Assembly: GCA_951406725.2 (NCBI GenBank)
Contig: OX597834.1
Span: 23,002,001 to 23,066,000, forward strand
DNA from: Octopus vulgaris
Taxonomy: Eukaryota
Reading direction: 5' to 3'
Length of the DNA stretch: 64,000 nt
Positions 1 to 64,000 of this stretch are shown here, piece by piece. Positions within the stretch are counted from its first letter, which is position 1; the number at the start of each line of letters is the position of its first letter. The translations under genes were made by a program, and so were the position numbers. The notes beneath the pieces are model-generated. The model had not been told where the DNA came from, searched no databases, and was given only the letters and a program-made list of their open reading frames with translations.

Positions 1-249
1 TAGGAAATAAATTGCATGAAAAAACAAGTATACTCTCTTCATTTTCCACTTCTGCCTAGAGCTGATCAACTGAAAATTAAAAAACAAAAAGCATACTCGT
101 GATTCTCTCGAACGCTCACTCATCCATTTACTCTCTCTGCCATTATAAGGCAGCCCCCCTCACACAAACCACGTATAAATAATACTTGCATGGGACATTA
201 TTTTATTCCTGTGGGATTGGAACTTCGAAGTACATTGATAAATGCATGC

Positions 250-498
250 CACCTGACTGGTCCCGTGCTGGTGACATGTAAAAAGCACCACTGAAGTGTG
301 GCCGGGACAGTACCGCCTGACTGGCCCTCATGCTGGTGGTACGTAAAAAGCACTCACTACACTCTCGGAGTGGTTGGCATTATGAAGGGCATCCAGCTGT
401 AGAAACATTGTCAGATTGGATTGGAGCCCAGTGCAGCTCTCAGTCAAAACCGTCCAACCCATGCCAGCTTGGAAAGCAGACGTTAAACAACGATGATC
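250..498 (+). mobile_element. RTE-associated SINE-like repeat (GGTTGGCATTAGGAAGGGCATCCAGCTGTAGAAAC core, GAT tail)
   Basis: Same core and CCAACCCATGCCAGC...TTAAAC(GAT)n end recur at ~4485-4582, 22159-22295, 24640-25003, 28245-28440, 40818-40962, 43411-43660, 44985-45080, 51660-51850, 56268-56400, 63862-63950. Confidence 0.7.
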
Positions 499-539
499 AC
501 AATCAATGTCTACAAGAGAAAAACGAAGTTTAAGAACAG

Positions 540-1915
540 TACTGGAGTATGCTAGCCTCCTTCCTCTCTAACCTTTGCATGTCCTCTGCATTCAGGGCCC
601 ACATTTCACTGCCTTGTAGAATTGCTGTCTATATACATGCCTCAGACAAGCTTCCTTTCACTCAGACAGAGAAACCTTTTATTGCAAACAAAGGTAACAG
701 CCCTCTGAATTTTCTCTATCCTATTCTTATTCTAGCTATCATGTTCTCTGTGCATCCTCCCACACTACTAATATGGTCCCCTCGGTAGTAGAAATTATCT
801 CCTACCTCTAATGAGTCATTAGGGCATTTGAGAGAATCAATTTCCTGAGTCTCTACGCTTTTATGGATCCTGTGCATCTTCCACGTACACAAACTATCTT
901 CTCTGATAACCTTCCTATTAATATACTGCACCTCTTGTGTCCATAGCTTACACTGGGTACACTCTACGGAGTTCCTACCTACACTTTTCCTACAAATCGA
1001 ACATGGCCTCCTAACTAAGGTGGATAGAGTCCTGTCAGTTTTCTTACTTACCAAGACCTTAGTCTTTGCTAAGTTAACCTAAAGGCCCTAAGATTAGAAG
1101 TTTTGCTTCCACACCTGGAATTTCTCATGTAGCTCTGATACAGAATCCACTATGAGGGCAGGATCATCAGTATATGGCAATCCCAAGAAGCTTTTGGTCT
1201 TGAATTCTTCTGTTATGGCCTGGAGGACAATGATGAAAAGGAGGGGACTAAGGATTAGGCCTTGATGAACCCCTACCTCTACACCAGATTCTTCACTGTA
1301 CTCGTGGTTAACTCTCACACTACTGACAGTGTCTTTGTACATGGCCTATACAACTTTCACCAGCCACTCTTCTATCCTTAGCCTCCTCAGTGACCACCAT
1401 ATCACACAGTGGGCACTCTATCGAAGGCTTTCTCTTGATCAACAAATGCGAAGTATAATGGTTTATTCTTAGCTAAGTATTTCTTTTGCCATTGCCGGAA
1501 TATAAAAATAGTGCTTCTTCCCTGGACATAGTCAAACCTCATTTCAGCTAGCCTAATTCTTCTCCTAATTACATGAGAGAGACTCCCTTTATCCCATTCA
1601 TTCTCTACACTCAACAGTCTTGCATAGAAACTTTTCTACACCTCTTTCTTGTCCACATCACTAAGTGCAAGCATACCATTATCCATCTGCACACACTTAT
1701 CTCCCACAACATCTCGATCCTCACTGACACAGTCTAACAATCAGGAACACTTCAAGTCTGATCTTGGCAAACCTATTCTTTTCAGCTTCTATCCTAGCTA
1801 GATACACTTGACGTCTAGCCTCACTTTTAGCCTTCTGACATGAATCTTTGCTGCCACCCACACTTTTCCATTCTTTCCAGATCCATCTCTTCTATTCTTT
1901 ATGGCATTGTCAACA
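540..1915 (-). mobile_element. Decayed RTE-clade LINE ORF2 fragment (RT and C-terminus)
   Basis: Frameshifted pieces LYFAFVDQEKAFDRVP, GVHQGLILSPLLF, YTDD, CSICRKSVGRNSVECTQCKLW; homologous to 26495-27746. Confidence 0.85.
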
Positions 1916-2539
1916 AAACATTAAACAAAAGTGTGCTCAACACAAATATATTAACAAGTGAGAAAACAAATACGAAATCACAAATAAAAACAGGCCACAA
2001 TGTAAAAAGTTGATGCTTACTTATTTGTAGGAGTTTGACATAACATTTCCGTTGCTTGTTTCTAATATATCATAGTAGCTTGTATCTTTATCCATGAGGA
2101 ATCTACAACTGTCTCATAGAGATTACAGGATTTGCTGTTTCTAAATACAAATAAAATATATTAGACTGGATCAGCTTACCTCTTTAAACGGAAGTTTTTG
2201 GGAAGTTTTATCAGCAGCTTTAATACCTAGTTTGCTTATTTTCATTGGACATCAGTTTTGTTCGTTGTAATTATCAGCTGGACTATCGATAATTATCATT
2301 GATCTTTGACTATCAACATTAATATCATTTTCAATTAGCAATGTTGGACAAAAGTAGTCAAGTTTATTTCTTAGAAATAAAGGTAAATGATGGCTAAACA
2401 ATGTGTTACAGTGACCTTAAGAAATACACTTTCTCTTTGCGTTGATATTAAGATATGGGGGAATAGCGATAACTGAAAAGGAGTGTGGAAAGGAAAGCAG
2501 TGGAAGTATCTTTCTGTATTAAAACAACAATAAGTAATG

Positions 2540-2890
2540 TCAGCTAAAGCAAGTTTTTCAACTCACTTCTATTACGTATGTGACAGCCGTCCAGTATGGG
2601 GATTAAGACAACATTGTTACTTTAGGAAAATTTCTTCACTTTCTTTCCTCTTTCTTTGAACACATCAAAACAAACAGGTGCAGTAGGAAAATGACAGAAT
2701 TTATACAATGTAGGTGTTGTTTCTATTAATAATACTTACATATTAATACAGAGCCAATGACGAAGATGTCACAACTCAGACTGGACAGCACATTTACATT
2801 TTACAATAAACCTTCCTTTACATTTCCACACCAACATAATAAAGATTGCTGTAGCTGTTTCTTTCTGCCGTTAATTAGCAATCATCTATT
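2540..2890 (-). promoter_or_regulatory. ZNF exon-1/donor module of an off-window minus-strand ZNF gene
   Basis: ACTTACATATTAATACAGAGCCAATGACGAAGATGTCAC core; donor GTAAGT at 2739-2734; 1925-3090 is a direct duplicate of ~7990-9330. Confidence 0.65.
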
Positions 2891-3090
2891 AATTGTGGAT
2901 TTGTATGAAGGACACACACGCAGACATTTTGCCATTTATATATAGAGAGATAACACTGACCACTGTGAGGAAGGTACCTGTTATTTCTTTACACCGCTTA
3001 AATAATTAGTACCATCCTTGCATTGGTGTGTTGTAATTATGTTCATTTGATGTAAAAACAATCATAGTAATTAAGACGATCTTCAAATTT

Positions 3091-3212
3091 GTGTATATAT
3101 ATATATATGTATGTATATATATATATGTATATGTATATATATATATGTATATGTATATATATATGTATATATATATGTGTGTGTGTATGTATATATATAT
3201 ATATATATATAC
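3091..3212. repeat. (TA)n/(TATG)n microsatellite
   Basis: Visible dinucleotide/tetranucleotide run. Confidence 0.95.
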
Positions 3213-4129
3213 ACAGATCGCCTGGGACTCATTAGGAAATAGAAATAATGTAAAGGGAAATATAAAAAAGACTGGGTTAGGACAAGGAAGCAGGATGAAT
3301 ATGTAAATATTGAAAAATCACTTTAAATAATCTGTTTAATAACCCATGAGTGTTTTATTTGTTTTTATTAAAACACTTTACATTTCAATCTCAATACTTT
3401 ATTTAAACTTCAATGACAAATTTACTATAAAGTAACAAGGAAAAGCCAACAAATAAAATTATCCTAGTGCTATACTTCTGTGAACCATTAGGAATTAGCT
3501 TCCGTTAAAAGCTTAGGCACACAGTACTTATACAAATATGTCTCCTCGCTGACTTTGTTTCCTCATATCATTCAGAAGAATGGTTATTTTTCAATGAAAT
3601 TTTCTACAGATACCTTTCAGATAGTGTGGGTTACAATTATATTGCAATTTAATGCGAGGAAAATACCCCCAACTGTTGGGCATACACATTTCTACCAACT
3701 TACATGACTTCTAAGTAGATAGATAAATAGATATGAAACTTGTAATTTAAAAAACTTTGTGACATTTATATATGGATGTGTGTGTGCCCACCAGTTTTCT
3801 TTCTTTTTTTTTTGCGTACATGCCAAAATAATCATATTCGGATAAGTTTTTGTAGAAGATTTAATTAAAAGACATTTTCCTGATAATCACGAGGAAACAA
3901 AGTCGGCAGAAGGCACACAGGTAGAGACACATCACAATTTTGAAAGGAAGGATGCAAAAAAAAGATTTTTTTCCTTCTTTTGTCAAAATATTTTAATTCA
4001 GAACTGGCATTTTTCAACTCATAGAATCCAAATATGACATCCACTCATTAGATTCACATCGTTTTTAAGATACAGGATCCTTAGAATTTCATTGTTTTTT
4101 TTCAACAAAATCGCTTTTGAGGAATGAGG

Positions 4130-4771
4130 CTTAATATGCTTGTGTCCAGGTAAGCTAGAACTCTTGGAGAATAGTTTACAGCAAATATCATAGTGATATG
4201 GTTTCTATCCTGTATAAATACGTTTGTGTTAAGTTACACTATCAGCTCCATGAAATGATTTTTCCCAGATATCGGTGATTTGGCTTCACACTAATGGGTG
4301 CATATGTGAGTAATGAAGCCTCAACTTGGAGAAAATGATCCACAAGAGATATCACACTGATATGATTTTTATCTTTTGTGAAAGAGTTTGTATGTAGGTA
4401 AGAGATAATTTAATGACAACATTTCACCAGACATTGCAGTAATATCGTTTTGCTCCAGTAAGAAAACTTTTGAGCCTACATAAGCTTCATGCAGTCCTCT
4501 GATTTATGAGTTCCGTTCAAATTGTCCAACCTATGCCAGCCTGGAAGGTGGATGTTAAGCAATGATGATGGTGATGATGATGGAAGAGTTTGTGTGCAAT
4601 TAACTTACTCCTGTATGAACGTGTTTATGACAGTTGAGTGACAGTTTTGAGAAAATAATTTTCCACAGGTATCACACAGATTTAGCTTGCATCCATTATG
4701 AATGCGTTTGTGACTAGTTAAGGGACTTTCATGCCGGAGAGAATGATTTACCACAGACACAGTGATGTGGT
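4130..4771 (-). pseudogene. Degenerate out-of-frame C2H2 finger repeats downstream of ZNF-A, interrupted by a SINE
   Basis: Residual TGTGATATC, CACAAACG(C/T)ATT and AAACCATATCAC motifs with indels and stops. Confidence 0.75.
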
Positions 4772-5872
4772 TTATCTCTTGTGTGATTGTTTGTGAGTAA
4801 TCAAGTTGCTTTGCTGAACAAATGATTTACCACAGATATCACAGTGATATGGCTTCTTTCCCGTATGAGTGCGTATGTGAATTGTTAAGTTAACATTTTG
4901 AGGAAATGGTTTACCACAGATTTCACACAGATAAGGTTTTTCTCCTGTATGAATTTGTTTGTGTGTACTTAAGTGATGATTTGCAGAGAAGGATTTACCA
5001 CAGACATCACAGTGAAATGGCTTCTGTCCTGTATGAAAGCGTCTGTGTCTAGTGAGGTAACCTTTTTGAGAGAATGATTTATCACAGATATCACAGTGAT
5101 GTGGCTTCTCTCCTGTGTGATAGAGTTTGTGTGCAACTAAGTGATGCTTCAGAGAGAATGATTTACTACAGATATCACAATGAAATGGTTTCTCTCCTCT
5201 ATGAATATGCTTGTGCTCCGTTAACTCGCCATGTCCAGAAAATAGTTTACCACAAATATCACAATTATAGATTTTATCTCTTGTATGAATGTGTTTGTGA
5301 GTAATTAGGTTGCCATTTTGAGAAAATGATTCACCACAAATTTCACAGTGATATGGCTTTTCTCCCGTATGAGTACGTATGTGGGTAGTTAAGTTACCAC
5401 TTTGAGAAAATGACTTGCCACAAATAACACAGTGAAATGGTTTTTCTCCAGTGTGAATTTGCTTGTGTGTAGCCAAGAGATTATTTAGAGAGAATGATTT
5501 ACCACAGACATCACACTGATATGGTCTCTCTCCTGTGTGAAAGCGTGTATGTCTAGCTAAGTTACCTTTCTGAGAGAATGATTTACCACAGATTTCACAG
5601 TGAAATGGTTTCTCTCCAGTATGAAAAAGTTTGTGTGTAGTTAAGTGATGTTTTAGAGAAAATGATTTACTACAGATATCACACTGATATGGTTTCTCTC
5701 CAGTATGAATGCGTTTGTGAGTAGTTAAGTTACATTTTTGAGAGAATGATTTCTTGCATATATCACACTGATAGAATGTCTTTCCTTTCTCTTCCTTTAT
5801 ATCCTCAGGGAAATCGATAATTTGAGACTCTGCTTCACATTTAATCTTTTTCTCATACAATTCGTCTTCCAT
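4772..5872 (-). CDS. C2H2 zinc-finger protein A (12 tandem fingers, short acidic leader, no KRAB/ZAD/BTB)
   Basis: ORF 4772-5890; first ATG 5872 (MEDEL); CxxC-F-L-HxxxH with TGEKP linkers; predicted acceptor AG 6244-6243, donor 8762. Confidence 0.92.
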
Positions 5873-7079
5873 TCTTGTTTCTCTCGCCACAATAAATATA
5901 AAAGTTCTTCCTCACTTTATTTATATATTTTATTCCTATTTCTTTGGCTATATTTCTATCAACTGTGATTTTTGTCAATAATCGAAGATGCTGCAAATTC
6001 CTTTGTAATTCAGCTTCAATTTCAATATCAGATCATTATAATACAAATTCCAGTCTGTGAATTTGAGAGCATTTTGTATAAAAATTCCGTTCAGAGCCAA
6101 TATTCCACAGTAATTCTACCATAGATTTATATGATGAGGGTTCATATTTGTTGTGTATGACATCTTTTTGTTTTTAAAAGTTGATAAATATTGATGGATC
6201 TCAGGTAAATAATATTATTTTATGCCAATGTCATCTGATATTCTGAAATAAAAGAGAACCAAATATAAATATCGAGGATACTTAAATGAAAGACATTCCA
6301 CAGTGGACATTTTAGAACATTTCTTCTATAGTGAGAAATTGTAGATAGAAACCTTTACCAGGTCAATGGACCTCATCCACCTGTTCTTTTTGTTTTTCTT
6401 TTCTGCTGACAAAACATGCATCAATATCTTTGAGCTGGTGGAAATGCCAACTCTTTATATTTTACCAAATTTCAACGTCTCCTGTCGTTCAACACAACAG
6501 TAAAACTGCTCTGTTAGAAACTGAGTGAGAACTTGATAGCAACTTCTCATCTGAGACAAATATACAGCTTACTATATACGAGCACAAGGAGTGTATGATG
6601 TGTTTGTATCAATGCATGCTTCTTTACGTGTAAATGTGTATAATATCATCATCATCATTGATGGGTGTGGGTTAATGGATGCTTCTGTACATATATCATC
6701 ATTATTATCATCACTTAACAGCTCTCTTTCATAGAAGCATGGTTTGGATGTCTTGACAGGAATTAGTGAATCAAACAAGAACACCAAGATACACATACAG
6801 GTGTGTGTGTGTGGAATGCATCACACAATACGTAAAGAATACCCAATCCCAAAACTAACCTTAACAGAACTATAAATAAATTCCCACCAAGGCTGTCATT
6901 CTCTTCCATTTTTATCCCTCAATCTACCCGTTCATTCATGTCTTTTTCACCAAAAAATTAAAGATGTCATTTGTCACAGTTACACCTTTTCTCTGGCTGA
7001 AAGGAGTATGGTTTAATAAAGGTGTGTGTACATATATATGCAAAGAGATATGCAGACTTATACACACATGCATATAGCA

Positions 7080-7800
7080 GTGAACAGGTCATTGTTTATC
7101 ATTAGTGTGTCCCTATCTCTTCATTGAATATAAAAGTACAGACAATCAAGCCCATTTTTCAGACTATAAACCCAGGGGCCATCTATGCATGCCCCATAGT
7201 TCTTCTTATTTATAAGTTCTGCATCAGAATCCTCTGAGTTCGGAAGTTGATCACCAGTCAACAATCAACCATGGTTATATTTACGATGGCCAGCAAACCG
7301 ACCTTAGACAACCTGTATAGAATTTTCCTGTGTGCCAATCATTTGACCCCTTGTCTGGTGTGACATTATCATCCTACAAACTTCATGACACATATTAAAC
7401 CAGTCTGTAATAGTATCGGGCGACTTTCCAGTAAAGTTTACTGTGGTACTCCTCAGGATTTTGTGAATAAAATAGAACACTAATTCTAAAATTTCACACA
7501 CACTCAATCTGCTATTAATCTTCTCATTTAAATTGGATTAGTGGAAAAACTGATTTCCTTCCAGACCTGAGCGATATGCTTGGCACCTTTTTTTCGGACA
7601 TCCCAATATTGGCCGGAATTCTCCTGTTCTATCCATCTTTCTTTTTTCTTCCATTCGTGTTCTGCATTTATGATAAAGAGGTACATTTTCTACCGGGTCA
7701 ATAAGACTGTGCTCTCTCAAAAAGAACACTGCTTCATCTTCACTTCAAATTATTTTGTAAAAGTCTCTGGCTAGCATGGTGCTAGTGTGAACAACTAAAT
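7080..7800 (-). mobile_element. Merlin/IS1016-like (ISXO2-type) DDE transposase fragment in predicted ZNF-A intron
   Basis: TITDWFNMCHEVC...QMIGTQENSIQVV*GRFAGHRKYNHG resembles the Merlin IGG...VQIDE...RKYNRGR motif; frameshifted. Confidence 0.65.
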
Positions 7801-8569
7801 GGGATGGAATTAAGTGCTGAAGGTCGTAAGTGGGTTGTTTGGTAAAGTGCCTTACGGTAGGCACAAAAAGCAAGGTGGATATCATACTATAGTAACACCG
7901 ATTTTTCTTTGCTGTGTCAGAGTATACAGAGGAGAATGAAGATAATCGTGTTGAATACCCAAGTTGCTAAAACATCGAAATCAACGTAACACAAACTAAA
8001 TATAATATTAACGGATGAGAAAACTAATACGAAATCACAAATAAAAACAAGAATCAAAGTAAAAAGTTGATGTTTAGTCATTTGTTAGTGTTTGACATAA
8101 CATTTCTGTTGCTTGTTTCTCATATATCATAGTAGATTGTGTATTTATCCATGAGGAATCTACAACTGTCTCATAGAGATTACAAGATTTGCTGTTTGTG
8201 AATAAAGCACAAAAATATATTTAGCTCTTTAATGAAAGTTTTGGAAAAGTTTTATTGACACTTTTAATACGTCCGTTTTTTTTCTTCTTTCATTTTAATT
8301 GGGAATCAATTTTATCCGCTGTTATTATTAGCTAGACTGTCGATAATTATCATCGATTTTTGAGAGTCAACATCAAAATCACTTTAAATTTGAGATGTTG
8401 AATAAAAGTTGTCAAGTTTATTTCTTAAGAATAAAGGTAAATGGTGACTAAACAGTGTATAGAAGTGACCTAAAAAATACAAACTTTCTCTTTCTAATTA
8501 ATATTAAGATATGGGGGAATAACGATAATTGGAATGCAGAGTGGAAAGGAAAACTGTAAGTATTAAGAC

Positions 8570-8935
8570 AACAATAAGTAATGTCAGCTAAAGCAAGTTT
8601 TTCAACTCACTTCTATTATGTATGGGGATTAAGACATTGTTACTTTAGGAAAATTTCTTCACTTTCTTTCCTCTTTCTTTGAAAACATCAAAACAAACAG
8701 GTGCAGTAGGAAAATGACAGAATTTATACAATGTAGGAGTTGTTTCTATTAATAATACTTACATATTAATACAGAGCCAATGACGGAGATGTCACAATAT
8801 ATTCAAGTTGTTGCAACTCAGACTGGACAGCACATTTACATTTTACAATAAATCTTCCTTTATATTTCCACACCAACATAATAAAGATTACTGTAGCTGT
8901 TTCTTTCCGCAGTTAATTAGCAATCATCCAGTAAT
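8570..8935 (-). promoter_or_regulatory. ZNF-A putative non-coding exon 1 and conserved 5' intron
   Basis: Conserved module; donor GTAAGT at 8762-8757. Confidence 0.65.
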
Positions 8936-9559
8936 TAACCTCTATATTTAATTAATTTGTTTAGTTGGCAGAATCGTTGAGCAGCGAAGAAAATTCTCCG
9001 CAATATTACTTCCGTCTCTTCAAATCCAAACAACATCAGTTTTGTCTTTCTTCCTTTCTGAGTAAGTACCGGATACATTTCAAGAAAGTGTTTTTTTTTT
9101 TATATATGGAGGGTTAGGTTTAAGCTGGAGTCGATATGATCCAACAATGACCTTCCCTAATATTTCAGGTTTGAGTTATTATGAGGAATAATAACACTGA
9201 CCACCGTGAGGAAGGTACCTGTTATTTCTTTACACCGCTTAAATAATTAGTACCATCCTTGCATTGGTATGCTTATAATTATTTCCATTTGACGTAAAAA
9301 CGATTATGGTAATTAAAACGATGTTCAGTTTTAGATAGATCGACCGTAAGATCGCCAATAGATCATATACATACATACACACGGACACATACATACAAAC
9401 GTACGTACGTACGTACATACATGCATGCATGCATACAGACAGACAAAAAGGGATTAAAATATCCAGGCAGATATCAATAAATCACCCATTTTTAAACGAA
9501 TTTGGTAAATTATATCCAACAAATGGACACTAATAAATGCAAGTAGAATACACATCCAA

Positions 9560-11520
9560 GGTAATTCCTTTGGTTTTAGCTAGATTGACTCTAAGGCCCT
9601 TCGATTCTAATCCTTACTTCCACACCTGAAACTTCTCCTCTAGTTCTGATAATAACTCAGAAATTAGAGCAAGGTCATTATTCGAGAGAAGCTCCCAGGG
9701 GCATTCTGTATTGAATACCTCTGTTATTGCCTTGAGAACTATGATAAATAGCAGGGGGCTGAGGACTGAACCTTATTGGACCCCTACCCCCACCCGGAAT
9801 TCTTCACTGTACTCGTTGCCAACTCTCACCTTACTGACAGTGTCCCTGTACATGACTTGCACAGCTCTCACTAACCATTCATCTATCCCTAGTTTCCTCA
9901 TTGATAAGGGATCAGGGGACTCTATCAAAGGCTTTCTCCATGTCAATGAAAGCCAGGTACAGAGGTTTATCTTTGGCTAGGTATTTCTCCTGCAGCTGTC
10001 TTACCAAAAATATAGCATCTCATCTAAACTGACTCTCTCACTAATTAGTTGGGCTATGACTCTCTCCATGACCTTCATTACCTGATCCAATAACTTAATA
10101 CCTCTGTAATTATTTGTATCTAAAGCATCACTTTTACCTTTGCAGCAGTTGAATAGTGCTGCTACACCAGTCACTGGGTATGACTCCTTCATGGTTAACT
10201 ATACGGGTGACTAGGCTATAGCCAACACCACCAGATATTTTGAGCATCTCTGCGGTGATTCCTGATGGGCTGGGGGCTTTCCCTGTTTTCATACTCTTAA
10301 TTCAGATAGCTGGTCCCTCTGTTGGGTCGACATTCGGCAGACTCTCTTTCTCCCATTCATTCTCTTTATTGAGCAACCTTTCATAGTGGAGTCTCCAGAC
10401 CTCTCTTTTTGCAGTCTCGTTTAGTGCAAGAGAACCATCATCCATGCAGACACATTTCTCTCCTACGCCACAATTCTCTTTCACACACTGTCTTACAACA
10501 CAAAATGCTTCAAGTCTTTGGTCCTCACGGCACAGAACATTAACAAATTTTTTCTTATCTGCTTCCCCTCTGGCTAAATAAACTTGTCTCCTAGCTTCCC
10601 TTCTGGCGGTCTGATACAATTCCCTACAACCACCGTTCTTCCAAACCTGCTTCTTTTCTCTAATAGCCCTGTGAACAACATCGTTTCACCACCACATTAT
10701 TTTGGGTCAAGAGGGAACTTTGCACCATCCACAGATATGGTCAGTGGCCCTCAGCAGATTGTCCCGTAGAAATCTCCAGTTGTCTTCCACATCATGTGAA
10801 GCTATATCCCCTTCTATTTTGTCAAAGGTTTTGAGTAATATGTCTCTAAATCTCTGTCCATTTGCAAGATCTTTAAGCTTCCAGACCCATCTTCTCCATG
10901 CTGGTCGTCTTCTGGGCATCTATTTAGCCCTGATCCTGAAGTCGCTAACTACCAATCTATGTTGTGGGTTACATTCTTCGTCTGAGAAGGCTTTGGCATT
11001 AAAAAGCAGCCATCTTTCCCTTTTTCTGGCAAGGATGTAGACAATTTGGCTAGTGTGTCTGCCAGAACGGTAGGTAGCTAGGTGACTGAAGTTAGTATTG
11101 CAAACTATAACATCATTTCTATCGCAGAACTCCAGCAGCCTGGTTCCCTCCTCATTGCAGGAACCAAAACCGTGGCCTCCATGGAAGACCCTGTATGTTG
11201 TCCAACATGTCCATTGAAGTCACCAGCCACAAAGAGAAGGTTCTTGTCATTCATCAACGAGGTATTCTGCAAGGGTGTGTCATAAAATCAGTCTTTCTGT
11301 CCATCGGATAGCCCTGGTTGATGGGTATAGGCCAAGATAATGGTTGCTAACCCATGATGAAGCACTAATCTAATCTTAGTATTCTGTCACATACTCTACC
11401 TCGATTACCTTATCAACCCATTTCTCCACAAGAAGTATATCCACACCCCCGACTCCGTCAGTGTTCCCTGCCCAGAAAATCTTGTACCTGTGAGGAACCT
11501 AGCAGAACCTCCTCTCCACA
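9560..11520 (-). mobile_element. Decayed RTE-clade LINE (APE endonuclease and RT fragments)
   Basis: NNYRGIKLLDQVMKVMERVI, EWEKESLPNVDPTEGPAI, endonuclease-like GDFNGHVG region; many frameshifts. Confidence 0.88.
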
Positions 11521-11692
11521 GCGAATGTCGATAATAGTAAAATAGACAAGAAAAAATCTTGGGGTTTTCGGTCAGCCAATCTATAACAAAATTAGAGAAA
11601 TAAGTGACTGTGTGATAAACTTGAATAAATGAATATGTAGCGGTTAAGGATATGCGTGAACAAAGGTTATCTTAAGACAACAATGAGGAAGA

Positions 11693-12200
11693 CGATCAAG
11701 TCTGTGAATTCTGTAGTTTATGGTTGTGTCAGGACAAGTTTTGATTAAATGTTCTACATTTAGAATAACAGGAGAATAATTGAAGAGCAAAACCACATTT
11801 ATTTCAATTTCAGGTAATTAAAAATATTTACAAAGAATGATGAGGTCAGAATTCAAGATCCTGGGCCTCACAATTGAGAAAATGCACTGATATCTTGTGT
11901 AACAGACATATCAAACCCATACCAGCATGTACAATGGACATTAAAACACTGATGACATTTTGCATTTATATCAAGTTTAAGGTTACATTCATACTTGCAA
12001 ATAAACATTCAGTTTAACCCTCAAGTCATGAAGGAATCATACTAGAAATAAAAGAAATTATAAAACTGTAGAAATCAAAACCAACATCAGAATTGGTCCC
12101 TTGGTGGGATATATCCATAATAACATTTAAACCAGGATATATGTAAGATACATGAAACAATGTATAGAAGATGCACAATACGTAACATAGGGAGAGAAAT
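11693..12200. repeat. Inverted segmental duplicate of ~22800-23333 (3' flanks of ZNF-B and ZNF-D)
   Basis: CAAGTCTGTGAATTCTGTAGTTTATGGTTGTGTCAGGACAAG is the reverse complement of 23288-23330; similarity continues ~500 bp. Confidence 0.9.
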
Positions 12201-12239
12201 GTTCAGAAGCTAAAGCTATCAGTTATTTTTAATTGACAG

Positions 12240-12450
12240 CTTTAATGACTAGGCAACTTAATTAGCTGTGAGGGTAGGGAGTTCTGAAAGCATAGCAGAC
12301 AGGTTAAGAAGGCAGTGAAAAATGTTCAAAGGGCAACAATTTCGGCTGTTAACAAAGGATTTCTCTATCAGATTGAAGGGCACATTATATAGTGCTTGTC
12401 TAAGATGTGATGCTACATGGTAGCCAGACATGGACCTTGCATGTTGACGG
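12240..12450 (+). mobile_element. RTE LINE C-terminal fragment
   Basis: Translates to LLTKDFSIRLKGTLYSACL...MLHGSQTW. Confidence 0.6.
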
Positions 12451-12664
12451 CCTTTTGGATGAGTAAACTTACATTTTCAGGTTGGTTTCTCCATTAGTAA
12501 GTATTTAGAAAATTATTAGATAAAGAAATTGACAACATAGAGAAAATTCATTTGAGCATCAGAAAAAAACAACACACGTCATATTCTGCTTCAATGTTGA
12601 TAATGAGCTGCTTTTCGTTATGCAGGAATACCTAGATGTTTAGTTGGGTAGTTTTTTTGAGAAG

Positions 12665-13780
12665 TCAGTGATATGGCTTTTCTCTAGTATGAGTACGTTT
12701 ATGACGACTTAATTCACTACTTTCAAAGAATGATTTACTGCAGGCATCACACTGAAATGGTTTCTCTCCTGTATGAATATACTTGTGAGCAGTTAAGCGG
12801 CTGTTTTGAGAGAAGAATGCTCCACAGACATCACAGTGATATGGTTTATCTGCAGTATGAATACGCTTGTGAATCATTAAGTGATGCTTCACAGAAAACG
12901 ATTTCCCACAGATATCGCACTCGTATGGTTTCTCTCCTGTATGAACACGTTTATGTATAGTCAAGACACTAGGTGCAGGGAATGATTTACCACAAATATC
13001 ACAGTGATACGGCTTCTCTCCTGTATGAACACGTTTGTGTATATTTAGGATTCTTGTTGCAGGAAACGACTTACCACAGACATCACAATGATATGGCCTC
13101 TCGCCCGTATGAATATGTTTGTGTCTGGATAAGCTAGAACTCTCAGAGAATGATTTACCACAGATATCACAGTGATATGGCTTTTCACCTGTATGAATAC
13201 GTTTGTGCTTAGTTAGGTTACTATCTTCAGAGAATGATTTACCACAGATATCACAATGATATGGTTTCTCTCCAGTGTGAATGCGTATGTGAGTAGTTAA
13301 GTCACAACTCCGAGGAAATGATTTATCACAGATATCACACTGATATGGCTTATCTTTTGTATGAATGTGTTTGTGAGTAACTAGGCTGCCTTTATGAGCG
13401 AATGATTTACCACAGATATCACATTGATATGGCTTCTCCCCTGTATGAGTACGTATGTGAGTAGTTAAGTTACAACTCTGAGGAAACGATTTACCACAGA
13501 TATCACACTGATATGGCTTATCTTTTGTATGAATGTGTTTGTGACCAATTAGGTGGGCTTTCTGGCAAAATGATTTATCACAGATATCACAGTGATATGG
13601 TTTCTCTCCTGTATGAATGCGTTTGTGAGTAGTTAAGTTACACTTTAGAGAGAATGACTTCTTACAGATATCACACTGATATAATGTTTTTCCTTTCTCT
13701 TTCTGTATATCCTCAGGGAAATCTATAATTTGAGACTCTGCTTCACATTTAATCTTTCTCTCACACAATTTGTCTTCCAT
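12665..13780 (-). CDS. C2H2 zinc-finger protein B (12 fingers)
   Basis: ORF 12665-13906; first ATG 13780 (MEDKL); acceptor AG 14154-14153; donor 14968. Confidence 0.92.
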
Positions 13781-14545
13781 CCTTGTTTCTCTCTCGACAC
13801 AGTAAATATAAATGTTATTCTTCACTTTATTTTTATATTTTATTCCTATGTCTGTGGCTATATTTCTATCAACAGTAATTTTCGTCAATATTCGAAGATG
13901 CTGCAAATTCCTTTGTTATTCAGCTTCAATTTCAATATCAAATCATTATAATACAAATTCCAGTCTGTGAATTTGAGAGCATTTTGCATAAAAATTCTGT
14001 TCAGAGCCAATATTTCACAGTAATTCTACCATTGATTTATATAATGGGAGTTTATATCTGTTCTGTATGACATCATTCGTTTGTCTTTAAAAATGGTAAA
14101 TATTGATGGATCTCAGGTAAATAATTCTTTTACGCCAATGTCATCTGATATTCTGAAACAAAAGAGAACCAAATATAAAATATCGAGGATACTTAAACCA
14201 AAGACATTCAATGATGGACATTTTATTACGTTCCTTCTTAATTGATAAACTGTAGATAGAAAAGTTTACTAGGACAATGGAACTCATCCACCTGTTTTTT
14301 TCTGCTAACAAAATATGCATCAATATCTTTAAACCAGTGGAAGCACCAACATTCTATATTTTACCAACATTGAACATCTTTAAAACGCTCTGTTGTCCAA
14401 CACAACAGTAAAACTGTTCTGACAAACACCGAGTGACGACTTGATAATAACTTCTCTGAGATAAATATGAATACAAAAAGAGTTTATGATGGGTGTGGGT
14501 TAATGCATGCTTCTGTACATGCATGTGTATATATATCATCACAAA

Positions 14546-14810
14546 TTTCTTTGTAACTAAACACTTTTAAACTTCGTATACTGGTAGTGTGTTACATAAA
14601 ACATCTTTTTCTCTTGGCTTTCTTGAGAAAATTCTGTAGTTTGTAAGCTATTTCTTGTTAAATTTCTTGCATTTCGGCAATTTCAACCAATCAATGACGT
14701 CTATTGAGGTGAATACAATTTCTGTGGTTGTTTGTCAATGCGGTGTCATATCAGTTTGTCAGTTATTTATGAGAAAAAAGATACCCTTCCCCCCCACCCT
14801 AACCATAACC
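14546..14810. mobile_element. Unclassified interspersed repeat/MITE, second copy at ~44620-44797
   Basis: Shared AAACACTTTTAAACTTCGTATACTGGTAG...GAGAAAATTCTGTAGTTTGTAAGCTATTTCTTG. Confidence 0.6.
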
Positions 14811-14849
14811 ATACCCTGGTTATGACTGAGTAATAAAGTAAACATCAAC

Positions 14850-15140
14850 CAAAATTTCTTCTCTTCTTCACTTTCTTTCTATAATCTTTGAACACATCCA
14901 AACAAACAGATGTAGTAGAAAGAGGACACGACCTATACAATGTTGATGTTGTTTCTATCAATACTTACATATTGATATAGAAGCAATGACGAAGATGTCA
15001 CCATAGATTCAAACTCACACTGGACAACGACAGCTTTAACACAACTTCTATATTTTACAACAAAATTTCATTTAGATTTTTCACATCGACATAATAAATA
15101 TTGCTGTAGCTATTTCTTCTCACAATTAATTAGCAATCAA
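14850..15140 (-). promoter_or_regulatory. ZNF-B putative non-coding exon 1 module
   Basis: Conserved module; donor GTAAGT at 14968-14963. Confidence 0.65.
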
Positions 15141-16879
15141 TTCTAATTAATTGTATCGCGTAATTGCCTGTTGTAAACTAGATCAGATCCAGTAATAAAG
15201 ATGTTTATCCAACAATAGCAGAGAACCAACAGAATTATTTCGCAATTTCTAACAATAAACTGTCATAACAACTATCTCATCTCTAGCTTCGACACAAGTC
15301 TTTATATATATATCCTGGTCTACTTTATATTTTCCATCTAAAAGACGTAGAATTGATCATTCTTCGTCTTCTCTATTAAATACCTTTGGTTACTTTATAT
15401 CTTATTCCGCTTTAAACAAACAAGGCAATCTTTTACTTCAGCTGCGTCAAAATAATGTATCTCACCTGCGATGCTGCTTATAATTTCTCTTATATAATTT
15501 CTTTCCACTTTAAATATGTATAAGAAAGAAAGGCATGGAACAATCAATAGCAGAATATCAGTAAATGGCGGGTATGACGACAGAATTTGGTAGAATTGGG
15601 AATATATAGAAATACCGTGGTTTACTTGAAATACTGAAACGAATTTTATAATTTTTTTTTTTTTTGATTACTTCAATGAAAAAAAGTACTTTCGTTATAA
15701 AAGCATGTGTTTTGCAATGAGAGAAAAGAAACATTTAAACAATTAATTATTATTTAATTAGAAACATTAGTAAAGGAACAACATATATATACACTGGTTT
15801 TAATATGTACAACGCCAGCGATACATTCATTTTAAAAAACTTTTAATGACAATTGAGATAAACTCTAAGGCGGCGGCAAGCTGGCAGAAAGTATAGCCTC
15901 CGAGTGAAATGCTTAGTGGCATTTTGTTTATATTTACGTTCTGAGTTCAAAGAAGAAATCTCCCTATTCACTTAATTACAAGATTTAAAGTGTAAATTAA
16001 TGAGATACAAAGACGTGTGTCAACAAACAATATGGATTTACTAAATTCGATTTCGTTTCGGTATTTCAAGCAAACAATATATTTTTTGCATCCACATATT
16101 TTTTAATATTTTATCCCATTCATTGCGACTCTGTGTTCGTGTCAGCATGTAAAAACTACAGACACAGATTACGCAACCTATTCTCAAAATATTAATAACT
16201 CCCCCCCCCCCACTGCCTTCATAGACATTCCCTCTTGTTTACCTTCACAACCACTAAATCTTTAACCACCAAAATATTCCCTATAACTCCTTATTTCTTA
16301 TTTATATCTATTTTTATCTTTCTTTACCATTTATACCCTGAAATTTCTCTTAATTCGTCCTCCTCCACACCCATCCTCGCCCTATTTGTAAACTGTATGT
16401 ATGTATCAAAACAGGAGATAAGAGATTGGAAGATATCTCCAATTACAAACGCTTCCGAGAAAGAATCAATACAAAATCAAGAGGACACGGGTTCAATTAT
16501 GACTCCATGTCATATATATATATGTATGTGTACGTATCTAAATGATCTATCTAAAATTGAAGATCGTCTTAATTACCATAATCGTTTTTACGTCAAGTGA
16601 ACATAATTACAACACACCAATGCAAGGATGGTACTAATTATTTAAGCGGTGTAAAGAAATAATAGGTACCTTCCACACAGTGGCCAGTGTTAGTATCATT
16701 TCTGTTAAAAACGCAAAACCTGAAATATTAGGGAATGTCATTGTTCCTTCATATCGACTCCGGCACTTTACTGGAACTCGATTTTATCTATTCAGAAAGA
16801 AAGACAAAACTGATGTTTTTTTGATTTGAAGAGACGGAAGTAATATTGCGGAGATTCCATCAACTGAACAAATTTATTA

Positions 16880-17272
16880 AATATAGAGGTTAATTACTGA
16901 ATGATTGCTAATTAACTGCGGAAAGAAACAGCTACAGCAATCTTTATTATGCTGGTGTGGAAATATAAAGAAAGGTTTATTGTATAATGTAATTGTCCAG
17001 TCTGAGTTGCGACAACTTGAATATATTGTGACATCTCCGTCATTGGCTCTGTATTAATATGTAAGTATTATTAATAGAAACAACACCTACATTGTATAAA
17101 TTCTGTCATTTTCCTACTGCACCTGTTTGTTTTGATGTGTTCAAAGAAAGTGAAGAAATTTTCCTAAAGTAACGATGTTGTCTTAATCCCCATACGGGTC
17201 GGCTGTCATATACGTAATAGAAGTGAGTTGAAAAACTTGCTTTAGCTGACATTACTTACTGTTGTTTTAATA
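16880..17272 (+). promoter_or_regulatory. ZNF-C (possibly C and D) putative non-coding exon 1 module
   Basis: GTGACATCTCCGTCATTGGCTCTGTATTAATAT|GTAAGT, donor at 17061. Confidence 0.65.
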
Positions 17273-17274
17273 CG

Positions 17275-17810
17275 TCTGGCATTTCGACAATGCTTATTTG
17301 TGGGGACCTCCAGACAGGGTTCATGCTATTGCAAACATGATGGTTGGGGTGCTTGGTCGCTGGTGTTTCCAAGTAAACAGCTCCAAATGTGAGTTCTGGA
17401 TCCTCAACCACCCAGCTTCTCAACATCAACCAACTATTGACCTTTTTGTAGAGTCCTTCCCTTCCATTTCAGCTCCTCCCCATCAGCTTGATGCTCTCTA
17501 GGAGCCCCAATCACTGGCTACCTTTGAGCAATTGCTGAAAAATATTGAAGCAATCGAACCCCATCAAGGTTATTTCATACTTAGGAATTACCTCTTAATC
17601 CCTAAGCTTCAATATTTACTCAGGGTCAGCTCATCTTACCGATTCCCATCATGCCTCCAATGCTTCGACAACCTAATCTTTGAGAACCTCGAATGCTTAG
17701 TCAATTTCAGACTCTCTCCAATGTCCCGCAAACGGGTTGCATTGCCTATGTGATATGGAAGACTTGGTCTTTGTAAGTGCTTGTCCCTCTCTCTCCCCTG
17801 CTTCCTCACA
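17275..17810 (+). mobile_element. CRE-like (RLE-type) non-LTR retrotransposon RT fragment in ZNF-C intron
   Basis: WHFDNAYLWGPP (WYLDD-like), VNSSKCE, LGAPI, PKLQYLLR, ALPM*YGRLGL. Confidence 0.65.
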
Positions 17811-18457
17811 CAGTGCCTAACAGAACAGTGTTACTGTTGTGTTGGACAACAGGAGACTGTGGAGATGTTGAAATTTGGTAAAATATAAACAGTTAGCATT
17901 TCCACCAGCTCAAAGATATTGATGCATGTTTTGTTAGCAAGAAAAAATTGATGGATAAGGTCCATTGTCCTGGTAAAGGTTTATGTCAACAATTTTTCAC
18001 TATAGAAGAAATGTTGTAAAATGTCCATCGTTGAATGTCTTTCATTTAAGTATCCTCGATATTTTATATTTGGCTCTCTTTTGTTTCAGAATATGAGATG
18101 ACATTGGCATAAATGAAATATTTACCTGAGATCCATCAATATTTATCATCTTTTAAAGCCAAACAGATCATACAGAACAGATATAACCATTCATTATCTA
18201 AATCTGTGGTATAATTACTGTGAAATATTGGCTCTGAACAGAATTTTTATACAAAATGCTCTCAAATTCACAGACTGGAATTTGTATTATAATGATTTGA
18301 TATTGAAATTGAAGCTGAATTACAACGGAATTTGCAGCATCTTCGAATATTGACAAAAATCACAGTTGATAGAAATATAGCCAAAGAAATTGGAATAAAA
18401 TATAAAAATAAAGTGAAGAAGAACTTTTATATTTATTGTGGCAAGAGAGAAACAAGA

Positions 18458-19390
18458 ATGGAAGACAAATTGTGTGAGGAAAAGATTAAATGTGAAACAG
18501 AGTCTCAAGTTATTGATTTCCCTGAGGATATACAGAAAGAGAAAGGAATAACATTATACTACTGTGATATCTGTAATAAATCATTGTCTCAAAAGTGTGG
18601 CTTAACTCACAAACTCATTCATACAAGAGGGAAACCATGTAATTCTGACGTCTCTGGCAAATCACTCTCTCATAAAAGCAGCCTCATTAGTCATAAACAC
18701 ATTCATACAAAGGATAAACCATACCACTGTGATATCTGTGATAAGTCATTCTCTGAAAATGGCAACCTAACTAAACACAAACGTATTCATACAGGAGAAA
18801 AACCATATCACTGTGATATATGTGGTAAATCATTCTCAGACAGTTCTAGCTTATCCAGACACAAACATATTCATACACGTGAGAGGCCATATCATTGTGA
18901 TATCTGTGGTAAATCATTCCCTGCACCAAGAATCTTAACTATTCACACACGTGTTCATACAGGAGAGAAACCATATCACTGTGATATCTGTTGTAAATCA
19001 TTCCCCTCACCAAGTATCTTAGCTAAACACAAACGTGTTCACACAGGAGAGAAACCATACGAGTGCAATATCTGTGGTAAATCATTTTCTGTGAAGCATC
19101 ATTTAATGATTCATGTACGTATTCACACTGGGTATAAACCACATCGCTGTGATGTCTGTGGAAAATTCTTCTCCCAAAACAGTCACTTAACTGCTCACAA
19201 ACGTATTCATACAGGAGAGAAACCATTTCGATGTGATATCTGCAGTAAATCATTCCTTGAAAGTAGTGAATTAACTCGTCATAAACGTACTCATACAGGA
19301 GAGAAGCCATATCTCTGCGACATATGTGGAAAATCATTCTCTCAAAAAGGTTACTTAACTAAACACTTGGGTATTCATAAACAACAGTAA
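18458..19390 (+). CDS. C2H2 zinc-finger protein C (8 intact + 2 degenerate N-terminal fingers)
   Basis: ORF 18332-19390; first ATG 18458; acceptor AG 18088-18089. Confidence 0.9.
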   Translation: MEDKLCEEKIKCETESQVIDFPEDIQKEKGITLYYCDICNKSLSQKCGLTHKLIHTRGKPCNSDVSGKSLSHKSSLISHKHIHTKDKPYHCDICDKSFSENGNLTKHKRIHTGEKPYHCDICGKSFSDSSSLSRHKHIHTRERPYHCDICGKSFPAPRILTIHTRVHTGEKPYHCDICCKSFPSPSILAKHKRVHTGEKPYECNICGKSFSVKHHLMIHVRIHTGYKPHRCDVCGKFFSQNSHLTAHKRIHTGEKPFRCDICSKSFLESSELTRHKRTHTGEKPYLCDICGKSFSQKGYLTKHLGIHKQQ

Positions 19391-20575
19391 CGAGCTCATT
19401 ATCAGAATGGAGTTGGTGATAAATGCAGTACATGATGTAGATTATTTTGTCATGATGATCAAATGAATTTTTCCCACTTTTCCAGTTTCTTCAGTGAATA
19501 ATTTTCTGAATACTTCCTAATATTCAGAAAACTTAGTGTAGAAACAAACAAGAAAAGACAAATTCACTCATCAAAAAATTGAAAACTACACTTTTACTGC
19601 ATTGTGTGAAAATCTGAGATGGTGGGTTTCAAAATTCCTTTTTTTGTCCTTGGTTGGAATCACCCATTAGTTATTCCTTATGCATCTTGCAATGCACTCC
19701 ACACATACACACCTATATGTGTGTATTTATATCTTGGTGTTCGTGTTCAATTCACCAATTGCTGTCAAAACATCCAAACCATGCTTCTATGAAAGAGAGC
19801 TGATAAGTGATGATGATGATGGTGATGATATATATACACACATATGCATGTACAGAAGCATGCATTAACCCACACCCATCATAAACTCTTTTTGTATTCA
19901 TATTTATCTCAGAGAAGAAGTCACTATCAAGTCCTCACTCGGTATTTGTCAGAACAGTTTTACTGCTGTGTTGGACAACAGAGCATTTTAGAGATGTTCA
20001 ATGTTGGTAAAATATAGAATGTTGGTGCTTCCACTGGTTTAAAGATATTGATGCATATTTTGTTAGCAGAAAAAAAAAACAGGTGGATGACTTCCATTAT
20101 CCTGGTAAAAGTTTCTATCTACAGTTTATCAATTTAGAAGGAATGTAATAAAATGTCTTTCATTTAAGTATCCTTGATATTTGATATTTGGTTCTCTTTT
20201 GTTTCAGAATATCAGATGACACTGCCATAAAAGAAATATTTACCGGAGATCCATCAATATTTATCATCTTTTAAAGCCAAACAGATCATACAGAACAGAT
20301 ATAACCATTTATTATCTAAATCTGTGGTAGAATTACTGTGAAATATTGGCTCTGAACAGAATTTTAATACAAAATGCTCTCAAATTCACAGACTGGAATT
20401 TGTATTATAATGATTTGATATTGAAATTGAAGCTGAATTACAAAGGAATTTGCAGCATCTTTGAATATTGACAAAAATCACAGTTGATAGAAATATATCC
20501 GAAGAAATTGGAATAAAATATAAAAATAAAGTGAAGGAGAACTTTTATATTTATTGTAGCGAGAGAGAAACAAGA

Positions 20576-21760
20576 ATGGAAGACAAATTGTGTGAGAAAA
20601 AGATTAAATGTGAAACAGAGTCTCAAGTTATTGATTTCCCTGAGGATATACAGAAAAAGAAAGGAAAAACATACCACTGTGATATCTGTAATAAATTATT
20701 CTCTCATAAACATACATTAACTACACACAGAGGCATTCACACAGGAGAGAAAAAATATCAGTGTGATATCTGTGGTAAATCATTTAATCAAAATCAGAAC
20801 TTAACTATTCACATACGCATTCATACAGGAGAGAAACCATATCAATGTGATATCTGTGATAAATCATTTTGTCGAAAAGGCGATCTAATAAGTCATAAAC
20901 TCATTCATACAGGAGAGAAACCATATCAGTGTGATATCTGTGGTAAATCATTTCGTCGGAATTGTGACTTAACTGCTCACAAACACATTCATACAGGAGA
21001 AAAGCCGTATCACTGTGATATCTGTGGTAAATCATTCTCTCAAAAAAGTAGCCTAGCTAATCACAAACGCATTCATACGGGTGAGAAACCATATCAGTGC
21101 GACATCTGTGATAAACCATTTGCTAAAAATGATGATCTAAGCAGGCACAAACGTATTCATACGGGAGAAAAACCATATCACTGTGATATCTGTGGTAGAT
21201 TATTCTCTGATTGTTCTGTCTTAGCTACACACAAACATATTCATACAAAGGAGAGGCCATATCATTGTGACATCTGTGGAAAATCGTTTCCTGCACCAAC
21301 AATTTTAAATAGACACAGACGTTCTCATACAAGAGAGAAGTTGTATCACTGTGATATCTGTAGTAAATCATTCCCTGCACCTAGCTTCTTAACTATACAT
21401 AAACGTATTCACACAGGAGAGAAACCATATGAGTGCGATGTGTGTGGTAAGGCATTCTCTGTGAAGCATCACTTAACTACACATACACGTATTCATACTG
21501 GAGATAAACCACATCACTGTGATGTCTGTGGAAAATTCTTTGCTCAAAACAGTCACTTAACTGCTCACAAACATATTCATACAGGAGAGAAACCATTTCA
21601 GTGTGATATCTGCAGTAAATCATTTCTTCAAAATAGTGAATTAACTATTCATAAACGTTCTCATACAGGAGAGAAGCCATATCTCTGTGACATATGTGGA
21701 AAATCATTCTTTCAAAAAGGCTGTTTAACTAAACACTTAGGTATTCACACACCACAGTAA
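20576..21760 (+). CDS. C2H2 zinc-finger protein D (13 fingers)
   Basis: ORF 20468-21760; first ATG 20576; acceptor AG 20206-20207; AATAAA 21994-21999. Confidence 0.92.
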
Positions 21761-23669
21761 CAAACTCATTATCAGAATAGAGTTTGTGATAAATGCTGTA
21801 GAATATTTTTTCATGATGATCAAATGAATTTCTCCCACTTTTTCAGTTTCTTCAGTGAATAATTTTCTGAATACTTCCTAATATTCAGAAAACTTACTGT
21901 AGAAACAAACAAGAAAAGACAAATTCACTCATCAAAAAATTGAAAACTACACACTTACTGCATTGTGTGTACCAAAACCATCGAAATTCACTGAATAAAA
22001 AATTATGTAGGATACAACCAAAAATATATTCTCCTTTCCAAGAAGCTATCACATTATATTTTGTATAGTTACATAAATATATCTTTAGTGTGAAGTAACT
22101 TTCCTCTGTGATATGTTTGATAAAGCTTTCTTTCTCCATATATATATATATATATATATCATCATCATCATCATCGTTTAACGTCCGCTTTCCATACTAG
22201 CATGAGTTGGACGGTTCGGGTGGGGTCTGGGAAGCCAGAAGGCTGCACCAGGCCCAGTCTGATCTGGCAGTGTTTCTACAGCTGGATGCCCTTCTCCAAC
22301 TGACTTATTTTCAGAAGAGAGAAAGCACACACTTTATTTATTTAACATTATGAGTAAATTACTGAGACACGTATTCTCTTCAATCTTGTTATAACATCAC
22401 TTAAAATGTTAGAAATCATAGACTGGTGTCATCATCACCATCATCATCATTTGATATCTCGTTTCCAAGCTACCTTGAATTCTGCACTCTTTGAAACTCC
22501 AACTGTTTCTACATTTGATTTTACAGTCTCTGAAGATGTTTCAAGGATCCTTCTTGCTCATTTAGACACTGTAATCATGGCTGGCAATTCATTCTAACAC
22601 CAATCACTTTACACAGTGACCTGGGACAGTAAATGGACACTTAACAAAGTTCCAAAATACAGATATACAGCATAGTCTCCATGTCTGGCAACAGATTAAC
22701 ATCCATTTTGCCCTCCTAGCATCCATGCATGTATCTTCTCTAGCTCTGTATGTTACCAACCGTGTGGTTCACAATCTGATAGCTTTAGCTTCTGGACATT
22801 TCTCTCCATATGTTACGTATTCTGCATCTTCTATACATTGTTTCATGTATCTTACATATATCCTGGTTTAAATGTTATTATGGATGTATCCCACCAAGGG
22901 ACTAATTCTGATGTTGTTTTGATTTCTACAGTTTTATCATTTCTTTTATTTCTAGTATGATTCCTTCATGACTTGAGGGTTAAACTGAATGTTTATTTGC
23001 AAGTATGAATGTAACCTTAAACTTGATATAAATGCAAAATGAATGACGTAATTTGGGAATCATCATCATAGTCATCAGTGTTTTATTGTCCATTCTACAT
23101 GATGGTATGGGTTTGATATGTCTGTTACACAAGATATCAGCGCATTTTCTCAATTATGAGGCCCAGGATCTTGAATTCTGACCTCATCATTCTTTGTAAA
23201 TATTCTTAATTACCTGAAATTGAAATAAATGTGGTTTTGCTCTTCAATTATTCTCCTGTTATTCTAAATGTAGAACATTTAACCAAAACTTGTCCTGACA
23301 CAACCATAAACTACAGAATTCACAGACTTGATCAATGTCTGATAAAAGTTACACATTTTCCAAACTGATCTTCAAAGATGTTTACTTTGTATTTATATAA
23401 TTTGTTGACATTATTTGATAGTAAATATTAGATATTATAGGTTATGATGAAGTGAATGAGAGATGAACGATAAGATAACTTTATACATTAAATGCTAAAG
23501 ATGGTGGTTATGTAATTAAGATGTGATGTAACCAATAGGTTGATGGTAGCCAAGCAAGAGGCAGTCTAAAGAAAATAATCATAGCGAACCACGGCATTAC
23601 TGGTACTTCATTAGCCCCTAAGTAAATAAAAGGATCAGCAGGCCCTGGTAGGAATCGAAATCACAAAGT

Positions 23670-24392
23670 AGATGGACAAAACTAAATACTGCCAACAATT
23701 AAATCAAGAATTCCAGTATTTCTAGCAAATCGTTGGATTACAAATGACAAGCATTAATTAATAAATATTAATTACTAACATTGGCTCAAGGCCACACATT
23801 TTGGTGAAGTTCTGGATGGATTCAATCTACAACAAACGAAGTAGTACGAAAGATAAAGACCAATGTAGTGGGATTTGAACTGAGAACATAAATGGATGTA
23901 ACTTAATACCAAATATGCTATCTACCACCCATAAATGGTAGAGAGCAGTGTTAATGTAGCTTCTTTGGTAACAAAACAAGACTTTGGTCTTGTTGATGGA
24001 AATATACCAGTAATACTTTCCAGTTGTCAGGAACACAATTTATAATTAATGGACATAAGGACAAAAACTTCACTGCTAATTTACTTGTGTAGATGTAACA
24101 TTCTCAGGAAATTCTTACTATTTAATACAAGACATTGCAATCACATCTGGATGAATGACTCTCTACTGTTATGTTAGATATGACGACAGTCTCAGTGATA
24201 GACCAGTTGGTGTTATAAAGTCTCCCTTCCATATTCTTCAAAGTTAATGGCAGCTCTGTTCTCCTTCACTTAAGAATAGTGTTTGAGTTTGTAATGAAGT
24301 TTCACTCTGGTCATGTTGTTCTAAATATACCGCTAATACTTTCCAGACGTCAGAAATACAAACTGTTTATAATTAATGGACATAAGGACATC
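23670..24392. repeat. Direct segmental duplicate of ~52467-53190
   Basis: Near-identical ATTACTAACATTGGCTCAAGGCCACACATTTTGG...; matching spurious ORFs 23827-24036 and 52624-52857. Confidence 0.9.
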
Positions 24393-25149
24393 TTCACTGC
24401 TGCTAATTCAGTTGATGTAAGTGGAATGTTGAGTATATTCTCCGCAAGTCTTATTATTTACTGCCAGATATTCCAGTCACGTCAGCATCACTGATCTTAC
24501 TATACTACATCACTTGTTGCTCATCTTCTGCACAGTATGTCACCACATGTCACAATCCTTTGTAAGGTTCACCTTCTTGAGATCAATCTTTGTTCCTTCA
24601 TCCTATGTCTATCTTGGACTCTCTCTTCCACAGGTTCCATTCATCAAGCCAAGTGCACCCCTGGTGGTACGTAAAGAACATCTTTTGAATGTTGGACCCC
24701 ACAGGCAAAATGGCTGAGTTCCTCTCAAGTGTTGAACCACACAGAGTCAACGACCAAGATGTTTGGCATTACGTTGTGTTTGAGAAGACCCATCAAGCCA
24801 AGCAAAGTCACAGTCTTGGCAGATACCGATGTCATTATAATTGGCACCTGTGCCAGTGGCACGTAAAATCACCCATTACATTCTCGGAGTTGTTGGTGTT
24901 AGGAAGGGCATCCGGCCATAGAAGACCATTCCAAATCAGACTGGAGTCTGGTGCAACCACCCAGCGTGCCAGCCCAGTCAAACTGTCCAACCCATGCCAG
25001 CACTCTGAGGGAAAGGCCCTTTCTTACCGTCAAAGGGAGGAGCTCCCTGATTTTTATCCAGCCTGTTCTTATTCTAGCAACTATGCTTATCAGACCATCT
25101 TCCTCCACCGCTAACATTTTTATATATATTTTTGTTAATTACCTTTATT

Positions 25150-26440
25150 AACCCTATTGACATTAATTCTACCTCTATTAATCAGGACATGAAATCAAGT
25201 TGAAACGATATTAACAATTGTAATTTTATTTCGAATAACAATACCAAATCGAGTAATGTATTTCTGCAGTGTAAGGGAGATAACCGTTAAGATACTTTTT
25301 TTTTTTCATTATAAAGGTACATCGATGACTTTTAAAGATAATTACCCTAATAACAAGATATGTCCTAGCAAAACTGTTTGATTAATAATTCCATATGGTT
25401 AGCAGATCAAATTCAACCTCCCTCATCAGTTTTGTGAAGTTATAGAAAAGGATTTCCCAAGAAATTCAAGATACTATTCGATTATAAACTCACGCCGATT
25501 TAGGATAGGATTTTCTAACAAAAAATCTTTCACAAATCATCTCTTTGCATAATAATAAGTTGTTAAATACAAATCCACTTAATGACAATACTAACATTAA
25601 TTTTTTTAACACTAACCATTCTTTAAATAATATTAACAGCGGGGTTATTGTTTCTGAAGTCAACTCCAATCGCATTCGTTTTCATAGCAGTAATTCTAAG
25701 ACAAGAAACTCTATTTATCAATGTACAATTACTTCCGGTTCTGATGTTATTTTTTTTTTTTTTTTAATATAGGTAGTTCTTCATCTCAGTTGTCCAACAA
25801 AATGTCTAATCATTACTCTACATTTAGACATACCAATAAACGTAATAATACTGAGCTGAGTAAATTAATCTCGTATCTAAAAGATCATAATAAACAATTT
25901 GATTTGGAATGGAATATTCTCTCTATTTCTTTACCGTATGAAAAAAGTTAATCCTTTTTGCTTGCTTTGTAGTAGTGAAATGTTTTTCATCCTATTCTCA
26001 GAGAATCCCCTTGTAAACACATTTATAGAACACGTTCATCGATGCAAACATTGGCAGACGCATATCTGTAGTTCCTATAAGTGATTTCGACCATTCTATA
26101 AAATTCGACCTTTAAGCTTTATTCTAATTCGCCTATCGCTCTATATCTCTCTCCACTATTTAGTTTTCTGCTAATTTCTTTCTTTCTTTCTTTCTCCTCC
26201 TCCTCTTTCTATAAACTACCTTTGACATGGTATCTACTAACAGTTTTTAAAAAAAAACTTGATAGTGTTCCCTTCATCATATATGGAATCAACATATTCT
26301 CTTAAAATGTCTTATTGGTGCATTTGGATTCTTTCTTTCCCTGAGGGGAAGATTGCATTGTTTTATACCAATGTTGTCTTCGAAACATGTCAGAAGTAAA
26401 AGAATTTGAATAACATCTGTGTTTAACTCCATTTATTTAT
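25150..26440 (+). mobile_element. Decayed Penelope-like element (linker and GIY-YIG endonuclease) with terminal hammerhead
   Basis: KDFPRNSRYYSIIN...KNLSQIISLHNNKLL; NSIYQCTITSG; TELSKLI; FCLLCSSEMFFILF...RCKH are PLE-type motifs. Confidence 0.7.
26333..26400 (+). ncRNA. Minimal type I hammerhead ribozyme (variant core)
   Basis: CTGAGGG (26341-47), stem II GAAGATTGCATTG/CAATGTTGTCTTC, GAAAC-ATGTC, then AGAAG that can pair with upstream CTTTC/TTCC. Confidence 0.65.
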
Positions 26441-26456
26441 TCATCGATATACAGAT

Positions 26457-26487
<31 letters not shown>

Positions 26488-26494
26488 CAGAGAG

Positions 26495-27746
26495 AAAAGA
26501 AAGAGGCTTAGAGTCGCCATTATGAAAGACTGCTGAATGTGAAGAATGAATGGAAGGAGGAGAGTCTTCCGAATGTTGACCCAGTAGAGGGACCAGCTAT
26601 CCAAATAGACAGCTCCCTAGTAGTTAAAGCAATTAAGGGTATGAAGGCAGGAAAAGCCCCTGGCCCATCAGGAATCACTGCTGAGATGTTTAAAGCATCT
26701 GGTGGTATGGGCTATGGCTTAGTCACCCGCATTGTAAACCAGGTACTACATAAAGAGAGTCATACCCAATGACTGGCGTAGCAGCACCATAGTTAACTGC
26801 TACAAGGGTAAAGGTGATGCTCTAGATAGGAATAACTACAGGGGTATTAAACTGCTGGATCAGGTGATGAAGGTCACAGAGAGGGTCATAGTCCATCTCA
26901 TTAGGGAGAGAGTCTGCTTAGATGAGATGCAGTTTGGTTTTGTTCCGAGTAGAAGCACCACTGATGCCATATTCCTGGTTCAACAACTGCAGGAGAAATA
27001 CCTAGCTAAAGATAAACCCCTCTACTTAGCTTTTGTGGATCTGGAGAAAGCCTTTGACAGGGTTCCCCGACCCCTTATCTTGTGGGCAATGTGGAAACTG
27101 GAGATTGACGAATGGTTGATAAGGGCTGTACAGGCCCTATACAGAGAGGCCGTTAGTAAGGTTAGGATTGGCAACGAGTATAGTGAAGAATTCCGGGTCC
27201 ACCAAGGTTCAGCCCTTAGTCCCCCTTCTATTCATCGTAGTCCTCCAGGCAATAACAGAGGAATTCAAGACGGGTTGCCCCTGGGAGCTCCTCTATGCTG
27301 ATGACCTGGCCCTCATAGCAGAACTAGAAAAGAAATTTCGGGTGTGGAAGCTAGGTTTAGAATCAAAGGGCCTTAGAGTAAATGTAGCAAAGACCAAAGT
27401 TACAGTAAGCAGAAAGGCGAACTCATCACACACTCCCTCGGGCAGGTGGCCCTGCTCGATCTGTAGAAAAGGTGTAGGTAGAAACTCCATAAGATGTACC
27501 CAGTGTAAGCTATGGATGCATAAGAGGTGCAGCAACATCAAAGGAAAATTAACTGAGAAGATAGCTTTCATGTGCAGCAGATGCACAGGGGCAATAGACA
27601 CCACAGATACTCAGAAAACAGATTCCATCACACTCCAGGGGAAGAAACTAGAAGTAGTTGATAGTTTCTGCTACCTAAGTGACCAAGTTAATAGTGGAGG
27701 TGGATGCTCAGAGAATGTCACCACTAGAATACGAATAGCCTGGGAG
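26495..27746 (+). mobile_element. RTE-clade LINE ORF2 fragment (RT plus PHD-like C4HC3 finger)
   Basis: KAPGPSGITAE, LAFVDLEKAFDRVP, LLYADDL, GLRVNVAKTK, CSIC..CTQC..H..C..CSRC. Confidence 0.9.
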
Positions 27747-27779
27747 GGTTTAGCTCCCAATTCCAAAATTGGGAGCTAA

Positions 27780-28050
27780 ACCAATCCTCGAACTGGACAG
27801 CATTGCATCATACCAAAGATCCCATCTTCTCCATCTAAAATAAGGACACAGTACTGCAGTAGTCTGGGTTTCAAGGGCCTGCAATTGTTCAACATCCTGC
27901 CAGGCAACCTTAGAGATCTACATGGTGTTGATGTCAATGTTTCCAAGGAATGTCTGGACAGGTTTCTATTTGAGATACCAGATGAACCCACATCACAGCA
28001 GGAGACGCAAGGAAGAGCAGCTCCGTCCAACTCACCACTTCACTAAAAAC
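27780..28050 (+). mobile_element. CR1/L2-type LINE 3' end
   Basis: Plus frame reads GLQLFNILPGNLRDL...CLDRFLFEIPDEP...RAAPSNS. Confidence 0.6.
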
Positions 28051-28748
28051 AATACTGGAAGCAACATCAGTGTTCCTCCATCAGTGTAGCTAAAAATATG
28101 GTGTTGCAAAATTCTTATTACACAGTTACATCTTTGATGTCTGGAATACATTTAGGGTTGTGTCTCATCTTCATACACAGAATTTTGATGTTCTTGGTAA
28201 ACACAATGTAGAAAACATTTCATCTTTCTAGTCATAGCAGAAACCGGTGTTACACAACTGGCACCTGTGCCAGTGACACGTAAAAGCACCTATTATGCTC
28301 TCGGAGTGGTTGGCATTAGGAAGGGCACCCAGCTGCAGAAACCATGCCAAGTCAGACTGGAGTCTGATGCAGCCCCTCAGCTCTGGTTAAGCCGTCCAAC
28401 CCATGCCAGCATGGACAATAGACATTAAATGATGATGATTGTTGCTGTACCTAATAATTTTTCAAATATTGTGAAATAATAACAAAAACTGAAATTTATA
28501 AACAAAATTTATGACAAACACTGAATTGTGCCTTTTACCAGCCACAAGAGAAAGCATCCTCACCAAAAATTTATAAATATTGTTATTTACCATGTGAGCG
28601 ACACTTTGCACATATTGTGAAAGTTCAATAAGATTAGTAATTACACAAATAAGAGAAAAGAAGAAAAAAATATAACTGATCAACAAAAATTAATTGATAT
28701 CCACACTGTACTTTATTTAACAAAATGTGAATTCTGACATTGATACAG

Positions 28749-29762
28749 TTACTGTTTGGCATGAGTAATGGTATGAGTGGTTAAGTTCGATTTTTGAGAG
28801 AATGATTTACCACAGACATTGCAGTGATATGGCTTCTCTCCTGTATGAACACGTGTATGTACTCTTAAGTGTCTTCCATCAGAGAATGATTTACCACAGA
28901 TACTGCACTGATATGGCTTCTCTCCAGTATGAATACGTTTGTGAGTAGTTAAGGCACTATTTACAGAGAATGATTTACCACAGATCTCACAGTGATATGG
29001 TTTCTCTCCTGTATGAATACGCCTGTGTGCAGTTAAGGCACTATTTACATAGAATGATTTATCACAGATATCACAGTGATATGGTTTCTCTCCTGTGTGA
29101 AAACGTTTGTGTACTGTTAAATGTCTTCTATCAGAGAATGATTTACCACAAATTTCACAATGATATGGTTTCTCTTCTGTATGAATAAGTATGTGTTGAT
29201 TTAAGTGACTACTTATAATGAATGATTTACCACAGATACTGCAGTGATATGGTTTGTTTCCAGTATGATTACGTTTGTGAATAGTTAATTGATCATTCCT
29301 AGAGAATGATTTACCACAGACATCACAATGGTATGGCTTCTCTCCTGTATGAATCCGTATGTGAAGATTTAAGTGACCACTTAAGGAGAATGATTTACCA
29401 CAGATGCTGCACTGATATGGTTTGTTTCCTGAATGAATATGTTTGTGAGTTGTTAACTGATCACTCCTAGAGAATGATTTACCACAGATATCACAGTGAT
29501 ATGGCTTCTCCCCTGTATGAATACGTATGTGTTTGGTTAAATCATTACTCCTACAGAATGATATACCACAGATGTCACACTTGTGCGGTTTTTCCCCTGT
29601 ATGAATACGTTTGTGACTAGTTAGGTTATATTTTACAGAGAATGTCTTCTTACAGATATCACATTGATATAATGTTTTTTTTCTCTCTTCATTTATGTCA
29701 CCAGGGAAACTAATCTGTTTAGATTGGGTTTCAGACTTGTTCTCATATAATTTCCTTTCCAT
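28749..29762 (-). CDS. C2H2 zinc-finger protein E (11 fingers)
   Basis: ATG-initiated ORF with TGEKP-linked fingers; acceptor AG 30116-30115; donor 30611. Confidence 0.93.
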
Positions 29763-30399
29763 AATTTTCTGATCCTCACCACAATGTACAAATGGTTCTG
29801 TTAGTTTTGGTTTTATATTTTATTCTTAACAAATATTTCTTCTGCTATTATTTCACTCAACTGTGACCCTTGTTGAGATTTGAAGTTACCACAAACTCCT
29901 ATGTAGTGTAAGTTTAATCAAAATATATAAATCATCTTGTACGGTAAAGTAGGAAAATCTTACAGATAATCTGTTATTAGTAATTACTTACTCCAGTAAT
30001 AAAAAAGAGGCTTATATCTGTTCTTCATCACAATTTCAATTTGTCGTTAAAAGATGATATAGATGCTTGGGTGGTGGTGGTGGTGCGCTTTTCGTCGCCA
30101 TGTCATACGATATTCTGAAACAAGAGAAATAGTATAAATTATTAAAAAATATTGTGGAAATAAACGAAAAATAGAAAATGTCAACGTTTTAACCGAAGCC
30201 ATTGATCTACAATACCGTGTCAACAAGGGGCTTGTACAGAAGAAAGTAGGCCCGATGTTATAAATGAAGGTAAATGATGACTAAACAGTGTATTCACCTT
30301 AAGAAATACTTTCTCTTTGAGTTAACATTAAGATATTGGGGGAATAACGATAATTGGAATGCAGAGTGGAAAGGAAAACAAAGTATTCAGACAACAATA

Positions 30400-30730
30400 G
30401 GTAATGTCAGTTAAAGCAAGTTTTTCAGTTCACTATATTACATATGTGACAGCCAACCCGTATGGTGATTAAGACAGCATCGTTACTTGAAGAAAATTCT
30501 TTCTCTTCTTCACTTTCCTTCCTTTATCTTTGAACACATTAAAACAAAAGATGAAGTAGAAAGACACGACCTATATAATGTAGATGTTCTATTAAAAAAA
30601 AAAGAACTTACATATTAATATAGAGCCAATGACGAAGATGTCACGATAGATTCAAATAGTCACAACTCAGACTGGACAATGACAGCTTTAACACAACTTC
30701 TATATTTTACAATAAACCTTCATTTATATC
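30400..30730 (-). promoter_or_regulatory. ZNF-E putative non-coding exon 1 module
   Basis: Conserved module; donor GTAAGT at 30611-30606. Confidence 0.65.
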
Positions 30731-31561
30731 AATATTTCCCCCAAGGGACGGCAACACTACTGGGGTATTGTAGACAATTTCTATCAGAAATAGAGAAATA
30801 AGGGGTGAGAGACGTATCTGTATAGATTTTTTTTTAAGGTTTGTTTCTTATTAAAGTATTAACTTTAAAATGATTTACCCCACAATCACGACAACAATAA
30901 TAACCAGAGTTTGGAGGAAATCCTGATCCGAAGATTTGTGTCATTAATGAAGATAAAGCGGTGTCATCATTAAATAGTTACTTATAGTGCGTGCAATAGT
31001 AATATAGTTCCTTGTGTCAAAATAGTACCCGGAACTAAATTACTCAGCCCTGATATTACGCGGAATCAGAGGCTTTGAAAAAGTTTTAGTAAGGAAAAAG
31101 AGCCAATAGTTAAAAAATTTACAGGACTAACTTGTACTTTCACATTAACATAATCAAGAATGTTTTAGCTATTTCTTTCCACAGTTAATTAGCAACAATC
31201 ATCTCTAATTCAATCACCTTATTGTGAGTTGTAAACAAGATCTGACCCTGTAATAAAGGTGTTTATAAAACAATAAGAGGGAATCAACAGAATTATATAT
31301 AATAATAAGCTCTCAGAATAACTAACTCTCTCTAGATTCAATGTGAGTCTTTAAATATATCCTGGTCTCTTTCATATATTTTATCTTCTAAAGGACGTAG
31401 ATTTACTAACTCTTCCTCCTTGTTATTACCGTCCTCATCGCCAAACAGGGTAATCTTTTATTTTGACTGCCTCAAAACATGCTTTTCCCTGACATTGGTG
31501 ATTATATTTCTACAATTATTTTCATCATTCTTTTCTTGGAAGGAAGACTGTAATGTAACTA

Positions 31562-34036
31562 CATTGATCTTTGTTGATCACGGGTGGCCGTAGAAAAAAA
31601 GATGAATATAAGCGTGTTGAATGAATCGATGACAAATGAATAATAGAATACATCGGAAAAATAGTTTTTCGTTCAGAGACTCCAACGCACCCAAACAGTC
31701 TTTAAACATACATAATAATTTTGTTTCATGGTTGGAATAAAATAATAAAATTTAATTACATACGATCAGTACAAAAGAAAAAATGTAACCGTGAAAAATA
31801 TAACACTTACGGATTCCACTGAGTTAGTGTAATGTAGGAAGGTGTGCTGGAGTTAGACGAGGTTGGGATCGTCATCTTCATCTTCTGTGTTGTCATCGTT
31901 ATTTGTTGGAGCTGATTGTGGTAGAGAGAGAATGCCTGAGAAGTCTGGTTTAGAGTCAGGGTCAATGTTATTGACTTGGATACGAGGTGTAGAAGACCTA
32001 ATAGTGAGAGCTCCATAACGGCTGGATACCGGCTCTTCTTTCTGCGGTGCTGGAGAACCAGAAAAACTGCCAAAGAGAGGAGTTATCATCGACTGCTTAT
32101 TTAATGCCTGTCGTTCCCTATAAATTTCTTTGTAGGGTGCAATGCCACGATCTAGAATGGCAGTTACAGATTCTTTTCTCTCAAAACTTGGATCTGCTTC
32201 CTGTATGAGTTGAGTCAACTGCTCATAGTAGGACATTATTTTTTTTAGGTTTGACATGGTTAATGTTGGACTAGATTCTACACAGTCGCCGTCATCGTCC
32301 TCTGTGCCTATGTCATTTTGTTTTTTGTCGACTAATTCCAACACCTCTGTGTCATTTAATTCTCGCTCAGGAGATTCCATCATATTCCAGATGTCATTTT
32401 CATTGAGGTCTTGAAAACCATCCCCAGGTAATGCTTTTGCCATGTTTAGAACTCGAGTCATGTTATCCTCTTCAAACCCAACGAAGTCTGGAGTTGTGTC
32501 AGGCAATAAGTTGCGCCATCCATTCAAAAGACATCCTTGAGTTACAGCTTGCCAAGCCTTGCCAATGAAGCGAACACCGTGTAGAATGTTGAATCGTTTC
32601 CAGTATTGCCGTACAGTCAGTTCCTCATCGTCCACCAGTGCCTTGTGTATATCCTCAAAGGTATGGTCAAGATAGAAAAGCTTAAATGTGGCCATCACTT
32701 CTTGGTTCATAGGTTGCAGCAATGACTGAGTGTTAGGCGGTAAATAAATCACTTTGATTTCATTCTGAATGTCATTTAAGTTTGTAGAATAGCCAGGACA
32801 ATTGTCTAACACAAGAATTGCTTTAAAAGAAATATTCTTCGTGGCACAGTATTCTTTCACTTCAGCGCGGAAGTGGGTCATGAACCACTCTTCAAAAACC
32901 CCTTTAGTCATCCACCCATTTTTATTAGCACGCCAGTGCACAGGGAGAGTTAACATGCTAATGTTCTGGAAAGGACGAGGCCGGGCAGAACGATGTATAA
33001 GCAGTGGTTTAGCTTTAAAATCACCAGAGCCGTTACAACAGAACAACAGAGACACACGGTCTTTAGCGTCTTTAAAACCCGTCGTCATGGCCTCTTCTTT
33101 CGCTACGTAACTTTTTTCAGGCATCTTTTTCCAATAAAGGGCTGTTTCAACTGCATTAAAAACTTGACACGGTAAATATCCACCCTCATTCATCATTTTA
33201 TAAATTTCTTCAATATAACGCCGAGTTGTCTCTGTATCATCTGATGTTGCATCACCTGAAACAAGTTTGCTGGCTAAATTATATCGTTTAATGAATTTCT
33301 GTACCCACCCACGGCTACCCTGAAAAGTATATTTGTCCTTATCAACAACATCACTAAGCTCAACCAAGCTCTTATATATTTGCTTAGCACGATTCTGGAT
33401 ACGTTTTGTTGACACAGGAAGCCGCTTACTGTAACAGTCCTGCATCCACAAATAAACCCCCTTTTCCATGGGCTGAATAAAAGCATCTTTATGTACTCTG
33501 ACTATTCGATTCACTGATCTAGGGGCAGCATCCGTGAATGCATTCATTATATCTCCACGCACTTTGTAAATGGAACGAATGGTGGATTCATTAACACCAA
33601 ACTCGCGGCCCACACCAGCGAAGCTTGCCCCGTCATATATTTTCTTGATCATCTCCACTTTTTCCTGTAAAGAATACACTCGTCTACGTCGTTTGTTCAG
33701 ATCGGGTGCTTTCGTATTGTTTCTCTTCGTTGGTCCCATGTTCATAGGTTCCTGTATATAAATCCGTATTAAAAAATACACAGCCTCAGAACACGGTCAT
33801 GTAAACACAAGTGATAATCAGTGCATTCTGGGTAGCTGAGCATCAGCGGGATGGTTGCTGGAGGGGAAGGTTGGTTTATTTTATTATTTTTTTGCGGTGC
33901 AAGCAGAATCTTCGACTGATCCCTGACCTGTATTTTCACATATCAGTCCTTGATAAACATAACATGGTTTACAATTAAGCGTGCCGTGTTATCCAGGATG
34001 AGTGTTGAATGAGTCAGTGATGAACGAGGTTGCAAG
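31562..34036 (-). mobile_element. Tigger/pogo DNA transposon footprint (~2.5 kb) with degenerate TIRs between TA dinucleotides
   Basis: TA-CATTGATCTTTGTTGATCAC (31560-) vs reverse complement TA-CTTGCAACCTCGTTCATCAC (-34038), about 15/22 by manual alignment; tandem GTG(T/A)TGAA(T/C)GAG subterminal sites. Confidence 0.55.
31853..33745 (-). CDS. Tigger/pogo-derived (TIGD1/CENP-B-like) protein: HTH-psq, HTH-CENPB, catalytically altered DDE_1 domain, acidic tail
   Basis: Uninterrupted ORF 31853-33781; ATG 33745 or 33739; FGVNESTIRSI, FQGSRGWVQKF, FNAVETALYWKKMP, LDNCPGY, QPMNQEV. Confidence 0.85.
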   Translation of the reverse strand: MNMGPTKRNNTKAPDLNKRRRRVYSLQEKVEMIKKIYDGASFAGVGREFGVNESTIRSIYKVRGDIMNAFTDAAPRSVNRIVRVHKDAFIQPMEKGVYLWMQDCYSKRLPVSTKRIQNRAKQIYKSLVELSDVVDKDKYTFQGSRGWVQKFIKRYNLASKLVSGDATSDDTETTRRYIEEIYKMMNEGGYLPCQVFNAVETALYWKKMPEKSYVAKEEAMTTGFKDAKDRVSLLFCCNGSGDFKAKPLLIHRSARPRPFQNISMLTLPVHWRANKNGWMTKGVFEEWFMTHFRAEVKEYCATKNISFKAILVLDNCPGYSTNLNDIQNEIKVIYLPPNTQSLLQPMNQEVMATFKLFYLDHTFEDIHKALVDDEELTVRQYWKRFNILHGVRFIGKAWQAVTQGCLLNGWRNLLPDTTPDFVGFEEDNMTRVLNMAKALPGDGFQDLNENDIWNMMESPERELNDTEVLELVDKKQNDIGTEDDDGDCVESSPTLTMSNLKKIMSYYEQLTQLIQEADPSFERKESVTAILDRGIAPYKEIYRERQALNKQSMITPLFGSFSGSPAPQKEEPVSSRYGALTIRSSTPRIQVNNIDPDSKPDFSGILSLPQSAPTNNDDNTEDEDDDPNLV

Positions 34037-34199
34037 TATTAATTAGCGCGGATACGTATGGATTTCCATACTTCTGATAACCGGAAGTAGTAAGAGTGAC
34101 TCTAATTTAAATTTTACCAACAACTTGGAGAATTGATCGAGATTTTCTTGTTATTTCTGGGTGAGATGTAGTTTATTATTTGTATTTAGGTAATCCAGT

Positions 34200-34530
34200 A
34201 AATTAGAGATGATTGCTAATTAACTGTGGAAAGAAATAGCTACAACATTCTTTATGTAAAAATCTAAACGAAAGTTTGTTGTAAAATGTAGAAGTGTTGA
34301 AGCTGTCGTTGTCCAAGTTGTGACATCTTCGCCATTGATTCTATATGTAAGTATCATTAATAGTATCAACATTTATAATGTGTCCTTTTTCTGCTTCATC
34401 TATTTGTTTTGATGTGTTCAAAGACAAAGGAAAGAAAATGAAGAAGAGAAGACATTTTACTAAAGTTGCTTTTATCATATGTAATATAGTGAGTTAAAAA
34501 ACTTGCTTTCACTGACATTTCATATTGTTT
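34200..34530 (+). promoter_or_regulatory. ZNF-F putative non-coding exon 1 module
   Basis: GTGACATCTTCGCCATTGATTCTATAT|GTAAGT, donor at 34347. Confidence 0.6.
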
Positions 34531-35849
34531 TTTAAGAATATTCCAAGAATTACACAGAATAATTACTCAAAGGTGTAGTCTTCGGAAATAATCGGTCTGA
34601 TTTGCATTTGATGAAGCTTGTGCACATACATGTGTGCTAGCGGACGTTCGGAAACACGCTTTTGTAAAGGTGTTGTGTCCTCCTTCTGTCTTTCGAAGCT
34701 TTCCAAACACGACCATCATGTCATTTTAAAACGTTCCAATCATGCCCACCCAGTTTGTTTTTGAAAGCGATCCAACCCTCACCATCTCGTCTTTTAACCC
34801 CATATCTCCCTCATGTCTCACTCCGTAGTTTTTGGACGGACTTTCGGCGTTGCTGGCTCTGTTTTGGTCGAGATTTTGCCTATCTTTCCATTTTTTTTTT
34901 GTTCTGGTTTATTTTGTATTTCAAACGTCTCCCCTCCTCCCATCATGTCTATTGACAAACAATCGCCAATAATATGATTTTTTTTGCTATGTTTTGTCAT
35001 TACATTCTGAAACGCATCTAATTTGCATTAAAAAAACAAAACTCCTCGCCTTACTTGATCGTATCTTCAGAAAATGGGTACGTGTGTGTATATATGTGTA
35101 TGTATTTATGTATGTATGTAAACTTTTGGTCTTAAAAAGGAATGGCTATATTAGACGAGTTCCATTCTTCAGGTAAACGTTTCCATCTACCGTTTATCAA
35201 TATAAAAAAAAATGTAGTAATCTTAATTTTATGTATCCTCTGTTTCTTTATATTTCATTCTCTTTTATTTCAGAACATCAGATGACATTGGCATAAAAGA
35301 ATTATTAGTTACTTGAGTTCGTTACTTGGAGACCAAAAATAAATTATGCAGAACAGACTTAATCCTGTTTATATAAGTCTGTTGTAGAATTACTGTGAAA
35401 TATTTGCTGTGAACTGAGATTAACAGTGAAATTTCCCTGTTTCACTGTCTGAAATGAGTGGAAGATGAATTTATATTGTAATTAAAATTGGATAACAAAG
35501 GACTTTGCAACATCTTCAAATATCAACAAAGATCACAGTTGATGGAATTATAGCAGAAGAAATATTTATTTGGAGTGAAATCTAACAATTTAAAGAAAAC
35601 CATCTATAGCAAGTGGAATTTTATTAATGGATGAGCAGGCTTCAGGAGACATCTTCAGAGGAAGAATTTCCATCAAGCATTTTGTTCCATTGGTTCTTGT
35701 TACTGGAAGGGATCCAGCCCGTGTAGATCATGACTGTCAAGTGTCCCCCTGTTGATTTTGAATTGCTGCATTTAGTGGGGATTGAACTCAGAACTTTCGG
35801 GTAATCTTATTGACCTGAAGTATATACTACAGTGAAAGACGAAAACATT

Positions 35850-37133
35850 ATGGAAAATGAATTATATGATAACAAGGTTAAATGTGAAACGGAGTCTGAA
35901 AGTATTGATTTTTCTGATGACGTAAAAAAGGAGAGTAAAAAACCATATCTCTGTGATGTCTGTAAAAAGTCATTTCCTCGTAAAGATAACCTAAATATTC
36001 ACAAACGTATTCATACTGGAGAGAAATCCTATCATTGTAACATCTGTGGTCAGTCATTTTATGCTAGCAGTCACTTAACAAGACACAAGTACACTCATAC
36101 AGGAGAGAAGCCATATCATTGTGATATCTGTGGGAAATCATTCTCTTATGGGACCAGTGCTGTAACTAAACATAAGCGCATTCATACAGGAGAGAAGCCA
36201 TATTACTGTGATATGTGTGGCAAATCATTCTCTGAAAATGGGGCCTTAACTACTCACAGACGTATTCATACAGGAGAGAAACCATATCACTGTGACATCT
36301 GTGGGAAATCATTCTGTCAAAATTATGACTTAACTAAACACAAACATATTCACACAGGTGAAAGGCCATATCACTGTGATATCTGTGGAAAATCATTCTC
36401 TCGAAACGACCACTTGTCTACACACAAGCGCATTCATACAGGGGAGAAGCCACATCACTGTGACATCTGTGATAAATCATTTTCTGATGGAAGTTACTTA
36501 ACTAAACACAAACGTATTCATACAAATGAGAAGCTATATCATTGTGATATCTGTGGTAAATCATTCTGTGTGAGTAGTAACTTAACTAAACACAAATACA
36601 TTCATACAGGAGAGAAGCCATTCTGCTGTGACATCTGTGGTAAATCATTCTCTGGAAGTGTTAACTTGACAAAGCACAAACGTATTCATACAGGAGAGAA
36701 ACCATATCACTGTGATGTCTGTGGTAAATCATTCTCTGGAAGTGGTGACTTGACTAAACACAAACGCATTCATACAGGCGAGAGACCATATCATTGTGAT
36801 ATCTGTGGTAAATCATTCTGCGGCAGTAGTGACTTAACTAAACACATACGCATTCATACAGGAGAGAGGCCATATCAGTGTGATATCTGTGGTAAATCAT
36901 TCTCTAGAACTGGTGATTTAACAAAACACAAACGTATTCATACAGGAGAGAAACCATATCACTGTGATATATGTGGTAAGGCATTTTGTCAGAGTGGTGA
37001 ATTAATTTCTCACAAACGTATTCATACAGGAGAGAAACCGTATCATTGTGATATATGTGATAAATCATTTTCTCAAAATTGTGACCTAGCTAAACACAAA
37101 CGCATTCATAAAAGAGAAGCCATATCGCTGTGA
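35850..37133 (+). CDS. C2H2 zinc-finger protein F (14 fingers; 15th out of frame)
   Basis: ORF 35832-37133; first ATG 35850; acceptor AG 35272-35273. Confidence 0.92.
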
Positions 37134-38599
37134 AATCTGTGGTAAATCATTCTCTCAGAAACGTTTCCTAACTACACATGTGTGCATTCATATAGAAGTG
37201 TAAATCAACTCATATCCTGTTTCTTTAGCTATATTTAATTTTTATTTAATTTTGTTTTCCTTGTTCTTGCCTGTATAGCTAATAATTTTGAGTATTTATA
37301 TTTTCCCAGGGATTTATTTTGTAATATTGCAATATCAGTATCTCTTGATTGAATTCATTTTCCCTTTTTTTCTCAATTGTGAATCTATTTGTTTTATGAT
37401 TACTGATATATTTTACAGCATTTATAGAATCACTATATATAATCACAACTATTTCTATGTTAGTCAGTTAACTTAGAACTGTGATGTTTTTAATAAAACC
37501 ATTCTTTAATATATATGTGTGTGTGTAATTTTATTCCCAGAATAAAGATACAATTGATTAATATGACATTTGTGGGTAAATAACTGAGAAGTGTGTTCTC
37601 ATTACATTGTAGAGTTTGTTAGAGATAATAAAATGGTGTCAAAAAATTTTTTTTAAAACCTCACCATATCATATCCTCACTTGATATCTGGATTATTCCA
37701 TTGACATTGGTTCTATAGTCTTTGATACTCCATATGTATTTGGTATCATTTTGTTACATGAATCAGACAGCCGCTTCTTACTTCTGAGGTTTTTCACGTC
37801 TTTAACTTTCACTCTGATGTACTTTCAATATTTTTTTTTTAGAATTGCTAAAGATGTTCTTGAGTAGTTATCCTATTATGATTTCTTTTTGTCTCAGGTG
37901 ATTAATAGCGCATTTCAATAGCAAGGAGTTTATTGATTGTCTTGCTGGGAATCCACATTAGTTAACCCCTACTAAGACGAAGGGGTCTCTCTCTCTTCTC
38001 TGTTGTTGCAGTCCAGTCGCATGACAGTCAAGAGGAGCAAACATTGGTTACTACAAATGGATCCCCACAGTCCTTTAGCATCAAACGAACACTTGTTTTA
38101 CCAAAACATCTTCCCTCAGATAAAAAAAAACATCCCATTTAATGCTATTAAAAGTAAAACAAAGAGAAAATAAAGAAACCATCACATTAAACTCTCTTTT
38201 CCAATTAGTTTCTAAGTGAACGTCTGAAACAATCTTGCTTTCAAGGGGAGATAACTGATTTTCTTATTTCAGTTTTTAAAATCTTGTAAAAGTACAAAAA
38301 TTACATAAATTTAACCTTTTTACACGACAATGAGCTGGAGGCTGTTTCTGCGATACAATATTTAAATCTTCCATCAAAGTTTTCTGTTATGTCCCAAATG
38401 CTAGCTCAATAACAGTTATTTTACTAAGTTCTTCATTAAAAAAATGGAATTGGAATAAAAACGTATCTCAGCAGCAATAAGGGTAACAAAGAAGTAAGTT
38501 TTTAAATATTATTAAAGTTGGTAACTTAGCAGAATCGGTGGAGCATCAGCATAATGTCTTGTGGTATTTCGTTATGTTACAATCTGTATCCATGTTCAA

Positions 38600-38770
38600 A
38601 CGAGACCATTTCCTAGTGAGCCTACATCTATAACATAGCTGAAATGATATCTCGGGGCCTAACCTTCCTCTTTAGGGCCGGAAAACGTATCAACTTTGAT
38701 CAGTCACTGAACTTCAACAAAGCTCAAATTAGCCCTATGATGGAGTACCACACCAATATCTGGGTACTGG
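38600..38770 (+). mobile_element. LINE (CR1/L2/jockey-type) fragment
   Basis: NKAQISPMMEYHTNIW resembles the post-RT YKAQIRPxMEYCSHIW motif. Confidence 0.45.
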
Positions 38771-39422
38771 TTGTCTTCTCTCAATTTGGAATCCAACTTT
38801 CTGAAAATATATCCATGATTAGGGTTCTTGAAGTACATGTAATGTGAATTTTGTCTGTGTGGTTCTTGTCACTATTGAAAGGTTTGTAACTGACAAGGTC
38901 ACTGCCCTATCTGTCTGATAGAACTTACAATGAACTTTCACCAATGGCAGTAAGTCTACAATAAACTATCAGGTGGAATATCTTCTTTACAACAGAGAGA
39001 GAGTGGATTGGTGGAAGAGGGAAAGATAAAGTTAGCTTGAAGAATCTGTCTAGTGATTCTTTCTTGCAACAGTCTAATCACGTCCATAGTATAGAAAGCA
39101 TGACCTCTGAATGCAGAGAAGTAGTGACTCAACTTGGAGAGATTCCCTGATCTCAGAGCTAGAAATCCATGGTGTGCAACTATCGTGGGAGCAGTATTGC
39201 AATCGGTGGGTGGCGGATCAGTTGGCAGATATTTATTGACATACCTGGCTCATCAGAAGGTGAGCTCCAGCTTGTTCTGAATTGGTTCACTGCAAGGCAG
39301 GGATGAGGATTGGTGTTGTGAAGATTGACAAAGAGAAAAATTACATTAAATTGTGATGATTATGGGATATCAACAACAATACGAAAAAAAGGGGTTAAAA
39401 TGTCATTTATTCTGTAATAAAT

Positions 39423-39747
39423 AGGGAGCACCGCCTTTAGTCGAGCAAATCGACCCCAGGACTTATTCTTTGTAAGCCTAGTACTTATTCCATTGGTCTC
39501 TTTTGCCGAACCGCTAAGTTACGGGGACGTAAACACACTAGCATCGGTTGTCAAGAGATGTTGGGGGGACAAACATATACATATATACGATGGGCTTCTT
39601 TTAGTTTCCGTCTACCAAATCCACTCACAGGCTTTGGTTGGCCTGAGGCTATAGTAGAAGATACTTGCCCAAGGTGCTACGCAGTGGGACTGAACCCAGA
39701 ACCATGTGGTGCATAAGCAAGCTACTTACCACACAGCAACTCCTACG
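39423..39747 (-). mobile_element. tRNA-derived SINE
   Basis: Minus-strand 5' end has A-box-like TGTGGTAAGTAG and B-box GGTTCAGTCCC; related copies at ~40080-40350, 48610-48745, 50995-51190, 51865-51945. Confidence 0.75.
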
Positions 39748-41014
39748 TGTATATATAAATTTTACAAATATTATAAACCAACGACATTCATAATATCAAT
39801 ATAATTCACTCAGAATAAGCAAGTAAAACAATGAATTTGATCAACAAAATTTATGACCAAAAAAAATACACCAATTTCAGAACATAGGATGGTAACCATA
39901 TTGATACTTCTTATAAAATAATGGACTGAAAGGAAGTTTAAAGCCTAACAGCATTCCTTCTATTGAATATTGTGTCAGTTCTCAAATGAATGCTAAAGAG
40001 CTGATCCACATGCAACATGGTACCATTTATTGGGGCTTAAAATAAAGCGAAGCTCACATGCAAGATTATACTATCACACATAGTTGTGTGCTTAAGAGGC
40101 TTACTTCCCAATCACATGGTCTCAGATTTAGTCTGAGTGACATCTTAGGCTCACAAAATCCTTAGGAGTAGATTTGGTAGACAGAAACTGAAAGAAGCCT
40201 GCTATAAATATATATGTGAAGTTGCATGGCTTAGTGGTTAGGGTGTTCCACTCACAATAGCAAGCTCATGGTTTCAATTCCGAGACTGATAGTGCTTTGT
40301 GTTCTTCAACAAAAACTTCATTTTATATTGCTCCAGTTCATTCAACTACAAATGAGAAATGCTGTGACAGACTATCAACATTATTCAGTGGGAATGTCAG
40401 CCTGTGCACCTGCCCAGCAGCAGCAGGACAGCATCAAACTGAATGCTACAACAAGGGAAACATAGTGACCAGTGGTATAACAACACCCAATTTTCTGCTT
40501 GATACAATGATATAGATGTATGGTAAGTGTGCATGTGTGTGTACTGTTCCTGACACTACGAAGGTGAACACCACTATCACACAAGCAATGTTGTTTGTTT
40601 CCGTTCCCCTTGAAAATATTGAAGGGCTACAAGAAAATATTAAGTTGCTTAGAAAGCGTTGAGGTTTAGCAACAGGAACACACAGCAGTAGAAAATCTGC
40701 AGCCTCAACAGATTCCATCTGGCCTTTGGAAGTGTTATGGACTATAATACTCTCTTGATAAAAATTATAAAATTAAAATCATTATAAGATGAATCTCTTC
40801 AGAAGTAGTAAAGATATCATCATCATCGTTTAACGTCCATTTTCCATGCTAGCATGGGTTGGACGGTTCAACTGGGATCTGGGAAGCCAGAAGGCTGCGC
40901 CAGGCCGTCTGATCTGGCAGTGTTTCTACAGCTGGATGCCCTTCCTAACGCCAACCACTCCGTTATTCTTATCTATAATAGTAAATAGATAAAAATACAT
41001 AGAAATATGATTTT

Positions 41015-41632
41015 GAACTAGAAAAACACTCGGAGAGTGCAAACCTCCGCCAAGTAGCTGATTTCCACCCGTATACACACATGCTGAAAATCGCCATATT
41101 TCCCAAACCAACGCTGGTAAAAAACATAACCTCCTTGGTGGGGTTAAAAAAAAATAATACAGCCATGTGATTTTTAAAAACAGGAATCATCTGAAGCAGT
41201 TATAATACATCAGTGACAACAGCAAGCTAGTTTCACAGCGGTGTTGATCCCAATAGTCAAGGCTTGTCATGTCATCCTCCACAGATCTCCGCCAAGCAGC
41301 TCATTTTAAGATAGATACGCGAGTAAAATTACTAACAAAGAAACGAAAATAAACTTTAGGAACAGCAACACCACCACAGGTTAAGGGAGATAATCAAAGA
41401 ACGTAACATTGTAATACTTCATGTAAAGTAAATATAAAAAATGAAAAATCCTTCAAGAATCCATAAAAATTCATGAATCACTTCCAAAATTTCATCATCT
41501 GTTCCTTGTTTCATTACCAACTTTTCCTGCAAGTTTCATCAAATACCGTCCACAACTTGGGTTATTTTGCACACAGACGGACAAAGCAACGCCGATGAAA
41601 ATATAACCTCCTTCCTTGGTGGAGGTAATTAA
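41015..41632 (-). mobile_element. Two partial copies of a non-autonomous element with TTACCTCC(G/A)CCAAGGAGGTTA / TTGGCGGAGG ends (tentatively Crypton-like)
   Basis: CTCCGCCAAG at ~41045 and ~41287; AACCTCCTT...GGTGG at ~41128 and ~41605. Confidence 0.45.
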
Positions 41633-41949
41633 GTACTAAATTACTATTTCACAGTAATTCTTCCATGATTCATCAGACCCACTGGTCTGAGGACTATAAC
41701 CTCTACTACTAGAGATAGAAATAGATTCTTGATCATTCAGGGTTATGATAAAAACCCTGAAACAAAATTCTAGTGAACAAAATGGAGTTACTTCCCTTCG
41801 ACCACTACCAGTTGAACCTAAGTGAGGGGGGGGGGTCAGTGTATGCACGAATTCAGTTTGCTGGTTGGTGAGTGGGAAATTTCATGTTTCTAACATGAAT
41901 TTCTTCTGATAATATTTCACTTTTGGAGTTTAAGAACCCCACCACCACC

Positions 41950-42690
41950 ACCAACACACACATCAAGCAAATTCTTTAGGATCTTTGCATTGCTTGCTAC
42001 TATTGGGGTATGGTCCAGGTTGTTCCAGGAGCTTCCATTTAATACTGTATGACATACGCTCTTCTTTTGAATGCCATACATAATATTGTGTCTCTCTGGG
42101 ATCCTGAAAGAGGACCTGTGTTTCTTTAGACGTTGCTAGATGGGGCCCTCTGTTGCCCCAACATATCTCCATGTTCGTATCCATGTGTTATTAGTGCAGC
42201 TGCTGCTATTGTTACTGCCAGACGTGTTGCTGGTACTGCAATCATTGCCATTGTTGCTGTGTTACCAACAGATGTGTTGTTGGTGCTGCTGCTGTTATCA
42301 TTACTTCCAGACACCACTTCAGCCTCATAGACCACGGCCTTGGAATTGCATTGGCCCCTCACAGTTAACTTTACACAAGCATCATACATCTGTGTAGGGT
42401 TTAGGGGTGTTCACTAAAATCTTTTTAACTGTGGGTTCACAATTGAAAGAGATCCTTAAATTGTATCTATCAACTGCATGAAGTGCTGGTCCACTAATCT
42501 GAGAAATATCCTTCCCATGCATATATTGACACTAAGTGAGAAGGGTGGGGCAAATCAAATGACTTTATGGTGGCTCTTCCTTTTGCAGGTGTTAGGTCCT
42601 GGCATAAAGATGTAGTTCTTAAACCTGCTGACTGCAGCATCAAAAATCTCTTTATCAGAGGAGATTCAAAATCCTCTGACACACTTTACT
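41950..42690 (-). mobile_element. Decayed Penelope-like element (GIY-YIG region)
   Basis: PFSLSVNICMGRIFLRLVDQHF, GQCNSKAVVYEAEV, YVGATEG motifs. Confidence 0.6.
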
Positions 42691-42699
42691 AGGTTCTTA

Positions 42700-43110
42700 A
42701 ACACAATCGGATAAATATAGATACAAGATCCTTGCACTTAGTAGATATTAGCTTCCCTAGCACCCATAGATACAGAAAGATTTTTAACAAGCACACAATG
42801 AAAATTACTTTTTCTTCACCACACCTAAAGTGAAGACCTATATCAGTAAACAACTAACAACTCACACCTGCCCTGGAAGCACACATCAAAAGAAATCTAA
42901 ATGTCTTCTAGAGCAGTAATGCAATTGTTTATGAAGTATGAATATCAGCTGACTCTGACAACAGTTAAACAGAGATCAAGCATTATATAGGATCAGTGGC
43001 AGGTCTAGATATAACAACCATCTTTTGACCTTTAGACACTGTGAGAAGAAACATAAACAATACTCTCGGCATTAATCTGGAAGCTTAAAGACAAAACAAA
43101 AAAACCCAAT
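42700..43110 (+). mobile_element. Second Penelope-like fragment, opposite orientation
   Basis: HLVDISFPSTHRYRKIFNKHTMKIT, AIVYEV, HYIGSV, RYNNHLLTFRH, IWKLKD. Confidence 0.55.
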
Positions 43111-45083
43111 CAACCAATAGCAACTACATTGAATTAATATTGAAATTCCAATCATTTGGTGTCAACACATTTCTAGGTGATGTGGTGAAAGTAAAGTCTT
43201 CTTTGGACAATATATGTCACTGTTTAATAGTTGTTCATTGATATTCCCCACCCGACAATAAATTATTTTGATGTTTCAATAGAAAGAAGTCAGAAAAACA
43301 CGTCTACAATCTATACATACACACAATTTCCCTCAAGAGTCTTGCTATATGGAAATAATGAAACTTACCAATGTGTAGGATGCATTTTTACACTGTTGAG
43401 AGCAATAGAAGATCATCATCATCGTTTAACGTTCGCTTTCCATGCTAGCATGGGTTGGACGGTTCAACCAGGATCTGGGAAGCCAGAAGGCTGCACCAGG
43501 CTCAGTCTGATCTGGCAGTGTTTCTACAGCTGGATGCCCTTCCTAACGCCAACCACTCTGTGAGTGTAGTGGGCGCTTTTTACATGCCAGACAAGGCTGG
43601 CAACGGCCACGATCGGATGGTTCTCTTACGTGCCACCGGCACTGGTATCACAACTACAATTTCCATTGATTTTGATCGATTTCGATTTCACTTGCCTCAA
43701 AATATGATATGTAAATTCTTCCCTTCACACTGATGAGTTATAATTATTTCCATTTGATGAATAAAATGGAGCTTTTTGTATTGAAATAAAAGAAAGCAAG
43801 TCCTTTTACCACAATTATCACTGTGGTCAGGGAAGAGTGACACACTGGGTGTTTATTGGTGTTGAAAGAAGAAACCCTGGTAAATATTTCTTTGTAGTAA
43901 TGGTTAATCACCAAGCAGGTAAGCGGCAGGAACACTGATGCCTCTAAATCTATGGACCTTCTCTGATTCCTCTTTTACTCAGATGGACCCTCGGAGCCAT
44001 TTCAGGTTTTAAAAAATCATATATTTTTTACAATTAAATATTGGAATGGTATAAAAAAATTAAAATTTTGTACATTGAAGAAATACAACCAATTTATTGC
44101 AGATAAATTTTAACAATGAAATATTATAGAGACCCCCAAGTGCCATGTGGACCCTGGTTGAGAACCACTGCCCTATGTGATCCATTAGCAGCTAGAAAGA
44201 GCAGCAAAGTGTCCTTCAACTAGCAGCATACTTTCAAAAGAAGGATACATGTGACGGCTGATATGATAAAAGATGAGTATATAGTTGTACTTTAGTGTCT
44301 GAAATGGAAAATTTTCAAAATACAAGCAAAGCACCCGATTCATTTATTCTGGATGTTATATGCACAAATGACATTGTGTCAAGAAATTAGTTTTTCACTG
44401 CCGTTCCAGTCATGACCATCCCATTTGTTTTAAAGGTATTCCAACCATGACTATGCATGCAATTTTTAAGATCCTTCCAACTGTTTTCATCCTAAGCTTC
44501 AATAGTAATTCTATGAATATTGTAAAGCACTTATATGCATAAAAATATTGTATTTACAAATGAGAGAAAAATAATCTTGATTAAAGACATTTATGAATGA
44601 GGGAAAAAAACCCAATATGGATCTTTTCGCTTTGACCGGCAGATTTTAAAAATAATTTCTTTATAATTAAACACTTTTAAACTTCGTATACTGGTAGAAT
44701 GTGTTTATAAAACATCTTTTTCTCTTGGTTTTCTTGAGAAAATTCTGTAGTTTGTAAGCTATTTCTTGTTTATTTTCTTGCATTTTGGCAATTTCAATAT
44801 TGCTGGCATGGAGAGTGGAAGCTGGTATGCATGGGCAACTACTGGTCTTCCATAAACAACCTTGCTAAGACTTGTGTCCCAGAGAACTTTCTAGGTGTAA
44901 TCCCATGGTCATTCATGATTGAAGGAGATCTTTACCCTTTTCTTTTTTGATAGAATGTGAAAGCTAAAGAGTTAATGGAACCCAAATTTTGGTGCAGCCT
45001 CTTGGCATGCCAGTCCCCAGTCAAACTGTCCAACCCATGCCAGCATGGAAAACGGATGTTAAACAATGATGATGATGATACTG

Positions 45084-46607
45084 TCACTGTTTTATATGAA
45101 CAGTTCTATGTGTGGATAAGTGACTTCTTTGGGAGAAGGATTTACCACAGATGTCACAGTGGTGTGGCTTCTCTCCTGTATGAGTGCGTCTGTGCACAGT
45201 TAAAGTATCATTTCTAGAAAAGGAATTCCCACATATATCACAGGAATAGGGCTTCTCTCCTGTGTGCACATGATTGTGTACAGTTAAGTTACTACTGAAA
45301 GAGAATGATTTACCACAGATATCACAGTGATATGGTTTCTCTCCTGAATGAGTGTGTTTATGTTTAGTTAAGGTATCATTCTTAGAGAAGGATTTACCAC
45401 AGATATCACAGGAATATGGTTTCTCTCCAGTGTGAATACGTTTGTGGGTAATTAATTGACTAGTTACACAAAATGATTTGCCACAGATATCACATCGGTA
45501 TGGTTTCTCTCCTGTATGAATACGTTTGTGAGAATTTAAGTCACCACGCTGACAAAATGCTTTGCCACAGATATCACAGTGATATGGCTTCTCTCCTGTA
45601 TGAGTACGTTTGTGAGCAATTAAATCACCAATTGTAGAGAATGATTTACTACAGACATCACAGTCATATGGCCTCTCCCCTGTATGAATACGTTTGTGCT
45701 TAGTCAAGTCACCATTTTGAGAGAATGATTTACCACAGATATCACACTGATATGGTTTCTCTCCTGTATGAATACGTTTATGTTTAGTTAAGTCTCCTTG
45801 TTGAGAGAATGATTTACCACAGACATCACAGTGATAAGGTTTCTCACCTGTATGAACACGTTTGTGATTAGTTAATTGACAATTTACAGAAAATGATTTA
45901 CCACAGACATCACAACGATATGGCTTCTCTCCAGTATGAATACGTTTGTGAATATTAATGTTACCACTTCTAGAGAATGCTTTACCACAAATATCACAGT
46001 GGTACGGTTTATCTCCACTATGAATACGTTTGTGAGTAGTTAAGCCACTGCTTGCAGAAAATGCTTTCCCACAGATATTACAGTGATAGCGTTTCTCCCC
46101 TGTATGAATAACTTTATGTTTAGTTACATCACTCTTCTCATAGAATGATTTACCACATATCTCACAGTGATATCGTTTCTCTCCTGTATGAATGCGTTTA
46201 TGCTGAGTTAAGTCACCATTTTGAGAAAATAATTTCCCACAGATATCACAGTGATATGGCTTCTCTCCTGTATGGATGCGTTTGTGATTGATTAAAGAAC
46301 CATTTACAGAGAATGATTTACCACAGATATCACACTGATATGGTTTCTCTCCTGTATGAATTCGTTTGTGAATTGTTAGGTTATCTCTTCTAGGAAATGA
46401 TTTACTGCAGACATCACAATGGTATGGTTTCTCTCCAGTATGAATACGTTTGTGAATAGTTAGGTAACACTTCTGAGCAAATGCCTTCTTACAGAAATCA
46501 CATTGGTAGAACCCTTTTTCTTTCTTTTTCATTCTATCATCAGGGACACAAATACCTTGAGTGAGAGTGTCACACAGGCCCTGTTTCTCAACTAATTTAA
46601 CATCCAT
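45084..46607 (-). CDS. C2H2 zinc-finger protein G (17 fingers)
   Basis: ATG-initiated 507-aa ORF; acceptor AG 46949-46948; donor 48228. Confidence 0.93.
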   Translation of the reverse strand: MDVKLVEKQGLCDTLTQGICVPDDRMKKKEKGFYQCDFCKKAFAQKCYLTIHKRIHTGEKPYHCDVCSKSFPRRDNLTIHKRIHTGEKPYQCDICGKSFSVNGSLINHKRIHTGEKPYHCDICGKLFSQNGDLTQHKRIHTGEKRYHCEICGKSFYEKSDVTKHKVIHTGEKRYHCNICGKAFSASSGLTTHKRIHSGDKPYHCDICGKAFSRSGNINIHKRIHTGEKPYRCDVCGKSFSVNCQLTNHKRVHTGEKPYHCDVCGKSFSQQGDLTKHKRIHTGEKPYQCDICGKSFSQNGDLTKHKRIHTGERPYDCDVCSKSFSTIGDLIAHKRTHTGEKPYHCDICGKAFCQRGDLNSHKRIHTGEKPYRCDICGKSFCVTSQLITHKRIHTGEKPYSCDICGKSFSKNDTLTKHKHTHSGEKPYHCDICGKSFSFSSNLTVHNHVHTGEKPYSCDICGNSFSRNDTLTVHRRTHTGEKPHHCDICGKSFSQRSHLSTHRTVHIKQ

Positions 46608-47950
46608 TATTTTTCTCTATCACTACAATATTCAAATATTTTCCTTCTGTTTATTAGTATCTTTTTATTCCTAACACATATTCTTCCACTATATTTCATT
46701 CAACTGTAATCTTTGTTGATACTTGAAGATGCTGCATTTTCCTTCATAATCCAACTTTTTATCAGAATATAAAATAAGTTCACACATATTTCAGATGGTG
46801 ACATAGAGAAATTTTGCAAATAATTTCAGTTCAGAGCAAATATTTCCAAACAACTTTATCAAAGAATCTTCCTTTGGTTTTTAAAAGATTAAAGATATTG
46901 ATGGATCTGAAGTCAATAATTCCCTTACACCAATGTCATCTGATATTCTGAAAGAAAAGAGAAAAAATATAAAATAGAGAGGATATTTAAGAAGTAGACA
47001 TTCAACAGTGGACGTTTTACTACATTTCTTCTTTATTGACAAGCTATAGATATAAGCCTTTCAGTCTGAATATTTTATTTCTCATCGATATCAGCCTCTG
47101 GCTGTGTGTATTGGATGTATACATAATCACAGAAATGAGATTAAATTCACCTAATTAACAAAGTCCTTATTTTACATAAGACTAAATAAACTGAGCTAAT
47201 TACAGTTTTATACAGTACATTGTATACAATAAAACACCATACTTTAGAATTTAGGAGACATTCAGTGACTCTTTTTGAACAATCTTACCTAAATTTCTTA
47301 GAAAAAAAAAAGTATCTGTTACCCGTTTCAAACTCTCTCAACTTCGACAACTATGCTGATCAATCTCGACTCCTAAAGATGGAGTGAAAGCACAAAACAA
47401 CGATACAATACTCACTATGTAATAATTTCAAACAAACAAAAAAAAAACCGAATAAAATTGAAAAATTACTCATTTTGCCCCACCACCTGGCGCGCGCGCA
47501 GTATTTGTCTACTGCTACACAGATACTTTTATTTGTTGTTTAAATATTGTTAATCATTTATTTCAGATTCTGTGATGGTGCAGAGAATTAATGTCGATCT
47601 CTGATTAACCACATCAAAATCATTTATAATTAACGATGTTGGTAAAAAATTGTCAAGTTTTTATGCTACAAAGAAAGGTAAAGATGACTAAACAATTGAC
47701 CTTAAAAAATATAAACTTTCTCTTTGAGTTGAGGTTAAGATATAGGGGAATACCGATAACTGAAAAGCTAATTGGAAAGAAGAACAGTGGAAGTATTAAG
47801 ACAACAATAGTTAATGTTAGGTAAAGCAAGTTTTTCAACTCACTTCTATTACATATGTAACATCCGACCCGTATGGGGATTAAGAAATCGTTACTTCAGT
47901 AAAAAAAAGTTTTTTCTTTACTTTCTTTTTTTTATATTAGAATACTATTT

Positions 47951-48155
47951 CTTTTACTACCCACAAGGGGCTAAACACAGAGGGGACAAACGGATTAAGT
48001 CAATCATATTGACCCCAGTGCGTAACTGGTACTTATTTAATCGATCCCGAAAGGATGAAAGGCAAAGTCGACCTCGGCGAAATTTGAACTCAGAACGTAA
48101 CCGCAGACGAAATACTACTAAGCACTTCGCCCGGCGTGCTAACGATTCTACCAGC
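47951..48155 (-). mobile_element. tRNA-derived SINE inserted in ZNF-G intron
   Basis: GAAAGGCAAAGTCGACCTCGGCGAAATTTGAACTCAGAACG; related copies clustered at 59925-60720. Confidence 0.7.
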
Positions 48156-48330
48156 AAAACAAACACATGTAGTAGAAAGAGAACACGACCTATACAACGT
48201 AGATGTTGTTTCTATCAATAATACTTACATAATAATACAGAGCCAATGACGAAGATGTCACGATAAATTCAAGTAGTCACAACTCAGACTGGACAATGAC
48301 AGCTTCAGCACAACTTCTACATTTCACAAC
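48155..48330 (-). promoter_or_regulatory. ZNF-G putative non-coding exon 1 module
   Basis: Conserved module; donor GTAAGT at 48228-48223. Confidence 0.65.
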
Positions 48331-49007
48331 ATTCGTCGTCGAAGTTTTCGCAGCTGAACATCGAATTGAGACATTTAAACCTGAACCAACATTAATGGGG
48401 AATGTACAAAAATACGCTCGGCAATTACCAACGACCGAAACGAATGAGTAAACACTTAAAAGTATGTTATTTATAGTAATCCGTCAAATTTTCACTTGCA
48501 TTTCTCAAAGACATCGATTGTTTAAATTATTAAAGTAGTATCATTGATAAAAAGACATTTTTTTAAAATTATAAAACAAAACGTTATAGATGCCAAAATA
48601 GCTATAGACTGAATACGTGGTTAGAAAACTCACTTTGAAATCACATGGGTTCAGGTTCGTCCGCTGCCTGGGACTTTTGGGGCAAGTATTTTCTACAATC
48701 ATAGTCCTGTACCGACCAAAGTCTTGAAAGTGGATTTGGTACACACACACATATATATACATACATATATATATGTATGTATATATACATACATACATAT
48801 ATATACATACATACTGGCCCCTCACACCTACCCTACAATGTCAGTCTCAAAATAAACAACCACATCATCGAAATCTTGAGGCTACAAGATAATGCAAGAT
48901 TAATTCTAAACACTGTGAATAAATAAAGGATTACATTTGACAGAAAAATCTGAATGCTAAAAGGTTAAACACTACTCTTTACCAGTGGTGAGTGGGGGAC
49001 AGCAGAC

Positions 49008-49200
49008 CCTTTCGTTACTGTGTTTATTTTGAGATGCTCTGTGCTTCTTTCAATTACTTTAAATATAACAAAGAATTTAGTAAAATAACTTAGTTATCAT
49101 TCAAGTAGTGTTCAGAACATAAATTGTGACTAAGGTTTGGTGGAAGATTTTAATTCAAAACTTGTGAAAACAAGACATTTGTACTCAGAGGCAGAGCCGG
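49008..49200. mobile_element. piggyBac-type MITE family fragment (related pieces ~38350-38480, 53690-53930, 58308-58525)
   Basis: Shared TAGTAAAATAAC...GGAAGATTTTAATT core; the 58308-58525 copy has CCCTTTTG...AAATGGG ends. Confidence 0.55.
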
Positions 49201-49949
49201 CTTTTATGTTTAGCCCCGAGACAATCCAAACAGGCACCGCGGGTACTCTACACCCTAAATGTTAATTGTTAACTAGATCTAACACATTTATCAAACAATT
49301 GCTAGAAATTAACAGAGGAGGCCCCGTTATAAAAATAATATGTGAGGGGAGCTAACTCCAGTATCAAATTGGAGAAGAAAAAAAAAATTTTAAGGCAAAA
49401 ATTTAAAATCGCCACACGGAATTAACGGAGCGTACAACGCTGCCCTATATTATATCCCTTATCTTTTCAGCCTTTAGATATGTACAGACTGAATAAATTC
49501 TCTGTCTCCAATTCAATTAATTCAGAATTATATTCGGGTACTTTTTTTTTTAATATATGAAATAAAATTTTCAGAATTCCATTATATTTAGCAATGGGGT
49601 TTCATATTTTGGGTATCCGATCCGGTTTCATTTAAATTGACACATATTTTTCAGTTTTAAAATAAAGTATTTATTATTAATTTCAGATTATGCGGTCTAT
49701 CTGTACAGAGATACACACACATTCATAAACACCAATGCCAGGGAGGTACATTTTCCTAAGCACCTGTAGAAAAAGGTCACCGTGCTGGTTGGTGATTGTA
49801 GACTAGGATATATTTAAAAAGATAAAGAGTTAGTTGTTCTTACAGTTTATTGTTAAAACGAACTAAATCTGTTGTTTGATAAACATCTTTATTACTGGGT
49901 CAGATCTAATTTAAAACTAACATTTAGGGGATCCAATTAAATAGAAATG

Positions 49950-50247
49950 GTTGTTGCTAATGAACTGTGGACAGAAATCGCTTCAACGGTCTTTAAGACG
50001 ATATGAAAATCTAAATGAAGGTTTCTTGTGAAATATAGAAGTTGTGTTGAAGCTGTCATCGTCCAATCTGAGTTGTGACTATTTGAATCTATGGTGACAT
50101 CTTCGTCATTGGCTCTGTATTAATATGTAAGTATTATTGATAGAAACAACATCTACATTGTATAGGTCGTGTCCTCTTTCTACTACATGTGTTTGTTTTG
50201 ATGTGTTCAAATATAAAGGAGAGAGAGTGAAGTAAAGAAGAAATTCT
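49950..50247 (+). promoter_or_regulatory. ZNF-H putative non-coding exon 1 module
   Basis: GTGACATCTTCGTCATTGGCTCTGTATTAATAT|GTAAGT, donor at 50127. Confidence 0.65.
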
Positions 50248-50390
50248 GTCGGACATATCGAATACTAACCCACATGCTTATATACTACTAATACAGCCTA
50301 CACCTATTATCTATATGCATGCGTGTGTGTGTGTGTTTGGTAGAACTCAATACATGAATATATTTGTATATAGACGTTTACACAAATATA

Positions 50391-50661
50391 TCAGCATCCT
50401 TTCGATATAACTCGGCAAAATCAAAACTTCTGGTATTTCCGCGGAAGCAAATGACAGTTCGATTCTGTTTTCTGCTTGGAAATTTGCAGAATTTACATAC
50501 ACACATGAAACAGGTAAGAACAAATATGCAAGTCTTTTTTTCCTTCCAGTTTAAAATGAGACATTGCTGGCATAATTTCGTTATATCTATACTCCACAAC
50601 CCATTGAAATACCCAAAGTGAAATGTTTTGATTTTGTCGAGTTATATCGAAAGAATGCCAA
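50391..50661. mobile_element. MITE with ~38-bp TIRs in TA context
   Basis: GCATCCTTTCGATATAACTCGGCAAAATCAAAAC ... GTTTTGATTTTGTCGAGTTATATCGAAAGAATGC. Confidence 0.8.
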
Positions 50662-51948
50662 TATATCTGTTGTTCAATTGTGTTTTTAATGTTTCAATAT
50701 TTTTAATCACTGGTTTTAGATTCTGTGATGGAGTGGAGAATTAATATTGATCTTTGACTAGCAACATCAAAACCACTTAAAATTAGCGATGTTGGACAAA
50801 AGTTCGTCAAGTTTATAAGTCTAGAAATAAACATAAATTGTGATTATACAATGCATTGAAGTGACCTTAAGAAATACTTTCTCTGAGTTGATCTTCACAT
50901 AAGAGGGAATAACGATAATTGAAATGGTGAGTGGAAAGAAAAACAGTGAAACACAGACACTCAAACACGCACATACACATATATATATACATATATACGA
51001 CGGGCTTTTTTCAGTTTCCATCTGCCAAATCCACTCACCTCCCGAATTTTTTTGTTGTTAATCTTATGAGGCGTGGGCATGGCTATGTGGTCAAGAGGCT
51101 CACTTTGTAACCACGTGGTTTCAGGTTTGGTTCCACTACTTGGAATCTTAGGCAAGTGTCTTGTAATACAACTCTAGGGTGACCAATAGAACTCAAAATA
51201 TGAGTATATATTTTTATTAATATTTAGCAGAAGCAATAGAGTAACCCAAGGTCCAAGGGTTTCCTGCATTGGCACATATATATAGTTGTGTCTGTTTGTT
51301 CCCCACTTGACAATGGTGTCGGTGTATTTACATCTCCATAACTTAGTGGTTTGACAAAGGAGATGGATAGAATAAGTACCGTGCTTAACAGAAGATAAGT
51401 ATTGGGATGAATTAATTTGACTAAAAGATTCTCTAGCATGGCCGCAGTGTAATGGTTGAAACAAAAGATAGAAAAAGAAGATAAAAAATATCAACATTGC
51501 TGATATAACTTAGCATGGTGATATTTTTCAGGCTGGTATGCGTTAGACGGATTGACCGGAACCAGTAAGCCTGAGAACTGTACCGGGTTCCAGTCTCAGT
51601 TTACTTGGTTTCTATGGCTTGATGCCAACTACTTCACAAAAGTATACTGGGTGCTTTTATGTGTCATCATCATCATTGTTTAACATCTGCTTCCATGCTG
51701 GCATGGGTTGGACAGTTTAACACGGCGCTGGCTATCAGGGAGCTGTCCAGATTCCAGCTGTCTTTTCTAGCATGGTTTCTACAGCCGGATGCCCTTCCTA
51801 ATGCCAACCACTTTACAGAGTGTGCTGGGTGGTTTTTATGTGCCCCAAGCACAGGTGCTTGATTGTATGGTAAGAAGTTTGCTTCTCAACCACATGGTTC
51901 TGAATTCAGTCCCACTGCATGACACCTTGGGCAAGTGTCTTCTACTTA

Positions 51949-52457
51949 CGAGGGACGTTCAATAAGTAATGCCCCTGACCCACTTGCAGTTGTTTGATCT
52001 AGCTGAAACTTTGCATGTGCAATTATTTATATCTCTATAGATTAAGTGGCAAATTACAGCTCTGAACTAATTGTGGTTTCTGATTTACAGGTGTTTGAAC
52101 TGAGTCAAGTGTGAAATGGAGCCTGTTGAGTGTCGAGCAGTGATCCGATTTTTGTATTTGCAAGGACGTACAGCAACAGAGACTTTTGATGAAATGAAAG
52201 TAACTTATGGTGATGATGCCCCATCATATGAGCTTGTAAAACGCTGGCATCGTGAATTCAAACGTGGTCGGAACTCTGTGAAAACAGCTCCCAGATCTGG
52301 TCGCCCCCCTTCTGCCATTGATGAGGCATCTGTCCGTCAAGTTGAGGCTGCCATTTTGGAAGATCGACACATAAGTATACGCCAAATAGCCCATGAGGTC
52401 AAGATTAGCACCGGGTCTGTGGAAACTATCATTCATGACCATTTGCATATGCAAAAG
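51949..52457 (+). mobile_element. 3'-truncated mariner element (left TIR plus HTH part of transposase)
   Basis: TA-CGAGGGACGTTCAATAAGT TIR; ORF 52116 RAVIRFLYLQG...VKRWHREFKRG...RSGRP; catalytic domain missing. Confidence 0.85.
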
Positions 52458-54483
52458 GAGCCTGACGGATGGACTAAACTGGATACTGCTAGCAATTAAA
52501 CCCAGAACCCCAGTATTTCTATTAAATTGTTGGATTATAAATGACCAGCATCAATTAATAAATATTAATTACTAACATTGGCTCAAGGCCACACATTTTG
52601 GGGAAGTTCTGGATGGATTCAATCTACAACAAACAAAGTAGTACGAAAGATAAAGACCAATGTAGTGGGATTTGAACTGAGAACATAAATGGATGTAACT
52701 TAATACCAAATATGCTATCCACCACCCATAAATGGTAGAGAGCAGTGTTAATGTAGCTTCTTTGGTAACAAAACAAGACTTTGGTCTTGTTGATCGAAAT
52801 ATACCAGTAATACTTTCCAGATGTCAGGAACACAAACAATTTATAATTAATGGACATAAGGACAAAACCTTCATTGCTAATTTACTTGTGTAGATGTAAC
52901 ATTCTCAGTAAATTCTTACTACTCAATACAAGACATTGCAGTCACATCTGGATGAATGACTACTGTTATGTTAGATATGACGACAGTCTCAGTGATAGAC
53001 CAGTTGGTGTTATAAAGTCTCCCTTCCATATTCTTCAAACTTAATGGCAGCTCTGTTCTCCTTCACTTAAGAATAGTGTTTGAGTTTGTAATGAAGTTTC
53101 ACTCTGGTCATGTTGTTCTAAATATACCGCTAATACTTTCCAGACGTCAGAAACACAAACAATTTATAATTAATGGACATAAGGACAACAACTTCACTAT
53201 GAATTTACTTGTGTAGATGTAATCTTCTCTGTAAATTCTTACTATTCAATACAAGACATCTGGATGAATGACTCTACCATATTGTTATGTTAGATATGAA
53301 GACAGTCTCAGTGATAAACCAGTTGGTGTTATAAGGTCTCTCTTCCATATTCCTCTAATGTCATCAATCTCTGCCACTCAGTAACTCCTCTTGGAGACAT
53401 CCACCCTGATGTAGATATATGTACAGTCGTGTTGCTTTCATATAATTATATATTGTTGTGTAACACATTTCATTTAAAGGGGGACTATTTCATTGCTTTC
53501 TGGTGTAGTAGTATTTTATTGACAGCCTGTATAGAATAAGGAAACAAGAACTGATATAATGATAGTTTCCCTGTTTACAGAGTGAGACGTCATGATAAGA
53601 CTATTTATTAAGGGACACATTTGGTTGTTGAGGAAAGTTTCTTTTTTTTTCTTTTTGATATTATTTGAATACAGTCAAAAGTTTAACCATTTACTTATCA
53701 TATTTCTGTTGCAAAACACTGCTTGTCTTTAAATCAATTTTGAAAATTATGAAAAATTTACTAAAAATAACTTTATCATTACTAAGTTAGTGTCTGGAAC
53801 ATAAATTAACTTGAAATTTTGATGTAAAATTTTAATTTAGATCACTTTTACCTTTTATCTTACCATATTTCTGTTAGAATGCACTACTGTTGTTTCAGTT
53901 AATTTTGAAAATAACGAGGAAGTTATTAAAATAAGAAGTGTGTGAATAAATTGGGGACTGCTCTTCTTTCAACCATGTTGCATTAAACACTTGCCTATGT
54001 TTCTATTTTATTTAGTATGTGTCACATCTTCCCCTTTAGTCCTTCCTGTTTACTTTCGAACAGTATCATTCCTGAGTCCATTAACATTAAAACCTTAGCC
54101 TCATCATCTGAATGAAATGATGGTAATTCTGACAAGTTCATGCAGTTTGCAGCAGCCTACAAAAGATCACAAAATAATTTTATTATTAATATCAATGCTG
54201 CATTTAAAATCATTCAATGGTAGATTTCATGGTTTATTTCACATGTGGTGTCTTGGTTTGTTAAAGTTCCATCATTAATCTTCTTGTTTTTGATGTAATT
54301 CTGTATAAATATTGTTGTGTTGTTGTTGACTAAGGTTTTCTCTCGAATTTTATTTTATGTACTGAATATGAGGAATTATGATGGTTTTGTGTTTTGAATT
54401 CAAAAAGTGACATAATTAAATGTCTTGTAGAAAAGTTTGAGACTTGAAGGCAATAACTTTGCGATTTTTGTTACTGGTGACAG

Positions 54484-55450
54484 GCAAAGCGTTGTAACTA
54501 GTCACAAACGTATTCATACAGGAGAGAAATCATATGATTGTGATATCTGTGGTAAATCATTCTCACATTCCTCTACCTTAACTACACACAGACGTCTTCA
54601 TACTGGAGAGAGGCCATATCGTTGTGATATCTGTGGGAAAACATTCGTCCATGGTTCAGAAGTAAATGTTCACAAGCGTGTTCATACAGGAGAAAAACCA
54701 TATCATTGTGATATCTGTGGTAGATCATTCTCCGTACTTAGTGCTGTTAATACACATAAACGCATTCACACAGGGAAGAAAGCATCTCAATGTGATATCT
54801 GTGGTAAATCATTCTCATGTACAGGTTATTTATCTTCACACAAGCGTATCCATACGGGAGGGAAACCATATTGTTGTGATTTCTGTGGTAAATCATTCAC
54901 TACAAGTTGTAATTTAATTAAACACAAACGTATGCATACAGGAGAGAAGCCATATCATTGTAACATCTGTGGTAAATCATTTCCTGGTGATGATAACTTA
55001 ATTCAACATAAGCGTGTTCATACAGGGGAGAAGCCACATCAGTGTGATGTCTGTGATAAATCTTTCACAGGAATTGGCCATTTAATTAAGCACAAGCGTA
55101 TTCATACAGGCGAGAAGCCTTATTCCTGTGATATTTGTGGAAAATCATTCCCTCAGAAGGGTACTTTAACCAGACACAAACGCGTTCATACGGGAGAGAA
55201 ACCACATAGCTGTAGTATCTGTGGTCGGTCATTTGCACATCGCAGTACTCTGACTACTCACAAATTTACTCATACTGGAGAAAAGCCATATCACTGTGAC
55301 ATCTGTGGTAAATCATTCTGTTCAAGTGGTGAGTTACTACTCACAAACGTATTCATACAGGGGAAAAGCCACACCGCTGTGATATCTGGTAAAGCATTCA
55401 CTCAAAAATGTAACTTAACTAAGCACATGCATGTTCATATAGAACAATAA
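54484..55450 (+). pseudogene. 5'-truncated C2H2 zinc-finger unit H (9 intact fingers; probable pseudogene)
   Basis: Starts mid-finger (VVTSHKRIH); lacks the family leader, start ATG and family acceptor; compensating frameshifts near the 3' end. Confidence 0.7.
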
Positions 55451-56899
55451 TTGTACCCAGAACGTAAAGATAGATGACTTGTTTTATTACTTGTTTTATT
55501 AATTTAGAAAATGGTGTGGTTAATTTAATGACAAAAATTAAATTGTCTACATAATTGCCCTGTATTTCGCACAACACTCAAAATTCAGTTTAACTAAAAA
55601 TATCTGATATAAATATATATGTAAGTCTCACAGATAAGAAGATATCACAGTCTGATAACATCCTCTTAACAATATATTTTTTATATAGACACATCTATAT
55701 CCACTATGATATAGTAATGCAGCACAGTGAGATTTTTAAATAAAACTGTACTTTTAGAACATGCATATAAATTGAATTTAACAAATTTATAGAAGGAAGA
55801 AAACTGATTTCTTTGACATAATTGAGAAATCTTTTCTCATAAATCATGTTCTAAAATCACTGTACAGCCATATTAGAAAAAAAAATGGGCAAGAAAATAT
55901 TTAATCATACCATACATGTGTATGATATATATATACACACACATATATATCTATATATATGCATGTGAGAAGGCATGTAGCCAAGTGGTTAGTGTAGCTT
56001 GTGTTCTGGTGCAAAGCACTTATTCTATGTTACCAGTCCACTCGGTAAAAGTAAGAGTAACTGTGTGATAGACAAATGTTCTGTTCAGAAGGAATGTTAT
56101 CCTGTGTGCCTAGCCAGCCTGATGGCATCGTTCAAAAGTTACAACCTGAGGGAGCACATAATGACCATCTGAATCCAGTAGTTTGGTCAATACAATGATA
56201 TACATATATCACTGGATAGAATGATTTTTTTTTTGTTAATCTTACCTATTGTGGAACAATAAACTGCCATCATCATTCATTTTCTATGCTGGCATGATCT
56301 GGATGATTTTACTGCACCAAGTTCCATTCTTCTGGCATTGTTTCTACAGCTGGATGCCCTTCCGTATGTTTGCCATTTTACAGAGTATACTGGGTGCTTT
56401 TTATGTATTAGTCTCAATTGAAATGGTGGATGGGTCTTGTTGAGTACACCTATATATTGTGGATTTTGCATTGTTTCATCTGTCTATTGTATATTCTCAT
56501 AGAAATTATTTTCCTCTTTGCACATTATTATGGACACTCATTTAAGGGAATAAATCCCTAAAACTTAATAAAAGCCATGATGTTCAGAACTGTAAGGCTA
56601 AAATTCTTTCTATTATTTGACAAATCAGTGAATAAATTCTGTTCTAATATTCCATTAATGCTCTCTTGTGCATTGCATGAATAAAAGTGTTGTGTTATTT
56701 TTTTATAGCCTCATTATAACAAAGTTCCAGTGATAATGACTTTTTATAAAACAAAGTTGATGGAGACAATGTGAAACCAACTCTGATATTTTGCACACAT
56801 CAGTAATTATTATTAGATATTTTGCCAACACTTGCAGGTGATGGTACTACCAGGTGCTAGCAAGTTTATGGGGTCACCAGGAGAGACTGCACTTGCTTG

Positions 56900-57380
56900 A
56901 TCAACTGGTTAATAGGTTTTGCTCAATATTCATCTAGCCATTGCACATTGTCTCTTTTTAACCAAATCCAATAGCTTGCCTTCTCCACTGTAGTCTGGAT
57001 ATCACTCTTGTGGTATTTGCTTTATGATGAGTTAGGCCTCGCAACAACAAATTGCCTCACATCCATGTCCAACGAATCCTCTACATCCAACCTCGATTTG
57101 AAAATGCCCTGCTTTCCTGCCTGCATCTTCGCATTCCTCAAGAAGGTTTTCATAACGGTCAATTTTTCAAGCCCAAGCGATGTCCATGTTCCATTTTTAA
57201 GAAAATTCACTACTAGTAACATCTGAAGTTTTCTTTGAACATTCAGTTTACTTGGAAAGAGACTGCATTTAAGAAGAGTGGGAATTAATGCATGCAAGAT
57301 TTTCTAATGCTACCATCACTTCTTCATATTCAGCCTGTGAACTTGATAACCCACCATCATAATCACAAATTCTTTTGGGT
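56900..57380 (-). mobile_element. HERO/NeSL-like RLE non-LTR retrotransposon 3' fragment
   Basis: Alternate frame reads KIDRYENLLEECEDAGRKAGHFQIEVGCRGF, a restriction-like endonuclease tail motif. Confidence 0.65.
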
Positions 57381-57479
57381 AGGCAGCAGTGATGAAGTGT
57401 AAGTATACTGTTGTCAGAAAAATGGATAAATAAAATAAGTCAGTTTGTGATGGGATTGTTAAGCTGAGAGTGTTCCTAG

Positions 57480-58810
57480 ACAAATCAAGTTAACAGTTAA
57501 CTCTGCCTCAGCTCCACATTCTGGGCTGGCTGATGATTAGAAGGACCAATTCTATGAAGTCCTCTTGTAGAATACCTCAATGGCAAATAACTGATATTTT
57601 TATCGTGTCTGGTACCTGCAATGGACATGTTGAGCAGTAAGCCAATGGATTTTATATTGTGCACAGAGGTTATGACTTCAGTTCCAGAAATGAGTCTGGA
57701 GCAAAGCCATTAGAGTTCTGTAATGCAAATGACCGAGTGATCTGCAACACTAACTCCAGGAAACCAGCCAACCACCTGATCACCTACTTATCTGAATGAA
57801 CTCAAGAGAGATTGACCACATCTTCATCAGAAACGAGATAGGTTGATGCTTGAAAACGAAACGTCTTGTTAAGGTGAAGAATGTAATATCCAACATAGGT
57901 TAGTAACTTCAAATTTTCAGCTAGGGCACAGAGATGCAAACCAGTCTGGTAAAGGATGATATGGAAACTCAAAAGATTCAGCAAACAAATTTAGAGGCAT
58001 TCTAAATGAAGCTACTGATGAAAAGCAGGTGAAGATAGAAATGTATAACATACAAGACAATATAGGATAACCTGCTGAGAAATACAGACCAAACCTGTGA
58101 CTGGTGCGAATATATACTAGGTTGATAGAAGAGAAAAGGGAGAAACAGAAAGGAGATTTGACAATGATCTACAGCACAAGAATCAGAAACAAGGTATTCC
58201 AGGTAGCAAAAGGGAAGATGTAGGTGAGATGTGTGGATAAATGATGTTATGCTTGCACCTAGTCTTCTGGAAAAAGAGGTGTAGAAGCGCTATCATGAAA
58301 GGCTATTGACCCTTTTGATACCAAACTGCCTCTCGCTTAATAGTACAAATGTTTTGTTTTCAAAAGTCCTGAATTAAAATCTTCCACCAAACCTTAGTCG
58401 CAAATTATGTTCCTAACATTAGCTTAATGATAAACTAAATTATTTTACTAAATTTTGAGTTATATTTAAAATTAATTGAAAGAAGCACTGAGCATCTCAA
58501 CAGAAATATTGTAACAAATGGGTTGACTGCAGAGAATGAATTGGAAAAATTGGGTTTTTGCCAATGTGGACCCAACAGAGGGGCCAGATATCCAAGTTGA
58601 CAGCAATGTTATAGATAAGGTAATTAAGGATATGAAAACAGGTAAATCCCCAAGTCCAACAGGACTTAACACTGGGATGCTTAAAATATCTAGTGGAGTA
58701 GGTTACAGCCTGGTCATCCATGTTAATCAAATTGTACAGGGAGGTGCATAGCTGATGACTGGTGTAGCAGCATTGTAGTCAACTGTAACTAGGGTAAAAG
58801 AGATGCCTTA
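57480..58810 (+). mobile_element. Heavily decayed RTE LINE interrupted by a MITE
   Basis: NANDRVICNTNSRKPANHLITY; NVDPTEGPDIQVD...MKTGKSPSPTG. Confidence 0.75.
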
Positions 58811-58927
58811 AACCAGAGGTTCTCAGCTAGGGTTCATATAAATTTGTTGTTAAAATTTATATGTAATAAATTAGGTACTCTTCTACAAATCACAAAATAT
58901 TTTATCTATTTTCCAATATAATTCCTA

Positions 58928-59668
58928 GTATGATGCTCCCCCATTACTTCTGCTTGTGATCAGAGATGCATACATCATCAGCCACTAAGGGACATGCTCA
59001 ACTGATTAAGCTCAAGCAGAGTAGAATATTTGCTATAGCCCATCTTTTATACCAAAACAAAATAATGTACATGATATCACTTCCAATCTGTTAAGATCAA
59101 AAGCCATGAGAGCCACTGCCTAGTACTGTATCAGGGCATTTATTATTATTATTATTGAGTGAGAAAGCAGTGCTGCCTTCAAAGTGACACTGGGGTAAAA
59201 TATACAAAGCTGAGTATACCTATCTGATGAGGATACACCAGAAACATGCATCACACCATATGTGCATGACATGATCTCACATCAAGATAAACAGTGCATG
59301 ACCTTGCATATGGGGCCCAGTTACAATTTTCTTCAGGTTGAGTAGCCCATCCCCATCAAAAGGTCCCTGAATAAGGGTTGTTTAAGGATGCTAAATGAAA
59401 CACCCATGTTTCTAGAGGTGAATTATTCAAGCCCCAAAGAATTCCTTTGAACACATGGGTATGATGCTTCCCCCACTACTTCTGCTTGTGATCAGAGATG
59501 CACATATCATCAGCCACTAAGGACATGATCAACTGGTTACAGTCAAGCAACTAACAAGTGAATCTGTGATATTGGGCAGAATATTTGCTATAGCCCATCT
59601 TTTATCAGTTAAGATCAGGAGTCATGAAAGCCACTACCTGATACTGCATCAGGGCATTATTATTATTA
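58928..59668. repeat. Repeat with ~200-bp direct repeats (58928-59157 and 59460-59668)
   Basis: TATGATGCT(C/T)CCCC..ACTTCTGCTTGTGATCAGAGATGCA...ATCAGGGCATT(ATT)n present twice. Confidence 0.75.
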
Positions 59669-59924
59669 GTCAACAAGTTAACCAAATAACTAATCGCTTG
59701 TTTTATTAATCATTTGGTCAATCAATCAGCTAGGTTTTTGAGAGTCCTTGTAGTTGCCATCCATCACTTCAACATGTCCTTTTTTGACCCACCCAAGAAA
59801 CAATAAAATCTGTTTTCACAAACCAAATATAAAAATGAACTTTTGTTTACTTTTCAAAATAAAGTAATTTTTAAAAAAATTACAATGCAGTTGAGAAATA
59901 AAAACCATATTTTTATACTAACCC

Positions 59925-60720
59925 TTTTCTACTATATGTGCAGGGACTAAAATTTTGAGGGAGGGACTCGTCGTCGACTATGTCGATCCTAGTGTTCAAG
60001 TGGTACTTATTTCATCGATCACAGTAGGATGAAAGGTGAGATCGACCTCAGAGACATCTGAACTCAGAATGTAGTCAGAAAAAAATACCGCTTAGCATTT
60101 TGTCCGGCGTGCTAACTATTCTGTCAGCTCGTCGTCTTAATAAGGCTTTCTATTATAGGCCCAAGACCAGAAATTTGAGGAAAGGGGCTAGTCAATTACA
60201 TCGACCTAGTTCTTGGCTGGTACTTTATTTTCTCGATCACTGAGGGATGAGAGTCAAGGTTGATCGCATAGGAATTTTAACTCTGAACGTAATGTCAGAA
60301 GAAATGCTGTGCCATTGCGATTTCTTCTTGATCACCAACTTAGCCGCTTTAATAATAATAATATCCTTTCTCCTAAAGGCACAAGGCCTGAAATTTGTTG
60401 GAAGTGAACTAGTCAATTACATCGACCCCAGTGTTTCACTGGTACTTATTTTATCAACCCCGAAAGGAGGAAAGGCAAAGTTGACCCAGGCAGAATCTTA
60501 ATAATATCATCTCCAGCAGTAAGGTGGTTACCACTCCGAGGAAAAAAATGCTTGGCGACATTTCATATTTACGTTCTGGGTTTAAATGCCACCAGCATTG
60601 ACTTTGCCTTTCATCCTTTCAAGGTCGATAAAATAAGAACCAGTTGAGCCCTGGGGTTGATGTAATCAACGAACCCCTTTTCCCCGAACATGCTGGCCCT
60701 GTGCCAAATTTTGAGACCAG
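59925..60720. mobile_element. Cluster of 4 SINE copies (three minus, one plus)
   Basis: Repeated TACATCGACC...GGTACTTATTT...GAAAGG...GAACTCAGAA units. Confidence 0.7.
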
Positions 60721-60732
60721 TGTAAGAATTAA

Positions 60733-61102
60733 CACTTCCTTCTCTAAGCCTAGATTCGAAACAGTAGTCTGTCGGCACTTCCAACATTTCTCTCTGTCTC
60801 TGTCGTCTGCCAAAAACTTGGCTCGTAGATAGATCTATCTCGTCTGTCTTGTTTCGTCTGGTTTTATAATATTTGTGGCATCTAGAAAGACAGACATACT
60901 GCAGCAGAGTTTGTACCTAAATAGGTCAGCGCTTGTCCAGTTGAACTTCGCCTGATGTGGTGAGGTCGCTGGTCAAAGGGAGATCATCAATCAATTTTCG
61001 ACAGGACAGAGAAAACCTTTTTTCGCGGCTGTTGATCGTCGTGGTTTGGACGACCGAGAATTCTTGGATTCGGTTCTGAATCTAGGCTTTGAGCAGGAAG
61101 TG
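60733..61102. mobile_element. piggyBac-type MITE, ~30-bp TIRs, TTAA target duplication
   Basis: TTAA-CACTTCCTTCTCTAAGCCTAGATTC ... GAATCTAGGCTTTGAGCAGGAAGTG-TTAA. Confidence 0.8.
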
Positions 61103-61689
61103 TTAATTTTTACACCAATATTAACTTCAATATTAATTAAAATTTTTAATTTTTATTTATTCGTTTCCATCATTTTTATACTTTCCCCGGATCTTGAAAT
61201 TACAATTCCGTTTTCATTCTGGTTTACAATTATGTTTTCTTTTGTCACATTCTACCAGTATACGAAGTTTCAAATTGTTTGGTTCAGTAGGAAAAATTTG
61301 AAAGAACAGGCTTTGAAAGTGAAAAGATCCAAAGGTTTCGAAATATACCTTTTAAAACTTTTTCATGTAATATCAGGACGGTGTAATTTAGTTTTGGGAA
61401 CTAGTTTAACTACTGGACCTACTCTTTAATGACACCGCTTCAGTTTCATTATTGACACATTTATTCGGATCAGGGTTTCACCCAGACGTATTATTGTTGT
61501 CGCGATTGTGGGGGGTTAAGGTGCAGTTTACTATAATATTTCACATTTAAAATCATTTTAAAGTTAATACTTGAATAAGAGACAACCACTAAAAAAAAAA
61601 AACTGTGCAGATACATCTCTCACCCCTTAATTCACTATTTCTTTTATAAATCGTTCACTGTACCCCAGCAGTGTTGGCCAAATATTGGT

Positions 61690-62060
61690 ATAAACGAAGG
61701 TTTGTTGAAGCTGTCATTGTCCTGTCTGAGTTGTGACTACTTGAATCTATCACGACATCTTCGTCATTGGCTCTATATTAACATGTAAGTATTCTAGAGA
61801 GAAACAACATCTACATTGTATAGGTCGTTTCTTCTTTCTACTACATCCTTTTGTTTTGATGTGTTCAAAGATAAAAGAAGGAAAGTGAAGAAGAAATTTT
61901 CCTAAAGTAACGATGCTGTCTTAATTCCTATTCCGTAGTCTGTTAGTTGAAAACTTGCTTTAACTGACATTACCTATGGTTGTCTTCATATCTTCCCCGT
62001 TTTCCTTTCCACATTCCATTTCAGTTATCTTTATTCCCTCATATCTTAATATCAACACAC
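61690..62060 (+). promoter_or_regulatory. ZNF-I putative non-coding exon 1 module
   Basis: CGACATCTTCGTCATTGGCTCTATATTAACAT|GTAAGT, donor at 61785; acceptor AG 62247-62248. Confidence 0.65.
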
Positions 62061-62577
62061 GGAAAAAATTTGAAAAAATACTGCCGAGATGATTTACCTT
62101 CTCTGTTACCTTTATGTATAAGTCTTGAAACGGGAGAAGATCGTTTGTCAAATAAAGTTTTATCAATATAGAAGAAATGTAGTAAAGTGTCAGTTGAATG
62201 CCTACTTTTTAAGTATCCTCTATATTTTCTATTTCTTTATTATTTCAGATTATCAAATTACATTGGCATAAAAGAATTATTTACTCCAGACCCGTCAATA
62301 TTTATCACTTTTTAATGACTAAAAGGAAATGCCATACAGAACAAATATAAACTTTGTTTATATAAATCTGTGGTAGAATCACCATGAAATATTTGCTGTG
62401 AACTGAAACTGATTGCAGAATAGCGTTACTTCATTGTCAGAAATACATACAAAATGAATTTATTGTCTAATTAAACTCAGATTCCTAGTAAATTTACAGC
62501 ATCTTCAGATATTGACAGAAAATCACAATTGAAGGAAATACAGTGGAAGGAATATTCGTGGTGAGACATGAAAAATT

Positions 62578-63645
62578 ATGGAAACTGAATTCTGTGAGGA
62601 CAAAGTTCAAAAGAAAGAGAATGGAAGGCCATTGCATAAATGTGATATTTGTAAAAAGTCATTCTCTCAGAAAAGCAACCTAACTACTCACAAACGCATT
62701 CATTCAGGGGAGAGACCATATCATTGTGATATCTGTGGTAAATCATTTAACAGAAATGATGTTTTAACTTCTCACAAATTCATTCATACAGGAGAGAAAC
62801 CGTTTTACTGTGATATCTGTGGTAAATCATTCTCTCGAAGTGATACTTTAGCTTCTCACAAAGTCGTTCATACAGGAGAGAAAGCATATTCCTGTGATAT
62901 CTGTGGTAAATTGTTCTCTCAGAATGGTAGTTTAACTGCACACAGACGTATTCATACAGGAGAAAAACCATTTCATTGTGATATCTGTGGTAAAGCATTC
63001 TCTCAAAGTAGCAGCTTAACTGCACACAGACGTATTCATACAGGAGAAAAACCATATCATTGTGATATCTGTGGTAAATCATTCTCTCAAAATGAGAGTT
63101 TAACTACTCACAATCGTATTCATATGGGAGAGAAGCCATATCAGTGTGATATCTGTGGTAAATCATTTTCACGTTGCACAACCCTAACTGTACACAAACG
63201 GCTTCATACTGGAGAAAAACCATATTACTGTGATATCTGTGGTAAATCATTCTCTGAAAATGGTCACCTAAGTAATCATAAACGTATTCATACAGGAGAG
63301 AAGCCATATCACTGTGATATTTGTGGTAAATCTTTCTCTCAGAATGGTGACTTAACTAAACATGTACGTATTCATACTGGAGAGAAACCATATCAATGTG
63401 ATATTTGTGGTAAATCATTCTCTAAAAATGGTAACCTAACTTCTCATAAACGTATTCATACTGGGGAAAAACCATATCACTGTGATATCTGTGGTAAATC
63501 ATTCTCTGGAAATAGTACCTTGATTACTCACAAACGTACACATACAGGAGAGAAACCATATCACTGTGATATTTGTGGTAAGTCATTCTCTGAAAGTGGT
63601 ACCTTATTTACTCATAAACATATTCATACAAGAGAAAAGAAATAG
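62578..63645 (+). CDS. C2H2 zinc-finger protein I (12 fingers)
   Basis: ATG-initiated 355-aa ORF of TGEKP-linked fingers ending at TAG. Confidence 0.93.
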
Positions 63646-64000
63646 CACTGTGAGATCTGCAGTGAATCATTCTCTGAAATTGGTGCCCTATCAAAGCACA
63701 AATGTAGAAGCAGTGGTGCTATCTTTCTGTGGTTTCTATAGCAAATGTCTAAAAAAAGGTTGCCTTAAATGTACACAGGTGTATTCATACAGGTGAGAAA
63801 CCATTTTCATTGATTTTTATAGTAATTCTCTTAACTAAACATTTACATATTCATACACAGATCAAATTGGAGCCTGGTGCAGCCACTGGCTCTCCAGACC
63901 TCAGTCAAACCGTCCAGTCCATCCCAGCATGAAAAACAGATGTTAAACAAATCACCCCAACTCCTGCTCCCTTGTTATTTCCTCTGTGAGGCTCAGCATC

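What the first reader, a model, noticed from the sequence alone, without database searches (positions are those of the whole stretch)
17000..22000. ZNF-D has no first exon and ZNF-C lacks the family poly(A) site: two coding exons on one promoter?
Seen: every other ZNF has its own AT|GTAAGT exon-1 module. Between C's stop (19390) and D's acceptor (20207) there is only C 3'UTR (to ~19608) fused to intron-derived sequence. C's 3'UTR homology to D breaks about 25 nt before the AATAAA that D keeps (21994-21999). D's ORF is nevertheless intact. Inference: exon 1 (donor 17061) may splice to either 18090 (C) or 20208 (D), giving alternative terminal coding exons on a constant 5' exon, the reverse of the clustered-protocadherin layout. 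An AATAAA at 20147-20152 could serve C.
Basis: partly seen in the sequence, partly recalled or inferred. Interest (0 to 1): 0.72.

Follow-up and report, generated by a model that had tools for sequence, protein, structure and literature searches.

The report
Octopus zinc-finger gene missing its promoter
In an octopus cluster of zinc-finger genes, one intact gene has lost its own promoter module and first exon and sits directly behind its neighbour, so it likely borrows the neighbour's first exon by alternative splicing, which is untested and is a layout already known from flies.

Summary
The anatomy is real. Nine copies of a promoter/exon-1 module lie in the window; of nine ZNF frames, D alone has none, and 19391-20207 gives no hit to a module profile. 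C's 3'UTR stops matching D's at 19608, 24 nt before D's AATAAA, and runs into the 3' half of a family intron. Two corrections: that AATAAA is not family-wide, and the AATAAA at 20147 is chance-level and also in B's intron. D is not a fresh exon copy of C. Its 13 fingers are all intact, old (synonymous distance to C 0.37, helices shared with an O. bimaculoides protein) and selected (dN/dS 0.22), while its flanks are a mosaic of B-like and C-like tracts. So D is an old gene decapitated by a rearrangement. The spacer is CpG-poor, unlike family promoters, and D's acceptor equals C's, so splicing of exon 1 (17060) to 20208 is the likeliest route of expression (about 0.5). The junction is undated: a recent loss with D silent remains open (about 0.3). 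No reads were examined. If true, it works like Drosophila lola/PGRP-LC 3' variable exons, with a non-coding constant exon: a new variant of a known kind.

The parts
16890..17060 (+). Family promoter-proximal block and exon 1 (start site unknown; no ATG in 16991-17060, so likely non-coding). A-type: 4.9% from A's, 21.9% from B's
17061..17068 (+). Family splice donor GTAAGTAT, 9 of 11 U1 matches; the only + strand module upstream of C and D
17061..18089 (+). C intron (1029 nt): A-like at both ends, with an insertion at about 17274-17803 that A lacks
18090..18457 (+). C exon-2 leader after the acceptor TTTCAG; 4.1% from D's leader; short upstream ORFs
18458..19390 (+). ZNF-C ORF, 310 aa, 8 canonical fingers plus 2 broken N-terminal fingers
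19391..19608 (+). C 3'UTR, 5.3% from D's, cut off at 19608; no AATAAA/ATTAAA
19609..19665 (.). 57 nt behind the junction with no homologue in the window
19666..20207 (+). 3' half of a family intron without its 5' half: 1.9-5.9% from B's intron, 19% from C's; CpG-poor
20147..20152 (+). AATAAA, candidate poly(A) signal for C; also in B's intron; chance-level
20185..20207 (+). D polypyrimidine tract and CAG acceptor, same pyrimidine count as A, B and C
20208..20575 (+). D exon-2 leader; 5 differences from C in the first 38 nt allow junction reads to be told apart
20576..21760 (+). ZNF-D ORF, 394 aa, 13 of 13 canonical C2H2 fingers, old lineage under purifying selection
21761..21999 (+). D 3'UTR with AATAAA at 21994-21999 (candidate signal; use not shown)
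22776..23333 (+). Downstream tract, inverted copy of the region behind B (12222-11694), 2.5% substitutions

Best explanation
ZNF-D is an intact, long-selected octopus C2H2 gene that has no promoter module or first exon of its own and lies directly behind the truncated 3'UTR of ZNF-C, and it is likely expressed by splicing C's first exon (donor 17061) to D's acceptor (20208), skipping C. Shown: the missing module, the junction at 19608, the intact acceptor and ORF, the age and selection of the finger array. Inferred: D was once a full gene and was decapitated by a deletion, or by arrival of the chimeric C unit; transcription from C's promoter, meeting no canonical poly(A) signal until 56 nt before D's acceptor, runs on into D; the one donor then has two equal acceptors 2.1 kb apart, the near one giving C mRNA (ended at 20147, at a variant signal, or at D's signal) and the far one giving D mRNA. 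Each mRNA would carry a whole ORF, so one promoter would yield two proteins with different recognition helices.
For: No module in the spacer, 0 hits against 9 of 9 elsewhere. Spacer CpG 3 observed versus 22.5 expected; the 600 nt before the 9 donors hold 120 versus 143.8 (P about 1e-5 for the spacer at the promoter ratio; only 11 of 316 equal-sized windows are as low), so it looks like transcribed gene body and not like a family promoter (gene-body methylation in molluscs is recalled, not tested). Acceptor of D equals A, B, C in pyrimidine count and AG-free zone. The 3147-nt intron needed is near the family range of about 470-2520 nt. D keeps 52 of 52 zinc ligands, C has 2 broken fingers. C-D fingers pS 0.367, pN 0.104, dN/dS 0.22 (8 finger pairs). 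D helices 4 and 11 match O. bimaculoides protein P0121 at 8 of 9 and 9 of 9 residues. If D had been dead for 2-2.5% of lineage divergence (half the C-D UTR distance), staying open with all ligands has P 0.0015-0.03.
Against: No junction read, transcript or gene model was seen; no orthologue of C or D was found in the protein collections (best relative 62%). The junction is undated: if D lost its exon only 0.5% ago, P(intact though dead) is 0.28-0.40, at 1.25% it is 0.035-0.10. No docking/selector pairing: longest duplex between C's intron and the spacer is 9 bp, shuffles give 8-12. The near acceptor is made first and may win nearly always (general splicing knowledge). In Drosophila Or46a, transcripts that run from the upstream promoter into the downstream paralogue are judged unproductive (PMC12187929, passages). 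pS may be inflated by exchange between fingers.
Confidence: 0.5

Rival explanations
1. Recent decapitation: a young, possibly polymorphic deletion removed C's poly(A) region together with D's promoter and exon 1; D is a pseudogene in waiting, present at most as the untranslated tail of C read-through RNA.
For: D's intron lineage is 19% from C's and 15.5-19% from A's, about as deep as B's exon 1 is from A's and C's (20-22%), so D probably once had its own exon 1. Nothing dates the junction. P(intact though dead) is 0.28-0.40 at 0.5% divergence. The cluster is unstable: H lacks its acceptor/leader, B ends in a truncated last finger, C has 2 broken fingers.
Against: A decapitated exon with an intact acceptor inside an active transcription unit would still be a splicing substrate (inference). 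C-D 3'UTR homology ends exactly at the junction; if both arose together the event is about 2.6% per lineage old and survival by luck is about 1% or less.
Confidence: 0.3
2. D has a new start site of its own in the spacer or in its 368-nt leader and is made as an unspliced or differently spliced mRNA; its ORF needs nothing from exon 1.
For: The whole ORF and its ATG lie in exon 2; family proteins annotated in Octopus begin at the same ME start.
Against: No module similarity, CpG o/e 0.13 in the spacer and 0.42 in the leader versus 0.49-1.08 before the 9 donors, no donor better than 7 of 11 in the spacer.
Confidence: 0.1
3. Assembly or haplotype artefact: the real chromosome carries D's promoter and exon 1 between C and D.
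For: The block is full of 2-5% repeats; no read or second assembly was seen across the junction.
Against: No N in the window. The junction lies at the edge of the C/D repeat and joins it to different sequence; a collapse inside that repeat would delete D, not create a new joint (inference). The repeats are under 600 nt.
Confidence: 0.06
4. D receives a first exon from another module in trans or from far upstream, as lola does in part.
For: The last 49 nt of A's and C's exon 1 are identical; lola uses cis- and trans-splicing (PMC1947980, passages).
Against: C's module is 3.1 kb upstream on the same strand and needs no special mechanism; the other modules to the left are on the minus strand.
Confidence: 0.04

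Closest known systems
Drosophila lola (PMC1947980, passages)
   Same: Common 5' exons joined to alternative 3' exons that carry different zinc fingers, giving several transcription factors from one locus.
   Different: lola's constant part codes for a BTB domain and there are about 20 isoforms, partly by trans-splicing; here the constant exon appears non-coding, each terminal exon is a whole ORF, there are two, and splicing is unshown.
Drosophila PGRP-LC, CG42235 and Pip 3' variable regions (PMC6191721, abstract and outline)
   Same: One 5' part, alternative 3' cassettes, choice between near and far acceptors.
   Different: There the choice is set by competing RNA pairings; none above chance was found here.
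Drosophila Or46a and Or69a tandem receptor loci (PMC2204066 and PMC12187929, passages)
   Same: Tandem paralogous coding units treated as splice forms of one locus.
   Different: For Or46a the run-on transcripts over the downstream unit are judged unproductive; that Or69a forms share a short first exon is recalled and was not in the passages seen.
Conjoined / read-through genes (PMC2953495, search listing and start of abstract)
   Same: Exons of two same-strand neighbours in one transcript.
   Different: There both parents are distinct genes; D has no promoter module, so joining would be its only route.
Clustered protocadherins of vertebrates (as described in PMC9068888, passages)
   Same: One shared element and several paralogous exons.
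   Different: Variable first exons spliced to shared final exons: the opposite polarity. The same paper says that cephalopod protocadherin diversity arose by full gene duplication.
Octopus C2H2 cluster genes with an ME..LCE leader
   Same: Leader, start position and finger type; 9 of the 10 relatives looked up are Octopus proteins (the tenth, a lacewing protein, matches in a finger region).
   Different: In this window 8 of 9 frames have their own module; D does not.

Membership tests
Octopus tandem C2H2 zinc-finger genes | Tandem C2H2 fingers behind a short ME..LCE-type leader | tested here: met
3' variable-region loci (lola, PGRP-LC type) | Tandem paralogous 3' units, each with its own acceptor, behind one 5' exon | tested here: met
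3' variable-region loci (lola, PGRP-LC type) | Transcripts join the common 5' exon to each 3' unit | not tested
   no reads were examined; junctions 17060^18090 and 17060^20208 are both unseen
3' variable-region loci (lola, PGRP-LC type) | Constant exon codes for a shared protein domain | tested here: not met
   no ATG in 16991-17060; the frame upstream of the MED start is closed or shifted in A, B and D; annotated relatives start at ME
3' variable-region loci (lola, PGRP-LC type) | Competing docking/selector RNA pairings | tested here: not met
   longest duplex 9 bp versus 8-12 in 40 shuffles, 16 versus 13-17 with G-U
3' variable-region loci (lola, PGRP-LC type) | Each 3' unit has its own poly(A) signal | tested here: inconclusive
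   D has AATAAA at 21994; C has only the chance-level 20147 hexamer and variants
Clustered protocadherin layout | Variable first exons with their own promoters spliced to constant last exons | tested here: not met
   one 5' module and two 3' coding exons
Conjoined / read-through genes | Both parents are separately promoted genes | tested here: not met
   D lacks a module and a CpG-retaining upstream region; a non-family promoter is not excluded
Decayed pseudogene | Disabling changes or neutral dN/dS | tested here: not met
   open ORF, 52 of 52 ligands, dN/dS 0.22; a very recent loss of function would not show yet

The most novel reading that the evidence does not exclude
An old octopus zinc-finger gene was captured by its neighbour's promoter and is kept alive as an alternative terminal exon: one promoter and one non-coding exon choose between two whole transcription factors with different DNA-reading codes. 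This would be a lola-like locus caught at birth, made by promoter capture instead of exon duplication, in a family thought to grow by whole-gene duplication, and other promoterless intact fingers in cephalopod clusters would be read the same way.
Probability: 0.3. Interest if true: 0.62.

Novelty: new variant of a known kind. Interest (0 to 1): 0.4.

Why it matters
Cephalopod C2H2 genes number in the thousands (2785 in the squid Doryteuthis pealeii, PMC9068888, passages) and are counted as separate genes. A case where two share one promoter and first exon would show a second way to diversify them, would change gene counts and annotation, and would show how a 3' variable region can start from two old genes by one rearrangement. 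It is cheap to test: one RT-PCR with a D-specific primer. If D is silent, this is ordinary birth-and-death turnover in a ZNF cluster.

Tried and rejected
Run search over 16900-22100: no RNA holder listed on record; shares were all under one half and are not used as evidence either way. No whole genome is held for this window, so paralogues outside it could not be checked. Protein search with full C: 120 listed hits were generic fingers at 41-57% identity, none informative; with the leader: no hit. Only the profile-free library scan (56 hits; 10 of 56 looked up) gave family members, none an orthologue close enough to show isoform annotation. Earlier findings of the scan: 0 by place, words and sequence. 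Rejected: D as a recent exon copy of C (intron 19% apart, arrays pS 0.37); a single inversion or single tandem duplication as the whole history (it cannot give B-like flanks around C-like UTRs around a distinct array); the 20147 AATAAA as an adaptation; RNA pairing control; a cryptic donor in the spacer. A likeness between the end of C's UTR and a stretch of A's intron near the homologous point was seen by eye but lies about 60 nt from the junction and was not scored: inconclusive. Enrichment of D-lineage changes at contact positions (10 of 25; P 0.006-0.024 against uniform) is not significant against B plus C (3 of 19; Fisher P 0.10), so positive selection is not claimed. The insertion in C's intron gave no Pfam hit for the one frame tried. 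Literature searches showed no report of shared first exons in cephalopod C2H2 clusters in their listings; the library lacks most subscription papers and supplements were not read.
Full report
Setting. The window holds nine long C2H2 frames: A 4772-5911 (-), B 12665-13915 (-), C 18296-19390 (+), D 20465-21760 (+), E 28749-29819 (-), F 35814-37133 (+), G 45084-46616 (-), H 54431-55450 (+), I 62572-63645 (+). The N-terminal leader places them in an Octopus family: of 56 library hits, 10 were looked up and 9 are O. bimaculoides or O. sinensis zinc-finger proteins, most starting at the same ME codon. The best is 62% identical, so no orthologue with usable isoform annotation was found. The window has no N.

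Observation. A typical member is built as promoter block, short exon 1 ending AT, donor GTAAGT, one intron, acceptor TTTCAG, a leader of about 370 nt, then the whole ORF. A profile of the nine exon-1 modules recovers all nine at 201-301 bits and nothing in 19391-20207, even with filters off. One module (2739-) belongs to a gene beyond the left edge; the other eight pair with A, B, C, E, F, G, H and I. D is the only frame without one. C's 3'UTR matches D's up to 19608/21969, 24 nt short of D's AATAAA at 21994. Behind the junction come 57 nt with no homologue in the window and then 19666-20207, the 3' half of the intron as in A and B. D's ORF is open with 13 of 13 canonical fingers; C has 8 plus 2 broken ones. 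The AATAAA is not a family site: UTR homology is limited to C, D and weakly B, and signals in the other genes lie at unrelated distances. The 20147 hexamer is shared with B's intron and arises in 60% of shuffles.

What D is. Segment-wise distances show a mosaic. C's promoter block, exon 1 and intron are A-like (4.9%, 3.1% and 10.5% substitutions). D's intron remnant is B-like (1.9% and 5.9%; 19% from C). D's leader, N-terminus and 3'UTR are C-like (4.1%, 3.2%, 5.3%). D's downstream tract is again B-like (2.5%). The finger array is D's own: over 8 orthologous finger pairs C-D pS is 0.367 and pN 0.104, dN/dS 0.22, 0.16 outside the helix. Fourfold sites differ at 7 of 31 in the first five shared units and 1 of 20 in the last three, so the C-like tract may reach into the last fingers; pS may also be inflated by exchange between fingers. 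D helices 4 and 11 match O. bimaculoides P0121 at 8 of 9 and 9 of 9 residues, better than any other finger of the eight frames compared; for 3 more of its 7 full fingers a D helix ties for the best count and for 2 it does not. D is therefore an old, selected paralogue that lost its 5' half secondarily, and its flanks have been exchanged with neighbours by conversion or segmental copying (inference). The order of events cannot be fixed from one haplotype.

How D could be expressed. The spacer is unlike a family promoter: 3 CpG against 22.5 expected, while the 600 nt before the nine donors hold 120 against 143.8; only 11 of 316 equal windows are as poor. I read this as methylated gene body (recalled knowledge of molluscs). 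It has no donor better than 7 of 11 U1 matches. D's acceptor has the same pyrimidine count and AG-free zone as A, B and C. Transcription from C's promoter meets no AATAAA or ATTAAA until 20147, 56 nt before D's acceptor, so it likely enters D. One donor then faces two equal acceptors; joining to the far one removes a 3147-nt intron, slightly above the family's longest (2520 nt in A), and gives an mRNA with the same 438-nt leader measured from 16991 and fewer upstream ATGs than C's (3 versus 5). No RNA pairing that would steer the choice was found. I put this at 0.5.

The weak point. The intact ORF shows selection up to the loss of exon 1, not after it. Simulated neutral decay leaves D open with all 52 ligands in 0.15-1.1% of runs at 2.5% lineage divergence, 3.5-10% at 1.25% and 28-40% at 0.5%. 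If the junction arose with the C-D UTR copy (5.3% apart, homology ending exactly at the junction), D must have been maintained; if it is a later deletion, D may be dead. No reads and no second haplotype were examined, so neither splice junction nor the genomic junction has been seen outside this assembly. Rivals: recent decapitation 0.3, own start site 0.1, artefact 0.06, exon from another module 0.04.

Comparison. It would work like Drosophila lola, where common exons join unique zinc-finger exons (PMC1947980, passages), and like the PGRP-LC 3' variable region (PMC6191721, abstract and outline). It is not a member of either kind as defined: the constant exon appears non-coding and no competing pairing is seen. 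Or46a is the cautionary case, with run-on transcripts judged unproductive (PMC12187929, passages; PMC2204066, passages). The protocadherin layout has the opposite polarity, and cephalopod protocadherins are described as full duplicates (PMC9068888, passages). Searches listed no report of shared first exons in cephalopod C2H2 clusters; only listings were seen for most of those papers and no supplements were read.

Verdict. A real, well-defined anomaly with a plausible but untested mechanism of a known general kind. Interest 0.40; 0.62 if the junction is shown and conserved.

Noticed in passing
window 54431-55450 (+), module at 50127 (+): ZNF-H has an exon-1 module upstream but no family acceptor/leader and no ME start: the converse defect to D. 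Its donor could be idle or join a later acceptor such as I's.
   Followed up: partly
window 31853-33796 (-): Intact 647-codon pogo/Tigger-type frame with CENP-B_N, HTH_Tnp_Tc5 and DDE_1, lying head-to-head with F's promoter and upstream of E; no second copy in the window; may be domesticated. A partial promoter block lies at 31209-31134.
   Followed up: partly
window 20512-20530 and the matching leader positions of A, B, C: Two AATAAA hexamers sit in the exon-2 leader upstream of the ATG in A-D; use would give non-coding transcripts, and D's pair could end C read-through RNA.
   Followed up: no
window 20314-20440 and homologues in A, B, C: Leader block with only 1-5 mismatches per 80 nt among A-D against 10-20 in the flanking intron: conversion tract or constrained element.
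   Followed up: no
window 17012-17060 (+) and 8763-8811 (-): The last 49 nt of exon 1 are identical in A and C, so short junction reads cannot tell the two donors apart.
   Followed up: yes
window 14968/17061, 30611/34347, 48228/50127: Three head-to-head pairs of modules (B/C, E/F, G/H), two of them about 2 kb apart; B's promoter resembles H's (78%).
   Followed up: no
window 12600-12680 (-): B's 13th finger is cut by a deletion and an early stop, and B's 3'UTR is 32% from C's and D's although its outer flanks are 2-6% from D's.
   Followed up: partly
window 23671-24390 and 52468-53187: 720-nt direct repeat at 94.8% identity, not identified.
   Followed up: no
window 17274-17803: Insertion in C's intron; one frame reads like a decayed retroelement protein (recalled likeness), no Pfam hit for its first 75 residues.
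   Followed up: partly

Follow-up and report, generated by a model that had tools for sequence, protein, structure and literature searches.

A transcribed, conserved Tigger/pogo-derived gene without two catalytic aspartates in an Octopus vulgaris zinc-finger cluster, a likely domesticated DNA-binding protein

Tigger/pogo-derived genes and the octopus locus

In SETMAR, CSB-PGBD3 and POGZ/POGK, a transposase has been captured by a host transcription unit. Pogo transposases in particular have been domesticated repeatedly, often with triad loss, according to the available text of three studies (PMC7386202, PMC7325037, PMC4231638). The vertebrate genes TIGD2-7, JRK, JRKL and CENP-B keep the full CENP-B_N/HTH_Tnp_Tc5/DDE_1 architecture, show partial triad loss and are under purifying selection (PMC7386202, available text), and Drosophila CAG and fission-yeast Abp1/Cbh are examples of pogo domestication as DNA-binding proteins outside the vertebrates (Mateo & Gonzalez 2014, PMC4231638, available text). 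Pogo domestication has also been claimed for the Octopus lineage by Mukherjee & Moroz 2023 (PMC10027918), whose supplementary Table 1 carries O. bimaculoides XP_014768235 / LOC106867769, under the name 'Ob_67769', as a potentially TE-derived transcription factor of the HTH-Psq type. The available text of that paper contains neither 'catalytic' nor 'synteny', and we found in it no triad or orthologue analysis of Ob_67769, no splice to a zinc-finger (ZNF) gene and no lobster relative. The word 'octopus' is absent from the main text of two Tigger/pogo surveys and of Gao et al. 2020 (PMC7386202), whose supplements may list the clade, and a 2026 O. vulgaris repeat paper contains neither 'tigger' nor 'pogo'. 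Domesticated pogo transposases that have lost catalytic residues are a familiar phenomenon, and the O. bimaculoides gene has been listed before; our literature search returned nothing on the octopus gene's triad, splice or lobster relative, and what we did not find in print is the transcript in which a C2H2 gene supplies the second of two ORFs, and the sister protein in lobster. The benefit of octopus transposons to their host and a tie between C2H2 expansion and transposon control are considered open questions in the available text of two papers (PMC12988792, PMC12513265).

The window (the whole 64-kb stretch of O. vulgaris DNA analysed here) is a cluster of C2H2 zinc-finger genes, and C2H2 arrays make up 9 of the 13 frames of at least 150 aa in the ORF list. 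The other frames are one Tigger ORF, one frame without assignment and two that overlap and belong to the remnant of a LINE-like reverse transcriptase. The preliminary description held that every other transposable element in the window is broken, a claim that we compared with this ORF list only. Two features define the locus:

31853..33745, minus strand: Tigger/pogo-derived ORF, 630 aa from the ATG at 33745 or 628 aa from the ATG at 33739, with the stop TAA at 31855-31853
35814..37133, plus strand: coding frame of ZNF F, the head-to-head partner (from the ORF list)

The unbroken ORF of ~630 aa noticed at first sight is indeed there, running from 33745 or 33739 to 31853 within a stop-to-stop frame of 647 aa (31853..33796, minus strand); its 630-aa form is P0021 in our protein collection. 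It is flanked by ZNF E on the minus strand (28749-29819) and ZNF F on the plus strand (35814-37133), and the limits of contigs, an end at 34346 and a start at 35274, are consistent with 5' exons of ZNF F's own. There is no second copy of the Tigger ORF within the 64-kb window.

We consider it very likely that this transcribed, conserved Tigger gene, which lacks two catalytic Asp residues, encodes a domesticated host DNA-binding protein. That reading, a domesticated and catalytically dead host gene, had been proposed in the preliminary description and is supported here by the octopus relatives returned, none of them a near-identical D-D-D copy, by constraint and by a spliced contig. The gene shares its domain architecture, partial triad loss and purifying selection with the vertebrate Tigger-derived genes, from which it differs in being of independent origin, from a different Tigger clade and much younger, in having TA-flanked end remnants and in having a transcript in common with a C2H2 gene; its protein is ~35% identical to generic Tigger proteins. 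In CAG and Abp1/Cbh, function is backed genetically or biochemically, whereas the octopus gene is known from sequence and contigs. It offers a concrete, testable case of a constrained transposon protein coupled physically and transcriptionally to a C2H2 cluster, and at an age of tens of millions of years it is young enough for the parent family and the likely binding sites to be recognised today.

Domains, dead triad and constraint on the protein

Three parts of a Tigger transposase can be placed on the ORF (628-aa numbering for the triad):

33545..33691, minus strand: CENP-B_N helix-turn-helix, aa 17-65 (Pfam PF04218, E 8.5e-9)
33263..33466, minus strand: HTH_Tnp_Tc5, the second helix-turn-helix, aa 92-159 (Pfam PF03221, E 6.5e-12)
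32513..33151, minus strand: DDE catalytic fold with a dead triad of V197, D312 and N345 (Pfam and alignment)

CENP-B_N, HTH_Tnp_Tc5 and DDE_1 (aa 227-409) all exceed the curated Pfam cut-offs and follow each other in the order of a Tigger/pogo transposase-derived protein. No Psq family is found among the five Pfam matches at E<=0.1, in contrast to the HTH-Psq label of Ob_67769 (PMC10027918, supplementary table), a protein that is 95% identical to that of the window and has the same V-D-N triad. Both helix-turn-helix (HTH) domains are intact, as had been described, with strongly conserved columns kept at 9/9 positions in the first and 12/17 in the second, and a basic KRRRR stretch at the start of CENP-B_N is likely a nuclear signal. 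The triad was also read correctly from the letters: V197, in the context FNA-V-ET, is GTT at 33151-33149, N345 is AAC at 32707-32705, and the 32 residues between D312 and N345 match the Tigger spacing of the second and third triad positions. Because D-D-D stands at these columns in 137 of 196 distant Tigger-like proteins, the two losses are real, and the V-D-N of the octopus ORF departs from the intact D-D-D triad of an autonomous Tigger transposon. A structure model made from 12 sequences (mean pLDDT 73) resembles the Mos1 and SETMAR/Metnase transposase folds as well as CENP-B(1-129), with weak whole-chain scores in the fold search (best E 2.4e-4, TM 0.2); a PDB sequence search with the Tigger protein gave no match at E<=0.001.

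Protein searches returned a small set of octopus relatives. Over residues 100-569, the window protein shows no difference from O. vulgaris CAI9738317.1. It is 95% identical both to CAI9738105.1, a second O. vulgaris protein from that chromosome, and to XP_014768235.1 / XP_052831396.1 of O. bimaculoides; Logan protein P0003 is 87% identical. A quick maximum-likelihood tree of 42 proteins nests the window protein with O. vulgaris, then with the second copy, O. bimaculoides and P0003. All octopus relatives returned, including these, read V-D-N, and no near-identical D-D-D copy, which would have spoken for a young element, is among them. The gene is found in both O. vulgaris and O. bimaculoides.

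Selection was assessed at the protein level, the coding DNA of relatives being limited to 350 bases of one cDNA. As the neutral rate we borrowed a genome-wide figure, 7.6% nucleotide divergence, from the 92.4% similarity of O. vulgaris and O. bimaculoides given in the available text of PMC6472339. The two proteins differ at 26 of 568 residues. In 2000 neutral simulations at 7.6%, the mean was 92 differences and the minimum 67, and 0.6% of runs were free of stops; even at 4%, the minimum of 28 differences is still above the observed 26. The changes are distributed unevenly, with one in the first 159 residues and 25 beyond them (Fisher p 0.003). Compared by eye, the O. bimaculoides cDNA shows ~27 differences (~10%) from the window over its first 273 bases, which are leader, and the next 23 codons of the 628-aa frame have three synonymous and no replacement changes; residue 2 of the 630-aa frame differs in O. 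bimaculoides (N/K). For P0003, conserved columns carry only 2 of the 60 changes against an expectation of 14.5 (0 of 1000 simulations), and the 60 changes include no stop and are accompanied by in-frame gaps only; at that level of divergence, 2-3% of simulated runs stay free of stops even without indels. When the O. bimaculoides pair is taken by itself, the tendency of changes to avoid conserved columns is borderline (p 0.05-0.07), and three of eight private O. bimaculoides changes hit such columns. Amino-acid change is therefore far below the neutral expectation of these protein-level simulations, and the gene shows at the protein level the intact coding capacity under constraint that is used to recognise domesticated transposases (PMC4231638, available text).

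Constraint is strongest in the HTH region. Among octopus sequences, variable positions number 5 of 130 in the DNA-binding region and 22 of 183 in the DDE domain; against the lobster relative described below, the pattern is reversed, with 42 changes in the HTH region and 28 in the DDE domain (p 0.0003). By these counts, constraint has moved from catalysis to DNA binding. Among the variant sites listed from contigs, a listing in which copies are mixed, 14 gave 6 synonymous and 8 replacement changes; they were not used as evidence.

A transcript joining the Tigger ORF to ZNF E

Transcript evidence was taken from contigs of four public runs aligned to 29670-35940. Such contigs give neither strand, start nor level, and their depth was used neither as copy number nor as expression level; none of the runs listed is recorded as RNA, and for run X1 the library type is absent from the record, X3 is RNA by guess and X18 is a DNA run. 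The features that bear on the transcript are:

31811..34096, minus strand: first exon of the spliced transcript, at least 2286 nt (X1 contig), ending at a GTAAGT donor
28749..30114, minus strand: ZNF E coding exon, with acceptor TTTCAG at 30115/30114 and a C2H2 ORF of 337 aa from the ATG at 29762
31936..32029, minus strand: optional 94-nt GT-AG intron in the tail, spliced out in the O. vulgaris gene model and retained in the X1 contig
34040..34160, no strand assigned: likely host promoter, head-to-head with ZNF F, holding CCGGAAGT at 34081

Record 1 of X1, a contig of 2804 nt, follows the window from 34096 to 31811 with one differing letter (letters 1-2286, the Tigger exon) and then continues without gaps into the ZNF E exon at 30114-29670 (letters 2287-2728). 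The junction, 31811 to 30114, uses the GTAAGT donor 42 nt after the Tigger stop, and the 5' end of the transcript lies at or past 34096, outside the putative element end. An X3 contig from a second study likewise ends its match at 31811 and carries 75 further letters, and by eye the O. vulgaris model CAI9738317.1 has a C-terminus that matches the Tigger-ZNF E junction; a contig of the DNA run (X18 record 19) continues unspliced across the donor. Expression, a further mark of a domesticated transposase and one that the preliminary description had left to RNA data, is thus seen in a GT-AG spliced X1 contig (library type off record) that covers the ORF region. The Tigger ORF is the first exon of a transcript begun outside the element, near the CCGGAAGT motif before ZNF F, and this transcript carries two separate ORFs, with the ZNF E coding exon downstream. 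The core of CCGGAAGT at 34081 also occurs upstream of two other ZNF paralogues. The leader measures 351 nt and has seven short upstream ATGs, so translation may be weak. X1 has no cover over ZNF E's own 5' region, an observation that we did not count as evidence.

Since contigs reach 34096, beyond the element end, we infer that a host promoter beside ZNF F drives Tigger transcription. In the X1 contig, the transcript reads the whole ORF, leaves at the donor 42 nt past the stop and lands in the ZNF E exon, whose coding sequence would act as 3' UTR in the Tigger isoform. A stop within 50 nt of the last junction escapes nonsense-mediated decay, and the position of the Tigger stop would let the isoform do so. 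We predict a nuclear protein that binds DNA with its paired HTH domains. Its most likely targets would be the family's own decayed element ends, dispersed across the genome, although we put this particular prediction forward tentatively, at somewhat less than even chances. The inert DDE domain and the C-terminal helices could form a dimer or protein scaffold, and the protein may act as a sequence-specific chromatin or transcription regulator that most likely damps family elements or nearby genes. The roles put forward in the preliminary description, a TE-binding repressor or a regulator of the ZNF cluster, stay hypothetical. Taken whole, this explanation, i.e. a transcript from a host promoter encoding a predicted nuclear DNA-binding regulator with an inert DDE scaffold, seems probable to us, and its rivals (5' exon, fusion, mobile-family helper and neutral fossil) are unlikely even when taken together.

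The rival that fares best is that the element has been kept only as a promoter-delivering 5' exon of ZNF E, with the frame held open to avoid decay and an idle protein. The sole long contig that reaches the ZNF E exon does pass through the Tigger exon, across E's ancestral 5' region, and both the distance of the stop from the junction (42 nt) and the intact 337-aa frame of ZNF E would fit. However, stop avoidance does not account for the conserved amino acids, especially in the near-frozen HTH region, and since a long upstream ORF is expected to block translation of a downstream frame, the 628-aa Tigger ORF should keep the ZNF frame silent. We regard this rival as improbable.

Like SETMAR, CSB-PGBD3 and POGZ/POGK, the octopus gene has a transposase ORF that is expressed via splicing with a neighbouring host gene. 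Unlike them, it has the transposase as its upstream exon, with a stop codon ahead of the junction, giving two ORFs and no fusion in the transcript observed; no in-frame fusion transcript was seen, the stop preceding the junction in the one full contig, although contigs may miss rare isoforms. A selected product that is a POGZ/POGK-like transposase-zinc-finger fusion, made by alternative splicing from the tail, is slightly less credible still than the idle 5' exon. In O. bimaculoides, model XP_052831396.1 is spliced after ...KEEP to a C2H2-like peptide, and a usable donor lies at 32029; yet that model has about one finger only, the O. vulgaris model, in which the intron is spliced out, has a short non-ZNF frame at its end, and the X1 contig retains the 94-nt intron and stops in frame ahead of the junction. 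The two gene models bear indirectly on the position of the gene: that of O. vulgaris shares its downstream exon with the window transcript, and that of O. bimaculoides splices to a C2H2 peptide. An exact look-up of eight neighbouring ZNF proteins, made to check for an orthologous position, found none of the eight, and a 15-base ZNF-exon probe gave no hits in the 350 bases of O. bimaculoides cDNA, divergence and line breaks weakening the probe.

Element ends, genomic copies and origin

An autonomous Tigger has matching terminal inverted repeats (TIRs) of 8-33 bp with a TA target duplication (PMC9219625). The corresponding ends of the octopus copy would be:

34015..34036, minus strand: putative 5' TIR remnant, TA-flanked, matching the other end at 14 of 22 positions
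31562..31583, plus strand: putative 3' TIR remnant, TA-flanked

The poor TIR match that had been described stands, with the count corrected from about 15 to 14 of 22. This is chance level: 35% of 300 shuffles reach 14, so the element ends are not established by sequence alone. The segment 34015..34036 shares a 26-nt direct repeat with 31614-31639, and a scan for either end allowing six mismatches found nothing closer than six mismatches elsewhere in the window. With an end match at chance level, the gene shows the loss of the TIR hallmark that is listed among signs of domestication (PMC4231638, available text). Homology to host sequence brackets the element. On the E side, the match to the upstream region of ZNF B ends at 31523, ~40 nt beyond the putative 3' TIR, and on the F side host homology starts by 34151, which places the element between the 5' regions of both genes.

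O. vulgaris has two annotated copies, and other aligned contigs are mostly below 90% alike. In two DNA runs, dozens of contigs are ~80% alike over 33551-33843 and diverge beyond, and longer contigs are 80-84% alike within the ORF. The genome thus holds a decayed Tigger family, of which the window copy is the intact one seen. The second annotated copy has 11 private changes against four in the window copy, its conserved-column tests are borderline at best (p 0.05 to 0.28), and it may be relaxing.

These copies bear on the idea of a still-mobile non-autonomous unit, or a transposase helper subunit, conserved to the benefit of the element. The two V-D-N copies that share an O. vulgaris chromosome, the persistence of TA-flanked ends and a lobster relative that is also without the first Asp would suit it. 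Against it, the ends match at chance level, protein searches returned no close D-D-D partner, the 11 private changes of the second copy versus four fit a relaxing duplicate, and tandem duplication is the norm in the ZNF cluster; we rate it marginally below the fusion. The least likely rival, a neutral fossil whose frame is open by chance, could cite transcription as read-through from a host promoter and Gao et al. 2020 (PMC7386202, available text), who treat clades that are narrow and TIGD1-like as resembling pseudogenes, but none of the 2000 neutral simulations approaches 26 differences and P0003 has accumulated its 60 changes with no stop and only in-frame gaps, which leaves it very little room.

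The nearest non-octopus protein is Homarus americanus XP_042203517.1 (TIGD1-like), 62% identical over 635 columns and sister to the octopus clade in the quick tree (SH-aLRT 100). Like the octopus protein it has lost the first Asp and has an acidic tail; unlike it, its triad is S-D-D and its host a crustacean. The next relatives are P0175 (D-D-D) at ~45% and then generic Tigger proteins at ~35-39%; other decapod hits reach 34-37% over their full length, and above 60%, predicted-protein searches gave nothing from squid, from other molluscs or from other decapods. As only lobster and octopus proteins exceed 60% identity in these searches, horizontal transfer is suggested, and the gene is a candidate for transfer between crustaceans and cephalopods. 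We favour this with reasonable confidence as the simplest reading of the protein comparisons; the alternative is an old, vertically kept gene that was lost almost everywhere. A fuller scenario would have the element pass between crustaceans and octopuses as predator and prey, be trapped by a shared C2H2 promoter, take over the 5' end of ZNF E, encode today a dead-transposase DNA-binding protein co-expressed with the zinc-finger cluster, bind its own family ends as an arm of transposon control and be tamed in parallel in lobster; as a chain, this is rather unlikely, if conceivable.

The Ser/Pro/acidic tail noted in the preliminary description is real and disordered in the structure model (pLDDT <50 over 553-629). 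Similar tails are found in the lobster relative and in P0175, and because the latter retains D-D-D, the tail was inherited, not gained, and does not mark domestication; we rejected a CENP-B-like gain of an acidic tail for the same reason. One lobster gene model joins the tail of the lobster protein to a Harbinger-type nuclease.

Duplication within the zinc-finger cluster

The 5' regions of the two ZNF genes flanking the Tigger-derived frame, E (window 30255-31523) and F (34151-35585), are inverted paralogues, and blocks of these regions recur ahead of most ZNF genes in the window at 65-86% identity. This arrangement indicates that the cluster expanded through duplication of whole units, several of them head-to-head. 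A CGGAAGT core, which we take to be ETS-like, lies 55-115 nt upstream of one conserved block in three of the genes; it is absent from the upstream region of ZNF E itself.

Positions of the CGGAAGT core in the window
34082: core upstream of the conserved block in ZNF F
16835: core upstream of the conserved block in ZNF C
9008: core upstream of the conserved block in ZNF A

Leader, tail and catalytic codons of the Tigger ORF

Seven upstream ATGs, opening frames of 1-24 aa, precede the Tigger ORF at positions 33746-34096 of the window; three of the six that fall in the visible part of an O. bimaculoides cDNA are missing from it, as judged by eye. Across the tail region (31925-32245), a contig from the public sequencing run X10 has a single 12-base gap and is otherwise identical, and the tail of the second O. 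vulgaris copy (CAI9738105.1) is shorter by four residues. A-to-I editing is common in octopus, and the third triad codon, AAC at 32707-32705, is of a type that it could recode; the first triad position is not recodable in this way. AAC is unaltered in the contig from X1, a run with no library type on record, and contigs from X3, a run guessed to be RNA, are interrupted between 32657 and 32736.

Related elements and remnants

In each DNA run, alignment to the window ends at 33551 and 33843 for 26-36 contigs. Since the unaligned contig end at 33551 resembles, by eye, a repeat common to the element's 5' end and 31614-31639, these contigs suggest a family of derivatives with an internal deletion.

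The Homarus americanus gene model P0239 (KAG7156527.1), which shares its scaffold with P0004, connects the lobster Tigger relative (XP_042203517.1), at its tail, to a Harbinger-type nuclease (PF13359), with the splice point at the extreme end of the Tigger ORF. Read literally, the model would make the lobster Tigger an upstream exon for the adjacent gene, as in the octopus copy; the join may be an annotation artefact. Elsewhere in the window, a LINE-like reverse transcriptase remnant occupies 26738-27779 in two overlapping frames.
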